From: Planctomycetaceae bacterium
Lineage (GTDB): Bacteria; Planctomycetota; PLA2
Direction of reading: 5' to 3'
Assembly (NCBI GenBank): GCA_011525755.1
Contig: WYBS01000033.1
Location: forward strand, 3,691-67,690
DNA: 64,000 bases
Shown here: one piece after another, positions 1-64,000 of the stretch
Layout of the letters: each line of letters begins with the position of its first letter
Position numbering within the stretch: the stretch's first letter is position 1
Notes under the pieces: generated by a model
What the model was told of the DNA's origin: nothing
The model's database searches: none
What the model saw: the letters and a program-made list of their open reading frames with translations, nothing else
Position numbers and translations under genes: made by a program

Positions 1-1776
1 CCCGAAGCCCCCCCAAGCACCTCCCCGGTACCGGCGCAGCATCGTCTGCTCCGACCGGTACCCGTGGTCGGCCTCGACGGCGAGCGAGACCGTGAAATCC
101 GGGCCCCGGATCATCGCGCCCCGGAGCCCGCGCGTGACCTCCCATCCCTCGGGGACCGGACCGAGCCGGATGCCCGAGTAGAGCTCGGGATCGGGCTTGT
201 CGTCGCCGTCGATCTCGAGCGTGCCGTCGTCGTAGACCGCGCGCCGGATGAGGATCGTCGTGCGCTCGGGCGTGATCCGGCCCGCCTCGACCGGCTCGTC
301 CGGCCGCGCGAGCAGGATGTACCGCGCGCGCGTGCCGACCTCGTTCGTCGTCGGGTCCACGCCGATCCAGCGGCCGACCCACACCTCGCACCAGCCGTGC
401 GCGCCCCAGTCGCTGCCGATGTTCACGTAGCCGCTGCACTGCCGCACCGGGATCCCGGCCGCGCGGCAGAGCCCGGTGAAGAGGAGCGCGTGCTCGCTGC
501 AGTCGCCGACCATCTCGTCGAGGATCTGGAGCATCGTCGGCTGGAGGAGCTTCGTGGGGCCCTTGTCGAGGTTCGAGAAGACCCAGTCCGCGATCCGGCG
601 CGCCGCCTCGCGCGCGTCCTTTGCGTCGCCCACGATCTCCTTCGCGAGCTCGCGGGCGCGCGGGGAGTCCACCTCCATGAGCGCGGTCGCCTTCAGGTGC
701 TCCTCGAACCCCTTCGGGTCGATCGGCAGCGGGCAGGTGGCCTCCGGATCGTCGTGGCTCTTGAGCAGGAGCGTCACCCGGTCGTCCGTCCGCTCCTTCA
801 CCTCGGTGAAGGGGCTCTCCGGGATCTTCGGGGGCTTCGCCGTCTCGTCGGTGCGGACGACGACGTCGACGAGCATCTCCCGCGTCGTGAAGATGCGCGG
901 GAGCTCGACGTTCGTCGGGAGCGTGATCCGGTACCGCGCCGGCCGCCGCGGGAGGTCGCCGTGGCGGACGTTGTCGTCGCGGCGGATGACGCGATCCACG
1001 ATGCGCAGCCGCACGACCGAGCCGTCCTCCGCGAACCACCAGAGCGTGTCGTTCCCCTCGACGGTCTCGACGACCTTGAGCCCGGGGCCCTCGTCGTCCG
1101 GCCCGACGACCCGGAGCTTCGCGGTGACCACGCGCTTGCCGCCGAGGAGCGGGATCTCGAACGTCGCGCCCGGCGTCGCCTCGCCCGCCCGGACCTTCTC
1201 CGCGAGGAAAGCCTCGGCATCGACCATGACGGGTTGCCCGGTCGCCACCTCGAAGTTCTCCTCGCTCGCGCCCGCGAGCACCCGGACCTTGTAGCCCGTG
1301 GGCGTGCGCTCGACCCACGACTTGTCGAGGCGCCCCGGCATCCTCGTCTGGGTCTCCTGCGAGATCAGCTCGCCGCCCTCGGTCCGGAGCGTGCGCGAGA
1401 CCGACGAGGAGTCGAACGCCTCGCGGAACCCCGCCATGTCGCGCTCCTCGCGGGAGACGGTCTCGGTGACGTCCTCGACGAGCCTTCTCCCGTCGCGCTC
1501 GACGGCCCTCCACTCGACGCGCATCGTCGCCGCGCGTTGGCCGTTGAGGAGGTGCTCGTAGGTGCGGAGCGCGATCCGCTCCCCGGCGGCGGGGGTGAGG
1601 GTGCCCGCGGGAGCGGGGGTGCGCCCGCCCGACTCGACGGTCGCGACCGCCTCGTAGGTCTTTCCCGCCTCCCGCGCCTCGCCTTCGGCCCCGGCCAGGG
1701 CCGGCGGCGGCGCGTGGGCCTTCCTGTCGTCCGAGCAGGCCGCGAACGCGAGCAGGAGGACGAGGAGGCGCCGCAT
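1..1776 (-). CDS. Transglutaminase-like (TGc) domain lipoprotein, 3'-truncated by window edge
   Basis: Minus-strand frame is the reverse complement of the junk + ORF 64..1896. ATG at 1776 gives MRRLLVLLLAFAACSDD, a signal peptide with a lipobox Cys. The core motif GDCSEHALLFTGLCRAAGIPVRQCSGYV was verified by hand translation of 421-540. The ORF runs past position 1, so it is absent from the ORF track. Confidence 0.7.
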   Translation of the reverse strand, partial: MRRLLVLLLAFAACSDDRKAHAPPPALAGAEGEAREAGKTYEAVATVESGGRTPAPAGTLTPAAGERIALRTYEHLLNGQRAATMRVEWRAVERDGRRLVEDVTETVSREERDMAGFREAFDSSSVSRTLRTEGGELISQETQTRMPGRLDKSWVERTPTGYKVRVLAGASEENFEVATGQPVMVDAEAFLAEKVRAGEATPGATFEIPLLGGKRVVTAKLRVVGPDDEGPGLKVVETVEGNDTLWWFAEDGSVVRLRIVDRVIRRDDNVRHGDLPRRPARYRITLPTNVELPRIFTTREMLVDVVVRTDETAKPPKIPESPFTEVKERTDDRVTLLLKSHDDPEATCPLPIDPKGFEEHLKATALMEVDSPRARELAKEIVGDAKDAREAARRIADWVFSNLDKGPTKLLQPTMLQILDEMVGDCSEHALLFTGLCRAAGIPVRQCSGYVNIGSDWGAHGWCEVWVGRWIGVDPTTNEVGTRARYILLARPDEPVEAGRITPERTTILIRRAVYDDGTLEIDGDDKPDPELYSGIRLGPVPEGWEVTRGLRGAMIRGPDFTVSLAVEADHGYRSEQTMLRRYRGGAWGGFG

Positions 1777-1850
1777 GGGCGCGATTCTACCCGTGTCGGA
1801 CGAACGCGCCGGGGCCGGCGCGGCCGGGCGCGCGGCCGGCCCTGCCCGCG

Positions 1851-3155
1851 CTACCCGAGGTCCGGCGGCATCACCTTCTTGATCCAGGCGCCGTAGTCGC
1901 CGCCGTAGCCCGCCTTCTCCTGGAGCGCCTTCACGCGCTTGCGGATCTCCGCGAGCCTGTCCGGATCGAGCGGCGTCCTCTTGGCGAGGTGGCCCTTCAC
2001 GACCTCGGCTCCCGCGGCGCCGATCGCGCCCGCGAAGTAGTTCTCGTTCAAGTACGTCGCGACCCTCTGCGCGTGGAGGAGCGAGGCGCGGATGTTGCCC
2101 TGCCCCGTGACCACGTTGCCGACGCCGAAGACGCCCTTCTCCGCGTCGTAGACGCCGAGGTCCCAGTCCTTGAAGTCGAACGTCTCGCCCTTCATCCGGA
2201 TCCCCTCGATGGGCTCCGGGATCGACCCGATCGACGAGAGGACGAGCTCCGTCGGGATCACCTCCTCCGAACCCGCGATCGGCGTCGCCTTTCTCCCTTC
2301 GACCTGCGTCCGGACGACCTTCACGCCGGTGACGCGGCCTCCCTGCGTGACGAGCCCGGTCGGCATCGTCCTGTCCTGGAAGCGGAAGAGGAACTTGCCC
2401 TGCGAGATCGAGAGGAGCTTCTCGCGCGCGGCGTAGGCCTTCTCGAGCTCCTCCGGGTCCTTCGCGCCGGACTGCGCGAGCGGCATGTCCTGCTTCCTGC
2501 GGCGGTAGACGAGGATCGCGCCCTTGAGGCCGAGCGATGCGGGGTCGATGCCCTTCGCCTTGCAGACGGCCGGGATCCCCTGCTTCTCCAGCTCGATCAT
2601 CGGGACGTCGATGCCCTTCTCCCTGAGCGCGCGGCCGTAGATCTCGAGCTGGCAGACCTTCACGACGTCGATCGACGCGAGGCCGCCGCCGAAGACGACG
2701 GCGCCGTCCGGCACGTCGATCTTCCGCCCCCGGAACCCCCCCTCCTCCTTGTGGTTGAACCAGTAGATGAACGGGTTCTGGTACTCGAGCCCCTTCCCCA
2801 CGTAGTCCTCGCAGCCGGGGATCCCGAGAGGCCGGTCGCGCCACGCGCCGTTCGCGAGGAGCACGGCGGAGAGGCCCCAGCGGTCGACGAGGTCCGCAAA
2901 GCCGACGTCCTTGCCGAGCTTCGTGCGCGGGAGGAAGTGGATGCGCTCCTTCGAGAGCCGCGCGTCGATCTTCTCGTACTCCTTCTTGCGCTGGTGCGCG
3001 TGCCAGCGCGGGAGGCCATCCTCGATCTTCCCGTAGGGGCGGTCGTTCATCTCGATGACGACGACCTCGGCGCCACCCTCGGCGAGGATCTCCGCGGCGA
3101 CCGATCCCGAGACGGCGCCTCCGACGACGGCAACGAAATGACGCGGCTGCTCCAT
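1851..3155 (-). CDS. FAD/NAD(P)-binding oxidoreductase (glutamate-synthase-small-subunit/FprA-like)
   Basis: 434-aa ORF with an N-terminal Rossmann motif VAVVGGAVSGSVAAEILAEGGAEVVVIE and DRPYGKIEDGLP, similar to the GltD/FprA dinucleotide-binding pattern. ATG at 3155. Confidence 0.75.
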   Translation of the reverse strand: MEQPRHFVAVVGGAVSGSVAAEILAEGGAEVVVIEMNDRPYGKIEDGLPRWHAHQRKKEYEKIDARLSKERIHFLPRTKLGKDVGFADLVDRWGLSAVLLANGAWRDRPLGIPGCEDYVGKGLEYQNPFIYWFNHKEEGGFRGRKIDVPDGAVVFGGGLASIDVVKVCQLEIYGRALREKGIDVPMIELEKQGIPAVCKAKGIDPASLGLKGAILVYRRRKQDMPLAQSGAKDPEELEKAYAAREKLLSISQGKFLFRFQDRTMPTGLVTQGGRVTGVKVVRTQVEGRKATPIAGSEEVIPTELVLSSIGSIPEPIEGIRMKGETFDFKDWDLGVYDAEKGVFGVGNVVTGQGNIRASLLHAQRVATYLNENYFAGAIGAAGAEVVKGHLAKRTPLDPDRLAEIRKRVKALQEKAGYGGDYGAWIKKVMPPDLG

Positions 3156-3178
3156 CCGACAAACGATACGGTACGGGG

Positions 3179-3207
3179 AGAGTTTTTACGAAACTCGTGA
3201 CATTGAC
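3179..3207. repeat. Left REP-like inverted repeat flanking Y1 transposase gene (gagtttttacgaaactcgtgacattgaca)
   Basis: Its reverse complement recurs at 4380-4404 (tgtcacgagtttcgcaaaaatc). About 22-24 bp imperfect match of the form ttttRcgaaactcgtgacaWt. Confidence 0.6.
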
Positions 3208-3313
3208 ACCTGCGCGCGACACATGCGCACGCCGGTTCGCGCGCCCCGAATTTGTGACACCTCCTCCCGACTAATAGATGTGGATTTCCGCGTACATTCC
3301 CCCGAGGCCTCCC

Positions 3314-4354
3314 ATGCCGCGCGCCGCTCGTCGTGACGAGGCGGGTGCGTGGCACCATGTCATGGGGCGCGGCATCGCGAAGCGCACCATCTTCGAGTGC
3401 CGCGAGGACTTCCGGTACTTCCAGTCGCTGCTCGCGCGGGTCATGCGGCGCGGGCTGCTCGAGGTTCACCTGTTCGCGCTTCTCCAGACCCACTTCCACC
3501 TGCTCGTCCGGAGCCCCGTGGGCACGCTCTCGCAGGCGATGGGGGACGTGCTTCGGCGCTACGCGCGCTGGTTCAACCGCCGCCGCGGGCGCGACGGGGC
3601 CCTCTTCAAGGAGCCGTTCAAGTCGAAGCTCGTGGACAGCGACGCCTACCGGTCCGTACTCGTGCGCTACATCGACCAGAACCCCGTGAAGGCGCGTCTG
3701 GCGTCGCGCGCGACCGGCTACCCCTACTGCAGCGCATTCCACTATGCGCGAGGCGGGGGGCCGCGCTGGCTCGAGCGCAGCTGGGTCGAGCAGGAGGTGA
3801 AGGGGGTCCGGGGGGTCGAGGCGTACGACCCGAGAGACTACGACGTGCGATTCCCCCCCAAGCTCCCGGCGCCGGTCGCGGACTGGATCGAGGACCAGCT
3901 CCTGCGGGGCCGGGACGCCGATCTCGTGGCTCCGTGCGAGGAGTCGCAGGTGGCTTGGATGGTCCGCAAGGCGCTGCTCGCGGACGGCACCGAGCCGTTC
4001 CGGCTACCGCTCCCTCCGGCGTTGGTCCAGGAGGAGTGGGAGCGTCTGCGGGCGCAAGAGGCGGAGTGGCCCGTGCGCGCCTCCCGACAGCCCGAGGGGC
4101 TCTGGTCCGCGCTTCACGCCGGCCTCCTGCGGCGCGCGTGCGGGCTATCGCTCCGGGAGATACGAGCGCGGACGGGCGAGGCGCTCTCGACCATCGCGAG
4201 CCGGGTCAGCCGCCACGACGCCTGCGTGCGGGAGTCCGACGAATACGCGCGCCGCGCGGCGCAGGTTGTCGTGTGCGTCCAGCGACGCCTGACCCGCGAG
4301 TCCCATCCGCATCGGTTCCTGCCGTCCGACGCGGACTCGGCCCTGACGGGCTGA
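3314..4354 (+). CDS. IS200-like / REP-associated tyrosine (Y1, HUH) transposase with about 190-aa C-terminal extension carrying an HTH-like segment
   Basis: HVMGRGIAKRTIF...LLEVHLFALLQTHFHLLVRSP contains the HuH motif, and RYIDQNPVKARL carries the catalytic Tyr region. This matches PF01797/COG1943. The C-terminal GLSLREIRARTGEALSTIASRVSRH resembles a sigma70-r4/LuxR-type HTH. ATG at 3314, or the frame could open at 3278. Confidence 0.7.
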   Translation: MPRAARRDEAGAWHHVMGRGIAKRTIFECREDFRYFQSLLARVMRRGLLEVHLFALLQTHFHLLVRSPVGTLSQAMGDVLRRYARWFNRRRGRDGALFKEPFKSKLVDSDAYRSVLVRYIDQNPVKARLASRATGYPYCSAFHYARGGGPRWLERSWVEQEVKGVRGVEAYDPRDYDVRFPPKLPAPVADWIEDQLLRGRDADLVAPCEESQVAWMVRKALLADGTEPFRLPLPPALVQEEWERLRAQEAEWPVRASRQPEGLWSALHAGLLRRACGLSLREIRARTGEALSTIASRVSRHDACVRESDEYARRAAQVVVCVQRRLTRESHPHRFLPSDADSALTG

Positions 4355-4379
4355 CACCTCCTCCGGGGGAGGGCCCGGC

Positions 4380-4404
4380 CTCGATTGTCACGAGTTTCGC
4401 AAAA
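4380..4404. repeat. Right REP-like inverted repeat
   Basis: Reverse complement matches the 3179-3207 repeat. Confidence 0.6.
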
Positions 4405-4421
4405 ATCCTCCCCGTACCGCA

Positions 4422-5486
4422 TCACTCCTGCACGAAGCGGCCGAAGCGGGCCTTGTCGCTCGCCTTCCGGTAGGCCTCCTCGCCCGAGATCATGCCCTCG
4501 CTCGCGAGGCGGAAGAGCGAGTCGTCCATCCGGTGCATGCCCTCGGCCCTGCCGGCCTGCAGCATCGACTCGATCTTGTGCGCCGCGCCCTCGCGGATCA
4601 CGCTCTTCAATGCCGTGGACGTGAAGAGCAGCTCGGTCGCGGGGATGCGCCCCTCGACGTCCGAGCGCCGGCAGAGGATCTGCGACAGCACGCCCTGGAG
4701 CGACTCCGCGAGCATCGAGCGGATCTGGAGCTGCTGCTCCTCCGGGAAGACCTCGACGATCCGGTCGATCGTCCGGCCCGCGCTGTTCGTGTGGAGCGTG
4801 CTGAAGACGAGCATGCCCATCTCGGCGAGCGTCAGCGCGGAGTGGATCGTCTCCCTGTCGCGCATCTCGCCGACGAGGAGGAGGTCGGGGTCCTGGCGCG
4901 CCGCGGACTTGAGCGCCGCCGCGAACGAGTCCGTGTCGCGGCCGACCTCGCGCTGCGTGAAGGTGGACTCGACGTCGATGTGCATGTACTCGATCGGGTC
5001 CTCGATCGTCACGATGTGCCGCTTCTCGCGCAGGTTGATCATCGCGAGGAGCGCGGCGAGCGTGCTGCTCTTGCCGCTGCCCGTCGGGCCGGTGACGAGC
5101 ACGAGCCCGCTCTGCACGTCCGCGAAGCGCGCGACCTCGGGCGGCAGGCTCAGCTCCTCGAGCGTCGGGATGCGCCGCGGGATCAGCCGGAACACGGCGC
5201 CGATCCCGCCCTGGTGGCGGAAGACGTTCACGCGGAAGCGCCCCGCCCCCTCGACCGCGTACGCGAGGTCGGTCTCGCCGAACCGCTCGAAGATCCCCCT
5301 GTGCCGCTCGTCGAGGACCGGCGCGATGAGCTTCTCGACCGGCGCCGTGGGCACGTCGAGCGGCTCGAGCGCGCCGTGGACGCGGACCTTCGGCGGGAGG
5401 CCGTCGAGGAGGTGCAGGTCGGAGCCCGACCTCTCGACCACCTGCCGGAGCAGGTCGTCCACGTGCGGCTTCGTGCTACCCGGCAT
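4422..5486 (-). CDS. pilT: Type IV pilus retraction ATPase PilT
   Basis: ASDLHL, Walker A GPTGSGKSST, Walker B DLLLVGEMRD, TLHTNSA. 354 aa, ATG at 5486. Confidence 0.9.
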   Translation of the reverse strand: MPGSTKPHVDDLLRQVVERSGSDLHLLDGLPPKVRVHGALEPLDVPTAPVEKLIAPVLDERHRGIFERFGETDLAYAVEGAGRFRVNVFRHQGGIGAVFRLIPRRIPTLEELSLPPEVARFADVQSGLVLVTGPTGSGKSSTLAALLAMINLREKRHIVTIEDPIEYMHIDVESTFTQREVGRDTDSFAAALKSAARQDPDLLLVGEMRDRETIHSALTLAEMGMLVFSTLHTNSAGRTIDRIVEVFPEEQQLQIRSMLAESLQGVLSQILCRRSDVEGRIPATELLFTSTALKSVIREGAAHKIESMLQAGRAEGMHRMDDSLFRLASEGMISGEEAYRKASDKARFGRFVQE

Positions 5487-6519
5487 CCTCGAACCTCTTC
5501 CGGTTTTTCGCGTGGCGCGCGGCCGTGGCGCGGTCGATGAGGCCCTCCGCGACCATCTCCTGGAGCCTCGCGTCGAGGTCGATCATCCCCTGGCGGCGGC
5601 CTGTCTGGAGCTGCGAGGCGATCTGGTGCGTGCGGCCGTCCCGGATGACGTGCGCGACCGCGGGGGTCACCTGCAGGATCTCGTACGCGGGCACGCGCCG
5701 GCCGCCGCCGAGCCGCGGCAGCAGGCGCTGCGAGATCACCGTGCGGAGCGACGCCGCGATCATCGTGCGGATCTGCTCCTGCTCGGCGGGGGGGAAGACG
5801 TCGATGAGCCGGCTCACGGTCGAGGCGGCGTCGCGCGTGTGCAGCGTGCCGAGGACGAGGTGGCCGGTCTCGGCGGCGACGACCGCGGTGCGGATCGTCT
5901 CGACGTCGCGCAGCTCGGAGACGAGGATCACGTTCGGGTCCTCGCGCAGCGCGGCGCGGAGCGCGCGCGAGAAGGAGCGCGTGTGCGGCCCGACCTGCCG
6001 CTGCGTCACGTTGCACCCCTCGCTCGGGAACACGAACTCGATCGGGTCCTCGATCGTGACGATGTGCTCCTTGCGCGAGCGGTTCACCTGCTGGAGCAGC
6101 GCCGCGAGCGTGCAGGTCTTGCCGCAGCCGGCCGGCCCCGTCGCGAGCACCATCCCCGTGCGGAACCACGTCGCCTCGTTCAAGGACTCCGGGAGACCGA
6201 GTTCCGCGAGCGGCTGGACCGCGACCGGGATGCACTTGATCGCGAGCGCCGCGCCGCGCGCGTGGCGGTGCAGGTTGACGCGGAAGCGGCCGAGATCCCC
6301 CGTCTCGAAGCAGAAGTCCACGTCGCTCCCGGGCGCGACGCCTCCGCGTTTCGCGCACGCGGCGCCGAGCGCGTCCGCCTCCTGCGTGTCGATCTCCTCC
6401 CGCGGGAGCCGCGCGATCTCGCCCTCGACGCGCACGTAGGGGACGGCGCCCGCGGAGATGTGGAGGTCCGACGCGCCGCGCCGCCGCGCCTCCGCGAGGA
6501 ACTCCTCGAGCGTGGTCAA
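5476..6519 (-). CDS. PilT/PilU-family hexameric ATPase paralogue
   Basis: ASDLHISAG, Walker A GPAGCGKTCT, ILVSELRD, TLHTRDA. Uses a TTG start at 6519 (ccccattgaccacg). Overlaps pilT by 11 nt. Confidence 0.85.
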   Translation of the reverse strand: MTTLEEFLAEARRRGASDLHISAGAVPYVRVEGEIARLPREEIDTQEADALGAACAKRGGVAPGSDVDFCFETGDLGRFRVNLHRHARGAALAIKCIPVAVQPLAELGLPESLNEATWFRTGMVLATGPAGCGKTCTLAALLQQVNRSRKEHIVTIEDPIEFVFPSEGCNVTQRQVGPHTRSFSRALRAALREDPNVILVSELRDVETIRTAVVAAETGHLVLGTLHTRDAASTVSRLIDVFPPAEQEQIRTMIAASLRTVISQRLLPRLGGGRRVPAYEILQVTPAVAHVIRDGRTHQIASQLQTGRRQGMIDLDARLQEMVAEGLIDRATAARHAKNRKRFEDAG

Positions 6520-6541
6520 TGGGGGGGCTCCGGGGGCGCGC

Positions 6542-6979
6542 TCAGCCTTTCAACCACTCGATCTTCCCGCCCGGCAGGAAGTAGATCATGAACATCGCGC
6601 CGCCAAGGACGTTCGCGGGGTGGGTCGTGCCCGGCGGGTAGACGATCCAGCCCGGCGGGTCGCCGTCGAAGGTCGGCGAGCCCTCGTAGGCGAAGCAGAA
6701 GTTGATCTCGCCCGCGGGGTGCGTGTGGCGCATCCCCTTGCCGCGGGAGAGGACGCAGTCGACCGAGAAGCCGCTGCGGTCCTTCGCGAGGCGGCCGAAG
6801 CGCGTCGATCCCGCCTCCTTCGGGCAGAGAGCGTCGGCGTGCTCCCGGCAGAGTTCCCGGAGCTCGGGCAGGTCGCCGAAGCGCGCTGCGAGGGAGCGCT
6901 CGGTCGCCGCCTTGTCGGCGAGGTCGCAGGTCCTCAGGTGGTCGAGGACCGGGTCGAGGTGCTTCCAGATCGCGTCCAT
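6542..6979 (-). CDS. Conserved hypothetical protein (DUF4863-like), about 145 aa
   Basis: ATG at 6979 is preceded by GAAGGAGG 10 nt upstream. Contains HTHPAGEINFCFAYEGSPTFDGDPPGWIVYPPGTTH. The family assignment is from memory and is tentative. Confidence 0.45.
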   Translation of the reverse strand: MDAIWKHLDPVLDHLRTCDLADKAATERSLAARFGDLPELRELCREHADALCPKEAGSTRFGRLAKDRSGFSVDCVLSRGKGMRHTHPAGEINFCFAYEGSPTFDGDPPGWIVYPPGTTHPANVLGGAMFMIYFLPGGKIEWLKG

Positions 6980-7002
6980 CGCTCCGCCGCCTCCTTCAAG
7001 CT

Positions 7003-7923
7003 TCACTCCACCGTGAAGGGCAGCTCGTTCGACTCGCCGTCGTCGAGCAGCTCGAAGATGTCCGTGCCGGGGTCCGTGTAGGGATCGACGACGGCGTAGG
7101 CCACGATCACGTCGCCGACGAGCGGGAAGTTGACGGTGCGGATGTTGAAGACCCGCGTTCCCCTCCGGTCGTTGATGCGCGGGATTGCGTCCTCCGAGAT
7201 GAGGATGCCCGCGACCGTGCAGACGGTCTCCACGGGGCCGCGCGACGGCGCGACGTAGAAGACCTGGGTGTCGGTCGGCTGCGGGAGCGGAGCGCCCGCG
7301 CCGTCGACGGGCAGGAAGGGCACGAGCCCGACCGCCGCGTCGGGGCCGACCGCGACGTGGAGGAGCCCCGGCACGGCGCCCGTGGGCACCGTGGCGGTGA
7401 TCGTCGTGTCGGTCGAGGAGACCACGGCCCCCTCCACCCCCCCGAAGAAGACGCGCAGGGCGCCCGCCGCGAAGCCGCTGCCGCCGATCGTCACCGTGGC
7501 GCCCTCCTGCGCGGTATCGGGCGTCACGCTCGCGAGCGTGGGCCCGGTGTAGGGCAGCGCCTCGTAGGTCGCGGTGTCGAGCACGTCGCCGCCCGTCTGG
7601 AGGTAGACCTCCGCGAGCTGCGGCACGCCGAGGGGCGGCGGGTCGAGCGTGAGGACCGCATACTCGCCGCCGATGGTCATGTCGGCCGTGCGGTCGACGC
7701 CGTTGACGACGAGGCGGAGGACGGTCGTCGGGTCGAAGTCCAGGGAGTCCGACGCCATCTTCACCGCGATCTGGAGCGCGGGCCCGTCGGAGACGACGAC
7801 CTGCCCGTCGCCGCGTTCGCCTTGGACCGCGAACCGCTCGGGCCGCACGAAGTCGAACTCCGGGCTGCAGGCGGGAAGGAGGAGGAGCGCGAGGAGGAGG
7901 GAGGATCGCCGCACGCGGGACAT
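7003..7923 (-). CDS. IPT/TIG-domain lipoprotein
   Basis: ATG at 7923 gives MSRVRRSSLLLALLLLPACSPEF (lipobox). TIG-like segment ASVTPDTAQEGATVTIGGSGFAAG...TTITATVP. Its ATG overlaps the TAA of the upstream permease (TAATG). Confidence 0.6.
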   Translation of the reverse strand: MSRVRRSSLLLALLLLPACSPEFDFVRPERFAVQGERGDGQVVVSDGPALQIAVKMASDSLDFDPTTVLRLVVNGVDRTADMTIGGEYAVLTLDPPPLGVPQLAEVYLQTGGDVLDTATYEALPYTGPTLASVTPDTAQEGATVTIGGSGFAAGALRVFFGGVEGAVVSSTDTTITATVPTGAVPGLLHVAVGPDAAVGLVPFLPVDGAGAPLPQPTDTQVFYVAPSRGPVETVCTVAGILISEDAIPRINDRRGTRVFNIRTVNFPLVGDVIVAYAVVDPYTDPGTDIFELLDDGESNELPFTVE

Positions 7924-9374
7924 TATTGCCGCAGTTTCGGGTCGAGGGCGTCTCGGAGCCCCTCGCCGACGAGATTGAGGATCGTGACCGTGAAGAAGAT
8001 CGCGAAGCCGGGCCCGTGGATGAGCCAGTGCTCCTTGGTCTGCCGCCCCTGCAGCAGCACCTGCCCCCAGGAGGGCACGTTGGGGTCGCCGAGACCGAGG
8101 AAGGCGAGGCCCGACTCCAGGAGGATCGCGGACGCCACGCCGAACGTCGCGGTCACGAAGATCGGGTGGATCGCGTTCGGCAGGATGTGCTTGAAGACGA
8201 TCCTCCGCTGCGGGATGCCGAGCGCGCGCGCCGCGAATACGTAGTCGAGGCCGCGCTCGGACAGGAACTGGCCGCGGATGAGGCGTGCCGCGCCCGTCCA
8301 CCCGATGATCCCGATCGCGAACATGATCATGAAGATGTTCTTCTTCCCGGTGACCGCGACGAGGATCAGGATGAAGGCGAAGCTCGGGAAGCAGAGCATG
8401 ATCTCGACGAGGCGCATGCCGAGGATATCGACCCAGCGGCCGAAGTACCCCATGAGCGAGCCGAGGATCGTCCCGATCGTGCAGTAGATCGAGACCGCGA
8501 CGACGCCGATCGTCAGCGACACGCGCGTCCCGTAGAGGAGCATCGCGAAGACGTCGCGGCCGTTGCGGTCCGTGCCGAGAGGGTGCCACGTCCCCCAGCC
8601 GCCCTTGAGCGTCGGCGCCTCGACGATGCGCTCCTCGTCGTTGTCGTCGTGGTGATAGCCGAAGGGGGGGAGCGCCATCGTGTAGCCGAGGGCCGGGTCC
8701 TCCTGCATCTCGAGCGCCCGTGCGCGCCGCTCCTTCCACTTGGCGATCTCGCGTTCCGCGGTGTCGGCGCGCTCGCGTGCGGCGAGGCGGTCCGCCTCCG
8801 CGTTCGACCGCGCGGACCCCGCGAGGGCTCCCTCGCCGAGGCGCGCCTCCACGCCCGCGATCACGCCCTGCGCCTCCCGCAGCTTCCTCTCGAAGCTTCG
8901 GAGCTTCACGTCGGAAAGGACGACGTCGAGATCGGGCGCACGGATGGCGAGGTAATCGATCTTCGGCCGCGAATAGTGGAAGGGGCCGGAGGGGAGCAGG
9001 ATGAGCATGTAGACGGCGACGAGCGCCGCCGCGCCGACCGTGACCATCGTGCGCCGCTGCCGGCCCCGCGTGGAGCGCCAGAGGAGGAGGCCGGGAACCA
9101 GCGCTACGAGCAGGAGGTTGAAGAAGAGGTCGACGCCGCTCGGGAACCGGTTCTGGTCGAAGAGATCCGAGAACCACGGGAAGCGCGGCGTGCGGGCCGC
9201 CTCGGGATGGCCCTCGGGCAGCGAGATGTAGAAGGGCGAGCTCGTGCAGAAGACCGGCGCGAGGATCGCGAGGACGAAGAGGACCGCGAGCATCCGCAGG
9301 CCCCAGACGGCCATGCGGTTCTTCGCGAACTGGGTCCGGACGATGTCCCAGTAGGTCTTTTCCGGGGCGATCAC
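7923..9374 (-). CDS. ABC transporter permease, OppC/DppC family, with about 180-aa insertion (2 extra TM helices + coiled coil)
   Basis: GTG start overlaps the upstream stop (GTGA) at 9374. Conserved HPLGTDRNGRDVFAMLLYGTRVSL and the C-terminal EAA-loop region are present. The insert VDLFFNLLLVALVPGLLLW...KLRSFERKLREAQ...EREIAKWKERRARALE lies between TM1 and the conserved core. Confidence 0.85.
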   Translation of the reverse strand: MIAPEKTYWDIVRTQFAKNRMAVWGLRMLAVLFVLAILAPVFCTSSPFYISLPEGHPEAARTPRFPWFSDLFDQNRFPSGVDLFFNLLLVALVPGLLLWRSTRGRQRRTMVTVGAAALVAVYMLILLPSGPFHYSRPKIDYLAIRAPDLDVVLSDVKLRSFERKLREAQGVIAGVEARLGEGALAGSARSNAEADRLAARERADTAEREIAKWKERRARALEMQEDPALGYTMALPPFGYHHDDNDEERIVEAPTLKGGWGTWHPLGTDRNGRDVFAMLLYGTRVSLTIGVVAVSIYCTIGTILGSLMGYFGRWVDILGMRLVEIMLCFPSFAFILILVAVTGKKNIFMIMFAIGIIGWTGAARLIRGQFLSERGLDYVFAARALGIPQRRIVFKHILPNAIHPIFVTATFGVASAILLESGLAFLGLGDPNVPSWGQVLLQGRQTKEHWLIHGPGFAIFFTVTILNLVGEGLRDALDPKLRQ

Positions 9375-11149
9375 GAGAAGCTGATCCTCGGGTCGACGAC
9401 CGCGTAGAGGAGATCCGAGAGCAGGATGCCGAGCATCGTGAGCACGGCCACGATGAGGTCGACCCCCACGATCACGTTGTAGTCCCGGGCGCCGATCGAC
9501 TCGATCGTCAGGAGGCCGAAACCCGGGATGGAGAAGATCCACTCGATGACGAAGCTGCCGCCGACGATCACCGGGAGCGTCGTGCCGAGCAGCGTGATGA
9601 TCGGGATGATGCCGTTCCGCGCCGCGTGCTTCACGGTGACCGCGAATTCGCCGACGCCCTTGGCGCGCGCCGTGCGGACGTAGTCGCTCCGGATCACGTG
9701 GAGGACGCCTGTTTTCGCGTAGCGGCTGAGCGCGGCGAACGAGGCGTAGGTCATGCAGAAGATGGGGGCGAGGACGTGCCACGCGATGTCCTTGACCCAC
9801 TCCCACGACGGAAGCGACCACGCCTCGAGGCTCTCGAACCGGTCGGGCGGGATGATCCCGAGGGAGCCGGGCTGGCCTTCCGCGAGGTAGCGCACGGCGA
9901 GCGTCGCGACGTAGAAGGACGGCAGCGAGTAGAGCGCGAAGAGGACGAAGCTGATGCCGCGCTCGGTCCGCGAGCCGTGGATCTTCGCGCTCGTGATGCC
10001 GAGGGGTACGGAGATGAGGTAGGCGAGGACGAGGGACGAGAGCGCGAGGGTGAGGCTGTATTTGAGACGCTCGAAGACGAGCGTCATCACCGGGACCTTG
10101 TGGACAAGGGAGTTCCCGAAATCGAAGCGCAGGAGGTTCCCCCAATAGGTGGCGAACTGCGTCTCGAGGAGGAGGACGCGCAGCCACCGGAGGCCGCCGT
10201 AGTCCCAGCGCGACTTCGCGCCCTCCCACCAGGTGCGGAAGGCAGCGGCGCCGCCCTCCTTCGTGAGAGGCGGGTCGGCGGGCGCCCACGCCAGGCGATC
10301 CAGGATCGTGTTCCGGAGCCGTGCGACCTCGCGTTGCGCCTCGTCGCCCTCCTCGGGGAGCCGCGCCGCCTTCGCGAACCACCGCACCGCGGCGTCGCGG
10401 ATCGCCTCGTCCTCGCCCAGGACGAGCGCGGCGAGCGCGGATGCCGCCGCGGCACCCAGCCGGTCCAGGGCCGCGCCGTCATTCGCGAGCAGCGCCTGCC
10501 GGACGGCGCCCTCGTCGGCGCCGGGCGGGTACTCCCGGCCCGCGCCGTCGTACCACGTGCGGACCGCCGCGATGCCCGCCCGCCTGCGCGCCTCGCTCGC
10601 GTCCGCCGGCCAGCCGCAGATCTCGAGGATCGCGTTCTCGCGCACGATCTCCGCGTTCTTCCGGGCGCGTGCCGGCCGGACCTTTCCCTCCTCCTCGCCC
10701 ACGGCGACGCGCTGCGCGCTCCGCACGAGCCATCCCATGGCCTGGTCGCGGAGGGGACCCTCCGTGTCGGCGACGATCGCGAGGAACGCCGGCGTCGCGT
10801 ACTCGCCCCACTTGATGAGCTGCTCCTGCGCCTCGCTCCGGACCTTGATCTCGCGCGACCGCTCGAGATCGACCGCGTCCTCGAGCGTGCGCCGGACCTC
10901 GTCGACGGGCAGGTCGTAGCAGGTATTGAGGATCGTCGGCTTGTCGAGCCCGTACTGGGCCCGGAAGACCTTGACCGCGCTCGGCACGCCGCCCGCCTGC
11001 TCCCGCGCGGTGCCGCCCTCGGCGGAAGTCGGCACCTGCTGCACGATGGGCGGCTCGGGCGCACCCGCCACCACGACCCAGACGACCAGGGAGACCCCGA
11101 AGAACGTCGGGATCATGAGGAGGAGCCGCTTGAGGAGATAGGTCCTCAC
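9371..11149 (-). CDS. ABC transporter permease, OppB/DppB family, with about 330-aa alpha-helical insertion after TM1
   Basis: GTG at 11149 overlaps the solute-binding-protein stop (GTGA). N-terminus VRTYLLKRLLLMIPTFFGVSL. Conserved TQFATYWGNLLRFDFGNS...IESIGARDYNVIVG. 592 aa, versus about 310 aa for a typical OppB. Confidence 0.85.
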   Translation of the reverse strand: MRTYLLKRLLLMIPTFFGVSLVVWVVVAGAPEPPIVQQVPTSAEGGTAREQAGGVPSAVKVFRAQYGLDKPTILNTCYDLPVDEVRRTLEDAVDLERSREIKVRSEAQEQLIKWGEYATPAFLAIVADTEGPLRDQAMGWLVRSAQRVAVGEEEGKVRPARARKNAEIVRENAILEICGWPADASEARRRAGIAAVRTWYDGAGREYPPGADEGAVRQALLANDGAALDRLGAAAASALAALVLGEDEAIRDAAVRWFAKAARLPEEGDEAQREVARLRNTILDRLAWAPADPPLTKEGGAAAFRTWWEGAKSRWDYGGLRWLRVLLLETQFATYWGNLLRFDFGNSLVHKVPVMTLVFERLKYSLTLALSSLVLAYLISVPLGITSAKIHGSRTERGISFVLFALYSLPSFYVATLAVRYLAEGQPGSLGIIPPDRFESLEAWSLPSWEWVKDIAWHVLAPIFCMTYASFAALSRYAKTGVLHVIRSDYVRTARAKGVGEFAVTVKHAARNGIIPIITLLGTTLPVIVGGSFVIEWIFSIPGFGLLTIESIGARDYNVIVGVDLIVAVLTMLGILLSDLLYAVVDPRISFS

Positions 11150-13260
11150 GGGCGCTTCTTCCAGCGGAACATGAGCCGTCGATCGAGCTGGGGGACCGGC
11201 AGCCGCGGCTCCGGGATGCGCCAATCCGCGTTCACGAAGATGGGCGAGACGATCGAGAAGATCCAGGTGTAGGGCTGCTCGTCGAACTCGATCTCGTACC
11301 ACTCGTGGAAGAGGGCCTTCCGGCGGTCCAGATCGAAGGTCGTGATCAGCTCGTCGAAGATCTGGTCGGCGCGCTGGCTGCGGAACCCGGGGTAGTTGTT
11401 GGACGAGGAGTCGTCCGCGCGCTTCGATTCCCAGAGCTGGCGCGGATCGTTGTCGAGGCTCGCCGTCCAGAAGATGATGAATCCGTCGAACGTCCGCTCG
11501 TGGATCGCCTTCGACCAGAGCGCGGACTCCGCGGGCAGCGCCTTGGCGCGGACTCCGCACTTGAGGAGATCCTCCCGGTACATGCGGACGATCGCGTCCT
11601 GGTCGGGCGAGGAGGCGGAGATGAGCAGCTCGAACTCGAAGTCGAGCTTCTTCCCGTCGACCACCTTCTCGCGGACCCCGTCCCCGTCGCCGTCCTTCCA
11701 GCCCGCCTCCTCGAGGAGTCGCTTCGCCTCCTCGATGTCGAAAGGCAGCGCCTTCAGCCCGGGATGGCTGTAGGGGCTGTAGACCGACTCGCCGACGGCG
11801 AGCAGCTCGCCGAGGCCGTAGAAGATGTTGTCGATCACGGCGCCGCGGTTGAGCGCGAGCGTCAGCGCCCTCCGCACGCGCTTGTCGGCGAAGAGCGGCT
11901 TGCGCATGTTCCAGCCGAAGCCGCCGTAGGTGGGACGCCTCCAGAGAAAGTACGTGTAATCCCAGGAGGCGGGGGAGGGCTTGCTGAACGGATCGAACTT
12001 GTAGACCTGGGCAGAGGCATCCCCCTCGAGGATGTACTTCCGGTACTGCTCCGGGTTCGGGATCACGACGACCATGTCCTTGTTCCAGAACCGCGCAAGG
12101 CGGGTCTCGTCGTCCCGGACGATGTGCATGTAGTAGTCCTTGCTGGGGAACCGGTCGCCGTAGTAGCTCTCGTTGCGCTCGCAACGCACGTACTCGCCGC
12201 GCTTGTACTCGACGAACCGCAAGGGCCCGGTGCCGCACATGCTCTTGCCGAACCAGTGCTTGCCGAACTGCGCGCCTACGTCCGCGTCGCTGTAGCGGAC
12301 CCCGTTCGGGTCGCTTCCCCAGATGTGCTCCGGGATCGGCTGGATCTCCATCGTGATCGCGCGGGCATAGAAGTTCGGCCGCTTCCAGACGACCTCGATC
12401 GCGAGCTCGTCCTTCACCGTGATGCTCTCGAGCTCGTCGAAGAGGTAGGCGAGCGGCGACCCCGCGTTGGGATCGCGCAGGATGTCGACCGAGAACTTCA
12501 CGTCCTGCGCCGTCAGGAACCGCGGCTCGGCGAGCCACGGGTGCTCCGCCAGCATCGCGGGCTCCGGGTCGTGCCAGCGGACCCCTTTCCTCAGATAGAT
12601 CATGTAGCGGCAGTGGTCGGGGCTCTCCTCGATCCGCTCGGCGAGGAGCGCGTTCCACTCGTTGTAGTCGGAGGTCTTCCGCTCCGATAGCGAGTCGAGG
12701 ATGTAGACGGAGAGACCGACGACCGTCGTCGTGCGATCCGTGCTGAACGGGTTCCACCCCTTCGGCTCCCCGGGCGTGTAGTCGTGGAGCGTCGCGCCCC
12801 AGTCGATCTGGTCGGCCGGGGGGAGCGCGCGCTTCGGGTCCTCGTTCGCCGACCTGTCGCACAGGACGGTCCAGCCGGGGTTGTAGGGATAGATGGTCTT
12901 CCCCGCGATCGTCGAGGGCTTGCTCGTCCGGTCCTCGCGCCGCGCGGTACCCTCCCCCGCGCCCCCTCCCGTCTCCCTCGGCCCGGCCCCGACCGCCCCC
13001 TTCGCGGCGAGATCGACCAGCGTGTCGACATGCTGCCTCGTCGCCTCGGCAGCCTCGCGCGTGGCGCGCAGCTCGTTCATCGCGCTGTCGAGCTTGCGGC
13101 CCTGCTCCGCGACCTGGCCGACGAGGTCGTCGACCTTCTCGCGCGTCTTCACGAACTTCACCTCTACCGACTGGTTCTGGACGAAGGTGAGGCCGAGCGC
13201 GATCGTGAAGGCGGCGATCACGATGATCTTCAGCGCCTGGAGCACGAAGTTCTGCTGCAT
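11146..13260 (-). CDS. Family-5 (peptide/nickel) ABC substrate-binding protein with N-terminal TM anchor and coiled-coil linker
   Basis: ATG at 13260 gives MQQNFVLQALKIIVIAAFTIALGLTFV (TM). A coiled-coil stretch LVGQVAEQGRKLDSAMNELRATREAAEATRQHVDTL follows, then an SBP_bac_5-like body to 11146. Confidence 0.85.
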   Translation of the reverse strand: MQQNFVLQALKIIVIAAFTIALGLTFVQNQSVEVKFVKTREKVDDLVGQVAEQGRKLDSAMNELRATREAAEATRQHVDTLVDLAAKGAVGAGPRETGGGAGEGTARREDRTSKPSTIAGKTIYPYNPGWTVLCDRSANEDPKRALPPADQIDWGATLHDYTPGEPKGWNPFSTDRTTTVVGLSVYILDSLSERKTSDYNEWNALLAERIEESPDHCRYMIYLRKGVRWHDPEPAMLAEHPWLAEPRFLTAQDVKFSVDILRDPNAGSPLAYLFDELESITVKDELAIEVVWKRPNFYARAITMEIQPIPEHIWGSDPNGVRYSDADVGAQFGKHWFGKSMCGTGPLRFVEYKRGEYVRCERNESYYGDRFPSKDYYMHIVRDDETRLARFWNKDMVVVIPNPEQYRKYILEGDASAQVYKFDPFSKPSPASWDYTYFLWRRPTYGGFGWNMRKPLFADKRVRRALTLALNRGAVIDNIFYGLGELLAVGESVYSPYSHPGLKALPFDIEEAKRLLEEAGWKDGDGDGVREKVVDGKKLDFEFELLISASSPDQDAIVRMYREDLLKCGVRAKALPAESALWSKAIHERTFDGFIIFWTASLDNDPRQLWESKRADDSSSNNYPGFRSQRADQIFDELITTFDLDRRKALFHEWYEIEFDEQPYTWIFSIVSPIFVNADWRIPEPRLPVPQLDRRLMFRWKKRP

Positions 13261-13338
13261 CGAGGCCCACGGTACCCCGGTCTTCGAACCCCCGTCAAGG
13301 CAACGCGGTTTGTGCGCCTTTGCGGTAGATTCCGCGGC

Positions 13339-14487
13339 GTGGCGTGCCTCACGCTCCACTACCACGAGCTGGCCCTGAAGGGGGCCAACCGGCCCCGCTT
13401 CGTGCGCGCGCTCGTGGGGAACGCGCGGCGTGCGCTCGGGGAGCTCGGCCCCTGCCGGGTCGAGTCCACGGGGGGACGGATCCTCGTCGAGACCGAGGCG
13501 GACATGGGGGCGGCCATCGCCCGCGCGCTCAAGGTCCCCGGGGTGGTCCACGTCATGCCCGTGATCCGGCTCCCGCGCGACCTCGACGCCGTCGCGTCCG
13601 CGGCGATCGCGGAGGTCCGGCGGCTCGCGCCCGCGTCGTTCCGCGTCTCCGCCCGCCGGAACGACAAGTCCTTCCCGATGACGTCGGTCGAGATCGACCG
13701 GGAGGTCGGCGCGCGCGTGCACCTCGCGCTGGGGACGCCGGTGCGGCTCAAGGGGGCCGACCGGGAGGTGCATCTCGCGGTCCTTCCGAAGGAGATCCTC
13801 CTCTCCGCGGAGAAGGTGGGGGGGCCCGGGGGCCTGCCCACGGGCACCGGCGGCCGCGTCGCCGCGCTCCTCTCCGGGGGGATGGACTCGCCGGTCGCCG
13901 CGTGGCGCATGATCAACCGCGGCTGCCGGTGCGACCTCGTCCACTTCCACTCGCACCCGCTCGTCGACCGGACGACGCAGGAGAAGGCGCGGGACCTCGC
14001 GGCCGTGCTCGCGCAGTGGCAGTTCCGCACCCGCCTCTGGCTCGTGCCGCTCGCGGAGATCCAGAAGGAGGTGCGGCTCAAGTGCCCCGAGGCGCTCCGC
14101 GTGATCCTCTACCGGCGCTTCATGGTGCGGATCGCCGAGCAGCTCGCGCGGCGGCGGCGCTGCCGGGCGCTCGTCACCGGCGAGAGCCTCGGGCAGGTGG
14201 CGTCGCAGACGCTCGAGAACATCGCGACCGTGGACGCGGTGGCCACGATGCCCGTGCTGCGGCCGCTCATCGGAACGGACAAGCGGGAGATCATCGCGCT
14301 TGCGGAGAAGCTCGGGACGTACCCGATTTCCGTACGGCCCGACCAGGACTGCTGCCAGCTGTTCGTGCCTCCGAAGCCGGCGACGAAGAGCTGGCCCTCG
14401 CAGGCGGAGGAGGCGGAGGCGGCGCTCGACGTGAAGGCGCTCGTCGACGACGCGGTCGCCCGCACCGAGAAGGCGGATATCGGCTGA
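13339..14487 (+). CDS. thiI: tRNA 4-thiouridine(8) synthase / sulfur carrier ThiI (no rhodanese domain)
   Basis: GTG at 13339. The THUMP-region start HYHELALKGANRPRFV and the PP-loop LLSGGMDSPVAAW are present. Divergent from the solute-binding-protein gene. Confidence 0.85.
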   Translation: MACLTLHYHELALKGANRPRFVRALVGNARRALGELGPCRVESTGGRILVETEADMGAAIARALKVPGVVHVMPVIRLPRDLDAVASAAIAEVRRLAPASFRVSARRNDKSFPMTSVEIDREVGARVHLALGTPVRLKGADREVHLAVLPKEILLSAEKVGGPGGLPTGTGGRVAALLSGGMDSPVAAWRMINRGCRCDLVHFHSHPLVDRTTQEKARDLAAVLAQWQFRTRLWLVPLAEIQKEVRLKCPEALRVILYRRFMVRIAEQLARRRRCRALVTGESLGQVASQTLENIATVDAVATMPVLRPLIGTDKREIIALAEKLGTYPISVRPDQDCCQLFVPPKPATKSWPSQAEEAEAALDVKALVDDAVARTEKADIG

Positions 14488-14882
14488 TGTTCGGGACGGA
14501 GGCCGGCCTCTTCGTCGACATCTTCCTGCTCGTGCAGCTCCTCGTGCTTCCGGCGCTGCTCTGGGCCGTGGCGGCGGTGCGGCGCGGGAAGGTCGGGCTC
14601 CACGCGCGGATCATGCAGGTCTCGTTCCTGGGCTTCCTGCTGAGCGTCGTCGCGTTCGAGCTCGAGGTGCGCCTCGGCCCGACGCCCCCGGTCCCCCTCT
14701 GGATCCTCGGGATCCACCTCTGCTTCGCGCTGCCGGCGCTCGGCCTCTGGGCGCTGCAGCTCGTGCGCGGCAAGCAGGCGTTCACGGACCCGGCGACCCA
14801 CCGCGGGCGCGGGCGGATCCTGCTCGGGCTCCTCTCGGCGACCGTCGCCACCGGCTTCTGGCTCTACGCCGCCACGTACTAG
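14487..14882 (+). CDS. Small integral membrane protein (about 131 aa, 4 predicted TM)
   Basis: ATG overlaps the thiI TGA by 1 nt. MFGTEAGLFVDIFLLVQLLVLPALLW. Confidence 0.55.
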   Translation: MFGTEAGLFVDIFLLVQLLVLPALLWAVAAVRRGKVGLHARIMQVSFLGFLLSVVAFELEVRLGPTPPVPLWILGIHLCFALPALGLWALQLVRGKQAFTDPATHRGRGRILLGLLSATVATGFWLYAATY

Positions 14883-15105
14883 GTACGCGCCTCGCCTCTC
14901 ATAAGTGCTTGCTGCGTAACAGCTTGCGCGTTACCGACCCGGACCCGGACCCTGCCGTCCGGGTGTCGCGCGCCCGAAGCGCTCGCCATGGGGCTTCCCG
15001 TCGGCTGGGCGTTGCCCGCGGGCCACAAGACCCGGACCCCGGCGTCCGGGGTGCGATGTCGTAACTCGCGATCCCAAAAGTACTTGCACCCGTCGAGGGG
15101 CGTAC

Positions 15106-16305
15106 CTAGTACCCGAGGTCCTTGCGGAAGTCGCGCATGGACGCCTGGCGGCGCTCGGGGTCCTTGTCGAGCGCCTTCGCCAGCGCCGCGCTCAACTTCT
15201 CCGGGATCTCGGGGCGGATCTCGCGCGCCAAGGGCGGCTGCTGCGACTGCACGGCCACGAGCCAGTCGTTCAGCCGCTTCGCCTCGATCGGATGACGGCC
15301 CGTGATCATCCGGTAGATCGTCGCGGCCGTCGAGTAGATGTCCGCCCTGAACGTCGCCTGCCCGCCGCCGAGCAGCTCCGGCGCCATGAAGAGCGGCGTC
15401 CCCGGCGTCCCCGTGCTCGTCTGCTGCGTGAACGCCGCATCGACGAGCCGCTTCGCGAGTCCGAAGTCCACGACCTTCACGCCGCCGTCGTCGGAAACGA
15501 GGATGTTCCCGGGCTTCACGTCGCGGTGCAGCACCTTCCGCTCGTGCGCGTACTCGAGCGCCGAGAGCACCTGCTTCGCGATCCCCTGCGCCTCGCTCCA
15601 CGGCAGGAACTGCCGTTCCTCGAGGATCTCGCGCAGGCTCTTCGACGGGAAGTACTCGAGGATCAGGAACCAGTGGCCCGCCTCGTGGCCCGAGTCGCCG
15701 AACCGCACGATGTTCTCGTGCTCGAGGCCCGCGGTCGCGTACGCCTCCTTCAGGAACTTCAAGACGACGTTCGGCTCCTCCGTGAACTCGACGTGCAGCA
15801 CCTTGAGCGCGACGTACGGGTTGCCGCGCCGGTGGCCGAGGTAGACCGAGCCGAAGGAGCCGGTCCCGAGCCCCTTCACGAGCCTCCGCTGGGCGAGCGT
15901 CGAGCCGAGGAGGGGGAACGCCCTCCGGCACTCGGTGCAGAAGGGGGCTTCGGGGGCGGCGGCGACGAGCGTGCGCAGGCACGAGCAGCAGCGGTACGCC
16001 TCGTCCTTCCCGGTGAACGCGAACTCCGCGTGGCCGATCCGCAGGTGGTCGCCGCGCGCGAGCTTCATCTCCCCCTTCACCTGAACGCCGTTCACCCACG
16101 TGCCGTTCTTGCTGTCGAGGTCCCGGAGGTACCACTCGCCGCTCCGGCAGTAGACGACCGCGTGCCGCCGCGAGCAGCGCGGGTCGGCGATCTTGATCCC
16201 CGTGCCGCCGGGGTCGCGGCCGAGCCCGAGCTCCTCGTTTGGCGGCAGGAGCACGAGCGGCGCGCCCGCGAGCCCGTGCAGGGGGAGCAGCCCGACGTCG
16301 CTCAC
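15106..16305 (-). CDS. FHA-domain Ser/Thr protein kinase
   Basis: GTG start at 16305. FHA region LGRDPGGTGIKIADPRCSRRHAVVY...GTWVNG. Kinase motifs HRDVKPGNILV, DFGLAK and APE. Confidence 0.85.
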   Translation of the reverse strand: MSDVGLLPLHGLAGAPLVLLPPNEELGLGRDPGGTGIKIADPRCSRRHAVVYCRSGEWYLRDLDSKNGTWVNGVQVKGEMKLARGDHLRIGHAEFAFTGKDEAYRCCSCLRTLVAAAPEAPFCTECRRAFPLLGSTLAQRRLVKGLGTGSFGSVYLGHRRGNPYVALKVLHVEFTEEPNVVLKFLKEAYATAGLEHENIVRFGDSGHEAGHWFLILEYFPSKSLREILEERQFLPWSEAQGIAKQVLSALEYAHERKVLHRDVKPGNILVSDDGGVKVVDFGLAKRLVDAAFTQQTSTGTPGTPLFMAPELLGGGQATFRADIYSTAATIYRMITGRHPIEAKRLNDWLVAVQSQQPPLAREIRPEIPEKLSAALAKALDKDPERRQASMRDFRKDLGY

Positions 16306-16348
16306 GGGCGGAACCCCGCCACGGCCGGCCGGGAGGGCGCGCGCGCCG

Positions 16349-17623
16349 TCACTTCTGGACCCGCTTCTTGCTCACCGGCGACGGGAGGACGAACTGCCCC
16401 GCCTCGGTGAACGTGGGTTTCGGGTAGCGCATGCGCGCGCGGTCGATCATCCGCTTCACGTCGCGGATGGCCGCGGGCCGCATCTCGGGCTGCGGCTGGA
16501 GGCAGGCCTGCACGATCTCGTCGAGCTCCGGGATCCCGCGCGCCTTCAGCTTCTCCGCGACCGACGGCATCGGCCCCTCGAGCTTCTTCTGCTGGATCTC
16601 GAGCGTGCTCGTGCCGCGGAACGGGTGCGTCCCCGTGAGCATGAAGTAGAGCGAGCCGCCGAGGCCGTAGATGTCGACCGCCGCGGCCATCGGATCCTGC
16701 CCGGGCCGCGGCTGCACCTGCTCCGGCGCGCAGAAGATGATCGTGCCCGCGGGCGCGCTCGCGAGGCCGCCCCCCTCCGTGAGCGCGAGGCTGAAGTCGA
16801 TGAGCACCGTGCGGTACGTCTTCTCCTCGACCATGACGTTGCTCGGCTTCACGTCGCGGTGGACCATGCCGCGCTTGTGGACGGCATCGAGCGCCGCGCA
16901 CATGTCGGCCCCGACCTGGAGCGCCTCGGGCACCCAGAGCCGGCCCGCCTTGCCGAGCTGCGTCGCGGTGAGCCCGTCCACGTAGTCCATGACGAGGAAG
17001 GACTCGCCGTTCTTCATCCGCCCGGTCGAGAGGATCCGGACGATGTTGTCGTGGTGGATCTGGGAGAGCGACTTCGCCTCCTCGACCGCCCGCGCGACGT
17101 TCGCCTCGGTCGCCCGGTCGGGCCTGAGGATCTTGAACGCGACCTTCGTCCCGCGATTCACGTCGCGCGCCTCGAAGAGAAGTCCCATGCCCGAGACGGC
17201 GACAAGCTTCGTGAGCGAGAACCCGAGATCCATCGCGGGGTCGGCGAACTGGATCCCCTCGGGCCCGAGGTCCTTGGTCGTGGTGTCGTTGACCTCCCCG
17301 CCCGGAAGGGGCCCGGCGAGGGGGCCGGCGGCCCGGCGCACGGTGACGACCGTCCGCCCCATCTTGACCTCGTCGCCGTCCGAGAGCTTCTGGTCCCCGA
17401 GGATCCGCTCCCCGTTCACGAAGATCCCGTTCCGGGCGCCTATGTCCTCGACGAAGAGGTCGCCGGCCCGCTCCAGGAACCGGCCGTGCTCGCGGGAGCA
17501 GTAGTCGTCCGGGAGCCGGACGGATGCGGTGGGGCCCCGGCCAAGGACGAGGGGCGCCTCGCCCACCGGAACCTCGCGTCGCAGGTTGCCGGAGCTCACG
17601 ACGAGGACGTACTTATGTGCCAT
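16349..17623 (-). CDS. FHA-domain Ser/Thr protein kinase (DFG to DFS variant)
   Basis: FHA region VLGRGPTASVRLPDDYCSREHGRF...GIFVNG. Kinase motifs VAFKIL, HRDVKPSNVMV and DFSLAL in place of DFG, plus FCAPE. Confidence 0.85.
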   Translation of the reverse strand: MAHKYVLVVSSGNLRREVPVGEAPLVLGRGPTASVRLPDDYCSREHGRFLERAGDLFVEDIGARNGIFVNGERILGDQKLSDGDEVKMGRTVVTVRRAAGPLAGPLPGGEVNDTTTKDLGPEGIQFADPAMDLGFSLTKLVAVSGMGLLFEARDVNRGTKVAFKILRPDRATEANVARAVEEAKSLSQIHHDNIVRILSTGRMKNGESFLVMDYVDGLTATQLGKAGRLWVPEALQVGADMCAALDAVHKRGMVHRDVKPSNVMVEEKTYRTVLIDFSLALTEGGGLASAPAGTIIFCAPEQVQPRPGQDPMAAAVDIYGLGGSLYFMLTGTHPFRGTSTLEIQQKKLEGPMPSVAEKLKARGIPELDEIVQACLQPQPEMRPAAIRDVKRMIDRARMRYPKPTFTEAGQFVLPSPVSKKRVQK

Positions 17624-17790
17624 CGGGCGCCTGGAGGATTATAGGAACGGCAGGGACCCGCCCCAACCTTGAGCCCGGCTTCGGCCGCCGCGAGGGGGGA
17701 AGGGAGGGTGCACGCGGGAGGGAGGGGGGCGCCCCGCCCCGAAGTTGATAGAGTGTCGGCCCGGCCCCGGGCCGGAGGAGAAAGCCGTCC

Positions 17791-18969
17791 TTGATCTTCT
17801 CGGGTGAAATCTGCGTCTACTGCGGCCGTCCGATCACCCTGGACGACGCCAACCCGCAGGTGGCGCGGTGCCGCAAATGCTCCGCGCCGCACCACACGCA
17901 GTGCTGGTTCGCGAGCAACGAGAAGTGCACGGTCGCGGGATGCGACGGCAAGGCGAGCGACATCGGCCCGCCGAAACTCAAGGAGCCGGTCGGCGAGATC
18001 TGCCCCTTCCTCCCCCCGGAGACCCCCCGCAAGGAAGGCGTCGACGCGGTCCCCGCGAAGTGCCTCCGCAGCCGCTGCATGCTCTACGACGGGATCGAGA
18101 AGCGCTGCGCGGTCGGCGAGATCGCCTACGTCCTCGCGACCGTCCGCCAGTCCGGCCGCGAGACGCGCCACCTCCTCAACCAGGCCGTCGGCAGCTCGAG
18201 CAAGCAGACGGTCCAGCTCCTCACGGGCCTCTCCCAGAGCTTCCGGAACTCGGAGGGGAGCCTGAAGGCGCTCCTTCCCCCGCAGGAGCGGAACACGAAG
18301 ACGCTCGAGGCCTCGGTCCTCGTGCTCGGCGAGATCAAGGCGGCGATCGAGGCGCTCTCCGGCGACCAGCAGGCGGCGGCCGAGGGTTTCGACCGGCTCG
18401 CGCGCGCGGTCGAGGCCTCGGGCACGGGGGAGCAGGTGCGCGGCCGCCGCGAGGCGCGCCTCGCCGCGCGCGCGGCACTTCGTGACGGCCGCCCGGGCGC
18501 CGCCGTGAGCCTGCTGCTCCAGGCGCAGAAGCGCGCCCCCGACGACGCGGTCGCGAACGACCTCGCCACGGCCTACGTCGCGGCGGGGCGCCTGAAGGAG
18601 GCGATCGAGCTGCTCGAGAAGGTGCTCGCCGAGAGCCCCGATTACACGCCCTGCCGGATCACGCTCGCGTCGCTGAAGCTCAGGGGGGGAGAGCCGCAGG
18701 CCGCGGAGGAGCTCCTCCGCGACGCCCCCCAGCCCCCCGACTCCATGCTCCGGGCGGAGCTCGCATACGCGAAGGCGTGCGCGGCCTACGCGGTCGGCCG
18801 CTCCGAGGACGCCGTCGATCTCCTGAACAAGGCGCTCGATGAGGACCCGTGGCACACGGCCGCCGCCGCCGCGCTCCTCGACCTGCGGGCGCGCCGCACC
18901 GGCACGCCGGTCCCCGAGGCCGCGACGCTCGCGCTCGAGGCCGCGGGCGTGGAGGCGCGGCATGGCTAG
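17791..18969 (+). CDS. Zinc-ribbon + TPR-repeat protein
   Basis: TTG start at 17791 with GGAGGAG 10 nt upstream. CVYCGRP...CRKCSAPHHTQCW Cys cluster. C-terminal TPR-like helices. Confidence 0.7.
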   Translation: MIFSGEICVYCGRPITLDDANPQVARCRKCSAPHHTQCWFASNEKCTVAGCDGKASDIGPPKLKEPVGEICPFLPPETPRKEGVDAVPAKCLRSRCMLYDGIEKRCAVGEIAYVLATVRQSGRETRHLLNQAVGSSSKQTVQLLTGLSQSFRNSEGSLKALLPPQERNTKTLEASVLVLGEIKAAIEALSGDQQAAAEGFDRLARAVEASGTGEQVRGRREARLAARAALRDGRPGAAVSLLLQAQKRAPDDAVANDLATAYVAAGRLKEAIELLEKVLAESPDYTPCRITLASLKLRGGEPQAAEELLRDAPQPPDSMLRAELAYAKACAAYAVGRSEDAVDLLNKALDEDPWHTAAAAALLDLRARRTGTPVPEAATLALEAAGVEARHG

Positions 18970-21900
18970 GACGCTCACGCAGTGGACGGGCGAGATCCGC
19001 GAGTACGTCCAGAAGGGCAAGCTCAAGGCGGCGCGGAAGACCCTCGAGAAGGCCCAGAAGTCGGGGGTCGCGGGGGGGCTGCTCGAGGAGGCGTCGCTCG
19101 AGTTGCTGCTCGCGGAAGGCGGCGGCGCCGCGGCCGCCGAGAAGCTCCGCACCATCGCGAGGGGCGAGGGCCGGCCCGCCGCCGCCGTGAAGCTCTCCGA
19201 GGTGCACCTGAAAGCGACGCCGGACGACCACGCGGTCCGCGACGCGCTGTGGGAGATCTGCCTCGGCATGGACGCCCCGGCCGCCGCCGTGCCGCACCTC
19301 GCCGAGCTGGTCGCGGCGGGCGCGATCGACGGCGCCGCGCGCGCGAAGGACATGCTCGCGCGGAAGGATGTCGCGGGCGCCACGGGCCTCTTCCTTCTCG
19401 CGACGCTCGGCGTCGTGAAGACGGACCGGATGAAGCTCGTGGATCGCCTGCTCGCCTCCCCGCAGGGCGCGCCGCTCCTCGCCGGCACGACGCAGGCGCT
19501 CCTCGATGCCGGCAAGGCGGACGGTCCCGTCCACTACGCGCTCGCGCAGATCGCGCAGAAGGAGGGGGACCGCGAGCGCTTCCTCGAGTTCGCGGGGAAG
19601 GCGTTCGGCGAGAACCCCGAGGAGGTGTGGACGTGGACGTCGGAGGGCGTCGCCGCGCGCGACCGACTCGAGATCGCGCTCCACAACGACTCGCTGCGGC
19701 ACCTCCTGCAGGCGGCGAAGGCGGCCCAGCCCGACGAGATCGTCGAGGTCGCGAAGCGCAGCGGGAGCGAGGGAACCTCGGCGAAGGTGCTGCGCGGCCT
19801 CGCGCTGCTGCTCACGGACAAGGCGCCCAACGCGTGCCGGATCCTCGAGGGCGTGGTCCAGGAGCAGTCCGCCGCGGCCACGCCCGTCGCGACGCTGCTC
19901 GCCGAGAAGACGCCCTCGTGGCGGGGCGCCGCCGAGGTCCGGGCCGCGGTCGTCGCGACCGCGCTCCGCGAGAGCGTCGCGGACGTCGCGGGCGCGATCG
20001 ACGGCCTCCTCGCCGTGCCCCTCGCGCAGCGCGCCGAGGCGTGGGGCCGCGCCGCGCCCCGCCTCCTCGACCGCGCGCCCGACCGCGACGACCTGCGGCG
20101 CGAGCTCGGCTTCTACCTGCTGAAGCAGGGCGACATCGACGCCGCGGCGGCGCTGCTCGATGCGGCGTCTCACCTCGACGCCGCGCGGGCATGGGCCGAG
20201 GCGGGGCTTGCGAAGGGGCCGGTGCTCCTCGCGGCCGCCCGGCTCGCGGAGTCGGAGGGCGCGCTCGCGGAGCACGCGGAGTGGCTGCTCCGAGCGAGCC
20301 GGGAGGATCCGTCGCTCCTCTCCGAGATCGGCAAGATCGTCTCCGCGGGCACCGTGACGCCCGAGACCGCGCTCGACGGCGCCGGCGCGCTCCTCAGGGA
20401 GGGCCAGAAGGAGGATGCCGCGGGACTCCTCGCGCGGCTCCCGCTCGACCCGGCGACGGGCCGGCGCGTCGACGACTTCCTCGCCGCCGAGCGGCTCCAC
20501 GACGACCGCGCGTTCCTCCCGGTGGCCTTCCGCTGCGCGCTCGCGCTCGGCGACGCGCCGCGCGCGCGCCGGCTCTTCCGGACCGTGTCGACGAACATGC
20601 AGCTTCTCGCGCGCGAGGCGAGCCGGCACGCCGACGCGGGGCGGGTGCTCGCCGACGTGCTCATCGCCCACGAGAAGGGCGAGGTGGCCGCGACGATCCT
20701 CGAGGCGCGGCGCGAGGCGGGCGACGAGGCGCGCGTCCTGCTGCCCCTCGCGGACGCGCTGCTCAAGGCGTCGCCGCGGCTTGCGATGGGGCGGCTCCTG
20801 CGCGGCCGCCTGCTCATGGCGCTCGGGCGGCACGCCGACGCCGTGCGCGACCTGCGCGCGATCCCCCCGAACGCGGCCGAGGTGGACGAGGCGTTCCGCC
20901 TGCTCGGCGATGCGACGAAGACCGATTCCGCGGCCGACGCGGCTCTCGGCCGCGCGGACATGCACTTCGCGCGTAAGGAGTACAAGAAGGCGGTCCAGGA
21001 GCTGATGGGCTCCGGGGCGCCGGCGCAGGAGCGCCTCGACCGGTTCACGGCGATCTGCCGGGAGAAGGGCGACCTCGAGGCGGCGCACAAGGGGCGAGCG
21101 ATCGCGCTGCTCGACCTCGGCCGCGTGCCGGACGCCGCCGACGCGCACCTGAAGCGGTTCAGCTGTCCCGACGCCGACCGCGCGCAGGTGGCGGCGGACC
21201 TCGAGGACGTCGCGGCGGCGGGGCTCAAGACGGGGGATCTCGCGACATCCGCGTCCGTCCTCGGCCAGCTCCCGGACCAGGTGAGCGACGGCGCCGAGCG
21301 CTCGATCCGCGTCATCGGCGCCGACCGGCGACCGCAGATGCTCGTCCTCCGCTCCCAGCTCCTCCTCCAGCTCCAGCGGACGAGCGAGGCGGTCTCGACG
21401 CTCGTCGACCTCGTCAAGACCGACGCGAACGCGCGCCCGCAGGCGGCGCAGGCGCTCGAGGCGATCGTGGACTCGGGGCAGGCGCGCCCCGAGGCGGACC
21501 TCGCGCTCGCGCAGGCGTTCGACGCGATGGACAGGACGCCCGACGCCCTGCGCGCGCTGAAGCGGCTCTACGAGGACGACATCACCGGCCGCGAGACGGT
21601 CGTCCAGGCGGCCGAGCGGCTCGTCGTCAAGGGCGACGACCCGCAGGTGCGCCTCTTCCTCGCGGGCGTCTGCCTCGACATGCGGAACCCCCTCGGGGCG
21701 ACGCAGCACGCGATCTATGCGCGGCGGCTCCAGCCCGCGTCGCGGCGCGACTGCGTGGAGCTGCTGCGCCGCGCGCTCGACCTCGACGCGTTCGCGCCCG
21801 ACACGCACTTCGCGCTGGCGGAGGCGCACCTCGCGGGGGACGAGGCGGACGACGCCGTCCGCCACTTCCGCGCCGCCGTCGAGGTGGACCGCGAGCGCGC

Positions 21901-22678
21901 GCGCCCCGCGATCGCGGCGATGGAGGAGGCGGCGCCGCGCTCGAAGCACCCGGCGCTCCTCTGGCTCGCCGTCGGCACGACCCACGCGGAGTTCCTGAAG
22001 GACCACGCGCACGCGGTCGAGGCCTTCACGAAGGGGCTCGCGGCGAACCCGACCATGGAGCTGAAGGTGCCGCTGCTCCTCGGCCGCGGCGACTCCTACG
22101 CGGCCCTGCGCGAGGACGACAAGGCATTCGACGACTTCGACGAGGCGTCCCGCCACGACCTGCTCGAGCGGCGCTACTACGAGTTCCTCCGCTCGCGTCA
22201 CCGGAAGCGGGTGCTCGAGACGGCGCACACCGCGGCGTCGAAGGCGACGAAGGAGTTCCCGCATGCGGTCGAGGCGGTCAGCCGCTACCTGTCGCTCGGG
22301 CAGGCGCAGGAGGCGGTCGATGTCGCGCAGGCGGCGCTCGCGGAGATGCCGAACGACCTCGGCGCCCGCTACCTCGTCGGCGTCGCGCTCCACGCAGCGG
22401 GCCGCTACGACGCCGCCGCGCAGGTGCTCGAGAAGGTCCGCGCCGCCTCGGGTCCCGAGACGGCGGTGGGCCGGGCCGCCCGGATGCTCCTTGCCGCCTC
22501 CCACCTCGACAGCGGGGACCGGGCGAGGGCCCGCGCCTGCCTGACCGAGATCGAGGCCGTGGACGCCGCCTACCCCGGTCTCGCCGCCCGGCGAGCGGCT
22601 TTGGCACCCCCTGCCGACGATCCTCATGCCCCTCCGCCGCTCTACCTGAGGCCCGAGTTCCCGCGTCCGACCGGGTAG
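18962..22678 (+). CDS. Large (1238 aa) all-alpha TPR-like repeat protein
   Basis: ATG at 18962 overlaps the upstream stop by 8 nt. Ala/Leu/Arg-rich helical repeats run throughout. The 1371-aa minus ORF covering the same span is antisense junk. Confidence 0.7.
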   Translation: MARTLTQWTGEIREYVQKGKLKAARKTLEKAQKSGVAGGLLEEASLELLLAEGGGAAAAEKLRTIARGEGRPAAAVKLSEVHLKATPDDHAVRDALWEICLGMDAPAAAVPHLAELVAAGAIDGAARAKDMLARKDVAGATGLFLLATLGVVKTDRMKLVDRLLASPQGAPLLAGTTQALLDAGKADGPVHYALAQIAQKEGDRERFLEFAGKAFGENPEEVWTWTSEGVAARDRLEIALHNDSLRHLLQAAKAAQPDEIVEVAKRSGSEGTSAKVLRGLALLLTDKAPNACRILEGVVQEQSAAATPVATLLAEKTPSWRGAAEVRAAVVATALRESVADVAGAIDGLLAVPLAQRAEAWGRAAPRLLDRAPDRDDLRRELGFYLLKQGDIDAAAALLDAASHLDAARAWAEAGLAKGPVLLAAARLAESEGALAEHAEWLLRASREDPSLLSEIGKIVSAGTVTPETALDGAGALLREGQKEDAAGLLARLPLDPATGRRVDDFLAAERLHDDRAFLPVAFRCALALGDAPRARRLFRTVSTNMQLLAREASRHADAGRVLADVLIAHEKGEVAATILEARREAGDEARVLLPLADALLKASPRLAMGRLLRGRLLMALGRHADAVRDLRAIPPNAAEVDEAFRLLGDATKTDSAADAALGRADMHFARKEYKKAVQELMGSGAPAQERLDRFTAICREKGDLEAAHKGRAIALLDLGRVPDAADAHLKRFSCPDADRAQVAADLEDVAAAGLKTGDLATSASVLGQLPDQVSDGAERSIRVIGADRRPQMLVLRSQLLLQLQRTSEAVSTLVDLVKTDANARPQAAQALEAIVDSGQARPEADLALAQAFDAMDRTPDALRALKRLYEDDITGRETVVQAAERLVVKGDDPQVRLFLAGVCLDMRNPLGATQHAIYARRLQPASRRDCVELLRRALDLDAFAPDTHFALAEAHLAGDEADDAVRHFRAAVEVDRERARPAIAAMEEAAPRSKHPALLWLAVGTTHAEFLKDHAHAVEAFTKGLAANPTMELKVPLLLGRGDSYAALREDDKAFDDFDEASRHDLLERRYYEFLRSRHRKRVLETAHTAASKATKEFPHAVEAVSRYLSLGQAQEAVDVAQAALAEMPNDLGARYLVGVALHAAGRYDAAAQVLEKVRAASGPETAVGRAARMLLAASHLDSGDRARARACLTEIEAVDAAYPGLAARRAALAPPADDPHAPPPLYLRPEFPRPTG

Positions 22679-22743
22679 GGGGGTCAGGGGGCCCGGGGGC
22701 AGGGGGGGCAGGCGCTCCCGGGGGGACCTTGACCGCGCTTGCG

Positions 22744-22790
22744 CCGTGGTATCCTCTTCGGACCCGGCGGATTGGCCGCCGGGATGACAT
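22744..22790 (+). promoter_or_regulatory. Candidate sigma70-type promoter (TTGACC-15-TATCCT) and long 5' leader of the RRM gene
   Basis: cttgaccgcgcttgcgccgtggtatcct lies upstream of the roughly 90-nt leader of the RRM gene. Confidence 0.3.
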
Positions 22791-22875
22791 AGCAAGCCGA
22801 GTTCGTGTGTAGCCCACGTTCGCCTCCGGGCCTATCGTGAGCGCCACCCCGGCCTGGAGAGTGAGTGATAGTGAT

Positions 22876-23229
22876 ATGAAGATCTTTGTGGGCAACCTCA
22901 GCTTCGACACGACCGAGGACACGCTCCGTTCGCTGTTCGCGGACAAGGGCGCGGTCGAAGAGGTTTCGATCGTGACGGACCGGGCGACCGGCCGTCCGCG
23001 CGGTTTCGCGTTCGTCACCATGGCGAACCACAACGAGGCGCGCGCCGCGATCGACACGCTGAACGGCGTCGAGCTCGACGGCCGGAAGCTGAACATTTCC
23101 GAGGCGCGCCCGAAGGCCGACTCGCCCCGTCGCGAGGGCGGCGGCGGTGGTGGCGGCTACGGTGGCGGCGGCGGCCGTGGCGGTCGCGGCGGCCGTGGTG
23201 GTGGCGGCGGCGGCGGCGGCCGCTGGTAG
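22876..23229 (+). CDS. RRM-type RNA-binding protein with Gly-rich C-terminal tail (cold-shock/Rbp-like)
   Basis: MKIFVGNLSF (RNP2), RGFAFVTM (RNP1), and a GGGGGGYGGGGGRGGRGGRG tail. Confidence 0.9.
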   Translation: MKIFVGNLSFDTTEDTLRSLFADKGAVEEVSIVTDRATGRPRGFAFVTMANHNEARAAIDTLNGVELDGRKLNISEARPKADSPRREGGGGGGGYGGGGGRGGRGGRGGGGGGGGRW

Positions 23230-23251
23230 TTCCGACCAGACAAGCCTGATT

Positions 23252-23284
23252 GCGGGGGAGGCACGGCCTCCCCCGCTTCGTTTT
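23252..23284 (+). terminator. Rho-independent terminator after RRM gene
   Basis: gcgggggaggc-acg-gcctcccccgc stem-loop followed by ttcgtttt. Confidence 0.6.
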
Positions 23285-23441
23285 CCGGGCGGCCTGCCGC
23301 GAACGGTTCCCGAAGCGTCCGCGGTTCCCGGGAGCCATCGCCACGACCTCGACGCCGTGCCGGGGGTCCGCCCGGTTTTCGTCCGTCCAAACTTGATCTT
23401 GCCCGCGCTCCCCCGGACACTGCGCCCGAGGGAGGAGCGTC

Positions 23442-25718
23442 ATGGCGAAGGCGTCGGCGAACGGCCACCACTGGAAGTTCTTCCGTGCGGGGGGCGTGGA
23501 CCAGGTCAAGCTCGCGAGCGGCGCGGACATCCTGCACCTGGGCGAGCTCGACCAGAAGCTCTGGGTCGCGCTCTCGTGCCCCACGAAGGGGCTCTTCTAC
23601 GACGAGCGCACGCTCGACCTCCTCGACAGCGACCGCGACGGTCGCGTGCGCGTCCCCGAGATCGTCAACGCGGCGAAGTGGCTCGGCGCCGTCCTCAAGG
23701 ACGCGGACGTCCTGCTCAAGGGCGAGGACGGCGTCGACCTGAGGAACATCCGCGAGGACACGCCGGAGGGCGCGCAGGTGCTCCGCGCCGCGCGCCACAT
23801 CCTCAAGAGCTTCGGGAAGGAGGGCGCGGCGAAGATCACGGTCGCCGACTCGACGCAGACGGCGGAGCTCTTCGCGAAGGCGAAGCTCAACGGCGACGGC
23901 ATCGTCGCGCCGGACACGGTCGACGACGAGGCGGCGAGACAGGTCGCGACGGAGATCGTGGACTGCCTCGGCGGCGCCATGGACCGCAGCGGGAAGCCCG
24001 GGTTCGACAAGGATCGCATCGAGCGCTTCTTCGACGAGTGCCGCGCGTTCACCGCGTGGTGGACCAAGGGCGAGGAGGACCGCGCGGTGACGTGGCCTCT
24101 CAAGGAGAAGACGGCGGACGGCGCGGCCGCGCTCGAGGCCGTGCGGAGGAAGATCGACGACTACTTCGCGCGCTGCCTGCTCGCGGAGTTCGACGCGCGC
24201 GCGCTCGCGGCGGTGAACCGGACGGAGACTGCCTACCTCGACGCCGCCGCGAAGGACATGTCGATCGACGCGCACGAGATCGACTTCTTCCCGATCGCGC
24301 TCGCGGAGCCGAAGAAGCCGCTCTCGCTCGTCCAGGGGATCAACCCCGCGTGGCGCGACGCGATCGACCGCTTCCGCACGCTCGTCGTGGCCCCGCTCCT
24401 CGGCAAGGACAAGACGTCGCTCGCGCGCGAGGAGTGGCTCGATCTCAGCGGGAAGTTCGCCGCCTACCGCGACTGGGCGGCGGGGAAGGCCGGCGCCGCC
24501 GTCGAGAAGCTCGGCATCAAGCGCGTGCGCGAGATCGTCGCCGGCCCGACGAAGCCCCTGCTCGAGAAGGCGGTCGCGGCCGACCTCGCCGTCGCGCCGG
24601 ACGTCGAGGCGATCTCCCATGTGGAGAAGCTCACGCGGCTCAACCGCGACTTCTACAAGCTGCTCATCAACTTCGTCTCCTTCGCCGACTTCTACGGCCG
24701 CCGGAAGGCGATCTTCCAGGCGGGCGTCCTCTACGTCGACGGGCGGAGCTGCGACCTCTGCATCCGCGTGACCGACCCCGCGAAGCACGGCGTGCTCGCC
24801 GTGATGTCGCAGAGCTACCTCGCCTACGTCGACTGCAAGCGGCCGTCGGGCGAGGCGATGACGATCGCCGCCGCGATGACGGCCGGCGACTCGGACAACC
24901 TCTTCGTCGGCCGGAACGGCCTCTTCTACGACCGGCAGGGGCGCGACTGGGACGCGACCGTGAGCAAGATCGTGAACAACCCGATCAGCATCGGCCAGGC
25001 CTTCTGGGCGCCGTACAAGAAGGTGCTGCGCTGGATCGAGGAGCAGGTCGCGAAGCGCGCGGCGGCGGCGGACGAGGCATCGACGGCCCGGCTCCAGACC
25101 GCCGCCACCACGGCGACGACCGCGCCGCCTGCCGCGGCGCCCGCGGCCCCCGGAGCCCCCCCGAAGAAGCTCGACATCGGCATCGTGGCGGCGATCGGCG
25201 TCGCGGTCAGCGGGTTCGTGGCGGCGTTCGGCGTGATGATGGAGGCCTTCTTCGGCCTCGGCATCTACATGCCGCTCGGCGTGCTCGGCATCATCCTCCT
25301 GATCTCGGGCCCGTCGATGCTGATCGCGTACCTGAAGCTGCGGCGGAGAAACCTCGGCCCGATCCTCGACGCGAACGGCTGGGCGGTGAACACGCTCACG
25401 AAGGTGAACCTGCCGCTCGGTCGGTCGCTGACCGCGGTCGCGCACCTGCCGCCGGGCGCCGAGCGCTCGCTCCAGGACCCGTTCGCGGAGAAGCGGAGCC
25501 CGTGGCCGCGGATCATCTTCACGCTGATCCTCCTCGGCGGGATCGCGTTCTGCCTCTGGAAGAGCGGCTACGCGACGCGCTGGTGGGGGAAGATCCCGGC
25601 GCCGCAGAAGACGTGGTTCAAGCAGCCCTACCAGGGGGAGCCCGCGCCGCCGGCCGCGCCGGAGAAGCCCGCGGAGGGGAAGCCTGCCGAGGAGAAGCCC
25701 GCGGAGGAAGGAAAGTAG
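23442..25718 (+). CDS. EF-hand-containing membrane protein, uncharacterised family (758 aa)
   Basis: Canonical EF-hand loop DSDRDGRVRVPE in the N-terminal soluble region. 3-4 C-terminal TM helices (IVAAIGVAVSGFVAAFGVMM, LGVLGIILLISGPSMLIAYL, IIFTLILLGGIAFCLW). Pro/Ala/Glu/Lys-rich tail. Confidence 0.7.
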   Translation: MAKASANGHHWKFFRAGGVDQVKLASGADILHLGELDQKLWVALSCPTKGLFYDERTLDLLDSDRDGRVRVPEIVNAAKWLGAVLKDADVLLKGEDGVDLRNIREDTPEGAQVLRAARHILKSFGKEGAAKITVADSTQTAELFAKAKLNGDGIVAPDTVDDEAARQVATEIVDCLGGAMDRSGKPGFDKDRIERFFDECRAFTAWWTKGEEDRAVTWPLKEKTADGAAALEAVRRKIDDYFARCLLAEFDARALAAVNRTETAYLDAAAKDMSIDAHEIDFFPIALAEPKKPLSLVQGINPAWRDAIDRFRTLVVAPLLGKDKTSLAREEWLDLSGKFAAYRDWAAGKAGAAVEKLGIKRVREIVAGPTKPLLEKAVAADLAVAPDVEAISHVEKLTRLNRDFYKLLINFVSFADFYGRRKAIFQAGVLYVDGRSCDLCIRVTDPAKHGVLAVMSQSYLAYVDCKRPSGEAMTIAAAMTAGDSDNLFVGRNGLFYDRQGRDWDATVSKIVNNPISIGQAFWAPYKKVLRWIEEQVAKRAAAADEASTARLQTAATTATTAPPAAAPAAPGAPPKKLDIGIVAAIGVAVSGFVAAFGVMMEAFFGLGIYMPLGVLGIILLISGPSMLIAYLKLRRRNLGPILDANGWAVNTLTKVNLPLGRSLTAVAHLPPGAERSLQDPFAEKRSPWPRIIFTLILLGGIAFCLWKSGYATRWWGKIPAPQKTWFKQPYQGEPAPPAAPEKPAEGKPAEEKPAEEGK

Positions 25719-25751
25719 GGGGGCCGGGGGGCGCCGTTTACTTTGGTCGGG

Positions 25752-26822
25752 ATGCGCTTCCTGCCCCTGCTCCTTCTCCTCGCCGCCGCGTGCGAGGAGC
25801 CGAAGTCCCCCGCCGTCGCGCACGAGCCGTTCCCCGGCGAGCGGCACCTGAAGAACCTCCGCCAACTCACGTTCGGAGGCCAGAACGCGGAGGCGTACTG
25901 GTCGTTCGCCGAGGACCGGCTGATCTTCCAGTCGACGCGGCCGCCCTTCACCGCGGACCAGATCTTCACGATGAAGGCGGACGGCAGCGACGTGAAGCTC
26001 GTATCGACGGGCAAGGGGCGGACGACGTGCGCGTACTTCCTGCCCGGCGACGAGCGGATCCTCTATGCGTCCACGCACGGCGGGGGCGACGCGCCGCCGC
26101 CGCCGCCGGACCACTCGAAGGGCTACGTCTGGGCGATCTACTCGACCTATGACATCTACACGGCGGACGCGGACGGGTCGAAACCCGCGCGGCTCACGGA
26201 CTCGCCGGGCTACGACGCCGAGGCGACGATCTCGCCGAAGGGCGACCGGATCGTGTTCACGTCGGTGCGAGACGGCGACATCGAGCTCTACTCGATGAAG
26301 CTCGACGGGAGCGACGTGAAGCGGCTCACGGAGCGACCCGGCTACGACGGGGGCGCGTTCTTCTCGTGGGACGGGACGAGGATCGTCTGGCGCGCGCCGG
26401 GCGAGGGCGACGACATCGGGGACGAGTACGGTCTTCTCCTCAAGGAGGGGCTCGTGAAGCCGACGCGGCTCGAGATCTGGGTGATGGACGCGGACGGCTC
26501 GAACAAGAAGCAGGTGACGCGGAACGGCGCCGCGAACTTCGCGCCGTTCTGGCACCCGGACGGGAAGCGCGTGATCTTCGCGTCGAACCACCACGACAAG
26601 AAGGGCGCGAACTTCGACCTCTTCCTCGCGGACGTGGAGAGCGGCGAGCTCGAGCGCGTGACGTTCTTCGAGCGGACGCGCGAGGGGGCGCGGCGGTCGG
26701 ACGACTTCGACGGCTTCCCGATGTTCACACGCGACGGCAAGCGGCTCGTCTTCTGCTCGAACCGCTGGAACGACAAGCCCAACGAGACGAACGTCTTCGT
26801 CGCCGACTGGACGGACCCGTAG
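25752..26822 (+). CDS. TolB-like / PD40 beta-propeller lipoprotein
   Basis: MRFLPLLLLLAAACEEP (lipobox). Repeated ...DGS...RLT...G.D..P..SPDG motifs. Confidence 0.75.
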   Translation: MRFLPLLLLLAAACEEPKSPAVAHEPFPGERHLKNLRQLTFGGQNAEAYWSFAEDRLIFQSTRPPFTADQIFTMKADGSDVKLVSTGKGRTTCAYFLPGDERILYASTHGGGDAPPPPPDHSKGYVWAIYSTYDIYTADADGSKPARLTDSPGYDAEATISPKGDRIVFTSVRDGDIELYSMKLDGSDVKRLTERPGYDGGAFFSWDGTRIVWRAPGEGDDIGDEYGLLLKEGLVKPTRLEIWVMDADGSNKKQVTRNGAANFAPFWHPDGKRVIFASNHHDKKGANFDLFLADVESGELERVTFFERTREGARRSDDFDGFPMFTRDGKRLVFCSNRWNDKPNETNVFVADWTDP

Positions 26823-26982
26823 TGTTGTCCATCACGGACGGTTCGCTTGTAAGTGCCTATAAGACCGTGAGTTGCGGTCGAGGGGTGCGGCATGAGTGCC
26901 GCAGGCGGCTGGGGGAGGTCGTAGGTCCTACGAGCGTGGAGCGGCGCACGACACTCGTTCCCTCGTCGCGGACCGGGGGGTG

Positions 26983-27507
26983 ATGGGGCTTGCCGTCGAG
27001 CTCCGCTTCGACGCCGGGGCGGAGCGGGCCGTGCGCGGCGTGTGGGAGGCGGTGCGCGCGGCGACCGGCAGCGGGCTCCTGTTCGACATCGAGACGAGGC
27101 CGCACGTCTCGCTGGCTGCGGATCCGGAGGGGGTTCGGGGGCCGCTGGACGGCGCGCTCGCGCGGTTCCGCGCGGCGCCGATCCCGTTCGCGCTCGCGAG
27201 CGCGGGGACGTTCCCCGGTGACGAGGGCGTCGTCTTCCTCGCTCCGGTGGTGGACGAGCCGCTGCTCCGAATGCACCGGGCGTGGCACTCCCTCGCGCCC
27301 GGCGGGCTCGCGCACTACGCGCCGGGCGCCTGGGTGCCGCACTGCACGGTCGGACTCCGGCTGCCGGACGTCGCGCCCGCGCTCGCCGCCGCGCGCGCCC
27401 TCCTGCCGATCCGCGGCCGCTACGAGTCGATCGCGCTCGTGGAGTTCGACCGGGACCTCTCCGCGCCGGTCCGCTGCCTCGTCGAGCGGCCGCTCGTCAC
27501 GGCGTGA
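26983..27507 (+). CDS. 2H phosphoesterase superfamily protein (LigT / 2'-5' RNA ligase-like)
   Basis: Two H-x-T/S motifs (RPHVSLA and VPHCTVG). About 174 aa. Confidence 0.65.
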   Translation: MGLAVELRFDAGAERAVRGVWEAVRAATGSGLLFDIETRPHVSLAADPEGVRGPLDGALARFRAAPIPFALASAGTFPGDEGVVFLAPVVDEPLLRMHRAWHSLAPGGLAHYAPGAWVPHCTVGLRLPDVAPALAAARALLPIRGRYESIALVEFDRDLSAPVRCLVERPLVTA

Positions 27508-28308
27508 GCCGCGCCTTGACCTCCGCGAGGTGGGCCAGGACGGCGCGTTCCGCCTCTTGGCGCGGGGCGAACGTCCCCGTCGCGAGCCGCCCCCGGAGCC
27601 CCCTGTAGATCCCGACCGCGTGCTCCAGCGCCTCGGCGTAGGCGCGCGCGTCGTGCTTCGAGAGCGTCGCCTCCATCTCGCTCGCGACCTCCGGCGCGTG
27701 GGTCTCGATCCGGCGCACGCCGGCCGGCCGCGCGCCCTTCTCGAGGAGGGCGAGCGGGCCGAGCACCCGCGCCCGCAAGAACGCGAGGCCGTCCGCGGCT
27801 TCGAAGAGCTCCCCGCGGCCGATCTTCGACGTCTGGTAGTGGACCCACGTCCAGAAACGGTCCTCGATCCACTGGAGATCCGGCTGCGGGTAACGTGCGA
27901 CGCCCTTCGCGAACGCCGCGGTCATGCGCCCCTCGCGCTCCCAGAGGATCTCCGGGTCCTCGACGCGGTCCGCCATCTCGTCCGCGCGGAGGAACTTGAG
28001 GTCCACGTGGAGGAGCGGCGGGCCGTAGAGGCAGATCACGAGGCGCGCGTCGCCGACGTGCTCGCCCGTGAAGGCGGAGAGGAGGTTCCCGAGGCCCTCC
28101 GCGATCCGCATGCGCTCGCGCGCGACCTCCTCGTGGGCGTCGTCCTCCACGCCGATCACGAGGTCGATGTCGCTATGCTCGTCCATCCTCCGGGAGAGGA
28201 AGGAGCCGCAGGCGCCGACGCCGAAGAGGCGGCGGTCCTTCCCGAGGATGCCGAGCGCCCTTTCGAGGAACGCCGCGTGCGCGGCGGGGACGCCCTTCTC
28301 GAATCGCA
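27497..28308 (-). CDS. Pol-beta-superfamily nucleotidyltransferase (KNTase/ANT-like)
   Basis: ATG at 28308. GSFLSRRMDEHSDIDLVIGVED is the GS...DxD nucleotidyltransferase motif. Helical C-terminal domain. Confidence 0.7.
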
Positions 28309-28347
28309 TTCCCCCATATAGCACACGCCGGGGCGCGCCGGACGGGC

Positions 28348-28998
28348 CTACCGGCGCAGGTCGTCGATGAGCGCGCCGAAGAGCCCCGCGAACCAGCGCG
28401 TGTAGCTCTCCATGCCGAACCCGTGGCGCTTCAGCGCGCCGCGGTTGTGCGGCGAGGGCACGAGCACCGTGAGCAGCTCGATGTCGCCGATCCGGCGGCG
28501 CTGCCCGTGCTCCTCGTCCATCACGACCGGCCTGCCGAGGACCGCCTCCGCGGCCTTTCCGCCGACGGCGAGGACGAGCTTCGGGTGGAGCGCCCTGAGC
28601 TCGAACGCGAGGTAGGGCCGGCACGCGCCGCACTCGCTGCGTTTCGGCGCGCGCGTCTTTCCCTTCGCCTTCGGATTCCCCGGGATGCACCGGACCGCGT
28701 GCGTGACGAAGAAGAGGTCCTCGAGCGTCCGATACTCCCCGTCGCGGGCCTGCGCGAGCGCCTCGCGCAGGACCGCCCCGGAGGCGTCGCGGAAGAGATC
28801 GCCCGAGGGGCCCGGGGCCTCGGCCACGAGCACGTATCCCGTCCGCGTGGTGCCGAAGGACTCCGCCGGCGGCTTCCGGAAGGGCTTCATGGCGGGGCAG
28901 AGGCGGCAGGAGGCGACTCCCGCGCGGATCCCATGCACGAGCCCCGCGATGCCCCCGGAGCCCCCCGGAACACGCAAACCGGCCGTGGCCGTTCCCAT
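28348..28998 (-). CDS. Uracil-DNA glycosylase superfamily protein (family 4-like)
   Basis: CRLC, VAEAPGPSGD (GEAPG-like) and VPSPHN (HPS-like). ATG at 28998. Confidence 0.7.
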   Translation of the reverse strand: MGTATAGLRVPGGSGGIAGLVHGIRAGVASCRLCPAMKPFRKPPAESFGTTRTGYVLVAEAPGPSGDLFRDASGAVLREALAQARDGEYRTLEDLFFVTHAVRCIPGNPKAKGKTRAPKRSECGACRPYLAFELRALHPKLVLAVGGKAAEAVLGRPVVMDEEHGQRRRIGDIELLTVLVPSPHNRGALKRHGFGMESYTRWFAGLFGALIDDLRR

Positions 28999-29102
28999 AT
29001 CCACTAAGGGATCGGCGGGGACACTGCGAATCGGCAGTCGGGCCGATTCACGATATTGGCGGGTACGGAGCCTCCCTCCCGCCGACGCCGGGCCGCGGGG
29101 GG

Positions 29103-29789
29103 TCAGACGACCGCTTCGTCGGGTTCGTGCTGCGGCTTGGCGGCCAACTCGCGGAGCCGCTCCGTATTCACGACGAGCCGCTTCGGCGTGTACTCCTCGG
29201 GCACCCAGCCGGAGCCCGCGACGAGGGCGAGCGACGCCGTCGCGACGAGCACGAGCGTCTTCACGGCGAGCCCCGCGAGGAGGCCGCTCGAGAAGGTCGA
29301 CGCGAGCGCGAGGAGGCCGATCGTCACGACGCCGAAGAAGACGATCAGCAGGAGCGACGCGAGCGTGCCGCCGAGGACCGACGCGACGAAGCGCTGCTGG
29401 CGCTCGGGCATCGGGTTCCCGGACGTGGCGGCGACGGTCACGAGGCAGCCGAAGGCGCCGGCGAGCAGGAGCCCGCCGAGCACGAGCAGGAGCGTCGAGG
29501 AGAGGAGGTAGCCGACGAGGAACGCGGGGCCCGCGCTGCGCCACGCGATCGAGCCGCCGAGCGCCGCCCGCTCCGCGACGCGCGGCCTCGGGGACGTGGA
29601 CGCCACGACGGGCCGGAGCGGCGCGTACTGGGCGAAGCCGTTGAGAAGCTCGCACACGAGCGAGAAGTTCATGCGGAGGGGCGAGACCCCCTTCGCCTGC
29701 ATCTCGCGCCGGTCCGCGAGCAGGTTGGCCGTGAAATCGCGACGGATGTCGCCCGGCACCACGAGCGTGAACGCCTTCACCCAGCTCAT
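29103..29789 (-). CDS. Hypothetical membrane protein (228 aa)
   Basis: ATG at 29789 with GGAGGT 6 nt upstream. Four hydrophobic helices follow a roughly 85-aa soluble N-terminus. Confidence 0.55.
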   Translation of the reverse strand: MSWVKAFTLVVPGDIRRDFTANLLADRREMQAKGVSPLRMNFSLVCELLNGFAQYAPLRPVVASTSPRPRVAERAALGGSIAWRSAGPAFLVGYLLSSTLLLVLGGLLLAGAFGCLVTVAATSGNPMPERQQRFVASVLGGTLASLLLIVFFGVVTIGLLALASTFSSGLLAGLAVKTLVLVATASLALVAGSGWVPEEYTPKRLVVNTERLRELAAKPQHEPDEAVV

Positions 29790-29970
29790 CGCATACCTCC
29801 AATGGGGAGAGTGACACTGCGCCGGCGCAAGGCAAACGGAGGCGTCCCGCTTCGAGGCAACGGCGACCAGTGCGGGGAGGGGAGGGGGCGCGGGGGAGGG
29901 GGGCGGCACGCGATCGCAAGAGCGCGCGCCGCGCGAGGATCGGCCGCGGCGGGGTGGTGGACCCGCGCGA

Positions 29971-30519
29971 TCACCGCGGGAGCCGCTTCGGATCGATCTC
30001 GCGCAGGCGCGGGGCCGCGGCGTCCTTCGGCGACAGCACCGGGTCGCGGACCGGCCAGTCGATCGCGAGATCCTCGTCGTCCCAGCGGACCGCCTGCTCG
30101 CTCGCCGGGTCGTAGGGTGCCGTACATTTGTACGCAAACAGCGCCCGGTCCGACAGCGCGAGGAAGCCGTGCGCGAAGCCCTCCGGGATCCAGAGCTGCG
30201 CGCGGTTCCCCGCGGAGAGCCGGTGGCCGTCCCACCGCCGGTACGTCGGCGAACCGGGCCGCACGTCCACCGCCACGTCGAACACCTCGCCCTGGAGCAC
30301 GTAGACGAGCTTCCCCTGCGCGCTCGGCCACTGGAAGTGGAGGCCGCGGAGCACGCCCCTCCGGCTCTCGCTCACGCTGTCCTGCGCGAAGCGCCCGGGG
30401 ATCCCGTGCTGCTCGTACCGCTCCGCGCGGAACGCCTCGAAGAAGCAGCCGCGCGCGTCCTCGAAGACGTCGGGCGTGATCTTCAGCACGCCCGGGAGCG
30501 CGGTCTCCTCGACCCTCAC
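29971..30519 (-). CDS. rmlC: dTDP-4-dehydrorhamnose 3,5-epimerase
   Basis: GTG at 30519 overlaps the rmlA TGA (GTGA). ARGCFFEAF...RGLHFQ motifs. Confidence 0.9.
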
Positions 30520-31403
30520 GGGCCCTCCCCCGGGCCCCCTCCCCTCGAGAGCCCGAGCAGGTACTCGCCGTACGCCGTGCCCTTGAGCTCCTCCGCGAGC
30601 CGCTTCAGCCGGACGCGGTCGATGAACCCGTTCTCGAAGGCGATCTCCTCCGGACACGCGATCTTCAGCCCCTGGCGCTCCTCGACCGCCTCGATGAAGT
30701 TCGTCGCCTGCCGGAGCGACTCCGGCGTGCCCATGTCGAGCCACGCCATCCCGCGGCCGAGCAGCTCCACGTGCAGCCGCCCGCGCTTCAGATATGCCTC
30801 GTTCACGTCCGTGATCTCGAGCTCGCCGCGCGCGCTCGGCCGGAGCGACTTCGCGATCCCGACCACGTCCCCGTCGTAGAAGTAGAGCCCCGTCACGGCA
30901 TTGCTCGACTTCGGCTCCCTCGGCTTCTCGACGATCGCGACCGGGCGGCCGCCCGCGTCCAGCTCGACCACGCCGTACCGCTGCGGGTTCCTCACGGGGT
31001 ACGCGAACACCGTCGCGCCCTCCTCCGGGATCCGCTGCAGGCGGTCGCGGAACCCGTGCCCGAAGAAGATGTTGTCGCCGAGGATCAGCGCGACCGGGTC
31101 GCCCTTCACGAACGACTCGCCCACGAGGAACGCCTGCGCGATGCCGCCCGGCTTCTCCTGGATCGCGTACGAGAGCCGGAGCCCCCACTGCGAGCCGTCC
31201 CCCAGGAGCTCCCGGAAGAGCGGCTGGTCGCGCGGCGTCGTGATCACGAGGATCTCGCGGATCCCCGCGAGCATCAGCACCGACAGCGGGTAGTACACCA
31301 TCGGCTTGTCGAAGACGGGGAGCAGCTGCTTGCTCACCGCCTTCGTGATCGGGTGGAGGCGGGTGCCGGAGCCGCCCGCGAGGACGATTCCCTTCCTGCT
31401 CAT
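30516..31403 (-). CDS. rmlA: Glucose-1-phosphate thymidylyltransferase
   Basis: [30 protein letters not shown]. Confidence 0.9.
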
Positions 31404-32428
31404 CGTGTGTGGGGGGGTGCGGGGGACCGGAGCCGGTCGCCGTAGTGGCGCTCGTAGTAGCCCATGTACTCGCCCGAGCGGACGCGGTCGAGCCACTCGC
31501 CGTTCTCGTCGTACCAGCGGATCGTCTCCGCCAGCGCCTGCTCGAACTTCGCGCGGGGCTTCCACTGCAGCTCGCGCGCCGCCTTCGCCGGGTCCGGGCC
31601 GTACCGCCGGTCGTGGCCGGGCCGGTCCTGCACGTGCCGGAGCAGGGACTCGGGCTTCCCGAGCGCCTTCAGGATGAACCGCGCGACGTCGAGGTTCTTC
31701 CGGTGGCACGAGCCCGCGAGGTTGTAGATCTCGCCCGGCCTGCCGCGCTCGAGGGCCGCGAGGATCCCCTCGCAGTGGTCGGTCACGTGGATCCAGTCGC
31801 GCTCGTAGAGGCCGTCGCCGTAGATCGGCAAGGGCTTCCCGTCCCGCGCGTTCGCGATGAGGAGCGGCACGAACTTCTCCGGGAACTGGTAGGGCCCGTA
31901 GTTGTTCGAGCCGCGCGTCACGATCACGGGGAGGCCGTGCGTGCGGTGCGCCGCCAGCGCGAGGTGGTCGCTCCCCGCCTTGCTCGCCGAGTAGGGGTTC
32001 GTCGGGCAGAGCCGCGCGTCCTCCGCGGCGAAGACGCCCGGCGCGAGCGGGCCGTAGACCTCGTCCGTCGAGACGTGGAGGAAGCGAAGGGCCCCGCGCT
32101 CGCGCGCGACGTCGAGGAGCACCTGCGTGCCGAGCACGTTCGTGCGGAGGAACGGGAACCCGTCCTCGATCGACCGGTCCACGTGGGTCTCCGCGGCGAA
32201 GTGCACGACGCTCACGGGCCCCTCCGCGGCGTCGAACGCGCGCCGGACGTCGCCCGGCTCGGCGATGTCGCCCTTCACGAAGACGTGGTCGGCCCCCGCG
32301 AGGTTCTCGAGGTTGCCGGCGTAGGTCAGCTTGTCGAGGACGACGACGCGGCGCTTCCCGGCGACGAGGCGCACGAAGTTCGAACCGATGAACCCGGCCC
32401 CGCCGGTGACGAGGAGCGTCTCTCCCAT
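31400..32428 (-). CDS. rmlB: dTDP-glucose 4,6-dehydratase
   Basis: [12 protein letters not shown] and YSASKA (YxxxK). Confidence 0.9.
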
Positions 32429-32435
32429 GGGAGCA

Positions 32436-33266
32436 TCATGCTACGAGAAACCGGCGGAGCGCGTCCCGCCAGTGGGGGAGGCGCTTGCCGCGGATCGCCG
32501 CGAGCTTCCCGCAGTCGAGCGCGCTCATCGCCGGCCGCTTCGCCGGCCGCGGGAACTCCGCCGTCGTGCACGGTACCACCTTCGGCCCCCCGGCCCCCCT
32601 CATTTCGAAGACCGCAAGCGCCATCTCGTGCCAGGTGCACGAGCCCTCGCAGGCGGCGTGGTAGACCCCCGGGACCCCCCGCAGCAGGAGCTCCCAGAGG
32701 ACCGGCGCGAGCTCGAGCGTGGACGTGGGGCAGCCGCGCTGGTCGTTCACGACCTTGATCTCCGGCCTCCCCGCCTGCTCGAGGATCGCGCCGACGAAGT
32801 GGCGGCCGCGGGGGCCGTAGAGCCAGGAGGAGCGGACGATGATCGCGTCCTTCGCCGCCTGCTCGGCCTCGAGCTTCGTCCGGCCGTAGATGTTCAGGGG
32901 GTGCGGGGGATCCTCCTCGCGGTAGGGGCGCTTCGAGGTCCCGTCGAACACGTAGTCCGTCGAGACGAGGAGCATCGGGATCCCGCGGCGGCGCGCGGCG
33001 GCGGCGACCGACCTCGTCGCCTCGACGTTGTCCGCGAACGCGGCCTCCTCCGCGACCTCCGCGCGGTCCACCTGCGTGAACCCGGCGCAGTGGAGCACGC
33101 CCGCGGGCTTCAGGCGCTCGAAGAGGAGCTCGACGTGCTCCGGCTCGGCGAGGTCGCAGTCGGCGCGGGTGACGGGGAGCGGACGGATGCCCTCGGGGGC
33201 GGCGCGCACGGCCTCGCTGCCGAGCATGCCCGCGGCCCCGGTTACGAGGATCTCTTTCGCCACCAC
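32436..33266 (-). CDS. rmlD: dTDP-4-dehydrorhamnose reductase
   Basis: GTG start (gtggtggcg) gives MVAKEILVTGAAGMLGS. Overlaps the 3' end of wecB by about 25 nt. Confidence 0.85.
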   Translation of the reverse strand: MVAKEILVTGAAGMLGSEAVRAAPEGIRPLPVTRADCDLAEPEHVELLFERLKPAGVLHCAGFTQVDRAEVAEEAAFADNVEATRSVAAAARRRGIPMLLVSTDYVFDGTSKRPYREEDPPHPLNIYGRTKLEAEQAAKDAIIVRSSWLYGPRGRHFVGAILEQAGRPEIKVVNDQRGCPTSTLELAPVLWELLLRGVPGVYHAACEGSCTWHEMALAVFEMRGAGGPKVVPCTTAEFPRPAKRPAMSALDCGKLAAIRGKRLPHWRDALRRFLVA

Positions 33267-34347
33267 GTCTCGAATACGTCCACGATCCTAGGCGCAGTGT
33301 GCCCGTCCCACAAATCCGGGACGCGCTTGGCCCCGGGGGGGGGGCCGTCGAGGGCCGCCCTGGCCGCCTTCCGGATCCGGGCGGGATCGCAGCCGGCGAG
33401 GACGTTGCTGCCCTCCGTGAGGGTGACCGGCCGCTCCGTGTTCTCGCGGATCGTGACGCAGGGGATCTGGAGGAAGGTCGTCTCCTCCTGGAGGCCGCCG
33501 GAGTCGGTGAGCGCGATCCGGCTCTGCGAGTAGAGGCGGAGGAAGTCGAGGTAGCCCAGGGGCTCAAGCACGCGGACGTCGCCCTTCTTCGCGAGCCGCT
33601 CGTAGGCGGGGATCGCCTTCAGCCGCTGCGCCGTGCGCGGGTGGCAGGAGAAGACGATCGGAAGCTGCTCGCTGATCTCGTGGATGACGTCCATGATGCC
33701 GAGGAGCGTCTTTTCGTCGTCCACGTTGCTCGGGCGGTGGAGCGTGAGGACCCCGAACCCCTTCGGCGCGAGGCCGAACCGGTCGAGGACGCTGCTTCCC
33801 TTCGCGCGCTCGAGGCTCGCGACGAGCGAGTCGATCATGATGTTGCCGACCCGGTGGATGCGATCCTCGGGCGTGCCCTCCTTGCGGAGGTTCTCGTCCG
33901 CGTCGGGCGACGGCGTGAGGAGGATCTCCGAGAGGCGGTCCGTGACCAGCCGGTTGATCTCCTCTGGCATCTTCCAGTCGAAGCTCCTGAGCCCCGCCTC
34001 GACGTGCGCGACCGGGATCCAGAGCTTGCTCGCGACGATGCTGCACGCGAGCGTCGAGTTGACGTCGCCGACGACCACGACGAGGTCCGGCTTCTCCTTC
34101 AGGCACACCTGCTCGAATCCGACCATCACCTTCGCGGTCTGCTCCGCGTGCGAGCCGGAGCCGACGCCCATGTAGATGTCGGGCTTCGGCATGCGGAGGT
34201 CCTCGAAGAAGACCTTCGACATGTTGTCGTCGTAGTGCTGCCCGGTGTGCAGGAGGAGCTGCGGGATGCCGCGCGCGTTGAGCGCGTGCACGAGCGGCGC
34301 CATCTTCATGAAGTTGGGTCGCGCGCCGACGACGTTGAGGATCCTCA
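33242..34347 (-). CDS. wecB: UDP-N-acetylglucosamine 2-epimerase (non-hydrolysing)
   Basis: GTG at 34347 with AAGAGG just upstream. VRILNVVGARPNFMKMAPL...HVEAGLRS. Confidence 0.85.
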
Positions 34348-34567
34348 CGAACCTCTTATCGGCCGGCCCGCCGCCGGCCCGCCATGGCGGGGCGCGCCGG
34401 ACGCCCCCCCCGCGGACGCCATGCGGGGCAAGGCCGGCGCGGGGCGCGTTCGCGGGCCGGGCCCGGGTTTGTCGACCGTTCTGGACGTCCGGCCGTTCCG
34501 ATCCGAAACAGGGGCGCTCTCCATGCGGTCCTTCCGTCTCATTGGGATACGCTCGCGCCCCATCGTC

Positions 34568-36325
34568 ATGGCCGGCCTCCTTGCGTTCGATCCCGTTCCC
34601 GGTTCCACCGCCTGCGGCCTCGCCGGCGCGAAGGCCTGGGTCGAGCGCGCGAAGGCGCTCGCCACGGAGTCGCCGGGGCCGCACGTCGTGAAGGTCTATC
34701 GCCGGAACGGCAGCGGGGCGCGGCCGGCCGTCGGGCCCCTCGGCTGGGTCGTGACGGCGGGGACGTGGCGCCACCCGGCCGCGGGCCGCGACGACAACGA
34801 GGCGCTCCTCGCGCGGCTCGGGGAGCGCGGCCCCGGGGTCCTCGACGAGCTCGACGGCTGCTACGCCGTCGCGTGGTGGGACCGCGCGTCGGGCACGCTC
34901 ACGGTGGCTCCCGACCACTTCGGCCGGCTCCACGTCTACGGGGCGGAGGCGCCCGAGGGGACCTACATCGGCACCTCGCCGGTCGCCGTCGCGCGCGCCG
35001 CGCGGTCGGTCGATCCCGACCCGGTCGCAACGTGGGAGATGCTCGCGACCGGCGTCATCTACGAGGACCGCTCGCCGTTCGCGGGCGTGAAGCGCCTCCT
35101 CGGGACGCATCGCTACCGCTTCCGGGACGGACGATCCGCCGGGGCCGACGACGCCCCGCTCCTCCCCCCGCGCGAGCCCGGCCCGAGCGCATCGGTCGCG
35201 GACCTCGCCGACGCCTGCCGCGAGGCCGTCTTCGAGTGGTTCGACCGCGGCACCAGGTTCCTGCCGGACCTCACCGGCGGCATGGACTCGCGCCTCGTCG
35301 CGGGCTTCCAGCTCGGGGCAGGGCTCGCGTTCGACGTGACCGTGACCGGCGATCCCGAGGAGCCGGACGCGCGCGTCGCGGGCGACCTCGCGCGTCGCCT
35401 CGGCCTCAACCTGCGGCGCGTGCCGCGCGCGCAGGGCGCCCACGCGCAGCGCTCGTGGGACGCGGTCCTCCGCGCGGCGTCGCGCGTCGAGGGGACCTAC
35501 GACGCCGCCGAGTACGCCGCGATCGCCGCCGTGCACGAGCCGAACTCCGCGATCGGCGAGTTCAGCGTGAACGGCTCGGGCGGCGAGGTGTACCGGAACT
35601 ACTGGTGGGACGAGCGCCACGTCGGCCGGACGGACGGGGACGCCGTCGGCGAGCTCGTGCGCCGCTTCGCGGCGGCGGCGATCGCCCCGCGGTTCGCGGA
35701 GCCGCGCGACGCGGGACGGCACTTCCGCGACGTGCTCGCCCGGACGCTCGAGGCGCGCGCGGGCGACCCCATGCCCGCGCTCTTCGACCACGCCTACCTC
35801 CACCTTCGGATGCAGTGCTGGCAGGGCGCGATCGCGAGCGCCACGAACCAGATCTGGCCGACGATCTCCCCGCTCCTGCTCGCGCGTCCCCTCTCGGTCC
35901 TCTACCGCGTGCCCGACCGGGAGCGGCTCCATGGCCGCCTCTTCCGTTCCCTCATGCGCTCCTTCCCGGGGCCCTTCCGCACCACGCCGCTCGTGACGGG
36001 GTTCCCCCCGATGGAGCCCGCGCTCACGAACTTCTGGCGCTTCGTGCCCGGGCTCTTCGGCCTGCCGGCGCAGTACTGGGGCCGCGCGCGCGAGCGGTTC
36101 CTGCGCGGCCGTCCGCGCCCCGACGACGGCGAGGCGGTGCGCGCGCTGATGGCGGCAGGTGCGGCCGACTTCCTGCGGCCGCGCGACCTCGTCCTGCGGC
36201 CGCTCCTCGATGCGAGGCGGCTCGACGAGTTCCTCGCGGTCGCGATCCGGGAAGGGACGGTGCCGCTCCGGTTCGTCGGCCGGCTCGTCGCGCTCGAGTG
36301 GGCGCTGCGCGAGGCGTCGGCGTAG
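34568..36325 (+). CDS. Asparagine-synthetase (AsnB) family protein with degenerate N-terminal glutaminase nucleophile (MAG instead of MCG)
   Basis: Intact PP-loop DLTGGMDSRLVAG. The N-terminal IVMAGLLAFDP places Ala where the class-II GATase Cys2 normally sits. An alternative ATG exists at 34523. Divergent from wecB. Confidence 0.65.
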   Translation: MAGLLAFDPVPGSTACGLAGAKAWVERAKALATESPGPHVVKVYRRNGSGARPAVGPLGWVVTAGTWRHPAAGRDDNEALLARLGERGPGVLDELDGCYAVAWWDRASGTLTVAPDHFGRLHVYGAEAPEGTYIGTSPVAVARAARSVDPDPVATWEMLATGVIYEDRSPFAGVKRLLGTHRYRFRDGRSAGADDAPLLPPREPGPSASVADLADACREAVFEWFDRGTRFLPDLTGGMDSRLVAGFQLGAGLAFDVTVTGDPEEPDARVAGDLARRLGLNLRRVPRAQGAHAQRSWDAVLRAASRVEGTYDAAEYAAIAAVHEPNSAIGEFSVNGSGGEVYRNYWWDERHVGRTDGDAVGELVRRFAAAAIAPRFAEPRDAGRHFRDVLARTLEARAGDPMPALFDHAYLHLRMQCWQGAIASATNQIWPTISPLLLARPLSVLYRVPDRERLHGRLFRSLMRSFPGPFRTTPLVTGFPPMEPALTNFWRFVPGLFGLPAQYWGRARERFLRGRPRPDDGEAVRALMAAGAADFLRPRDLVLRPLLDARRLDEFLAVAIREGTVPLRFVGRLVALEWALREASA

Positions 36326-36346
36326 CGGCCGCCCCCCGACCCCCTG

Positions 36347-37987
36347 CTATTCCTTCGCCGGAAGGACCTCGACCGCGGCGACGAGCACCGGGGTCCAGTT
36401 GCCGGCGGCGTCGCTCACGCGGGCGTAGACGACCTTGAGCCCGGGCTCGGCATTGCCGCCGTGGCGCGACAGGTCCCAGCCGGGGCGCAACGCTGCGAAC
36501 GGCTCGGGCTCCGTCCACGTCCTGCCGTCGTTGCTGAGGCGCATCTGCGCGCCTTCGCCCATCCCGCTCACGCCGTCGCCCGCCGTGAACGCGAGGTCGA
36601 CGACCAGGCCGGGCGCCGTCCCCTTGCCGTCCCCGATCCGGAACGACGCCGTCGGCGGCGTGCGGTCGTTGGCGGCGGGCGGCAGCTCGCCCTTCACGAG
36701 CGCGTCGAGTTGCCAGCCGGGGTTCTTGCCCTCGCCGGCGTAGGCGCCGCGGTAGGCGCCGTTCCCCTTGTCCGTGCCGTTGAAGTCGCGACCGGAATCG
36801 GTGTCGAGCGCGAAGGCCGAGAGGTCGACCGGGTCGCCCCTGCACTTGCCCGGGAGCGGATGGAAATCCATCTTGCCGAGGACGAGCGAGGGGTTCCTCA
36901 CGTACTTCCTCGCCTTGGAGACCGGCACGTGGAGGTTCCTCGACTCCTTCGTGCACCGGCCCGCGATCGCGTGGTCGGAGAACATCAGGTTGCCGACGAC
37001 GAGGTGGTCGTCCGTCGCGGGGTGGACGAAGCGGATCGCGGTCTCCACGCCGTAGAACGTGTTGTTGTAGACGTACGCGCGTTGCAGCTTGCCGTAGTGG
37101 TTCTGGAGGTGGATGCCGTCCCCCGTGCAGTCGACGAAGACGTTGTCGTGGATGGAGACGCGCCCCTCGGCCTGGAGGAGGGACTCGCGGTGGTTGTGGT
37201 AGAAGAGGTTCCCGTAGACCTCGTAGGCGTCCTCGCTGCCCGGGCCGCGGGTCGGCAGCGCGCCGAGCAGCAGGTTCGGGCGCTCCCCGCTGTCGTTCTC
37301 CAGCTCGCCCTTGAGGAAGACGTTGTGGCGGATGATCGTCTTCTGCGGCGTCGTCGGGAGCCCGGGGATCCCGGGGTCGCGCGGATTCTGGTGCTTGATC
37401 TGCATGTTGTAGCCGCGCGAATCGAGGAAGACGTTGTACTCGATGAGGCCGCCGATGAAGGGCTCCGTGCCGTCCGAGTCGCCGAGGTACGCGCCCGTCC
37501 CCGCGGCGACGATCGTGTTCCGGCGGATGACCCAGTTCCATGCGGGGGCCTTCGTCGAGATGGCGACCTGCGACTGGTCGTACCCGTGGCCGACGATGTT
37601 GCAGTTCTCGATCCGGATGTGATGGCTCGGTGCCGCCGACGCGCTGACGGCGAAGGCGCCTCCCCGGTCGCGGCCGTCGAGCGTGAGGTTCTCGATCGCG
37701 ACATAGCAGGAGCCGCGGATCTCGATCGTGTTCTGGCCGTCCTGCGCGAGGATGCGGGGCCGCTCGCCGCCCTCCGCGCCCCGGATCACGATCCATGCGT
37801 CGGGCCGGCCCTGGAGCCTTATCTCGGGCATGCCCGGGTAGTCCCCTTCCTCGAGGACCATCGTGTCGCCGGGCCCGAGCTGCTTCAGGATCCGGGCGTA
37901 GTCCCATGTGCCCGCCTTGTAGGTCTCGGCCCGGACCTCGAGCGCGAGCCACGGCAGGAGCAGGAGAGCGACCATGCATCTCATCAA
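36347..37987 (-). CDS. Secreted right-handed parallel beta-helix protein (pectate-lyase-fold; candidate polysaccharide lyase/hydrolase)
   Basis: Signal peptide MMRCMVALLLLPWLALEVRA. Repeated NxxVxG beta-helix rungs (IENCNIVGHG, NTIVAAGTGAYLG, HNVFLKG, HDNVFVDCTGDG). Confidence 0.75.
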   Translation of the reverse strand: MMRCMVALLLLPWLALEVRAETYKAGTWDYARILKQLGPGDTMVLEEGDYPGMPEIRLQGRPDAWIVIRGAEGGERPRILAQDGQNTIEIRGSCYVAIENLTLDGRDRGGAFAVSASAAPSHHIRIENCNIVGHGYDQSQVAISTKAPAWNWVIRRNTIVAAGTGAYLGDSDGTEPFIGGLIEYNVFLDSRGYNMQIKHQNPRDPGIPGLPTTPQKTIIRHNVFLKGELENDSGERPNLLLGALPTRGPGSEDAYEVYGNLFYHNHRESLLQAEGRVSIHDNVFVDCTGDGIHLQNHYGKLQRAYVYNNTFYGVETAIRFVHPATDDHLVVGNLMFSDHAIAGRCTKESRNLHVPVSKARKYVRNPSLVLGKMDFHPLPGKCRGDPVDLSAFALDTDSGRDFNGTDKGNGAYRGAYAGEGKNPGWQLDALVKGELPPAANDRTPPTASFRIGDGKGTAPGLVVDLAFTAGDGVSGMGEGAQMRLSNDGRTWTEPEPFAALRPGWDLSRHGGNAEPGLKVVYARVSDAAGNWTPVLVAAVEVLPAKE

Positions 37988-38239
37988 AGGGCCTCCGTGG
38001 CAGGCGGAGCCCGCGGCGCCGCGCGCGGCGGGGCTCCTGCCGTCCCGGATCGAGACACCCTATTCGCATGCCGGATACGCCGGCACCGCGCTACCTTAGC
38101 ACGACCCCGGCGAGCCGACGCCGCGGCGCGGAGGACGGCGTCTCATGACGAGGCGATCGCGCCGCCGAAGCGCCTTCCATCGGGACTTCTAAAGGTCCTC
38201 GACGCGAAAAGACGAAACGCAAGGGGAACCATGAGCGGC

Positions 38240-40087
38240 TTGTGCGGGTGGGCCGGATACACGGCCGACGAGGAGAGCCGGCGCAAGCTCCTCGCGCGGA
38301 TGGCGGAGGCGCTCTCGGCGCACGACGGGAGCGAGGTCTCCACGCGGGGCTCCGTCGGCTGCGGCCTCGCGGTCGCCGCGTTTCACGGGAACGCCGCGGT
38401 CCACGAGGAGGGGGACCTGCACGTGGCGATCGCCGGGCGCCCGGTCTGGAACGACCGGGAGCTCGCCGAGCTCGCCGCGCGCGCCGGCCACGGGAAGGCG
38501 CTCGCGGCCGCCTACGCCGCGAAGGGCGTGAAGCTCCTCGACCTCCTCGGCGGGGCGTTCGCGCTCGCGGTCCTGCGCGACGGGGACTGGCAGGCGCTCC
38601 TCGCGACCGACCGGCTGGGGACGATCCCGCTCGACTACGCCTTCCGCCACGGCTGCCTCGTGTTCGGCACGCACGGCGAGGCGCTCCAGGCGCACCCGCG
38701 CGCGGAGTCGGAGATCGACCCGCAGGGGCTCTTCTCCTATTTCTTCCAGTCCGCCGTCGCCGCGCCCGGGACGGTGCGGAAGCACCACCGGCGCCTGCTG
38801 CCGGGCCACCGCCTCCTCCTGAAGGGCGGGAAGATCGAGGTCGAGGCCTACTTCCGCCAGAAGATCACCGAGGAGCGACGGCCGCTCGCGGAGGCGGAGG
38901 AGGAGTTCCGCTCGCTCGTGCAGGCGGGTGTCGAGCTCGCGGCGAAGGGTGCGGAGGTGGGCGCGTTCCTGAGCGGCGGCACCGACAGCTCGACCGTCGC
39001 CGGGATGCTCACGAGGATCCTCGGGCGGCCCGCCCGCACCTACTCCATGGGTTTCGAGGCCGAGGGCTTCGACGAGATGGAGTATGCGCGGTGCGCCGCG
39101 AAGCACTTCGGCACCGACCACCACGAGTACTACGTGACGCCCGAGGACGTCCTCGAGGCGGTCCCGCGCATCGCCGAGGTGCACGGGGACCCCTTCGCCA
39201 ACGAGTCGGCCGTGCCGACGTTCTGCTGCGCGCGGCTCGCCGCGCAGGACGGCGTCACGCGCATGCTCGCGGGCGACGGCGGCGACGAGCTCTTCGGCGG
39301 CAACGAGCGCTACGCGAAGCAGGGCACCTTCGAGCGGTACGCGCGTGTCCCGGGCTTCCTGCGCGTCCCGCTCGAGGCGATCCTCGCCATGGTCCCCATG
39401 GGCGACCGGCTGTGGCCGTTCCGCAAGATGCGGAGCTACATCCGCCAGGCGAAGACGCCGCTGCCCGACCGGATGCACGAGTACAACCTCGTCCTCCGGC
39501 TCGGCGCCCGGAACATCTTCACGCCCGAGTTCCTGAAGCAGGTGGACGCCGAGGCGCCGATGCGTCTCGCGCGCCACGTCTGGACGAATGCGGGCGAGGC
39601 GAGCTACGTCAACAAGATGCTCGCGTACGACTGGAAGTTCACGCTGGCGGACAACGACCTGCCGAAGGTCTCGCGCTCGTGCGAGCTCGCGCGCATCGAC
39701 ATCGCCTACCCGTTCCTCACCGACGAGCTCGCGTCCTTCGCGGCGCGCCTGCCGACGGACTGGAAGGTGAAGGGCAAGGAGCTCCGCTGGTTCTTCAAGC
39801 GCGCGCTCAGGGACTTCCTGCCGGAGAAGATCCTCCGCAAGAAGAAGCACGGCTTCGGCCTGCCGTTCGGCCTCTGGCTGCGCACGCACAAGGGGCTCCA
39901 GCAGCTCTCCGGGGAGTCGCTCTCCGACCTGAAGCGGCGCGGCATCGTGCGGCCCGCGTTCGTGGACGAGGTCCTGAAGCTCCACCGGAGCGACCACGCG
40001 ACCTTCTACGGCGTCATGGTGTGGCGCCTGATCATGCTCGAGCAGTGGTTCAAGGTGCACGAGCGCCAGCCGGCGCAGGTGAAGTGA
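38240..40087 (+). CDS. Asparagine synthetase (glutamine-hydrolysing) family amidotransferase, paralogue 2
   Basis: A TTG at 38240 yields MCGWAGY, a proper Cys2 nucleophile. The track's ATG at 38231 would give MSGLCGW. PP-loop FLSGGTDSSTVAG. Confidence 0.8.
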   Translation: MCGWAGYTADEESRRKLLARMAEALSAHDGSEVSTRGSVGCGLAVAAFHGNAAVHEEGDLHVAIAGRPVWNDRELAELAARAGHGKALAAAYAAKGVKLLDLLGGAFALAVLRDGDWQALLATDRLGTIPLDYAFRHGCLVFGTHGEALQAHPRAESEIDPQGLFSYFFQSAVAAPGTVRKHHRRLLPGHRLLLKGGKIEVEAYFRQKITEERRPLAEAEEEFRSLVQAGVELAAKGAEVGAFLSGGTDSSTVAGMLTRILGRPARTYSMGFEAEGFDEMEYARCAAKHFGTDHHEYYVTPEDVLEAVPRIAEVHGDPFANESAVPTFCCARLAAQDGVTRMLAGDGGDELFGGNERYAKQGTFERYARVPGFLRVPLEAILAMVPMGDRLWPFRKMRSYIRQAKTPLPDRMHEYNLVLRLGARNIFTPEFLKQVDAEAPMRLARHVWTNAGEASYVNKMLAYDWKFTLADNDLPKVSRSCELARIDIAYPFLTDELASFAARLPTDWKVKGKELRWFFKRALRDFLPEKILRKKKHGFGLPFGLWLRTHKGLQQLSGESLSDLKRRGIVRPAFVDEVLKLHRSDHATFYGVMVWRLIMLEQWFKVHERQPAQVK

Positions 40088-40103
40088 GGGGGCTCCGGGG
40101 GCC

Positions 40104-42080
40104 ATGTGCGGCATCGCAGGGGTGTTCCACCGCGACGGGCGGCCGGTCGACGCGGACGTGCTCGTCCGGATGACGCGGTCGATCGTCCACCGCGGCCCGG
40201 ACGAGGAGGGCTACTTCCTCAACCGGCAGGACGCGGCCGGGTGCTGCCCGGGCGTGCCGATGCGCGGCCTCCTTCGCCGCGACGGCGACGGCCACGTCGG
40301 CTTCGGCCACCGCCGCCTCTCGATCATCGACCTGAAGACGGGCCAGCAGCCGCTCTCGAACGAGGACGGCACGGTCTGGATCACGTTCAACGGCGAGATC
40401 TACAACTTCGCGGAGCTCCGGCGCGAGCTCGAGGCGAAGGGGCACGTGTTCCGCACGAACTCGGACACCGAGATGATCGTGCACGCGTGGGAAGAGTGGG
40501 GGCCCGAGGCGGTGAAGCGCTTCCGGGGCATGTTCGCGTTCGCCGTCTGGGACGAGAGGAAGCGCACGCTCTGGCTCGGCCGCGACCGGCTCGGGAAAAA
40601 GCCGCTCTACTACTGCGACCACGAGGGCTCGTTCCTCTTCGGCTCGGAGCTGAAGACGATCCTCCAGGCCCCCGGAACCCCCCGCGATATCGATGTGGCG
40701 GCGCTGTCGGACTACCTGTCGTTCCAGTACGTGCCGGCGCCGAAGTCGATCTTCAAGCACATCCGGAAGCTCCCGCAGGCGCACTACGCGGTCGTGACGG
40801 AGCGCGAGGTGCGGATCGTGCCGTACTGGACGATCGACTTCACGCCCGTGCGCACCGAGAAGCCGGAGCAGCTCATGGAGGAGGTGCTCGAGGACCTCCG
40901 CGAGGCCGTGAAGATCCGGCTCATGAGCGAGGTGCCCTTGGGCGCGTTCCTCTCGGGCGGCGTGGACTCCTCGGCCGTGGTGGGGCTCATGGCCGGGCTC
41001 TCCTCGACGCCCGTGAAGACCTCGTCGATCTCGTTCGGCGAGGCGAAGTACGACGAGGCCGAGTACGCGCGGATGGTCGCGAAGAAGTTCGGCGCGGAGC
41101 ACCACGAGTACTCGGTGACGCCCGAGGCCGTGCCGGTCGTCGAGAAGCTCGCCTGGCACTATGACGAGCCGTTCGCGGACTCGTCGGCGGTGCCCACCTA
41201 CTACGTTTCGCGCACGGCGCGCGAGAACGTCACCGTGGCGCTCTCGGGCGACGGCGGCGACGAGAACTTCGCCGGCTACCGGCGCTACTGGTTCGACCTG
41301 CGCGAGAACGCGGTGCGGAACATGGTGCCGCGGTTCCTGCGGGGTGCCGTGTTCGGCACGCTCGGGAAGCTCTACCCGAAGGCGGACTACCTGCCGCAGA
41401 TCTTCCGCGGCAAGGCGTTCATCAGCAACGTCGCGCGCGACCCGGTCTCGGCCTACTTCTTCTCGATGACGTCGTTCAAGGAGGACCAGAAGCCGCAGCT
41501 GCTCCTGCCCGAGGTCTCGCGCGAGCTCCGAGGGTACTCCTCGCTCGACGGCTTCCGCGCGACCTACGAGGCGGCGAAAGCGGAGGACCACCTCTCGCGG
41601 CTCCTCTACCTCGACATCAAGACCTACCTCTGCGACGACATCCTCGTGAAGGTGGACCGGGCGAGCATGGCGGTGTCGCTCGAGGTGCGCTGCCCGGTGC
41701 TCGACCACGTGTTCATGGAGAAGGCGGCAAGGATCCCGTCGGCGATGAAGATCGTCGGGCGGGAGAAGAAGTGGATCTTCAAGAAGGCGCTCGAGAAGCT
41801 CCTGCCGAAGGAGATCCTCTACCGGCCGAAGATGGGGTTCGGGATGCCGGTCGAGGAGTGGCTGCGCGGCGACCTGAAGGAGTTCGCGGCGGAGCTCCTG
41901 CTCGAGGGCGAGGGGACGCGCGCGTTCTTCCGCCGCGAGTACGTGGAGAAGCTCTGGCAGAAGCACCAGTCGGGGCTCTCCAACTTCCAGGCGCCGCTCT
42001 GGATCCTGATGATGTTCAACCTGTGGCACCGCCGGTTCGCGGGCGCCGCCGTCCCCGCCGCCGCCGGGGCCGCGTCGTAG
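40104..42080 (+). CDS. asnB: Asparagine synthetase (glutamine-hydrolysing), exosortase-A-associated amidotransferase-like, paralogue 3
   Basis: MCGIAGVF, RLSIIDL, LSGGVDSSAVVG. 658 aa. Confidence 0.9.
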   Translation: MCGIAGVFHRDGRPVDADVLVRMTRSIVHRGPDEEGYFLNRQDAAGCCPGVPMRGLLRRDGDGHVGFGHRRLSIIDLKTGQQPLSNEDGTVWITFNGEIYNFAELRRELEAKGHVFRTNSDTEMIVHAWEEWGPEAVKRFRGMFAFAVWDERKRTLWLGRDRLGKKPLYYCDHEGSFLFGSELKTILQAPGTPRDIDVAALSDYLSFQYVPAPKSIFKHIRKLPQAHYAVVTEREVRIVPYWTIDFTPVRTEKPEQLMEEVLEDLREAVKIRLMSEVPLGAFLSGGVDSSAVVGLMAGLSSTPVKTSSISFGEAKYDEAEYARMVAKKFGAEHHEYSVTPEAVPVVEKLAWHYDEPFADSSAVPTYYVSRTARENVTVALSGDGGDENFAGYRRYWFDLRENAVRNMVPRFLRGAVFGTLGKLYPKADYLPQIFRGKAFISNVARDPVSAYFFSMTSFKEDQKPQLLLPEVSRELRGYSSLDGFRATYEAAKAEDHLSRLLYLDIKTYLCDDILVKVDRASMAVSLEVRCPVLDHVFMEKAARIPSAMKIVGREKKWIFKKALEKLLPKEILYRPKMGFGMPVEEWLRGDLKEFAAELLLEGEGTRAFFRREYVEKLWQKHQSGLSNFQAPLWILMMFNLWHRRFAGAAVPAAAGAAS

Positions 42081-42193
42081 GCCGCGAACGGCGTCGCTGT
42101 CAGGCTCGCCGTCCAGCGTGGCCAGGATGCGTTCCGCAGGCTTGATGCGGTCGGCGCCGGACAGGTGGGCGTTGTACCGACGACCGATGTCGG

Positions 42194-42718
42194 CTACTCG
42201 AACACCTTGGCCGCGGCCGCGGGCGGCGAGAAGACCGGGTGGTCGCGGTAGCGCTTCCAGATCACGCGCGTCTTCGCCATGCCGTCGCCCATCCGCGGGC
42301 CTTTGTTCATCGTGAGCGCGATGACGAGCGGCATGAAGGGGATCGCCGTTATCCAGTTCCGCAGGAAGGACCTGCCGAATCCGGCCGGCTCGCCGCTGTC
42401 CCTGTCCACGACCTGGACGCCGCAGATCCACTTGCCGAACGAATGGCCCGCGAAGCCGTCCTTGAAGAACAGCACGCCGTAGATCGCGGCGACGAGGATC
42501 AACCCGGGAGGCTCCCCGTCCCGCGCCATGAGGGCCGCGATGAAGCCGAGGACGAAGCCCACGACGAACTGGAGGAAGAAGACGTCGACGATCCAGGCGA
42601 GCTGCCGGCGCGTGATGAAGCCGGACCAGCAGCGGCGGCAGACCTGGTGGCCGTAGAGGACCCGCGGCCGCTTCATCTTCTGCGCGCTGCCGCAGAGGGG
42701 GCACGGCGTATCCGCCAT
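42194..42718 (-). CDS. RDD-family membrane protein with N-terminal zinc ribbon
   Basis: CPLCGS...CRRC, and an RDD-like segment RRQLAWIVDVFFLQFVVGFVLGFIAAL. Confidence 0.7.
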   Translation of the reverse strand: MADTPCPLCGSAQKMKRPRVLYGHQVCRRCWSGFITRRQLAWIVDVFFLQFVVGFVLGFIAALMARDGEPPGLILVAAIYGVLFFKDGFAGHSFGKWICGVQVVDRDSGEPAGFGRSFLRNWITAIPFMPLVIALTMNKGPRMGDGMAKTRVIWKRYRDHPVFSPPAAAAKVFE

Positions 42719-42863
42719 GCGTGCCTACCTACCGCAACAGCCGGATTGTCGCAAGGGGGGCTGTCCCTCCCGAAAGCACGAGCGCCCCGCGAGGGGTCCC
42801 GGCGCCAGCCGGAGCGGGATCAAAGCGAGGCGCCTCGTTGGGGGTCCGGTCTCGTCCCCGCGG

Positions 42864-44039
42864 TCAGGCGCGGTGGGACGCGACCGCGGCGGGGGCGCCG
42901 CACCGCTCCTCGAAGTAGGCGAGCACCTCGCGGCCCACGTCGGACCAGGTGCGCGCCGGGCGCGGCGTCTCGCTTCTCGCCTCGAGCACCGCTGCGAGCC
43001 CGCGGGCGAACGCCTCCGGCGTCCGCGGCGCGAGGATGCCCTCCGCGCGCGAGGGCAGAGCCTCGCGCATCTCCGGGATGTCGCTTGCGAGGCACCGCGT
43101 CCCGCACGCGAGCGACTCGAGGACCGCGTTCGGCGAGCCGGCCCACCGGCCCGGGTGCGCCGACGCGTCCGCCGCCGAGAACCAGAGCGGCACCTGCTGG
43201 GGCGGCACCGGGCCCATCACCCGCACGCGGTGCGAGAGCCCCATCTCCGTCGCGCGCCGGCGGAACGCCTCGAACTCCCCCTCGCCCACGACGTCGAGCA
43301 CGATGTCCATCGGCGCGTCCGGGTGCCGGAGCGCCTCGAGCAGGAGATCCTGCCCGTGCACGTCGTCCACGCGGCCCACGCACACCACGCGCCGCCCCTC
43401 GACCGGCAGCCCGAGCGCCCGGCGCGCCTGCGCGCGGTCGCGCGGATGAAAGACCGCGGCGTCCACGCCGTTCGGGATCACGCGGATGTCGCCCTCGGTG
43501 AAGGGGCGGAGCGCCGCCGCGAGATCCTTCGACATCGCGATGGTCCCCCGGGCCCCCCCCAATGCCTCGCGGATGCGGCGCGCGATCGCGGGGATCCTCG
43601 CGATCCGCTTCACGTCGCTCCCGCGCGCGGAGACGATGTACGGGATAGTGAGCTCCCTCGCCACGCGCGCGACCGCGCACGCGTCGGGATAGAGGTAGTG
43701 GACGTCGATCACGTCGGGGCGGAAGCGCGCCGCCTCCTCGCGCAGCGCCGGCCGGATCGCGCGCGCGTAGGCGCGGTCCTGGAACCACATCCCGATCTTC
43801 GGGAGCATGAGGTAGCGCGGGCGGCGCACCGCGACGCCCTCGATCTCCTCCGCCTTGGGCATCGCGCGCAGGTCCCGGTAGCCGGAAGGGAGGGGGCCCG
43901 GGGGAACCCACGGCTGGGGCGAGACCACCCGCACCTCCGCGCCCTCCGCGCGCATCGCCAGCACGCGGCGGAGCACGAAGACCCCGTTCGCCGGGAGCGG
44001 CCGGCCCGGGAAGAGGGACGTGACCGTCAGGATCCTCAT
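42864..44039 (-). CDS. Glycosyltransferase family 4
   Basis: ATG at 44039 gives MRILTVTSLFPG. C-terminal GT4 E-x7-E-like region. Confidence 0.8.
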   Translation of the reverse strand: MRILTVTSLFPGRPLPANGVFVLRRVLAMRAEGAEVRVVSPQPWVPPGPLPSGYRDLRAMPKAEEIEGVAVRRPRYLMLPKIGMWFQDRAYARAIRPALREEAARFRPDVIDVHYLYPDACAVARVARELTIPYIVSARGSDVKRIARIPAIARRIREALGGARGTIAMSKDLAAALRPFTEGDIRVIPNGVDAAVFHPRDRAQARRALGLPVEGRRVVCVGRVDDVHGQDLLLEALRHPDAPMDIVLDVVGEGEFEAFRRRATEMGLSHRVRVMGPVPPQQVPLWFSAADASAHPGRWAGSPNAVLESLACGTRCLASDIPEMREALPSRAEGILAPRTPEAFARGLAAVLEARSETPRPARTWSDVGREVLAYFEERCGAPAAVASHRA

Positions 44040-44049
44040 GGGGAGGCGG

Positions 44050-45351
44050 TCACGCGGCCTTGAGGCCGACCGCGACATTGTTCTGCTGCGGCCGCGGCGG
44101 CTGCGGCAGGATCTTCCCGGCGTCCACCGGCGTCGCGAGGAACGCCCCGATGAGGCCGATGATCGCCCACATGTACTCGGAGAGGAACTGGCTCGTGAAG
44201 GTGCCGGTCGCGAGGAACCCGAAGAGCGCGCAGTTGAGCGCCGTCGCCATCGCCTCGCCGTCCTTGTCGCCGAGCGCCCGGAAGAGGGCGGCGCGCTTGC
44301 GGAGGCGCATCAGGAGGAGGCCGACGACGAGCACGAAGAAGACGAGCATCGGCAGGCCGTACTCGGAGGAGCACTTCAGCCAGAGGCTGTGCGGCTCGGC
44401 CGTGAAGATCGAGTGGCGGTTGGAGACGACCGGGAAGTTGTCGGCGCCCACGCCCGTCAGCGGGTAGTCGAGCGTCATCTTGACGGCGACGGTCATGTGC
44501 TCCATGCGGTTCTTGGCGGAGCTCTCCGTCTGGTACTCGCTGGTCTCGATCGTGGACATGCGCTGCCAGACGAAGTCGGGCATGAGCAGGACCGCGACGA
44601 CCGCGATGACCGCGCCCAGCGCGACGCGCTTGAAGAACCGGCCCGTGAGGAACGAGTACCAGGCGAGCAGCATGGCGAACCCGACGACCGCGCCGCGGGA
44701 CAGGCTGAAGGCCACCGCGAAGACCGCGAAGACGGTGGCTGCCTTGATGGCCAGCCGGACCCACCGCCGCCACCGGCCCTCGTAGTGGAACGCCGCGTAG
44801 ATCATCATCGGGACGCAGGCCGTGCCGGCGACGAGGAAGTCGTTCCGGTCCGTCATCTGCCCGCCCGGGATCGCCATCTCGATGACGGGCTGCATGCGCA
44901 CGAACCCGAGGAGGCCGTGGTGCGCCATCCAGATCCCGACCGACCCGGCGAGCGTGTAGAGGAAGAGCCGCTGTGCCTCGCGCGTGCAGAGGGTCGCGGA
45001 GATGAACGCGAGCGGGATGAAGTACTTGGTGACCGTGATCGTCTTCGGGAGCGCCAGGTCGCGGTACTCCGCCGCCAGCGCGCAGATGAAGAACCAGCCG
45101 AGGGACACGAGGATGACCGTCGCGCCCATGTTCCACCGGCGCTTCCACGGCCGCAGGATGATCGACAGCGCGAGGACCGCGGTGCAGATGTGCACCGGGT
45201 GGATCGCCTCGAGGAGCGGGTGCCGGCGAGCGAACCACACCGGGCGGAAGATGTCGTTCCAGATGAAGAAGCAGCTCGCGTAGACCGCGTTGCCGAGGCC
45301 GAGCGTGGCTCCCGCGGCGAAGGCGGAGAGGACGAAGATCAGTCTGAACAT
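44050..45351 (-). CDS. O-antigen ligase / Wzy-like polymerase family membrane protein (exosortase-A-associated O-glycosylation-ligase-like)
   Basis: More than 10 predicted TM helices. Contains a Wzy_C-like periplasmic loop. Confidence 0.7.
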   Translation of the reverse strand: MFRLIFVLSAFAAGATLGLGNAVYASCFFIWNDIFRPVWFARRHPLLEAIHPVHICTAVLALSIILRPWKRRWNMGATVILVSLGWFFICALAAEYRDLALPKTITVTKYFIPLAFISATLCTREAQRLFLYTLAGSVGIWMAHHGLLGFVRMQPVIEMAIPGGQMTDRNDFLVAGTACVPMMIYAAFHYEGRWRRWVRLAIKAATVFAVFAVAFSLSRGAVVGFAMLLAWYSFLTGRFFKRVALGAVIAVVAVLLMPDFVWQRMSTIETSEYQTESSAKNRMEHMTVAVKMTLDYPLTGVGADNFPVVSNRHSIFTAEPHSLWLKCSSEYGLPMLVFFVLVVGLLLMRLRKRAALFRALGDKDGEAMATALNCALFGFLATGTFTSQFLSEYMWAIIGLIGAFLATPVDAGKILPQPPRPQQNNVAVGLKAA

Positions 45352-45373
45352 GCGGGGGTCCTCCGGGCGGGCG

Positions 45374-46441
45374 TCACGGGAAGTATCTGACCAGCTTGGG
45401 GCCGAGCGCCCGCGCCACCGGGGCGGGCAGGCGGTTCCATGCCTTGCGGAGCTTCGGGAAGAGGCCGCGGTTCGGGTCGGTGGCCCCGTTCCGCTCCGGG
45501 CCGTCGTACTGGTACGGAAGCGGCTCGGCTTCGAAGCCCTGGTTGCACTTGAACTGCACGACCCCCTCGTTCGAGAGGCGGCTCCTGCCGAAGTCGAAGC
45601 GCGTGAGACCGCGCTCGACCGCGTGCTCCATGAGGCGGAAGTACTTGTAGTTGTTCGCCTTGAGGCGGGTCGCGTCCGGGATCTCGCCGCTCCAGAGCGG
45701 CATCATGATCGACCGGAACACGACCGAGAGCACGCTCGCGACCGGGCGCCCCTCGTGGCGGACGACGAGCGTCGAGGTCGCGCCGGGGAAGCGGCGGATC
45801 ACGGACTCGAACATCCGCTTCGGGAAGACCGGCGTGCCGAGGCTCTGGTAGGAGGCGGCGAGCAGGGGGTAGAACGTGTCGACGTCGGCCGCGAAGTCGG
45901 CCTCGAGCTTCCACCGCTTCGTCGCCTGGTTGATCGCCTCGCGCGCCTTCTTCGGGAACGTGCGGTAGACCTCCGCGACGGTCGCGGGCAGCGCCTTCTC
46001 GAACGTCACGAACCCCTCGACGCGGGGAAGGTCGAGAAGCCCCGCGTAGCGGTTCCTGAGCTCGACGGGTCCGAGACCGAGGCCCTTGGCCGCCGAGAGG
46101 AGCGCCTCCTCCGTCGCGCGGTCCTCGCCGACCGCGCCGCCGTACACGGTGTGCGGCAGCGAGTAGAGCGCGCGCCTGCCCCTGAGCGACCGGCAGGCGA
46201 AGAGCGGCAGCACGCCGCAGACGCGGCCGTCGCGCCACGCCGAGAGGTAGAAGGGCTCGTAGCCGAACGTCTCCTCGAGGACGGCCTTCCACCCGGACTG
46301 GTGGAAGAAGGTCGCGCGCGGGTGGGCGAGGACGAACGCGTCCCAGCTCGCCGCGTCGGCGTCCCGCCACGGGCTCACGACGGGCGGCACGTCGCGCGCG
46401 CGCTCGTCGTCTGTCTTCACCGCTGTCTCACTGTGTTGCAT
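45374..46441 (-). CDS. FemAB-related (GNAT-fold) protein, PEP-CTERM-system-associated type
   Basis: ATG at 46441 (MQHSETAVKTDD). FemAB-like segment FFHQSGWKAVLEETFGYEPFYL. Confidence 0.75.
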   Translation of the reverse strand: MQHSETAVKTDDERARDVPPVVSPWRDADAASWDAFVLAHPRATFFHQSGWKAVLEETFGYEPFYLSAWRDGRVCGVLPLFACRSLRGRRALYSLPHTVYGGAVGEDRATEEALLSAAKGLGLGPVELRNRYAGLLDLPRVEGFVTFEKALPATVAEVYRTFPKKAREAINQATKRWKLEADFAADVDTFYPLLAASYQSLGTPVFPKRMFESVIRRFPGATSTLVVRHEGRPVASVLSVVFRSIMMPLWSGEIPDATRLKANNYKYFRLMEHAVERGLTRFDFGRSRLSNEGVVQFKCNQGFEAEPLPYQYDGPERNGATDPNRGLFPKLRKAWNRLPAPVARALGPKLVRYFP

Positions 46442-46532
46442 GCGTGGGAGGAATGTCGAGTGGGCGAAACGTCCGTCGGTCCCGCGTTCCAGACGCAAAG
46501 GCCGTACCTTTGGCCCCCGGAGCCCCCCCGGA

Positions 46533-47405
46533 TCACCGCGCGGGAGACGCGGTGAGCACGTCGGACATCGGCCCGAAGGGAAGCGCGGAGAGCAGCGCAT
46601 CGAGCTTCCCGAGGGCCTTCCCGATGCCCACGTAGTGGCGGAAGCGGTTGAGCGCCGGCAGCCCCGCGGGGCGCGGCTGGCCCGGGTCGAACTCCCAGGG
46701 GTGGAGGTAGATCGTCCCGGGCGTCCTGAGCGAGGCGAGGGCCTTTCGTGTCCAGCCGAGCGGCAGGAGCCGGAAGAAGCCGCCGCCGACCGGCAGGCGC
46801 AGGCCCATGAGCGAGCCGCAGGAGACCGGGAACTCCGTGATCGTGCCCCCGTTCCTCAGCCGGCGGAGGTGGGGGGCGCGGGGGGAGGAGGGGATCCCGT
46901 AGCGGTCGTGCCGCACGGGCGCGATCGAGGAGTCGTAGGAGAACCCCTCCTCGGCGAGGATGTCGAGCGCCCAGAGCGACCGCTCGACGATCGAGAACGT
47001 GGAGGCCCGGTAGCCGGTGACGGGCGCCCCCGCGATGTCCTCGAGGAACGCCTTCGCCCTGCGCGTCTCGTCCCGGAACATTTCGGGGGTCTGCCGGTAG
47101 ATGAGCTCGTGCGACCAGCCGTGGCAGGCGACCTCGTGTCCCTGCGCCGCGATCGCGCGCACGACCCCGGGCTCGCGCGCCGCCGCGTCGCCGAGGACGA
47201 AGAACGTCGCCTTCACGCCGCGGCGGTCGAGCAGATCGAGGAGCAGCTCCGTGCTCCGCGCCACGCGCGCCTCGAGGCCGTCCCAGGCCGAGCGCGGGGC
47301 CACGGGACGCAGGTTCTCCGCGTGGTACCAGCACTCGACGTCGATCGTCAGCGCGTGGCGCAGGGCTGCGGCCGTCGCCTGGCCGGTCGCGACGGTCGGG
47401 CTCAC
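46533..47405 (-). CDS. Polysaccharide deacetylase (NodB-fold), PEP-CTERM-locus subfamily-like
   Basis: GTG at 47405 overlaps the ugd TGA (GTGA). ALTIDVECWYH...ATFFVLG...HGWSHE. Confidence 0.8.
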   Translation of the reverse strand: MSPTVATGQATAAALRHALTIDVECWYHAENLRPVAPRSAWDGLEARVARSTELLLDLLDRRGVKATFFVLGDAAAREPGVVRAIAAQGHEVACHGWSHELIYRQTPEMFRDETRRAKAFLEDIAGAPVTGYRASTFSIVERSLWALDILAEEGFSYDSSIAPVRHDRYGIPSSPRAPHLRRLRNGGTITEFPVSCGSLMGLRLPVGGGFFRLLPLGWTRKALASLRTPGTIYLHPWEFDPGQPRPAGLPALNRFRHYVGIGKALGKLDALLSALPFGPMSDVLTASPAR

Positions 47406-48718
47406 CAGCAGACGCCCACGTACCGGCCGCGGAGCTTGTCGCGATCCGGGAGGTTCACGAGGTCGAGGACCACGTGGTCCTCCGTGAGGCAGCGCTGGAG
47501 CGCGGCGGTCAACTCGCGGGTCTTGAGGCCCACGACCACGATCCTCGAGCGCGCGATCAGGTCCTCGGCGCTCTCGACCATGAGGCTCCCGATGTGCGGG
47601 ATCACCTCCTCGATGTAGCGCCGGTTCGCGCCGACGAGGCGCGAGAGGCTCACCTCGGGGTCGTGGATCTTCAGGTCGAGCCCCTTGCCGAGGAAGCGCT
47701 CCGCCATCGTCACGAGCGGGCTCTCGCGCAGGTCGTCGGTGCCCGTCTTGAAGGCGAGGCCGATCATGCCGACACGCCGCTCGTTCTCGCCGAGCACCTT
47801 GTCGACGGCGTGGTCGATGTGCGCGCGGTTGCTCGCCATGACGCCCCGGAGCATCGGGATGTCGACGTCCTTGTGCTTCGCGACGTACGTGAGCGCCTTC
47901 AGGTCCTTCGGGAGGCACGAGCCGCCGAAGGCGAAGCCGGGCTTCAGGTAGGCCGTCGAGATGTTCAGGTGGGTGTCCTTGCAGAGCAGGTCCATCACCG
48001 GGTGCGGATCGACCCCGAGCGCCTGGCAGATGCGGCCGGCCTCGTTCGCGAACGTGATCTTCAGCGCGTGGAAGATGTTGCAGAAGTACTTGAGCATCTC
48101 GGCCACGCGGATCGACGTCTCGTGGAAGTGGCAGGGGAGGTGCCCGAAGACGCCGCGCACGGCCTCGACGGAGCGCGGCGAGTCGCCGCCCACGACGGTC
48201 ATCGGCGGGTGGTCGTAGTCCTTGATCGACGAGCCCTCGCGCATGAACTCCGGCTGGAAGCAGAGGCCGAAGCCCTCCCCGAGGCGCTTGCCGGAGTGCT
48301 CCTCGATCGCGCCCCGGACCATCCCCTCGACCGTGCCCGGCATGACCGTCGAGCGCACGACGAAGACGTGGTACCCGTCCTTGTCGCGCAGCGCCTTGCC
48401 GAGCTCGACGCAGAGGCGCTCCATGGCGGAGATGTCCTGGCTGCCGTTCGGGCGCGGCGGCGTGCCGACGCAGAGGAAGGAGAGGTCGGTCGCGCGGAGC
48501 GCCGCCGCCGCGTCGGTCGTGACCTCGACGCGCCCGCTCTTCACCGCCCCGGAGATCAGCTCCTGCATGCCGGCCTCGATCACCGGCGTCTGCCCGTTGC
48601 GGATCAAGTCGAGCTTCGTCGGGTCGATATCGACGCCGACGACGTGGTGGCCGTCCCGCGCGAGGCAGCCGAGCGAGACCGCCCCGACGTACCCGAGACC
48701 GAAGATGCTGATGCGCAT
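47402..48718 (-). CDS. ugd: UDP-glucose/nucleotide-sugar 6-dehydrogenase
   Basis: MRISIFGLGYVGAV. Catalytic Cys in GFAFGGSCLPKD. Confidence 0.9.
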   Translation of the reverse strand: MRISIFGLGYVGAVSLGCLARDGHHVVGVDIDPTKLDLIRNGQTPVIEAGMQELISGAVKSGRVEVTTDAAAALRATDLSFLCVGTPPRPNGSQDISAMERLCVELGKALRDKDGYHVFVVRSTVMPGTVEGMVRGAIEEHSGKRLGEGFGLCFQPEFMREGSSIKDYDHPPMTVVGGDSPRSVEAVRGVFGHLPCHFHETSIRVAEMLKYFCNIFHALKITFANEAGRICQALGVDPHPVMDLLCKDTHLNISTAYLKPGFAFGGSCLPKDLKALTYVAKHKDVDIPMLRGVMASNRAHIDHAVDKVLGENERRVGMIGLAFKTGTDDLRESPLVTMAERFLGKGLDLKIHDPEVSLSRLVGANRRYIEEVIPHIGSLMVESAEDLIARSRIVVVGLKTRELTAALQRCLTEDHVVLDLVNLPDRDKLRGRYVGVCW

Positions 48719-48720
48719 GC

Positions 48721-49974
48721 CTAATCCCTTTCGTCCCTTTCCGTGCTGCTTCGTGAAACCCCGGCGGCGACCGCCGTCGCGGCGGGACCATCGGCGCGTG
48801 TCACGCGCCGGACGATCTCGCCGAAGCGGCGCATCGCGCGGCTCCATGTGTGATGCGAGAGGATGCGGGCGCGCCCCGCCTCGGCGAAGCGCCGCCGTTC
48901 CGCCGGGTCCTCCAGGAGCCGGAGGATCGCGTCCGCGTTGCCCTCGGGCGTCGATGCCACGAGGATGTGCTCGCCCGCGACGCAGTCCACCCCCCTCGCC
49001 GCGACCTCGCTCGAGACGACGGGAACGCCCATCGCCAGCGACTCGAGGATCTTGTTCTGCGTGCCGCGCGCGATCGAGAGGGGCGCGACGGAGGCCGCCG
49101 ACCGGACGACGTACGGCCGCACGTCCTTGACCGCGCCCGTCACCGTGACGCCCGGGATGCGCGCGAGGCGCCGCACGGCGGGCGTCGGGTCGGAGCCGAC
49201 GATCAGGAGCCGGATCCCGGGCCGGCGCGCGCGCAGGAGCGGGAGCGTCCGCGCGCAGAAGTCGACCATGCAATCGCTGTTCGGGAAGTAGTCCATCTTC
49301 CCGACGAAGCAGATCGTGTCGGGGTCGTAGGGCTCCGCCGAGGGGCGGAAGTACTCGACATCCGCGCCGTTCGGAAACCACTCCGCGGGCACCCCCGTGC
49401 CGTAGCTCTCGAGCGTCTGCGCCTCGAAGGGCGTCGCGCACGTGCACGCGTCGAACTTCCGTGCCAGCTCCTCCTCCGCGCGGCGGAGCTTCGTTCCCTC
49501 GATCCGGTAGCCGAGGGAGAGGGGGAAGGGCCGGACCTTCGCGTACTCGAGCCACTTCTGCGAGTCCATGTCGACGAAGTCGAGGATCTTCGCGGGCCCG
49601 CGGACGTCCGCGACGTAGGGCGCGACCGAGGAGCTGTGCGCGAGGACGAGGTCGTATGTCCTCGCGGCGAGCTCCTCCCGCACGCGGTGGAGAAGCCTCG
49701 GCGACAGGAAGTAGCCCATCGACGAAGGCGTCCGGTTCATGAGGTTCCCGATCATCCGGAGCCGTGCCGCCAGCGGCGGGATCTCCTCGGCAAGCACGCG
49801 GTGGCACTGGTCCTCGATTCCCCGGCCCTCCTCCCGCTCCTGCGGAGAGCGGAAGGGCGCGGCGAGCGTGACCTCGTGCTCCTGCGCGAGGTGCTTCAGG
49901 ATGTGGTAGGACCGGATCTTCGCACCGCTCGAGGGAGGGTACGGGAACCGGTGGCAGAGAAGCATCACCCGCAT
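48721..49974 (-). CDS. Glycosyltransferase family 4
   Basis: ATG at 49974 with GGAG 7 nt upstream. MRVMLLCHRFPYPPSSGAKIR. Confidence 0.8.
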   Translation of the reverse strand: MRVMLLCHRFPYPPSSGAKIRSYHILKHLAQEHEVTLAAPFRSPQEREEGRGIEDQCHRVLAEEIPPLAARLRMIGNLMNRTPSSMGYFLSPRLLHRVREELAARTYDLVLAHSSSVAPYVADVRGPAKILDFVDMDSQKWLEYAKVRPFPLSLGYRIEGTKLRRAEEELARKFDACTCATPFEAQTLESYGTGVPAEWFPNGADVEYFRPSAEPYDPDTICFVGKMDYFPNSDCMVDFCARTLPLLRARRPGIRLLIVGSDPTPAVRRLARIPGVTVTGAVKDVRPYVVRSAASVAPLSIARGTQNKILESLAMGVPVVSSEVAARGVDCVAGEHILVASTPEGNADAILRLLEDPAERRRFAEAGRARILSHHTWSRAMRRFGEIVRRVTRADGPAATAVAAGVSRSSTERDERD

Positions 49975-50179
49975 GAGGACTCCGTGCCGATGGGCGGCGC
50001 GACGGCGTGGGACGAGAGGAAGGTGCGGCGCATGGGAGGGCGTCTCAGCGCGGGACGACGGTGTCGATGGACAATGCCATGGCCAAGCCGGCAACGAGCA
50101 AGCCCCGGGCCACACGCGGCCGCGGCGTTCCCCGTGCCGGGCATCGCGTCCCCCGGAGCCCCCCCGCGATGGTCTGCGT

Positions 50180-51406
50180 TCACGAGGCGCGACGCTCCGT
50201 GTGCGCGCGGCGCACCAGCCGCTCGTAGACGGGAAGGTAGCGCGAGACGCTCCTCCTCCAGTTCCGCTCCTCCTCGACGTAGCGGCGCGCCGACTCCCGC
50301 AGCGCGGGCCAGCGCGCGGGGGAGGCGAGGAGCGCCCCCACGGCGTGCGCGAGCGACTTCGGGTCGTTCGCGCGGAAGAGGATGCCGGTCCCGTCGTCCC
50401 GGATCATCTCGCGGTGGCCGCCGATGTCGCTCGCCGCGACGACGCATCCCTGCGCCATCGCCTCGAGCGGCTTCAGGGGCGTCACGATGCGGGTCAGGCG
50501 CAGGTCGAGGCGCGGGTAGACCATCACGTCGCAGACGGAGTAGTAGTCCGCGACGCGCTCGTGCGGGACCCGGCCGACGAAGCGGACCGACTCGCCGAGC
50601 CCGAGCCGCTCCGCCTGCTCGCGGAGCCGCTTCTCCTCGTAGCCTCCCCCGACGAGGAGCAGGCGCACGTCGGGGTTCGTCGCCGTGATGCGCGTCATGG
50701 CGTCGAGCAGGACATGCAGCCCCTCGTAGGCGTAGAACGAGCCGATGAAGCCGAGGACCCGCTTGCCCCGGAGCCCGAGGCCGTCGACGAGCGCCGGATC
50801 CGCGGCGCGGCCGTAGGCGAACGCCTCGGGATCGACCGCGTTCGGGATGACCGTGATGCGCTCCGGGGGGATGCCGCGGGCCTCGATCTCCTCGCGGAGG
50901 CCCTCGCAGATGGTCATGATCGCGTCCGCCTGGCGCAGGATGCGCGTCTCGAGCAGCCGCGTCACGCGGTAGCGCAGGTCGCCCTCGCGGCAGGTGCCGT
51001 GATCGACCGCGGCATCCTCCCAGGAGGCGCGCATCTCGTAGACGAACGGGATGCCGAGGCTCCGCGCGACGGGCAGCGCGGCGATCGCGGTGAGGCACGG
51101 CGAGTGGGCGTGGATGATGTCCGGCTTCGTCACGCGGGCGACCTCGGCCGTGCGGCGTCGCAGGTCGCGTACGATCGCCAGGTTGCGCAGCACGGCGGGG
51201 CGCGAGAGGAACCTGCGCGGCGGCGCGGTCCGGTGGAAGCGGAATCCGTCGACTTCCTGATCGACGGCGTTCCCCTGCTTCCCGCTCGTGAGCTGGTCCG
51301 TCTCGATGCCCATCGCGCGCTGCTGGCGGAGGATCGACCGCGTGCGGAAGCTGTAGCCGCTGTGCAGCGGGATCGAATGGTCGAGGATGTGGAGGACCCG
51401 GGTCAC
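50180..51406 (-). CDS. Glycosyltransferase family 4 (PEP-CTERM/EpsH1-associated sugar-transferase-like)
   Basis: MTRVLHILDHSIPLHSGYSFRTRSIL N-terminus, typical of the exosortase-system GT4 subfamily. Confidence 0.8.
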   Translation of the reverse strand: MTRVLHILDHSIPLHSGYSFRTRSILRQQRAMGIETDQLTSGKQGNAVDQEVDGFRFHRTAPPRRFLSRPAVLRNLAIVRDLRRRTAEVARVTKPDIIHAHSPCLTAIAALPVARSLGIPFVYEMRASWEDAAVDHGTCREGDLRYRVTRLLETRILRQADAIMTICEGLREEIEARGIPPERITVIPNAVDPEAFAYGRAADPALVDGLGLRGKRVLGFIGSFYAYEGLHVLLDAMTRITATNPDVRLLLVGGGYEEKRLREQAERLGLGESVRFVGRVPHERVADYYSVCDVMVYPRLDLRLTRIVTPLKPLEAMAQGCVVAASDIGGHREMIRDDGTGILFRANDPKSLAHAVGALLASPARWPALRESARRYVEEERNWRRSVSRYLPVYERLVRRAHTERRAS

Positions 51407-51651
51407 GGCCGGCCCCCCCGGAGCCCCCCCCGGATCCCTGCGCGGGGCGCGTTCGCACGGTCAGGGCACGATGTCCCTTCGATGTTGCGCGCGGACCACA
51501 CGATCATGAGGTCGGGGCAGGTATGCAAGCCATGGGCCATCGGGCGCCCGCCGGCGCGTACGGGCTCCCACCCTGTCCCGCGGCATGGCGCTTGCGCGGA
51601 TCCGCATCCCGTCGGGAACTCGTCCACAACCGGCAACATGAGGGAACACCG

Positions 51652-52917
51652 TTGAATCTCGCATCCGTCGACAGGGAGGGCTCGCGCGCCGTCCCCGCCG
51701 CCCCGCCTCCGGCCAGGAGCGCCGCCGCGCGCCTCCTCGGGATCCTCGCGCGCCGCAACCGCGCGTTCCGCCGGCTCGTCGTCGCGGACCAGATCCGCTT
51801 CATGACCGGCATGATCCGCCCGGTCGAGGGCGAGATCCGCGAGCGCGCCGACGCCGCGATCGCGTGGCTCCTCCGCGCGCAGGACGGGAGCGAGGACCGC
51901 GGCGTGTCGATGGGCTACTACCCGCTCGACCCCGAGGCGGCCGCGCGCGGCGGCTGGATGCCCTCGTACCCCGAGACCACGGGGTACATCATGCAGACGC
52001 TCCTCGCGTACGCCGAGCGGCACGGCCGCGGCGATCTCGTGGAGCGCGCGATGGAGATGGCGCGCTGGGAGATCGGGATCCAGATGTCCGACGGCGCCGT
52101 GATGGGCGGGCATCTCCGCCCGCCGGAGCAGCGGAGGGCCGCCGCGTTCAACACCGGCATGGTCCTCCAGGGCTGGACCGCCGCGTACCGGGCGACCGGG
52201 GATGCGGCCGTCCTCGGCGCCGCCCGGCGCGCCGCCGACTGGCTCGTCGCCGACCAGGGCGAGGACGGGCACTACCGCACCCACGGCACGCTCGTCCCGG
52301 ACGCGCGGGTCAAGACCTACAACAGCCTCTGCTCGTGGGCGCTCTACCGCTTCGGCGAGGACACCGGCGAGCAGCGCTACAAGGACGCGGCCGTCCGGAA
52401 CATCACGGCGACGGTCGGCGAGCAGCGGCCGAGCGGCTGGTTCGCGAACAACTGCCTCACGCACCCCGCGACGCCGCTCCTCCACACGATCGGCTACACG
52501 CTGCAGGGCGTGCTCGAAGTGGGGATCCTCTCGGGCGAGAAGCGGTTCGTCGAGGCGGCGCGCCGCGGCACGCTGCCGCTGCTCCCGCTCATCTCGCGGA
52601 AGGGTTTCATCCGCGGCCGCTTCCGCGAGGACTGGACGGCCGCCGCGCGCTGGTCCTGCCTCACGGGCAACGCGCAGCTCGCGGTCGTCTGCTTCCGGCT
52701 CCACGAGGTGACGGGCGAGAAGGCCTTCCTCGACGCCGCGAACCGGCTCACGAACCTCCTGAAGGCGCTCCAGAGCCTCCGCACCGGCGACCCGGGGATC
52801 GACGGCGCGATCCCGGGCTCGTTCCCGATCTTCGGCGGCTACATGACCGCGGGTTTCCCGAACTGGGCGACGAAGTACTACCTCGACGCCCTGCTCGCGC
52901 AGGAGCGTGCGGGTTGA
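51652..52917 (+). CDS. Hypothetical Trp-rich alpha-helical protein (possible alpha/alpha-toroid fold)
   Basis: TTG at 51652 with GAGGGA 7 nt upstream. No confident family. The start is uncertain, and the track opens this frame at 51523. Confidence 0.45.
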   Translation: MNLASVDREGSRAVPAAPPPARSAAARLLGILARRNRAFRRLVVADQIRFMTGMIRPVEGEIRERADAAIAWLLRAQDGSEDRGVSMGYYPLDPEAAARGGWMPSYPETTGYIMQTLLAYAERHGRGDLVERAMEMARWEIGIQMSDGAVMGGHLRPPEQRRAAAFNTGMVLQGWTAAYRATGDAAVLGAARRAADWLVADQGEDGHYRTHGTLVPDARVKTYNSLCSWALYRFGEDTGEQRYKDAAVRNITATVGEQRPSGWFANNCLTHPATPLLHTIGYTLQGVLEVGILSGEKRFVEAARRGTLPLLPLISRKGFIRGRFREDWTAAARWSCLTGNAQLAVVCFRLHEVTGEKAFLDAANRLTNLLKALQSLRTGDPGIDGAIPGSFPIFGGYMTAGFPNWATKYYLDALLAQERAG

Positions 52918-53963
52918 CGACCAAGGCGGGCGACGTGCTCCGCACCCGGGCCGCCGATCCGTCCGAGGCGGGCATCCGCGCGGTCCTTTCGCGCAACCTG
53001 CCCGACGCCGCGCCGGCCGAGCGGATCGCCTGGCTCTACGGGGAGAATCCCTGCGGGCCGGCGCTCGTCTGGGTCGCGGAGCGGGAGGGGTCCGGGGAGC
53101 CCGTGGCGACCTCCGCGGCGCACCGCAGGGCCTTCCGGATCGACGGCAAGGAGGCGCTCGCGCTCAACCTCTCCGACTTCGCGATCGACGCGGGCTACCG
53201 TACGCTGGGCCCGGCGCTCGGGCTCCTCCGCGCGACGCTCGCGGCGGTCGCGGAGAGGGGCTTCGCGATGAGCTACGACGTGCCGAGCGAGTCGATGCTC
53301 GCGCTCTACAGGCGCCTCGGCTACGTCGAGCTCGGCCGGATGGAGCGGCACGTGCGCCCGCTCTCGCTCGCGCCGGCGCTCGGGCGTCGTGTCGGCGGCA
53401 TGGCGCGTCTTCTCGCCCCGCCGCTCGACTGGCTGCTGCGCGCGCGCGACGCGTTCACCGCCGTGCCTCGGGGCGTGCGCGTGGAGCCGCTCGAGGGCGC
53501 GTTCGGCGCGGAGTTCGACGCGCTCGAGGCGAGGGAGGCGTCGCGCCACCGCGTGCGCGGCGTCCGCTCGGCCGCCTACCTCGACTGGCGCTACCGGCGA
53601 CACACGATGTGGAAGCACGGCGTCCTCTGCGCCCGCCGCGGCGGGGATCTCGTGGGCTTCGCCGTCTGGCGCGAGGCGGGCGACGTCCTCGGGATCGCGG
53701 AGCTCGTGGACGGCCAGGACCTGGGCGTCGCGCGGGCGCTCGTGAAGGCGCTCGCGTCGCTCGGCCGCAAGCGGGGTGCGGCGGCGCTGTCGGCGGAGAC
53801 GCTCGCCGGGAGCCCGTCGGCGGCGCGCTTCCGGGACCTCGGGTTCGTGAAGAGGGGCGACGGCCCCGGGCCCGTCGTCTACGTACCGCCGGGCTCGCCG
53901 GTCGGGCCGGAGCTCCTCGATGCGCGCCACTGGTGGTTCCTCGGCGGCGACCGCGACATCTGA
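52913..53963 (+). CDS. GNAT-family acetyltransferase-like protein (about 350 aa)
   Basis: TTG start overlaps the upstream TGA (TTGA). Acetyltransferase-like segment AERGFAMSYDVPSESMLALYRRLGYVELG. Confidence 0.6.
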
Positions 53964-54015
53964 GAGCGAGGGTGGAGCGGGGCCGTGTCCGGCGCGGTTG
54001 AGCCGTAGCCGGCCG

Positions 54016-54259
54016 GTGTGCGAACATCCGGCGGTCGCCGTCCCTCGCGGATCGGCCGCAGGAGCGCCGCAGCCGACCGTGTGCGAACGTCTGGCGCCGG
54101 CTTGCCGAGGGTATTGCCGCCCGCCGTTCCGGGGCGAACCGCGAACACCTGCCGCCTCTCTCCCGGATGCGCGGGGCCGTTCTCCTCGCGAGCGGCCGAC
54201 GGGCAAGCACCGGAAGCTGCGGACTTCGCCTGCCGGGAAGGCGAACATCCGGCGCCCGG
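54016..54259 (+). promoter_or_regulatory. Four direct repeats of about 17 bp (GYGCGAACRTCYGGCGSC) in the 640-bp leader upstream of the ACP operon
   Basis: Copies at about 54016-54034, 54078-54097, 54131-54155 (degenerate) and 54235-54259. Spacing is about 62, 62 and 100 bp. Confidence 0.55.
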
Positions 54260-54603
54260 CCGAGTGGCCGGGTCGATGTCACGCGGGCGCCGGCACGGGC
54301 GGGCCCCGGGGCCAGCGCAGGACGTGGATCCTGTGCATTCCGTACATCCATACTGAACAGGGGGGACAGGATCCAGGGTCGTCCGGTCGCCGGTCCGCCG
54401 GAGCCCCTCGCCGCGTCGTCCGCGAGCCGTCCCGCGCCCTCGAACCCGCCCCTGGAAGCGCCGCACAACCGCGGGGCGCCCCGCCCCCCGGGTGTCGCGC
54501 GCATCCGACGCCCCGGCCCCCGCGCGTCGCGCCGGATCGACGCGATCCGCCCCCCGGGCCCCCCTTCTTCCGTGGTCCGTGATTTGCCGGTAGGCTTCCC
54601 CTG

Positions 54604-54873
54604 ATGCCCGAATCGCGAGCCCATGCCACGCCCGGAACGACGGACGAGATCCGGGCCTTCATCCGCCGCCGGTTCCCCCTTGCGGTCACGGCGGCCGTGA
54701 CGGATGAGGACTCGCTCCTCGACTCCGGCATCATCGACTCGCTCGGGATCCTCGATCTCGTCGCGTTCCTCGAGAAGACCTACGCCATCCGGGTCGGCGA
54801 CGAGGAGCTGAACCCCGGGAACTTCGACAGCATCGCGAGCGTGGCCCGCTTCGTCGCGACGAAGAAGGCCTAG
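54604..54873 (+). CDS. Acyl carrier protein
   Basis: 89 aa with the phosphopantetheine-attachment motif GIIDSLGILDL. Confidence 0.85.
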   Translation: MPESRAHATPGTTDEIRAFIRRRFPLAVTAAVTDEDSLLDSGIIDSLGILDLVAFLEKTYAIRVGDEELNPGNFDSIASVARFVATKKA

Positions 54874-54881
54874 GAGGGGGC

Positions 54882-56453
54882 GTGGCCTACCTTCTCCATC
54901 ACCTCCTCGAGGCGACGGCGGAGCGCCTCCCGCGCAAGGAGGCGGTCGTCGACAAGGAGCGGCGCTTCGACTACGGCGAGCTGCTCGCGGCCGCCTCGAC
55001 CTGCGCCGGGATGCTCAAGGACCTGTCCCTCGCGCGCCGCGACCGCGTCGCGATCTTTCTCGACAAGTCCTTCGAGGAGGCTGCGTCGATCTTCGGGATC
55101 AGCCGCGCGGGCGGCGTCTTCGTCCCCATCAACGCGCTCCTGAAGCCGCCGCAGGTCGCGCACATCGTGAACGACTGCGGCGTCCGTGTCCTCATCACGA
55201 GCGGGCTCCGGTGGAAGATGCTCGAGGAGGCCTTGAAGGACGCACCGTCGCTCGAGCGCGTGCTCCTCGTGGACGACCCGCGCGGCGCGGCCGACCCGCG
55301 CGTGGTCGCGCGCCTCTTCGACGAGCCGCGCGCCCCGGGCGCCCCGAGCCCCTGCATCGGCGAGGATCTCGCCGCGATCCTCTACACCTCGGGCTCCACC
55401 GGGCGCCCGAAGGGCGTGATGCTCTCGCACAGGAACCTCCTCGCGGGCTCGCGGATCGTCCGCACGTATCTCGGGATCCGGGAGGAGGAGCGGATCCTCT
55501 CCGTGCTCCCGTTCAGCTTCGACTACGGGCTCAACCAGCTCGTCACGGCGGTCGAGAAGGGCGCGACCACGGTGCTCCTGTCCTTCCGCTTCGGCGACGA
55601 GATCGTCCGCGCGTGCGCGAACGAGCGGATCACGGGCCTCGCCGGCGTGCCGACCGTGTGGGCGCTGCTCGCGGGCGCCGCGCCCTCGCTGCCGAAGACG
55701 CAGCTCCCGCACCTCCGCTACCTGACGAACAGCGGCGGCGCGGTGCCGACGGAGACCGTGAGGAAGATCCGCACGCTGCTCCCTGGCACGGACTTCGTCC
55801 TCATGTACGGGCTCACGGAGGCGTTCCGCTCGACCTACCTGCCGCCGTCGGAGATCGACAGGCGCCCGGGCTCGATGGGGAAGGCGATCCCCGAGACGGA
55901 GATCATGGTCGTGAACGAGAAGGGCGAGCGCTGCCGGCCGGGCGAGGTGGGCATCCTCGTCCACCGCGGCCCGACCGTCTCGCTCGGCTACTGGAACCGG
56001 CCGGAGGACACGGCGCGCGTGCTGCGTCCGAACCCGCTCGTGGCGCCGAACGAGGGGGCCGACGTCGTCTGCTACTCCGGCGACCTCGTGCGGATGGACG
56101 AGGAGGGGTACCTCTACTTCCTCGGCCGCGGCGACGCGATGATCAAGTCGAGCGGCTACCGCATCAGCCCCTCCGAGGTCGAGGAGGTGCTGATGGCGAC
56201 GGGGCTCCTCGCGCAGGTCGCGGTGATCGGCGTGCCCGACCCCGCGGTGGGCGAGCGCGTGCACGCGGTCGCGGTCGCGGCCGAGGGCAAGGCGAAGGAC
56301 ACCGAGTCGATCCTCGCGCGCTGCGCGAAAGACCTCCCGGCGCACATGGTGCCGCGCGAGATCGAGTACGTGGACGAGCTTCCGCGCTCCCCGAACGGCA
56401 AGGTGGACTACAAGCTCCTGAAGGCGCAGCGCGCCGCGGGGCAAGTGGCATAG
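54882..56453 (+). CDS. AMP-forming acyl-CoA/ACP ligase (exosortase-A-system-associated type)
   Basis: GTG at 54882 with GGAGG 6 nt upstream. AMP-binding motif YTSGSTGRPKGV. 523 aa. Confidence 0.9.
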   Translation: MAYLLHHLLEATAERLPRKEAVVDKERRFDYGELLAAASTCAGMLKDLSLARRDRVAIFLDKSFEEAASIFGISRAGGVFVPINALLKPPQVAHIVNDCGVRVLITSGLRWKMLEEALKDAPSLERVLLVDDPRGAADPRVVARLFDEPRAPGAPSPCIGEDLAAILYTSGSTGRPKGVMLSHRNLLAGSRIVRTYLGIREEERILSVLPFSFDYGLNQLVTAVEKGATTVLLSFRFGDEIVRACANERITGLAGVPTVWALLAGAAPSLPKTQLPHLRYLTNSGGAVPTETVRKIRTLLPGTDFVLMYGLTEAFRSTYLPPSEIDRRPGSMGKAIPETEIMVVNEKGERCRPGEVGILVHRGPTVSLGYWNRPEDTARVLRPNPLVAPNEGADVVCYSGDLVRMDEEGYLYFLGRGDAMIKSSGYRISPSEVEEVLMATGLLAQVAVIGVPDPAVGERVHAVAVAAEGKAKDTESILARCAKDLPAHMVPREIEYVDELPRSPNGKVDYKLLKAQRAAGQVA

Positions 56454-56455
56454 GG

Positions 56456-57742
56456 ATGCACCCGCACCCCCTCCTGCCCTCGCTGCTCCCTCACTTCCCC
56501 CCGGAGCGCGGCGAGATGACGGTGGGGGGGATCCCCGTCTCCGACCTCGCCCGCGAGTTCGGCACGCCGCTCTACGTCTACGACGCGGCGATCCTCCGGG
56601 CGCGGCTCGATCTCCTGCGCGCGGCGGTGCCGAAGGCGGATGTCTACTACTCGGTCAAGGCGAACCCGAACCCCGCGGTCGTCTCCGTCTTCGCGAAGGC
56701 GGGCGCGGGGCTCGAGGTGGCGTCGGCGGCCGAGTACCTGCGCGCGCGCGCGGGCGGCGGGAAGCCGGAGCGGATCCTCTTCGCCGGTCCCGGCAAGGGC
56801 GAGGAGGAGCTGCGGCTCGTGGTCGAGCGGGGGATCGGCGAGATCCACGTCGAGTCCCGCGAGGAGATCTCCTTCCTCTCGAAGCTGGGGGGCTCCGGGG
56901 GCAGGCCGGTGCCCGTGTCCCTTCGCGTGAACCCGAAGGCGGACGTCTCCGGCGGCGCGATGCGGATGGGCGGGCAGCCCGCCGCGTTCGGTTTCGACGA
57001 GGAGATCCTCGACGATGTCGTTCGCGATATCTGCGCGCGGCCGGGGCTCGCGTTCCAGGGGATCCACATCTTCGCGGGGACGCAGATCCTCGACGCGAAG
57101 GTGCTGCTCGCGCAGTGGGGGCGCGCTCTGGACGTCGCGCGCCGCGCCGGCGCGGTCGCCGGGAGGCCCGTGAGGACGATCGACCTCGGCGGCGGCCTCG
57201 GCGTGCCGTACTTCGGGAACGAGACGGAGCTCGACCTCGCCGCGGTGAAGGCGGGCGCGGCGGAGCTCTTCCGGGGCGTCGACGCGCGCGTGATCCTCGA
57301 GCCCGGGCGCTTCCTCGCGGGGCCCGCGGGGGTCTACCTCGCGCGCACGCGGACCGTGAAGGAGTCGCGCGGGAAGACGTTCGTCGTCCTCGACGGCGGG
57401 ATGAACCATCATCTCGCGGCGTCGGGCAACCTCGGCCAGGTGATCAAGCGCGACTACCCGGTCGTGAACGCGTCTCGCGTGGGGGAAGCTGCCTCGCAGG
57501 CCGCCGCGGTGGTCGGTCCCCTCTGCACCCCCCTGGATACTCTCGCGAGGGACGCCTCGCTCGCGCCCGTGCGCGCGGGCGACCTGCTCGCCGTGCTGCA
57601 GTCGGGCGCCTACGGCCTCTCCGCGAGCCCGGTCGGGTTCCTGTCGCACCCGATGCCCGCGGAGGTGCTCGTGGACGGCGGGAACGCGACGCTGATCCGG
57701 CCGCGCGGGACGTTCGAGAAGCCGATCACGGAGCTGCCGTGA
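56456..57742 (+). CDS. PLP-dependent decarboxylase, fold III (DapDC/ODC-like), exosortase-A-system-associated type
   Basis: YYSVKANPN carries the PLP Lys. GTPLYVYD. An alternative start exists at the MTVGG Met (about 56516). Confidence 0.85.
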   Translation: MHPHPLLPSLLPHFPPERGEMTVGGIPVSDLAREFGTPLYVYDAAILRARLDLLRAAVPKADVYYSVKANPNPAVVSVFAKAGAGLEVASAAEYLRARAGGGKPERILFAGPGKGEEELRLVVERGIGEIHVESREEISFLSKLGGSGGRPVPVSLRVNPKADVSGGAMRMGGQPAAFGFDEEILDDVVRDICARPGLAFQGIHIFAGTQILDAKVLLAQWGRALDVARRAGAVAGRPVRTIDLGGGLGVPYFGNETELDLAAVKAGAAELFRGVDARVILEPGRFLAGPAGVYLARTRTVKESRGKTFVVLDGGMNHHLAASGNLGQVIKRDYPVVNASRVGEAASQAAAVVGPLCTPLDTLARDASLAPVRAGDLLAVLQSGAYGLSASPVGFLSHPMPAEVLVDGGNATLIRPRGTFEKPITELP

Positions 57743-59004
57743 GCCCGCGCGTCCTGATGGTCGCGTACCACTATCCGCCGTGCACGGGGAGCAGCGGGAT
57801 CCAGCGCGCGCTCACGTTCTCGCGCTATCTGCCGGAGCGCGGGTGGGACCCGGTCGTGCTGTCCGCGCACCCGCGCGCGTACGAGGCGAGGTCGGACGAC
57901 CAGCTGAAGGACATCCCCCTTGGCGTGCCGGTGCACCGCGCGTTCGCGCTCGACGCGAAGCGGCACCTGTCGATCGGCGGGCGCTACCCGGGGTTCCTCG
58001 CGCGGCCCGACCGGTGGGCGACTTGGGCGCTCGGCGCGGTCCCGCTCGGGATGAAGCTCGTGCGGCGGTACCGCCCCGCGGCGATCTGGACCACGTACCC
58101 GATCGCGACGGCGCACCTGATCGGGCACCGGCTCCAGCGGAGGACCGGCCTCCCGTGGATCGCGGACTTCCGCGACTCGATGACGGAGGAGGGGTATCCC
58201 TCGGACCCGCGGCAGTTCCGGGCGTTCCGGGAGATCGAGCGGCGCGCGATGGAGCACGCGGCGCGGGTCGTCTTCACGACGCCCGGCGCCGTGCGCATGT
58301 ACCGCGAGCGGTACCCGTCGGCGCCCGCGGAGAAGTTCGTGGTGCTGCCGAACGGGTACGACGAGGCCCCGTTCGCGGAGGCCGAGCGCGGATTGGAAGT
58401 GGGGGGGCGCGGGGGGCCGGTGACGCTCGTGCACAGCGGGATCCTCTACCCGTCGGAGCGGGACCCGCGGCCGTTCTTCGACGCGCTTGCGGAGCTGAAG
58501 CGCTCGGGCGCGGTGGACGCGGCGCGGCTGCGGATCGTGCTCCGCGCGACGGGCCACGACGCGACCCACGGCGCGGAGATCGAGAAGCGCGGGATCGGCG
58601 ACATCGTGAAGCTCGAGCCGCAGGTGCCGTACCGCGATGCGCTGAAGGAGATGCTCCGCGCGGACGGGCTCCTGCTCTTCCAGGCGAGCAACTGCAACCA
58701 CCAGGTGCCGGCGAAGGTATACGAGTACTTCCGCGCGCGGCGTCCGATCCTCGCGCTGACGGACGCAAGCGGCGACACGGCGGCGGTGCTGCGGGACGCA
58801 GGCGTCGGCACGATCGTGCCCTTGGACGACGCGGCGGCGATCGCGAGGGGCCTCGTGGAGTTCCTCGCGCGGGTGCGCGCGGGCGAGGCGCCGGTCGCGA
58901 GCGACGTGGAGCGCCACTCCCGCCGCGGCCGCACCGAGGAGCTCGCGGATGTGCTCGCCGCCGCGTCGCGCGCCGCGCAGCCGAAGGCGGTCGCGGCGCT
59001 CTAG
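57739..59004 (+). CDS. Glycosyltransferase (exosortase-A-associated HYPP-motif family)
   Basis: GTG overlaps the upstream TGA (GTGA). VLMVAYHYPPCTGSSGIQR. Confidence 0.8.
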   Translation: MSPRVLMVAYHYPPCTGSSGIQRALTFSRYLPERGWDPVVLSAHPRAYEARSDDQLKDIPLGVPVHRAFALDAKRHLSIGGRYPGFLARPDRWATWALGAVPLGMKLVRRYRPAAIWTTYPIATAHLIGHRLQRRTGLPWIADFRDSMTEEGYPSDPRQFRAFREIERRAMEHAARVVFTTPGAVRMYRERYPSAPAEKFVVLPNGYDEAPFAEAERGLEVGGRGGPVTLVHSGILYPSERDPRPFFDALAELKRSGAVDAARLRIVLRATGHDATHGAEIEKRGIGDIVKLEPQVPYRDALKEMLRADGLLLFQASNCNHQVPAKVYEYFRARRPILALTDASGDTAAVLRDAGVGTIVPLDDAAAIARGLVEFLARVRAGEAPVASDVERHSRRGRTEELADVLAAASRAAQPKAVAAL

Positions 59005-59231
59005 CGCTGGGCCAAGCTGCCCCGAGTAGGTCTAGCGGGAGGGTCCGGACGGCCGGATGCTCGTGCGCGCCGGCGCAAGCGAGGTCGTGTTCGTGAAGCG
59101 GCTCAGCGAGCGATGGACGCCGTTCGGGGCGGTCCGGAGGCGGGCGGGCGAGGTCGGCAGGCGCCGCTCCGCGAGCGCGGACAGAGCTCCGCCGCGGTGC
59201 GGACGGCGAAAAGCGTGATGTGCGAAGAGGG

Positions 59232-60377
59232 CTACGCCGCGTGACGCAGGCGGAGCACGGGCAGGCGGCTGTCGCCCGAGACGAATCGGACGGCGAGGAC
59301 GCCACGCGTCAGATTGCGCGGTCGCCGTCGGGGTCGGCCATGGTGGACGTCGTCGGGCGTTCGGAACCCGAGCGACGTGTGCGGCCTCTCGGCGTTGAAC
59401 CAGAGCGCGAACGACCGCATCTGCCGCTCGATCCTCGCGATCGGCCGGTAGAGGAAGAGGCCACGCGCGTACTCGTCCTTCATCGAGCGCCAGAACCGCT
59501 CGACGAGCGCGACGGAGCCCGTTCTGCCGATCGCGCCGAAGCGGCGGCGGATGCGGCGGCGGGCGAGCGCGCGCGCGAACGCCGCGGAGGTGAACTGTCG
59601 GCGGTGGTCGGTGATCAGGTGGCGCGGCGCCCCGTGGCCGAGGACGGCCTCGCGCAGGAGCCTGACGGCGAACGCGGCCGTGGGCTCCTTGGCGCAGACG
59701 CGGAGCGCGAGCACCTTCCTCGAGAACGCGTCGACCACAGCCCCGACGAAGACCGAGCGGAAGAGGCCGCCGACCCGGGTGAAGTCCACAAGCCAGACGT
59801 GGTTCGGTCGCTTCGCGAGGAGCTCGCCGGCGCGGCGCGGGAGGACGCGCGCGCCGGTGGCGGGCCGAGGCCCGGGCTCGCGCAGCGCGCGCTGGACGGT
59901 CGAGCGCGACGCCTTCATGCCGAGCCGTGCGAGGATCCCGGCGATCCGGCGCGTGCCCCAGCGCGGCCACTCGCCCTTGAGGCGGTGCGCGATCTCGCGG
60001 ACGAGGTCGGGGAGCTTGTTCACGGGCGACTTCGCCTGGACGAGGTTCGCGCGTCCGGACCCGACGTCGCGGTTCCAGTTGATGATCGTCTGCGCCGAGA
60101 GTACGAAGGCGCGGGCCGTGGCGGACACGGAGAGCCCGTACCGGGCGCGGTGCCACAGGATCGCGAGGCGCTCCCATGCGCGGTAGCGCGGGCGGCGGCG
60201 CGGGTCGAGACGAAGGAGCCTCGCCCGCAGGAGCTCGATCTGCGCCCGCTGCCGCTCGACCGCCTCGCGCAGCGCGGCGATCTCCGCGACGAGCGGCCGG
60301 CGCCGGACGAGCTGCGCGAGCCAGCGGTCGTGGGCAAGGGCGATCTCGCGGGCGATGAGGAGCAGGGCGCGGAGCAT
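59232..60377 (-). CDS. DDE transposase (rve integrase core) with N-terminal leucine-zipper/HTH, IS481/IS3-like
   Basis: NHVWLVDFT, ITDHRRQFTS and VERFWRSMKDE form the D-D-E triad regions. Coiled coil plus HTH (SVSATARAFVLSAQTIINW) at the N-terminus. Confidence 0.8.
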   Translation of the reverse strand: MLRALLLIAREIALAHDRWLAQLVRRRPLVAEIAALREAVERQRAQIELLRARLLRLDPRRRPRYRAWERLAILWHRARYGLSVSATARAFVLSAQTIINWNRDVGSGRANLVQAKSPVNKLPDLVREIAHRLKGEWPRWGTRRIAGILARLGMKASRSTVQRALREPGPRPATGARVLPRRAGELLAKRPNHVWLVDFTRVGGLFRSVFVGAVVDAFSRKVLALRVCAKEPTAAFAVRLLREAVLGHGAPRHLITDHRRQFTSAAFARALARRRIRRRFGAIGRTGSVALVERFWRSMKDEYARGLFLYRPIARIERQMRSFALWFNAERPHTSLGFRTPDDVHHGRPRRRPRNLTRGVLAVRFVSGDSRLPVLRLRHAA

Positions 60378-60460
60378 CCCGGAAGCGTAGGTGGCGTGCC
60401 GCCGCGCGGCAACGCGGCCGTGCCCCCGGACCCCCTACGCTTCCTGCCACGCGGCGTCCG
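59234..60460 (-). mobile_element. IS element (about 1.23 kb) with about 16-bp imperfect terminal inverted repeats (ACGCCGCGTG[AC]GCAGG)
   Basis: Left repeat at 59234-59250 overlaps the transposase stop codon. Right repeat is cctgccacgcggcgt at 60446-60460. An 11-bp hairpin (ggaagcgtagg ... cctacgcttcc) lies in the 5' leader. Confidence 0.55.
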
Positions 60461-60478
60461 AGATGCCGTGCTCTGGCG

Positions 60479-60685
60479 TCAGCTTGAGCTTGCGCCGCAG
60501 CGCGCGGACGACGCTGTCAGGTCCGCGTTGCTCCCGTGGAACTGGATCGGATAGGAGAGCGTGCGCGTCGGCATCTCCGGGTCCCGGCGCCTGAGCAGGC
60601 GGTGCCCGCCCTTCCCGCGACCCTCGTCCTCCCAGCCGCCGAAATGGCGGACCTTCCGGACGATGTCCCGCCGCTTCGTCGGCAC
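60479..60685 (-). CDS. hicA: HicA-like mRNA interferase toxin (divergent C-terminus)
   Basis: FGGWEDEGRGKGGHRLLRRRDPE resembles the HicA GSHxxF catalytic-His region. Lies 9 nt downstream of hicB. The C-terminus is atypical and a +2 frame also looks HicA-like, so a frameshift is possible. Confidence 0.4.
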   Translation of the reverse strand: MPTKRRDIVRKVRHFGGWEDEGRGKGGHRLLRRRDPEMPTRTLSYPIQFHGSNADLTASSARCGASSS

Positions 60686-60694
60686 CGGCCTCGC

Positions 60695-61021
60695 TCACGC
60701 GACGCCCGCGAGGACGTGCTCCTTCAGATCGACGCGCTGCGGCCCGGGGACGCGGAACGTCCCGACGACGTAGAGGTGGCGCTCGGCGTCCGCGATCTTG
60801 TCCCAGAGCTCGTCCGGCGCGCGCAGGGCGTAGACGCGCTGCGGATCCCCGTCTTCGACCGCGCTCCGGATCTCGAGCTCGAGTGCCGCGCGAAGCTCCT
60901 CCCGCGCCGATGCGACATCCTTCCCGAACGCCGCCGTGTCCGTCTGGAGGCAGTGCGCGACCACAGCGTCGCCGTCTTGGTAGTAGAGGAAGTCGAAGTC
61001 GAAGCGCAGCGTCGGGGTCAT
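60695..61021 (-). CDS. hicB: HicB-family antitoxin
   Basis: FDFLYYQDGDAVVAHCLQTDTAAFGKDVASAREELRAALEL matches the HicB N-terminal RNase-H-like fold pattern. Confidence 0.6.
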   Translation of the reverse strand: MTPTLRFDFDFLYYQDGDAVVAHCLQTDTAAFGKDVASAREELRAALELEIRSAVEDGDPQRVYALRAPDELWDKIADAERHLYVVGTFRVPGPQRVDLKEHVLAGVA

Positions 61022-61025
61022 CGGC

Positions 61026-61226
61026 TCAAACCTCGCGCGTGCTGCCGGCCGTGCGCTCCGTTCGCGCCTCGGAGACGAGCGCGTCCAGCTTGCCCGCCTT
61101 CGAGTCGGCCTCGATCTGCTCGTCCCAGGCGCGGGCGTCGAACTCCGCGAACCACTCCCGGAACTTCCGCAGCTCCTCGGGGGTGAGCCCGCGCACGTGC
61201 TTCTCCAGCTTCTCGAGGTTGGTCAT
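61026..61226 (-). CDS. Small addiction-module antitoxin-like protein (orphan)
   Basis: MTNLEKLEKHVRGLTPEELRKFREWFAEFDARAWDEQIEADSKAGKLDAL is a conserved antitoxin-component pattern. No cognate toxin is adjacent. Confidence 0.5.
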   Translation of the reverse strand: MTNLEKLEKHVRGLTPEELRKFREWFAEFDARAWDEQIEADSKAGKLDALVSEARTERTAGSTREV

Positions 61227-61313
61227 GACGCTGCCTCGATCCTACCGCGCCGGGCACCCCCGGCTTGATGCGCTTCCGCAATTCTCCAGGCACGATGCAC
61301 CTCTTTGTACTCG

Positions 61314-61619
61314 TTAGACGGTGTGGACAGGCGCGTCCGCGCCCGCCGCGGATCGGGGTTTCCGTAACTCTTTGCGGCGACCGGGCTTCCGTCGGGACCT
61401 TTCCCGGAGGCGGGCGAGTTCATCCTCGGTGACGCAGACTACCTGCCTGCCCAGCGGGCCGTCCAGATCGCGCGCGCGGACCCGGCCGCGGGCGATCATC
61501 TTGTAGATCGCGTGCACCGTGTACCCGAGTTCGCGCGCCAGGTCGGGTACCCACCACCGACCGCGATCACGTGGGGCGGAAGACCGCCGATCGGGGCCTT
61601 CGCCAAGGGTCCCTCCCAC
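61314..61619 (-). CDS. Excisionase/AlpA-family HTH DNA-binding protein
   Basis: LARELGYTVHAIYKMIARGRVRARDL...VVCVTEDELARLR. GTG start; the true N-terminus is uncertain because the ORF overlaps the WD40 ORF tail. Confidence 0.5.
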   Translation of the reverse strand: MGGTLGEGPDRRSSAPRDRGRWWVPDLARELGYTVHAIYKMIARGRVRARDLDGPLGRQVVCVTEDELARLRERSRRKPGRRKELRKPRSAAGADAPVHTV

Positions 61620-62287
61620 TCCTCACCGGCGTAGGCCCCGGTCGCGATCTCCCCGTCTAGCGTCGCCTTCTTCTCCTCGGACGCCACGTCCCAGACATCA
61701 ACCACTTCGGGTCGCGCGCTCGTGTAGAGCCGGAGCCCATCCGGGCTGAAGGCGAGATCGAAGAAACGGTTCCTCGATCTTGGCAGCGTGAGCGTTGCGC
61801 GGCCCGTCCACGGGTCCCAGAGCACGACCTCGTCGGCGCCGGCCGTCGCCACCCGCTGCCCGTCGGGGCTCCACGTTAGGGCGTCTACCGACCCCGCGTG
61901 CGCGGCGAAGCTACGCACGAGACGCGACGACGCGGCCCCGATCTCCCAGACCACGACGGATCCGTCCTCGTGCCCGGCGACGACGGTCATCCCGTCGGGA
62001 CTCACACACACCTCGCCGGCGGCGTGCTCGGGGCCGACTGGTTCCCCTAGGATCTCGAGCAAGGCAAGATGACCGCCTCGCGACACGGCGATGGCGGTTT
62101 CCGGCCATGCCTCGGCAGCGCCCGGGACCGCGACATCCGACCGGTCAGGCGAGGCCGGAGCGACGCTCTCCTCGTTGCCCTGATGCGGTTCTGCCCTCGG
62201 CCAGATCGCCCGGCGCCATCCCCAGGACGCCAGGACTACGACCGCGAGCACGGCAACCACGGAGAGAGGGCGCAGAGCTCGCCGCAT
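61496..62287 (-). CDS. WD40-repeat protein with N-terminal membrane anchor (3' end overlaps/abuts island genes)
   Basis: MRRALRPLSVVAVLAVVVLASWGW (TM). WD repeats SPDGQRVATAG...VVLWD and AFSPDGLRLYTS. The last about 40 codons overlap the excisionase ORF in another frame. Confidence 0.55.
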   Translation of the reverse strand: MRRALRPLSVVAVLAVVVLASWGWRRAIWPRAEPHQGNEESVAPASPDRSDVAVPGAAEAWPETAIAVSRGGHLALLEILGEPVGPEHAAGEVCVSPDGMTVVAGHEDGSVVVWEIGAASSRLVRSFAAHAGSVDALTWSPDGQRVATAGADEVVLWDPWTGRATLTLPRSRNRFFDLAFSPDGLRLYTSARPEVVDVWDVASEEKKATLDGEIATGAYAGEEWEGPLAKAPIGGLPPHVIAVGGGYPTWRANSGTRCTRSTR

Positions 62288-62339
62288 GGGAATCCCGCGA
62301 CGATTCTATAGCGGCGACGCGCGGCACCGCCGCAGTAGG

Positions 62340-62785
62340 ATGAACGCGGTGCCCCTCCTCCTGAAGTTCCTCGGATGCGCGGTGGTCGTCCTCGGTGTGG
62401 CCGGTTGCGCCCGAGCGGCGGTCCACGTCGCGCCCGCGCAGTTTCCCGAGGATTTCACCACCCTCGGGGCCGAGTGGGAGCAGAGAGTCCAGATCACGCG
62501 CTTCACGGGATACGGCCCGGACGAGTTCTTCGTGATCTCGGAGATCAGCGACCGCACGCCGACGATTCGCTACGCCATCGCGATCCGTGTTGCCTCGCTC
62601 GGGGTCAACCGAACGGTACTTTCTACCACCTGTACATGCACAACTGCACGACGTGGGCGTTCCGTGTAGCTCAAGCCGGCGGCGTGGATGTCCGCAGGTA
62701 TGGGCTCGGTTCCACTATGCCCCACGCCGCAGCGCTCGCGCTTGCCGGCGACAACGGCACTCCAAATCCACAGAGGCAAAAGTGA
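62340..62785 (+). pseudogene. Lipoprotein with LRAT/NlpC-P60-like motif (YHLYMHNCTTWAF), apparently frameshifted near 62600-62640
   Basis: Frame 1: MNAVPLLLKFLGCAVVVLGVAGC (lipobox) ... stops at 62669. Frame 2 (ORF 62375..62785) continues with ...GTFYHLYMHNCTTWAFRVAQAGGVDV. Confidence 0.35.
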
Positions 62786-63984
62786 GACGCGTCATCGTGC
62801 TGGCCAGCGTGTGCGTCCTGTGCGCAGCCGACGAAGATCTGTCGGCCGTGGCCGCAGCGGAGGCCGTCGTTGAAGACGACAAGGGTGGCACCCGAACAGT
62901 CGCGCAAGCCGTCAGGCATGGCGACAAGATCTGGGAGCCGCTCCGGATTGCCTCCGACAACTACGCCCGCGTGACGCCACATACTGCCACGCGGATTGTC
63001 GATGTTCTGGTGGGAGTCCGCACGGAAGCCGCCATCATCGAGGCGGAGCTGCTGTTTCGGCGCAAGGATCCACTCCTGAAGGCTGTCGGCGCAACCGCGC
63101 TGGCTCGCCTCGGCGCACCGAACAAGGCCGAAGTACGCACGTTTGTGATTCGACTTCTCCGGGAGAGGGTCCGCACAGGCGTCGTTGGAGCGATTCGAGG
63201 GGAGACGGAGATTCGACTCGCGCTGCAGGCCGCTTCGGCCGTGGGAGACGAGGAGATGGTCGATGTGCTCGCGGATGTTGTCGCGAGCGACGTTAGGAGG
63301 GTCTTTCACGTGGACGTCTGTTCCGCAATGGCGAGCGTAGGATCGACCAAGGCCCTCGACCGGTTGCGCGGATACCTCTCCGAGTGGGACTTGGAATACG
63401 CGGCCGCAGCAATGCACGCGCTGGTGTATTGCGAGCGGGCGGATGCGATACCGCTCGCCATTGAGAGATTGCCGGCACTTCCGACGGCACGTGCCGACGC
63501 CATTGCCCGCGAGCTGCAGCTCGCGACAGGGCAGCTCTATGGGCCAGATCGGCGCGCGTGGAACGGCTGGTGGGAGAGCGTCGGGACGCGGTTCGACATC
63601 AGGAGTGGTGTGAGTGCGGGAGTCGCGCGACAGAAGGACAGGGAACACCTGCGGATGCTCGCGACCGCGATGGCGATGAGCGGAGACGTGCCGCGGGCAG
63701 GAGGCGCTGTCGATGTGTACGCGGTGGCAGGTCGGGTGCCGCTGTCGTCATTTCGGAGTGAGCGCCTCGGTACCGGCCCAACGGAGACACAAGTTCGCGA
63801 AGGTGACTACAGCACGTTTCCCTGGGAGCGCTACAAGGGGACGCGCCAGCTGAAGCAACCAGAACCACTTCCGCTACTTTGGGAGACCAAGCCGGACGAC
63901 GGGGGCATGCGCCTTGTGGCGATGAGCGACGGGACTGTTCGGTACTGGGACACGCCGACCTTGGAGGCCGCGCTGCGCGATTAG
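62782..63984 (+). CDS. Secreted alpha-helical repeat (HEAT/ARM-like) hypothetical protein
   Basis: GTG at 62782 with AGAGG 8 nt upstream. Signal-like VRRVIVLASVCVLCAADEDL. Lies in the lower-GC region. Confidence 0.5.
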   Translation: MRRVIVLASVCVLCAADEDLSAVAAAEAVVEDDKGGTRTVAQAVRHGDKIWEPLRIASDNYARVTPHTATRIVDVLVGVRTEAAIIEAELLFRRKDPLLKAVGATALARLGAPNKAEVRTFVIRLLRERVRTGVVGAIRGETEIRLALQAASAVGDEEMVDVLADVVASDVRRVFHVDVCSAMASVGSTKALDRLRGYLSEWDLEYAAAAMHALVYCERADAIPLAIERLPALPTARADAIARELQLATGQLYGPDRRAWNGWWESVGTRFDIRSGVSAGVARQKDREHLRMLATAMAMSGDVPRAGGAVDVYAVAGRVPLSSFRSERLGTGPTETQVREGDYSTFPWERYKGTRQLKQPEPLPLLWETKPDDGGMRLVAMSDGTVRYWDTPTLEAALRD

Positions 63985-64000
63985 AATGAGTGAAGCGGCT

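Follow-up and report, generated by a model that had tools for sequence, protein, structure and literature searches.

A planctomycete polysaccharide locus carries three genes of the AsnB superfamily, designated P1, P2 and P3. In the reading that we favour, to which we assign a probability of about 60%, these genes encode one glutamine-dependent uronic-acid amidotransferase (P3) and two glutaminase-dead paralogues that would form amides in an ATP-dependent manner (P1 and P2), together representing a conserved module of XrtA/PEP-CTERM-type loci for exopolysaccharide production and the anchoring of surface proteins.

The trio and its polysaccharide locus

Analysis of the GC content by codon position delineated three genes on the + strand, each encoding an AsnB-superfamily protein (Table 1), thereby confirming the tandem-type arrangement that had been described in a sequence-only reading of the window, i.e., the whole stretch of 64,000 nucleotides analysed here. 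P3 starts 16 nt past the stop codon of P2. The nearby wecB and ugd-like genes named in the same reading were likewise recovered, the latter as an NDP-sugar dehydrogenase.

Table 1. Features of the AsnB-family trio and its surroundings, with positions given in the window.
Feature	Positions	Strand	Evidence
rmlC, rmlA, rmlB, rmlD (dTDP-rhamnose pathway)	29971-33266	-	
wecB (UDP-GlcNAc 2-epimerase), divergent from P1	33242-34348	-	TIGR00236, 322.9 bits
P1, Cys-less AsnB-fold protein, 585 aa, MAGLLAF...	34568-36325	+	Codon-position GC (frame and start); homologue N-termini
P1 PP-loop variant TGGMDS, inside DLTGGxDSR	35273-35290	+	Paired with AsnB SGGLDS by hhalign
Right-handed parallel beta-helix protein	36347-37984	-	Pfam Beta_helix PF13229, 2.2e-10
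P2, AsnB-like protein, 618 aa, MSGLCGW...	38231-40087	+	Pfam Asn_synthase, 3.7e-75; weak GATase match
P2 codons 4-5, TTG TGC (Leu4 Cys5), read as internal	38240-38245	+	
P2 PP-loop SGGTDS	38972-38989	+	
P3, canonical glutamine-dependent AsnB-family amidotransferase, candidate WbpS/XrtA-system type, 658 aa	40104-42080	+	TIGR03108, 789.9 bits; TIGR01536, 522.8 bits
P3 PP-loop SGGVDS	40953-40970	+	
XrtA/PEP-CTERM polysaccharide locus core	42864-51406	-	TIGR03019, TIGR03006, TIGR03087, TIGR04063 above cut-offs
NDP-sugar dehydrogenase	47402-48718		TIGR03026
Acyl carrier protein, exosortase-A-associated acyl-CoA ligase, PLP-dependent decarboxylase	54604-57742	+	TIGR03098 (ligase); TIGR03099-like (decarboxylase)

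The genes had been read by analogy to AsnB homologues of O-antigen loci. The surroundings are not of this kind: the markers found at most 15 kb from the trio, namely the four models that define the locus core together with TIGR03098, all above their cut-offs, are of the XrtA/PEP-CTERM type, which identifies this stretch of the uncultured planctomycete as an XrtA/PEP-CTERM exopolysaccharide locus. Besides the NDP-sugar dehydrogenase, its core encodes a GT4 glycosyltransferase, a Wzy_C/PEP_O_lig_1-like protein, pepcterm_femAB, an XrtA-system polysaccharide deacetylase, and the stp1 and stp3 glycosyltransferases. Neither an exosortase gene nor a gene for a PEP-CTERM protein was recognised within the 64-kb window. 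According to PMC7468200, VimA and VimE have their counterparts in the pep-cterm FemAB and deacetylase genes, respectively, and the uronamide is lost upon deletion of PGN_1234.

The trio had moreover been described as split by a secreted beta-helix gene on the opposite strand. This gene is real; besides PF13229 its product shows weak matches to NosD and chondroitinase B, and it is probably secreted, as its N-terminus resembles by eye a signal peptide (MRCMVALLLLPWLALEVRA/ETY). The gene faces P1 across a gap of 21 nt and is transcribed away from P2, which starts 246 nt off, and its family comprises 971 matches, all uncharacterised. The split itself is not general but a local rearrangement: in L002, L004 and L011, which represent three independent types of planctomycete contig, P1, P2 and P3 directly follow one another. 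The relative L002 carries two beta-helix copies upstream of the trio and none between its genes.

Glutaminase and ATP sites of the three proteins

Alignment to the active site of E. coli AsnB, which had been proposed to confirm the catalytic residues in all three proteins, did so for P3, whereas in P1 and P2 neither the nucleophile nor the greater part of the glutamine pocket is retained. P3 begins with the canonical MCGIAGV, as previously read, which places C2 at the nucleophile position, and its glutamine pocket is complete, comprising HRRLS (R71, the equivalent of AsnB R49), N96-G97-E98 and S120-D121. Its score lies 27 bits under the cut-off of TIGR03108 (816.9 bits), the model of the WbpS/WbqG uronamide-forming family and XrtA/PEP-CTERM system amidotransferase, with the match falling into two stretches because an insertion of ~22 residues splits it. 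WbpS, WbqG and PGN_1234 have been placed in this family (PMC7468200), and P3 is a candidate WbpS-type uronic-acid amidotransferase, in line with the previous suggestion of a WbpS-type enzyme.

P3 also clears the generic model TIGR01536, asparagine synthase (glutamine-hydrolyzing), with a cut-off of 267.1 bits, although a pass of this model alone is no proof of asparagine synthesis. Given this pass and the 27 bits lacking for TIGR03108, asparagine synthesis by P3 is still compatible with the sequence alone. It is nevertheless very improbable that the trio represents ordinary asparagine synthetase copies that supply asparagine and are unrelated to the polysaccharide, even though close relatives are so named in public records. 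P1 and P2 score 35.6 and 223.6 bits, respectively, and thus below the TIGR01536 cut-off; the TTIR segment of AsnB (T322, T323, R325) is not conserved and reads FADSS in P3, FANES in P2 and AEYAA in P1; and in several phyla, members of all three families are found within polysaccharide loci of the XrtA type. The residues Thr322, Thr323 and Arg325 are implicated in the aspartate chemistry of AsnB.

P1 starts with MAGLLAF and thus carries Ala2, in line with the pattern M-[GA]-x-L of its family. The loss of the Cys nucleophile, which had been noted for this protein, is family-wide: Cys2 is absent from all 30 homologues, which retain DLTGGxDSR and NGSGGE, and among 154 full-length proteins of the wider family a single one has it. 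Moreover, Cys is not encoded anywhere in the in-frame stretch between P1 and the divergent wecB gene, and no upstream start that could rescue the nucleophile was found. P1 belongs to a small planctomycete clade nested in a broad Cys-less family. Within its glutamine pocket the Gly remains, as does an Asp in DDNE that is partly conserved; the Arg and the oxyanion-hole Asn are gone. We therefore consider its glutaminase site, with Ala or Gly at the nucleophile position, as putatively non-working.

The protein clears no curated family model and shows weak matches to GATase_7 and TIGR01536, a score of 29.2 bits with TIGR03108, and no match to NF033535 or NF033561, for which P1-like relatives reach at most 63 bits. 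Its AF2 model (pLDDT 93.7) displays a confident full two-domain AsnB fold, and the best Foldseek matches are TsnB9 (TM 0.66), AsnB, beta-lactam synthetase and CarA (E ~1e-14 for the latter three); comparison of the model with 7YLZ, 1CT9, 1M1Z and 1Q15 yielded E values from 1e-17 to 1e-14. Concerning the PP-loop, the motif SGGxDS had been read in all three proteins, which holds for P2 and P3 and not for P1, where the first position is an invariant Thr within the family, representing a conservative Ser-to-Thr variant. A Ser stands opposite AsnB Glu348, and the C-terminal half could not be aligned by hhalign. Adenylation chemistry in P1 is assumed from the PP-loop alone.

For P2, the sequence-only reading had postulated that the N-terminus is canonical only if translation starts at TTG 38240, thereby exposing a Cys. 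The 5′-end of the gene reads ATG AGC GGC TTG TGC (MSGLC), and the family, with more than 7,900 matches in several phyla, almost always shows the N-terminus M-S-G-[LIF]-C-G-W. Among the 120 best homologues, nearly all begin with [MVL]-S-G-x-C-G-W and 112 contain Ser at position 2. Since none of 21 aligned protein sequences, 49-89% identical to P2, deviates from Ser2 or Gly3, these residues are translated. Start at TTG 38240 was not supported: codons 4 and 5 read ATC and GGC in the L004 orthologue, each of the four loci checked shows a Shine-Dalgarno-like motif ahead of codon 1, and the public annotation of the contig likewise gives a gene of 618 aa begun at ATG. Even with an exposed Cys, the rest of the pocket would be missing, as P2 has no counterparts of R49, N74, E76 and D98; the segment around R49 is deleted, and the Gly (invariant G69) is the sole pocket residue that is kept.

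The hhalign comparison of P2 with the AsnB family is full-length (E 2e-79) and aligns MSGLCGW ungapped to MCGIAGV, which puts Ser2, and not Cys5, opposite the nucleophile. In the AF2 model (pLDDT 89.4), residue 3 opens strand 1, with pLDDT >90 and a register that matches that of P1. These data suggest that the glutaminase site of P2, with Ser at the nucleophile position, is likewise non-working. Of the 120 best homologues, 107 nevertheless carry Cys5, a conservation that a glutaminase-dead P2 leaves unexplained.

P2 might alternatively be a true Ntn amidotransferase, with Cys5 exposed by removal of an MSGL propeptide, for which B. subtilis PurF provides a precedent, or by initiation at the TTG codon, which precedes Cys5 in the window, L002 and L008. 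The sequence CGW[AI]G indeed resembles the canonical CGI[AV]G. However, in addition to the invariance of Ser2 and Gly3, the missing pocket residues and the agreement of alignment and model on the register, other family members have Ile, Phe or Val as residue 4, and 13 of the 120 homologues carry Gly, Ser, Phe, Leu or Ala instead of Cys5, including the P2 orthologues of L004-type and L011-type trios. Taken together, we regard this alternative as quite improbable.

In contrast to the glutaminase site, the synthetase domain of P2 is intact: the 21-sequence alignment shows no variation in SGGTDS, in GDGGDE or in over 100 further columns, and SGGTDS is found in 113 of the 120 best family members. 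Its scores with TIGR03108 (261.7 bits), NF033535 (89.8 bits; cut-off 525) and NF033561 (72.4 bits; cut-off 300) all remain below the cut-offs. P1 and P2 thus represent conserved, uncharacterised subfamilies in which the ATP site is kept and the site for splitting glutamine is lost.

Proposed chemistry and genomic context

In our model, wecB and the NDP-sugar dehydrogenase would provide a (di)N-acyl uronic acid. P3, a class II glutamine amidotransferase fused to an ATP-pyrophosphatase, would adenylate its C6 carboxylate like WbpS/WbqG, and ammonia released from glutamine would be tunnelled to this site to yield the uronamide. From the dead glutaminase sites together with the invariant PP-loop and synthetase motifs we infer that P1 and P2 most likely adenylate carboxylates at the expense of ATP. 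They would subsequently form an amide with a non-glutamine nitrogen donor, either free ammonia or an amine, e.g., an amino acid or a decarboxylase product, and could target a second and a third carboxylate on the polymer or on an anchoring glycan.

The genomic context is in part compatible with a different role, in which P1 and P2 serve as non-catalytic pseudoenzyme partners of P3, be it as scaffolds in a hetero-oligomer, by presenting the substrate or by receiving the ammonia that P3 makes. AsnB enzymes are dimers, the glutamine site is confined to P3, and the order P1-P2-P3 is fixed with short gaps in L002, L004 and L011, the P2-P3 gap being 4 nt in L091. The ammonia tunnels of AsnB, however, run inside a single subunit, and the invariance of the PP-loop and of many synthetase-domain columns in both families argues for retained ATP chemistry. 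Moreover, a P1-type gene can stand by itself (L006) or be accompanied by P3 and not P2 (L007, L010), and P2 homologues are often distant from any canonical AsnB gene and adjacent to PrsK/PrsR or to the ligase-decarboxylase pair. In betaproteobacterial XrtA loci the neighbours of P2 homologues are PrsK/PrsR, the ligase and decarboxylase, or a canonical AsnB, and in Nitrosospira-like and Pseudoduganella loci the ligase-decarboxylase pair is located directly upstream of the P2 homologue. We deem a purely non-catalytic role unlikely. Sets of several AsnB-like genes are also present in XrtA-type loci of other phyla, and a Rhodocyclaceae MAG locus (L027) combines two MCG-type genes with one P1-like Cys-less gene.

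Within the preferred reading of P1 and P2 as amide-forming enzymes, a further and rather speculative idea is that P1-type and P2-type proteins are the amide ligases that build the exosortase A acceptor for PEP-CTERM proteins. If so, the acceptor could be, e.g., a uronamide 'linking sugar' that carries an amino acid or an amine as substituent, in analogy to the Wbp/Vim product in type IX secretion, and P1 and P2 would take amines, possibly from the co-located PLP decarboxylase and ACP/ligase genes, rather than glutamine-derived ammonia.

Comparison with known systems

P3 shares with WbpS, WbqG and PGN_1234 the two-domain architecture, the MCG start, the full glutamine pocket and SGGxDS, as well as the neighbouring genes for a FemAB/VimA-like protein, a deacetylase/VimE-like protein and glycosyltransferases. 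It differs by the ~22-residue insertion in the glutaminase domain, which contains a Cys-Cys pair and is common to the planctomycete orthologues. By score, P1 and P2 lie outside this family.

A locus of this kind that likewise contains more than one AsnB-family gene is the conserved floc-formation/PEP-CTERM exopolysaccharide cluster known from Zoogloea resiniphila and Aquincola tertiaricarbonis. The published descriptions consulted mention two asparagine synthetase genes only, which are reported to be conserved in such clusters (PMC9012009) and to be needed for flocs to form (PMC7662799, with reference to An et al. 2016).

With E. coli AsnB (PDB 1CT9; TIGR01536, NF006949), all three proteins share the fold, with P2 and P3 matched over their full length by HMM or hhalign. 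The PP-loop and the G-[DE]-G-x-D-E motif are common to AsnB, P2 and P3, and P3 in addition shares C1, R49, N74-G75-E76 and D98.

Beta-lactam synthetase (1JGT), the carbapenam synthetase CarA (1Q15) and the lasso-peptide/macrolactam cyclases (NF033535, NF033561) are Cys-less and form amide bonds without glutamine. Like P1 and P2, they combine a dead or absent glutaminase site with a retained ATP-pyrophosphatase domain. Such Cys-less homologues and TsnB9 are among the best structural matches of P1, whereas the HMM matches are weak and the scores of P1 and P2 lie far under the cut-offs; moreover, the known enzymes belong to natural-product clusters, in contrast to the polysaccharide loci of P1 and P2, and contain SGGxDS where P1 has TGGxDS. 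The hydroxyamidotransferase TsnB9 (7YLZ), unlike P1 and P2, begins with Cys.

Gene layout and locus type

The window has a G+C content of about 71%, and since stop codons are rare in such DNA, spurious long open reading frames are common. Genes were called from codon-position GC together with a codon-usage model that had been trained on unambiguous genes. By these measures the long frames 34384-36438, 36024-38069 and 38242-40173 are non-coding, and the frames 33299-36325 and 36461-40087, which contain P1 and P2, respectively, extend far 5′ of the real genes.

Features of the trio and its neighbourhood (P1, P2, P3 and the beta-helix gene as called by codon-position GC and the codon-usage model)
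Feature	Position or size	Strand or orientation	Remarks
P1	34568-36325	+	585 aa
Beta-helix gene	36347-37984	-	
P2	38231-40087	+	618 aa
P3	40104-42080	+	658 aa
P3 insertion	40225-40300		P3 residues ~41-65
wecB / P1 gap	219 nt	divergent	
P1 / beta-helix gene gap	21 nt	convergent	
Beta-helix gene / P2 gap	246 nt	divergent	
P2 / P3 gap	16 nt	same strand	
FemAB-family protein			TIGR03019; XrtA-system marker near trio
Polysaccharide deacetylase			TIGR03006; XrtA-system marker near trio
Glycosyltransferases			TIGR03087, TIGR04063; XrtA-system markers near trio
Wzy_C / PEP_O_lig_1-like protein			near trio
NDP-sugar dehydrogenase			near trio
ACP, exosortase-A-associated acyl-CoA ligase, PLP decarboxylase			TIGR03098 (ligase), TIGR03099-like (decarboxylase); farther along locus
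rmlCABD, wecB			opposite flank of trio

The sequence-only reading had compared the trio with AsnB homologues of O-antigen loci. Its neighbours instead constitute the XrtA/PEP-CTERM exopolysaccharide marker set, and the locus is an XrtA/PEP-CTERM exopolysaccharide system. Neither an exosortase gene nor a PEP-CTERM protein gene was recognised within the 64-kb window, and scanning it for tRNA genes and Rfam families yielded no matches. The ligase and PLP decarboxylase genes (54882-57742) are located 14 kb from P2. Between the stp3 glycosyltransferase gene and the ACP-ligase-decarboxylase genes, the + strand (51652-53963) encodes a GH127-like protein, which also gives a weak match to C5-epimerase, and a double-GNAT protein; a GH127-like gene is likewise present 5′ of the ligase gene in a Syntrophobacteraceae locus. 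Just past the last glycosyltransferase gene, the polysaccharide locus appears to end at a group of - strand genes (59232-60377 and 60695-61226), one encoding an IS3/IS481-type transposase and two of small size; G+C drops to about 66% past 62 kb.

Elsewhere in the window, we observed two tandem PilT/PilU-family ATPase genes overlapping by 11 nt (4422-6519, -) and adjoined by a REP-associated tyrosine transposase-like gene (3362-4354, +). Two adjacent paralogous genes for FHA-Ser/Thr kinase fusions of 399 and 424 aa (15106-17623, -) are followed on the opposite strand by two genes for TPR proteins of 392 and 1,238 aa, for which PrsT-like matches are weak. A 758-aa protein (23442-25718, +) with a C-terminal Pro/Ala/Glu/Lys-rich repeat tail (PAEGKPAEEKPAEEGK) gave no Pfam or NCBIfam match, and its gene precedes that of a TolB-like beta-propeller protein.

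Glutamine-site and ATP-site residues of the three paralogues

In line with the sequence-only reading, P3 starts with MCGIAGV. It retains the full set of glutamine-site residues, i.e. HRRLS (R71, equivalent to R49 of E. coli AsnB), N96-G97-E98 and S120-D121, as well as SGGVDS. It passes the TIGR01536 cut-off and scores 789.9 bits against TIGR03108, the XrtA/PEP-CTERM system amidotransferase family (cut-off 816.9). When compared with E. coli AsnB, the P3 glutaminase domain contains an insertion of about 22 residues with a Cys-Cys pair (NRQDAAGCCPGVPMRGLLRRDGDG), which is common to planctomycete orthologues and breaks the TIGR03108 match into two parts; this split probably accounts for a score just under the cut-off. 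Planctomycetota MAGs are the source of the proteins that share 90% identity or more with P3. The TIGR03108 family includes WbpS of P. aeruginosa, WbqG of E. coli O121 and PGN_1234 of P. gingivalis, the loss of which abolishes the uronamide; VimA and VimE, moreover, are paralleled by the FemAB-like and deacetylase genes of the PEP-CTERM system (PMC7468200). The glutamine-site residues, the TIGR03108 score and these parallels together point to a WbpS-like uronic-acid amidotransferase as the best reading of P3.

The N-terminus of P1 is MAGLLAF, and the loss of its nucleophile Cys was upheld: the in-frame stretch back to wecB is devoid of Cys, and 30 homologues (39-88% identity; from metagenomes and Planctomycetota MAGs) begin with M-[GA]-x-[LF]-L. 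The public record starts P1 at ATG 34523 (600 aa), thereby adding the Cys-free MRSFRLIGIRSRPIV. This start was rejected, since 25 of the 29 other aligned family members begin at the equivalent of 34568; of the remainder, two are slightly extended at the N-terminus and two lack part of it. An internal ACGLAG (residues 16-21), aligned by MAFFT to MCGIAG of AsnB, suggested a propeptide of 15 residues; the motif is confined to the two closest of the 30 sequences and was ascribed to chance. DLTGGxDSR, NGSGGE and CWQG are invariant in these 30 homologues. The PP-loop of P1 reads TGGMDS, and the claim that all three paralogues keep SGGxDS was thus not borne out.

Pfam and NCBIfam matches of P1 are weak, and hhalign related the P1 family to the AsnB family (98.8% probability) over AsnB residues 98-298 only, so that the C-terminal catalytic residues (e.g. 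the counterpart of AsnB Lys449) could not be mapped. The AF2 model of P1 (pLDDT 93.7, pTM 0.93) matches TsnB9 (TM 0.66), AsnB, beta-lactam synthetase and CarA, with both domains covered. A profile search retrieved 547 cluster representatives at E <= 1e-30, which are about 600 aa long and contain TGG[YF]DS; Cys2 is present in one of 154 full-length members of this wider family.

For P2, the DNA indeed reads ATG AGC GGC TTG TGC; however, the proposed start at TTG 38240 is unsupported by comparative data. The family comprises 7,947 matches at E <= 1e-30, with identities of about 50% in Massilia, Nitrosospira, Sulfuricella and Sulfurimicrobium. Among the best 120 matches the N-terminus is almost always [MVL]-S-G-[LIFV]-C-G-W, with Ser at position 2 in 112. 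The TTG start was rejected: neither Ser2 nor Gly3 varies among 21 aligned sequences (49-89% identical to P2), position 4 is variable (Ile, Phe or Val in other members; codons 4-5 are ATC GGC in the orthologue of the planctomycete contig L004), and a Shine-Dalgarno-like motif lies 5′ of codon 1 in all four loci checked. The public record likewise gives P2 as 618 aa.

Profile-profile alignment of P2 with the AsnB family is full-length (E 2e-79) and pairs MSGLCGW gap-free with MCGIAGV, which places Ser2 at the nucleophile position and Cys5 at that of Ala5. In the AF2 model of P2 (pLDDT 89.4), residues 3 and 14 are the first of strand 1 and of helix 1, respectively, and strand 1 of the P1 model (3-9) is in register with that of P2. 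Independent of the N-terminus question, the R49 segment is deleted in P2, and N74, E76 and D98 are replaced. Conservation of the synthetase domain is strong: 113 of 120 family members have SGGTDS, and GDGGDE is retained along with numerous invariant columns. Exposure of Cys5 by removal of a propeptide is less well supported; this residue is present in 107 of 120 family members, which does not follow from the predicted loss of the glutamine site, and P2 of the L004-type and L011-type planctomycete trios has Gly in its place.

Taken together, these residues define the trio as one predicted complete glutamine amidotransferase, P3, and two predicted glutamine-site-dead paralogues with a retained ATP site. 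What the sequence-only reading observed was largely correct; its interpretation holds for P1 and P3 and fails for the locus type and for the start codon of P2. P3 would amidate a uronic acid produced by WecB and the dehydrogenase, and P1 and P2 may activate carboxylates by adenylation and couple them to ammonia or another amine as amides. The latter proposal is drawn by analogy with Cys-less AsnB homologues that form amides, such as beta-lactam synthetase, CarA and lasso-peptide cyclases; that P1 and P2 are instead non-catalytic partner subunits is less well supported.

Conservation of the module and its neighbours

P1-P2-P3 represent a conserved module of XrtA-type loci. In L002/L003, L004/L005 and L011, planctomycete contig types of three independent kinds, the genes follow one another directly in this order, indicating that the beta-helix insertion in the window is a local rearrangement and not part of the module. 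L002 harbors two beta-helix paralogues upstream of and divergent from the trio, and L004 encodes in the corresponding arrangement a 1,094-aa PcRGLX_2nd (rhamnogalacturonan-lyase-like) protein (6226-9510); a secreted polysaccharide-cleaving candidate upstream of the trio may be a recurring feature. The beta-helix protein of the window matches Pfam Beta_helix (2.2e-10), NosD just above the gathering score (26.4 versus 23.6 bits) and, sub-threshold, chondroitinase B, and its N-terminus is signal-peptide-like as judged by eye. The 971 matches of its family come from Planctomycetota and Myxococcota; a MYXO-CTERM anchor is present in some of them, and none is characterised. A PDB sequence search gave no meaningful match. 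A polymer-specific glycanase or lyase is a plausible candidate function.

P1-clade members also occur paired with a canonical AsnB only (L007, L010) or by themselves in a polysaccharide locus (L006). P1-like genes of about 30% identity are present in polysaccharide loci of Rhodocyclaceae, Rhodoferax, Acidobacteriota, Nitrospirales, Chromatium and Syntrophobacteraceae, often adjoining MCG-type or P2-type genes. Among betaproteobacterial and Bryobacterales polysaccharide loci, an MCG-type AsnB gene is directly followed by a Cys-less P1-like gene in L027 (a Rhodocyclaceae MAG; 5797-12772) and L039, and the two are about 6 kb apart in L018; L027 has a second MCG-type gene about 1.5 kb further on. 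The P1-like proteins of L027 and L039 start with MSHAFLFVP or MSQFLV and have the PP-loop TGGYDS or TGGFDS.

P2 homologues recur in three kinds of position. That of Sulfurimicrobium lacus follows Bac_transf-PrsK-PrsR, near PrsT and PEP-CTERM genes. In L091 the P2 homologue directly precedes a canonical AsnB gene, followed by GT4, Wzy_C, FemAB and deacetylase genes, which is the gene order of the window. In Nitrosospira-like and Pseudoduganella loci the homologue is located directly 3′ of the ligase-decarboxylase pair. In L008 (7045-11854) and L090 (5082-9854) the genes for the acyl-CoA ligase and PLP decarboxylase are directly followed by a P2-type gene, with gaps of about 100-140 nt, which suggests a shared pathway. 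A role of the trio in housekeeping asparagine synthesis is less well supported than one in these loci.

Annotation and relation to known systems

P2-type proteins are recorded as asparagine synthase, asparagine synthase-related protein or asparagine synthetase B family protein, and P1-type proteins as hypothetical proteins, with asparagine synthase as the name in a few JGI records. Among the 18,950 NCBIfam models and the Pfam-A models, none is specific to either family. Haft et al. 2006 (PMC1569441) make no mention of asparagine, amidotransferase, decarboxylase or acyl-CoA. 'Two asparagine synthetase genes' were noted in a conserved floc-formation cluster (PMC9012009), and they are reported to be needed for flocs to form (PMC7662799, citing An et al. 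2016); such accounts may miss the P1-like gene, a poorly annotated third paralogue. The compound linked by exosortase A to PEP-CTERM proteins has been called unidentified (PMC7468200).

XrtA-type loci contain up to three distinct AsnB-family lineages, only one of which would be a real glutamine amidotransferase, and the other two, the MSGLCGW type and the Cys-less TGGxDS type, each form a large and conserved family of uncharacterised proteins. This split corrects a likely over-annotation and provides concrete candidates for the steps of floc and biofilm matrix chemistry in which amides are formed. New here are two defined, uncharacterised subfamilies that are predicted to be glutaminase-dead; the trio arrangement, a conserved feature of exosortase-type polysaccharide loci, is partly in the literature already. 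The trio is no new kind of system; AsnB homologues that lack a glutaminase function are familiar members of other pathways.
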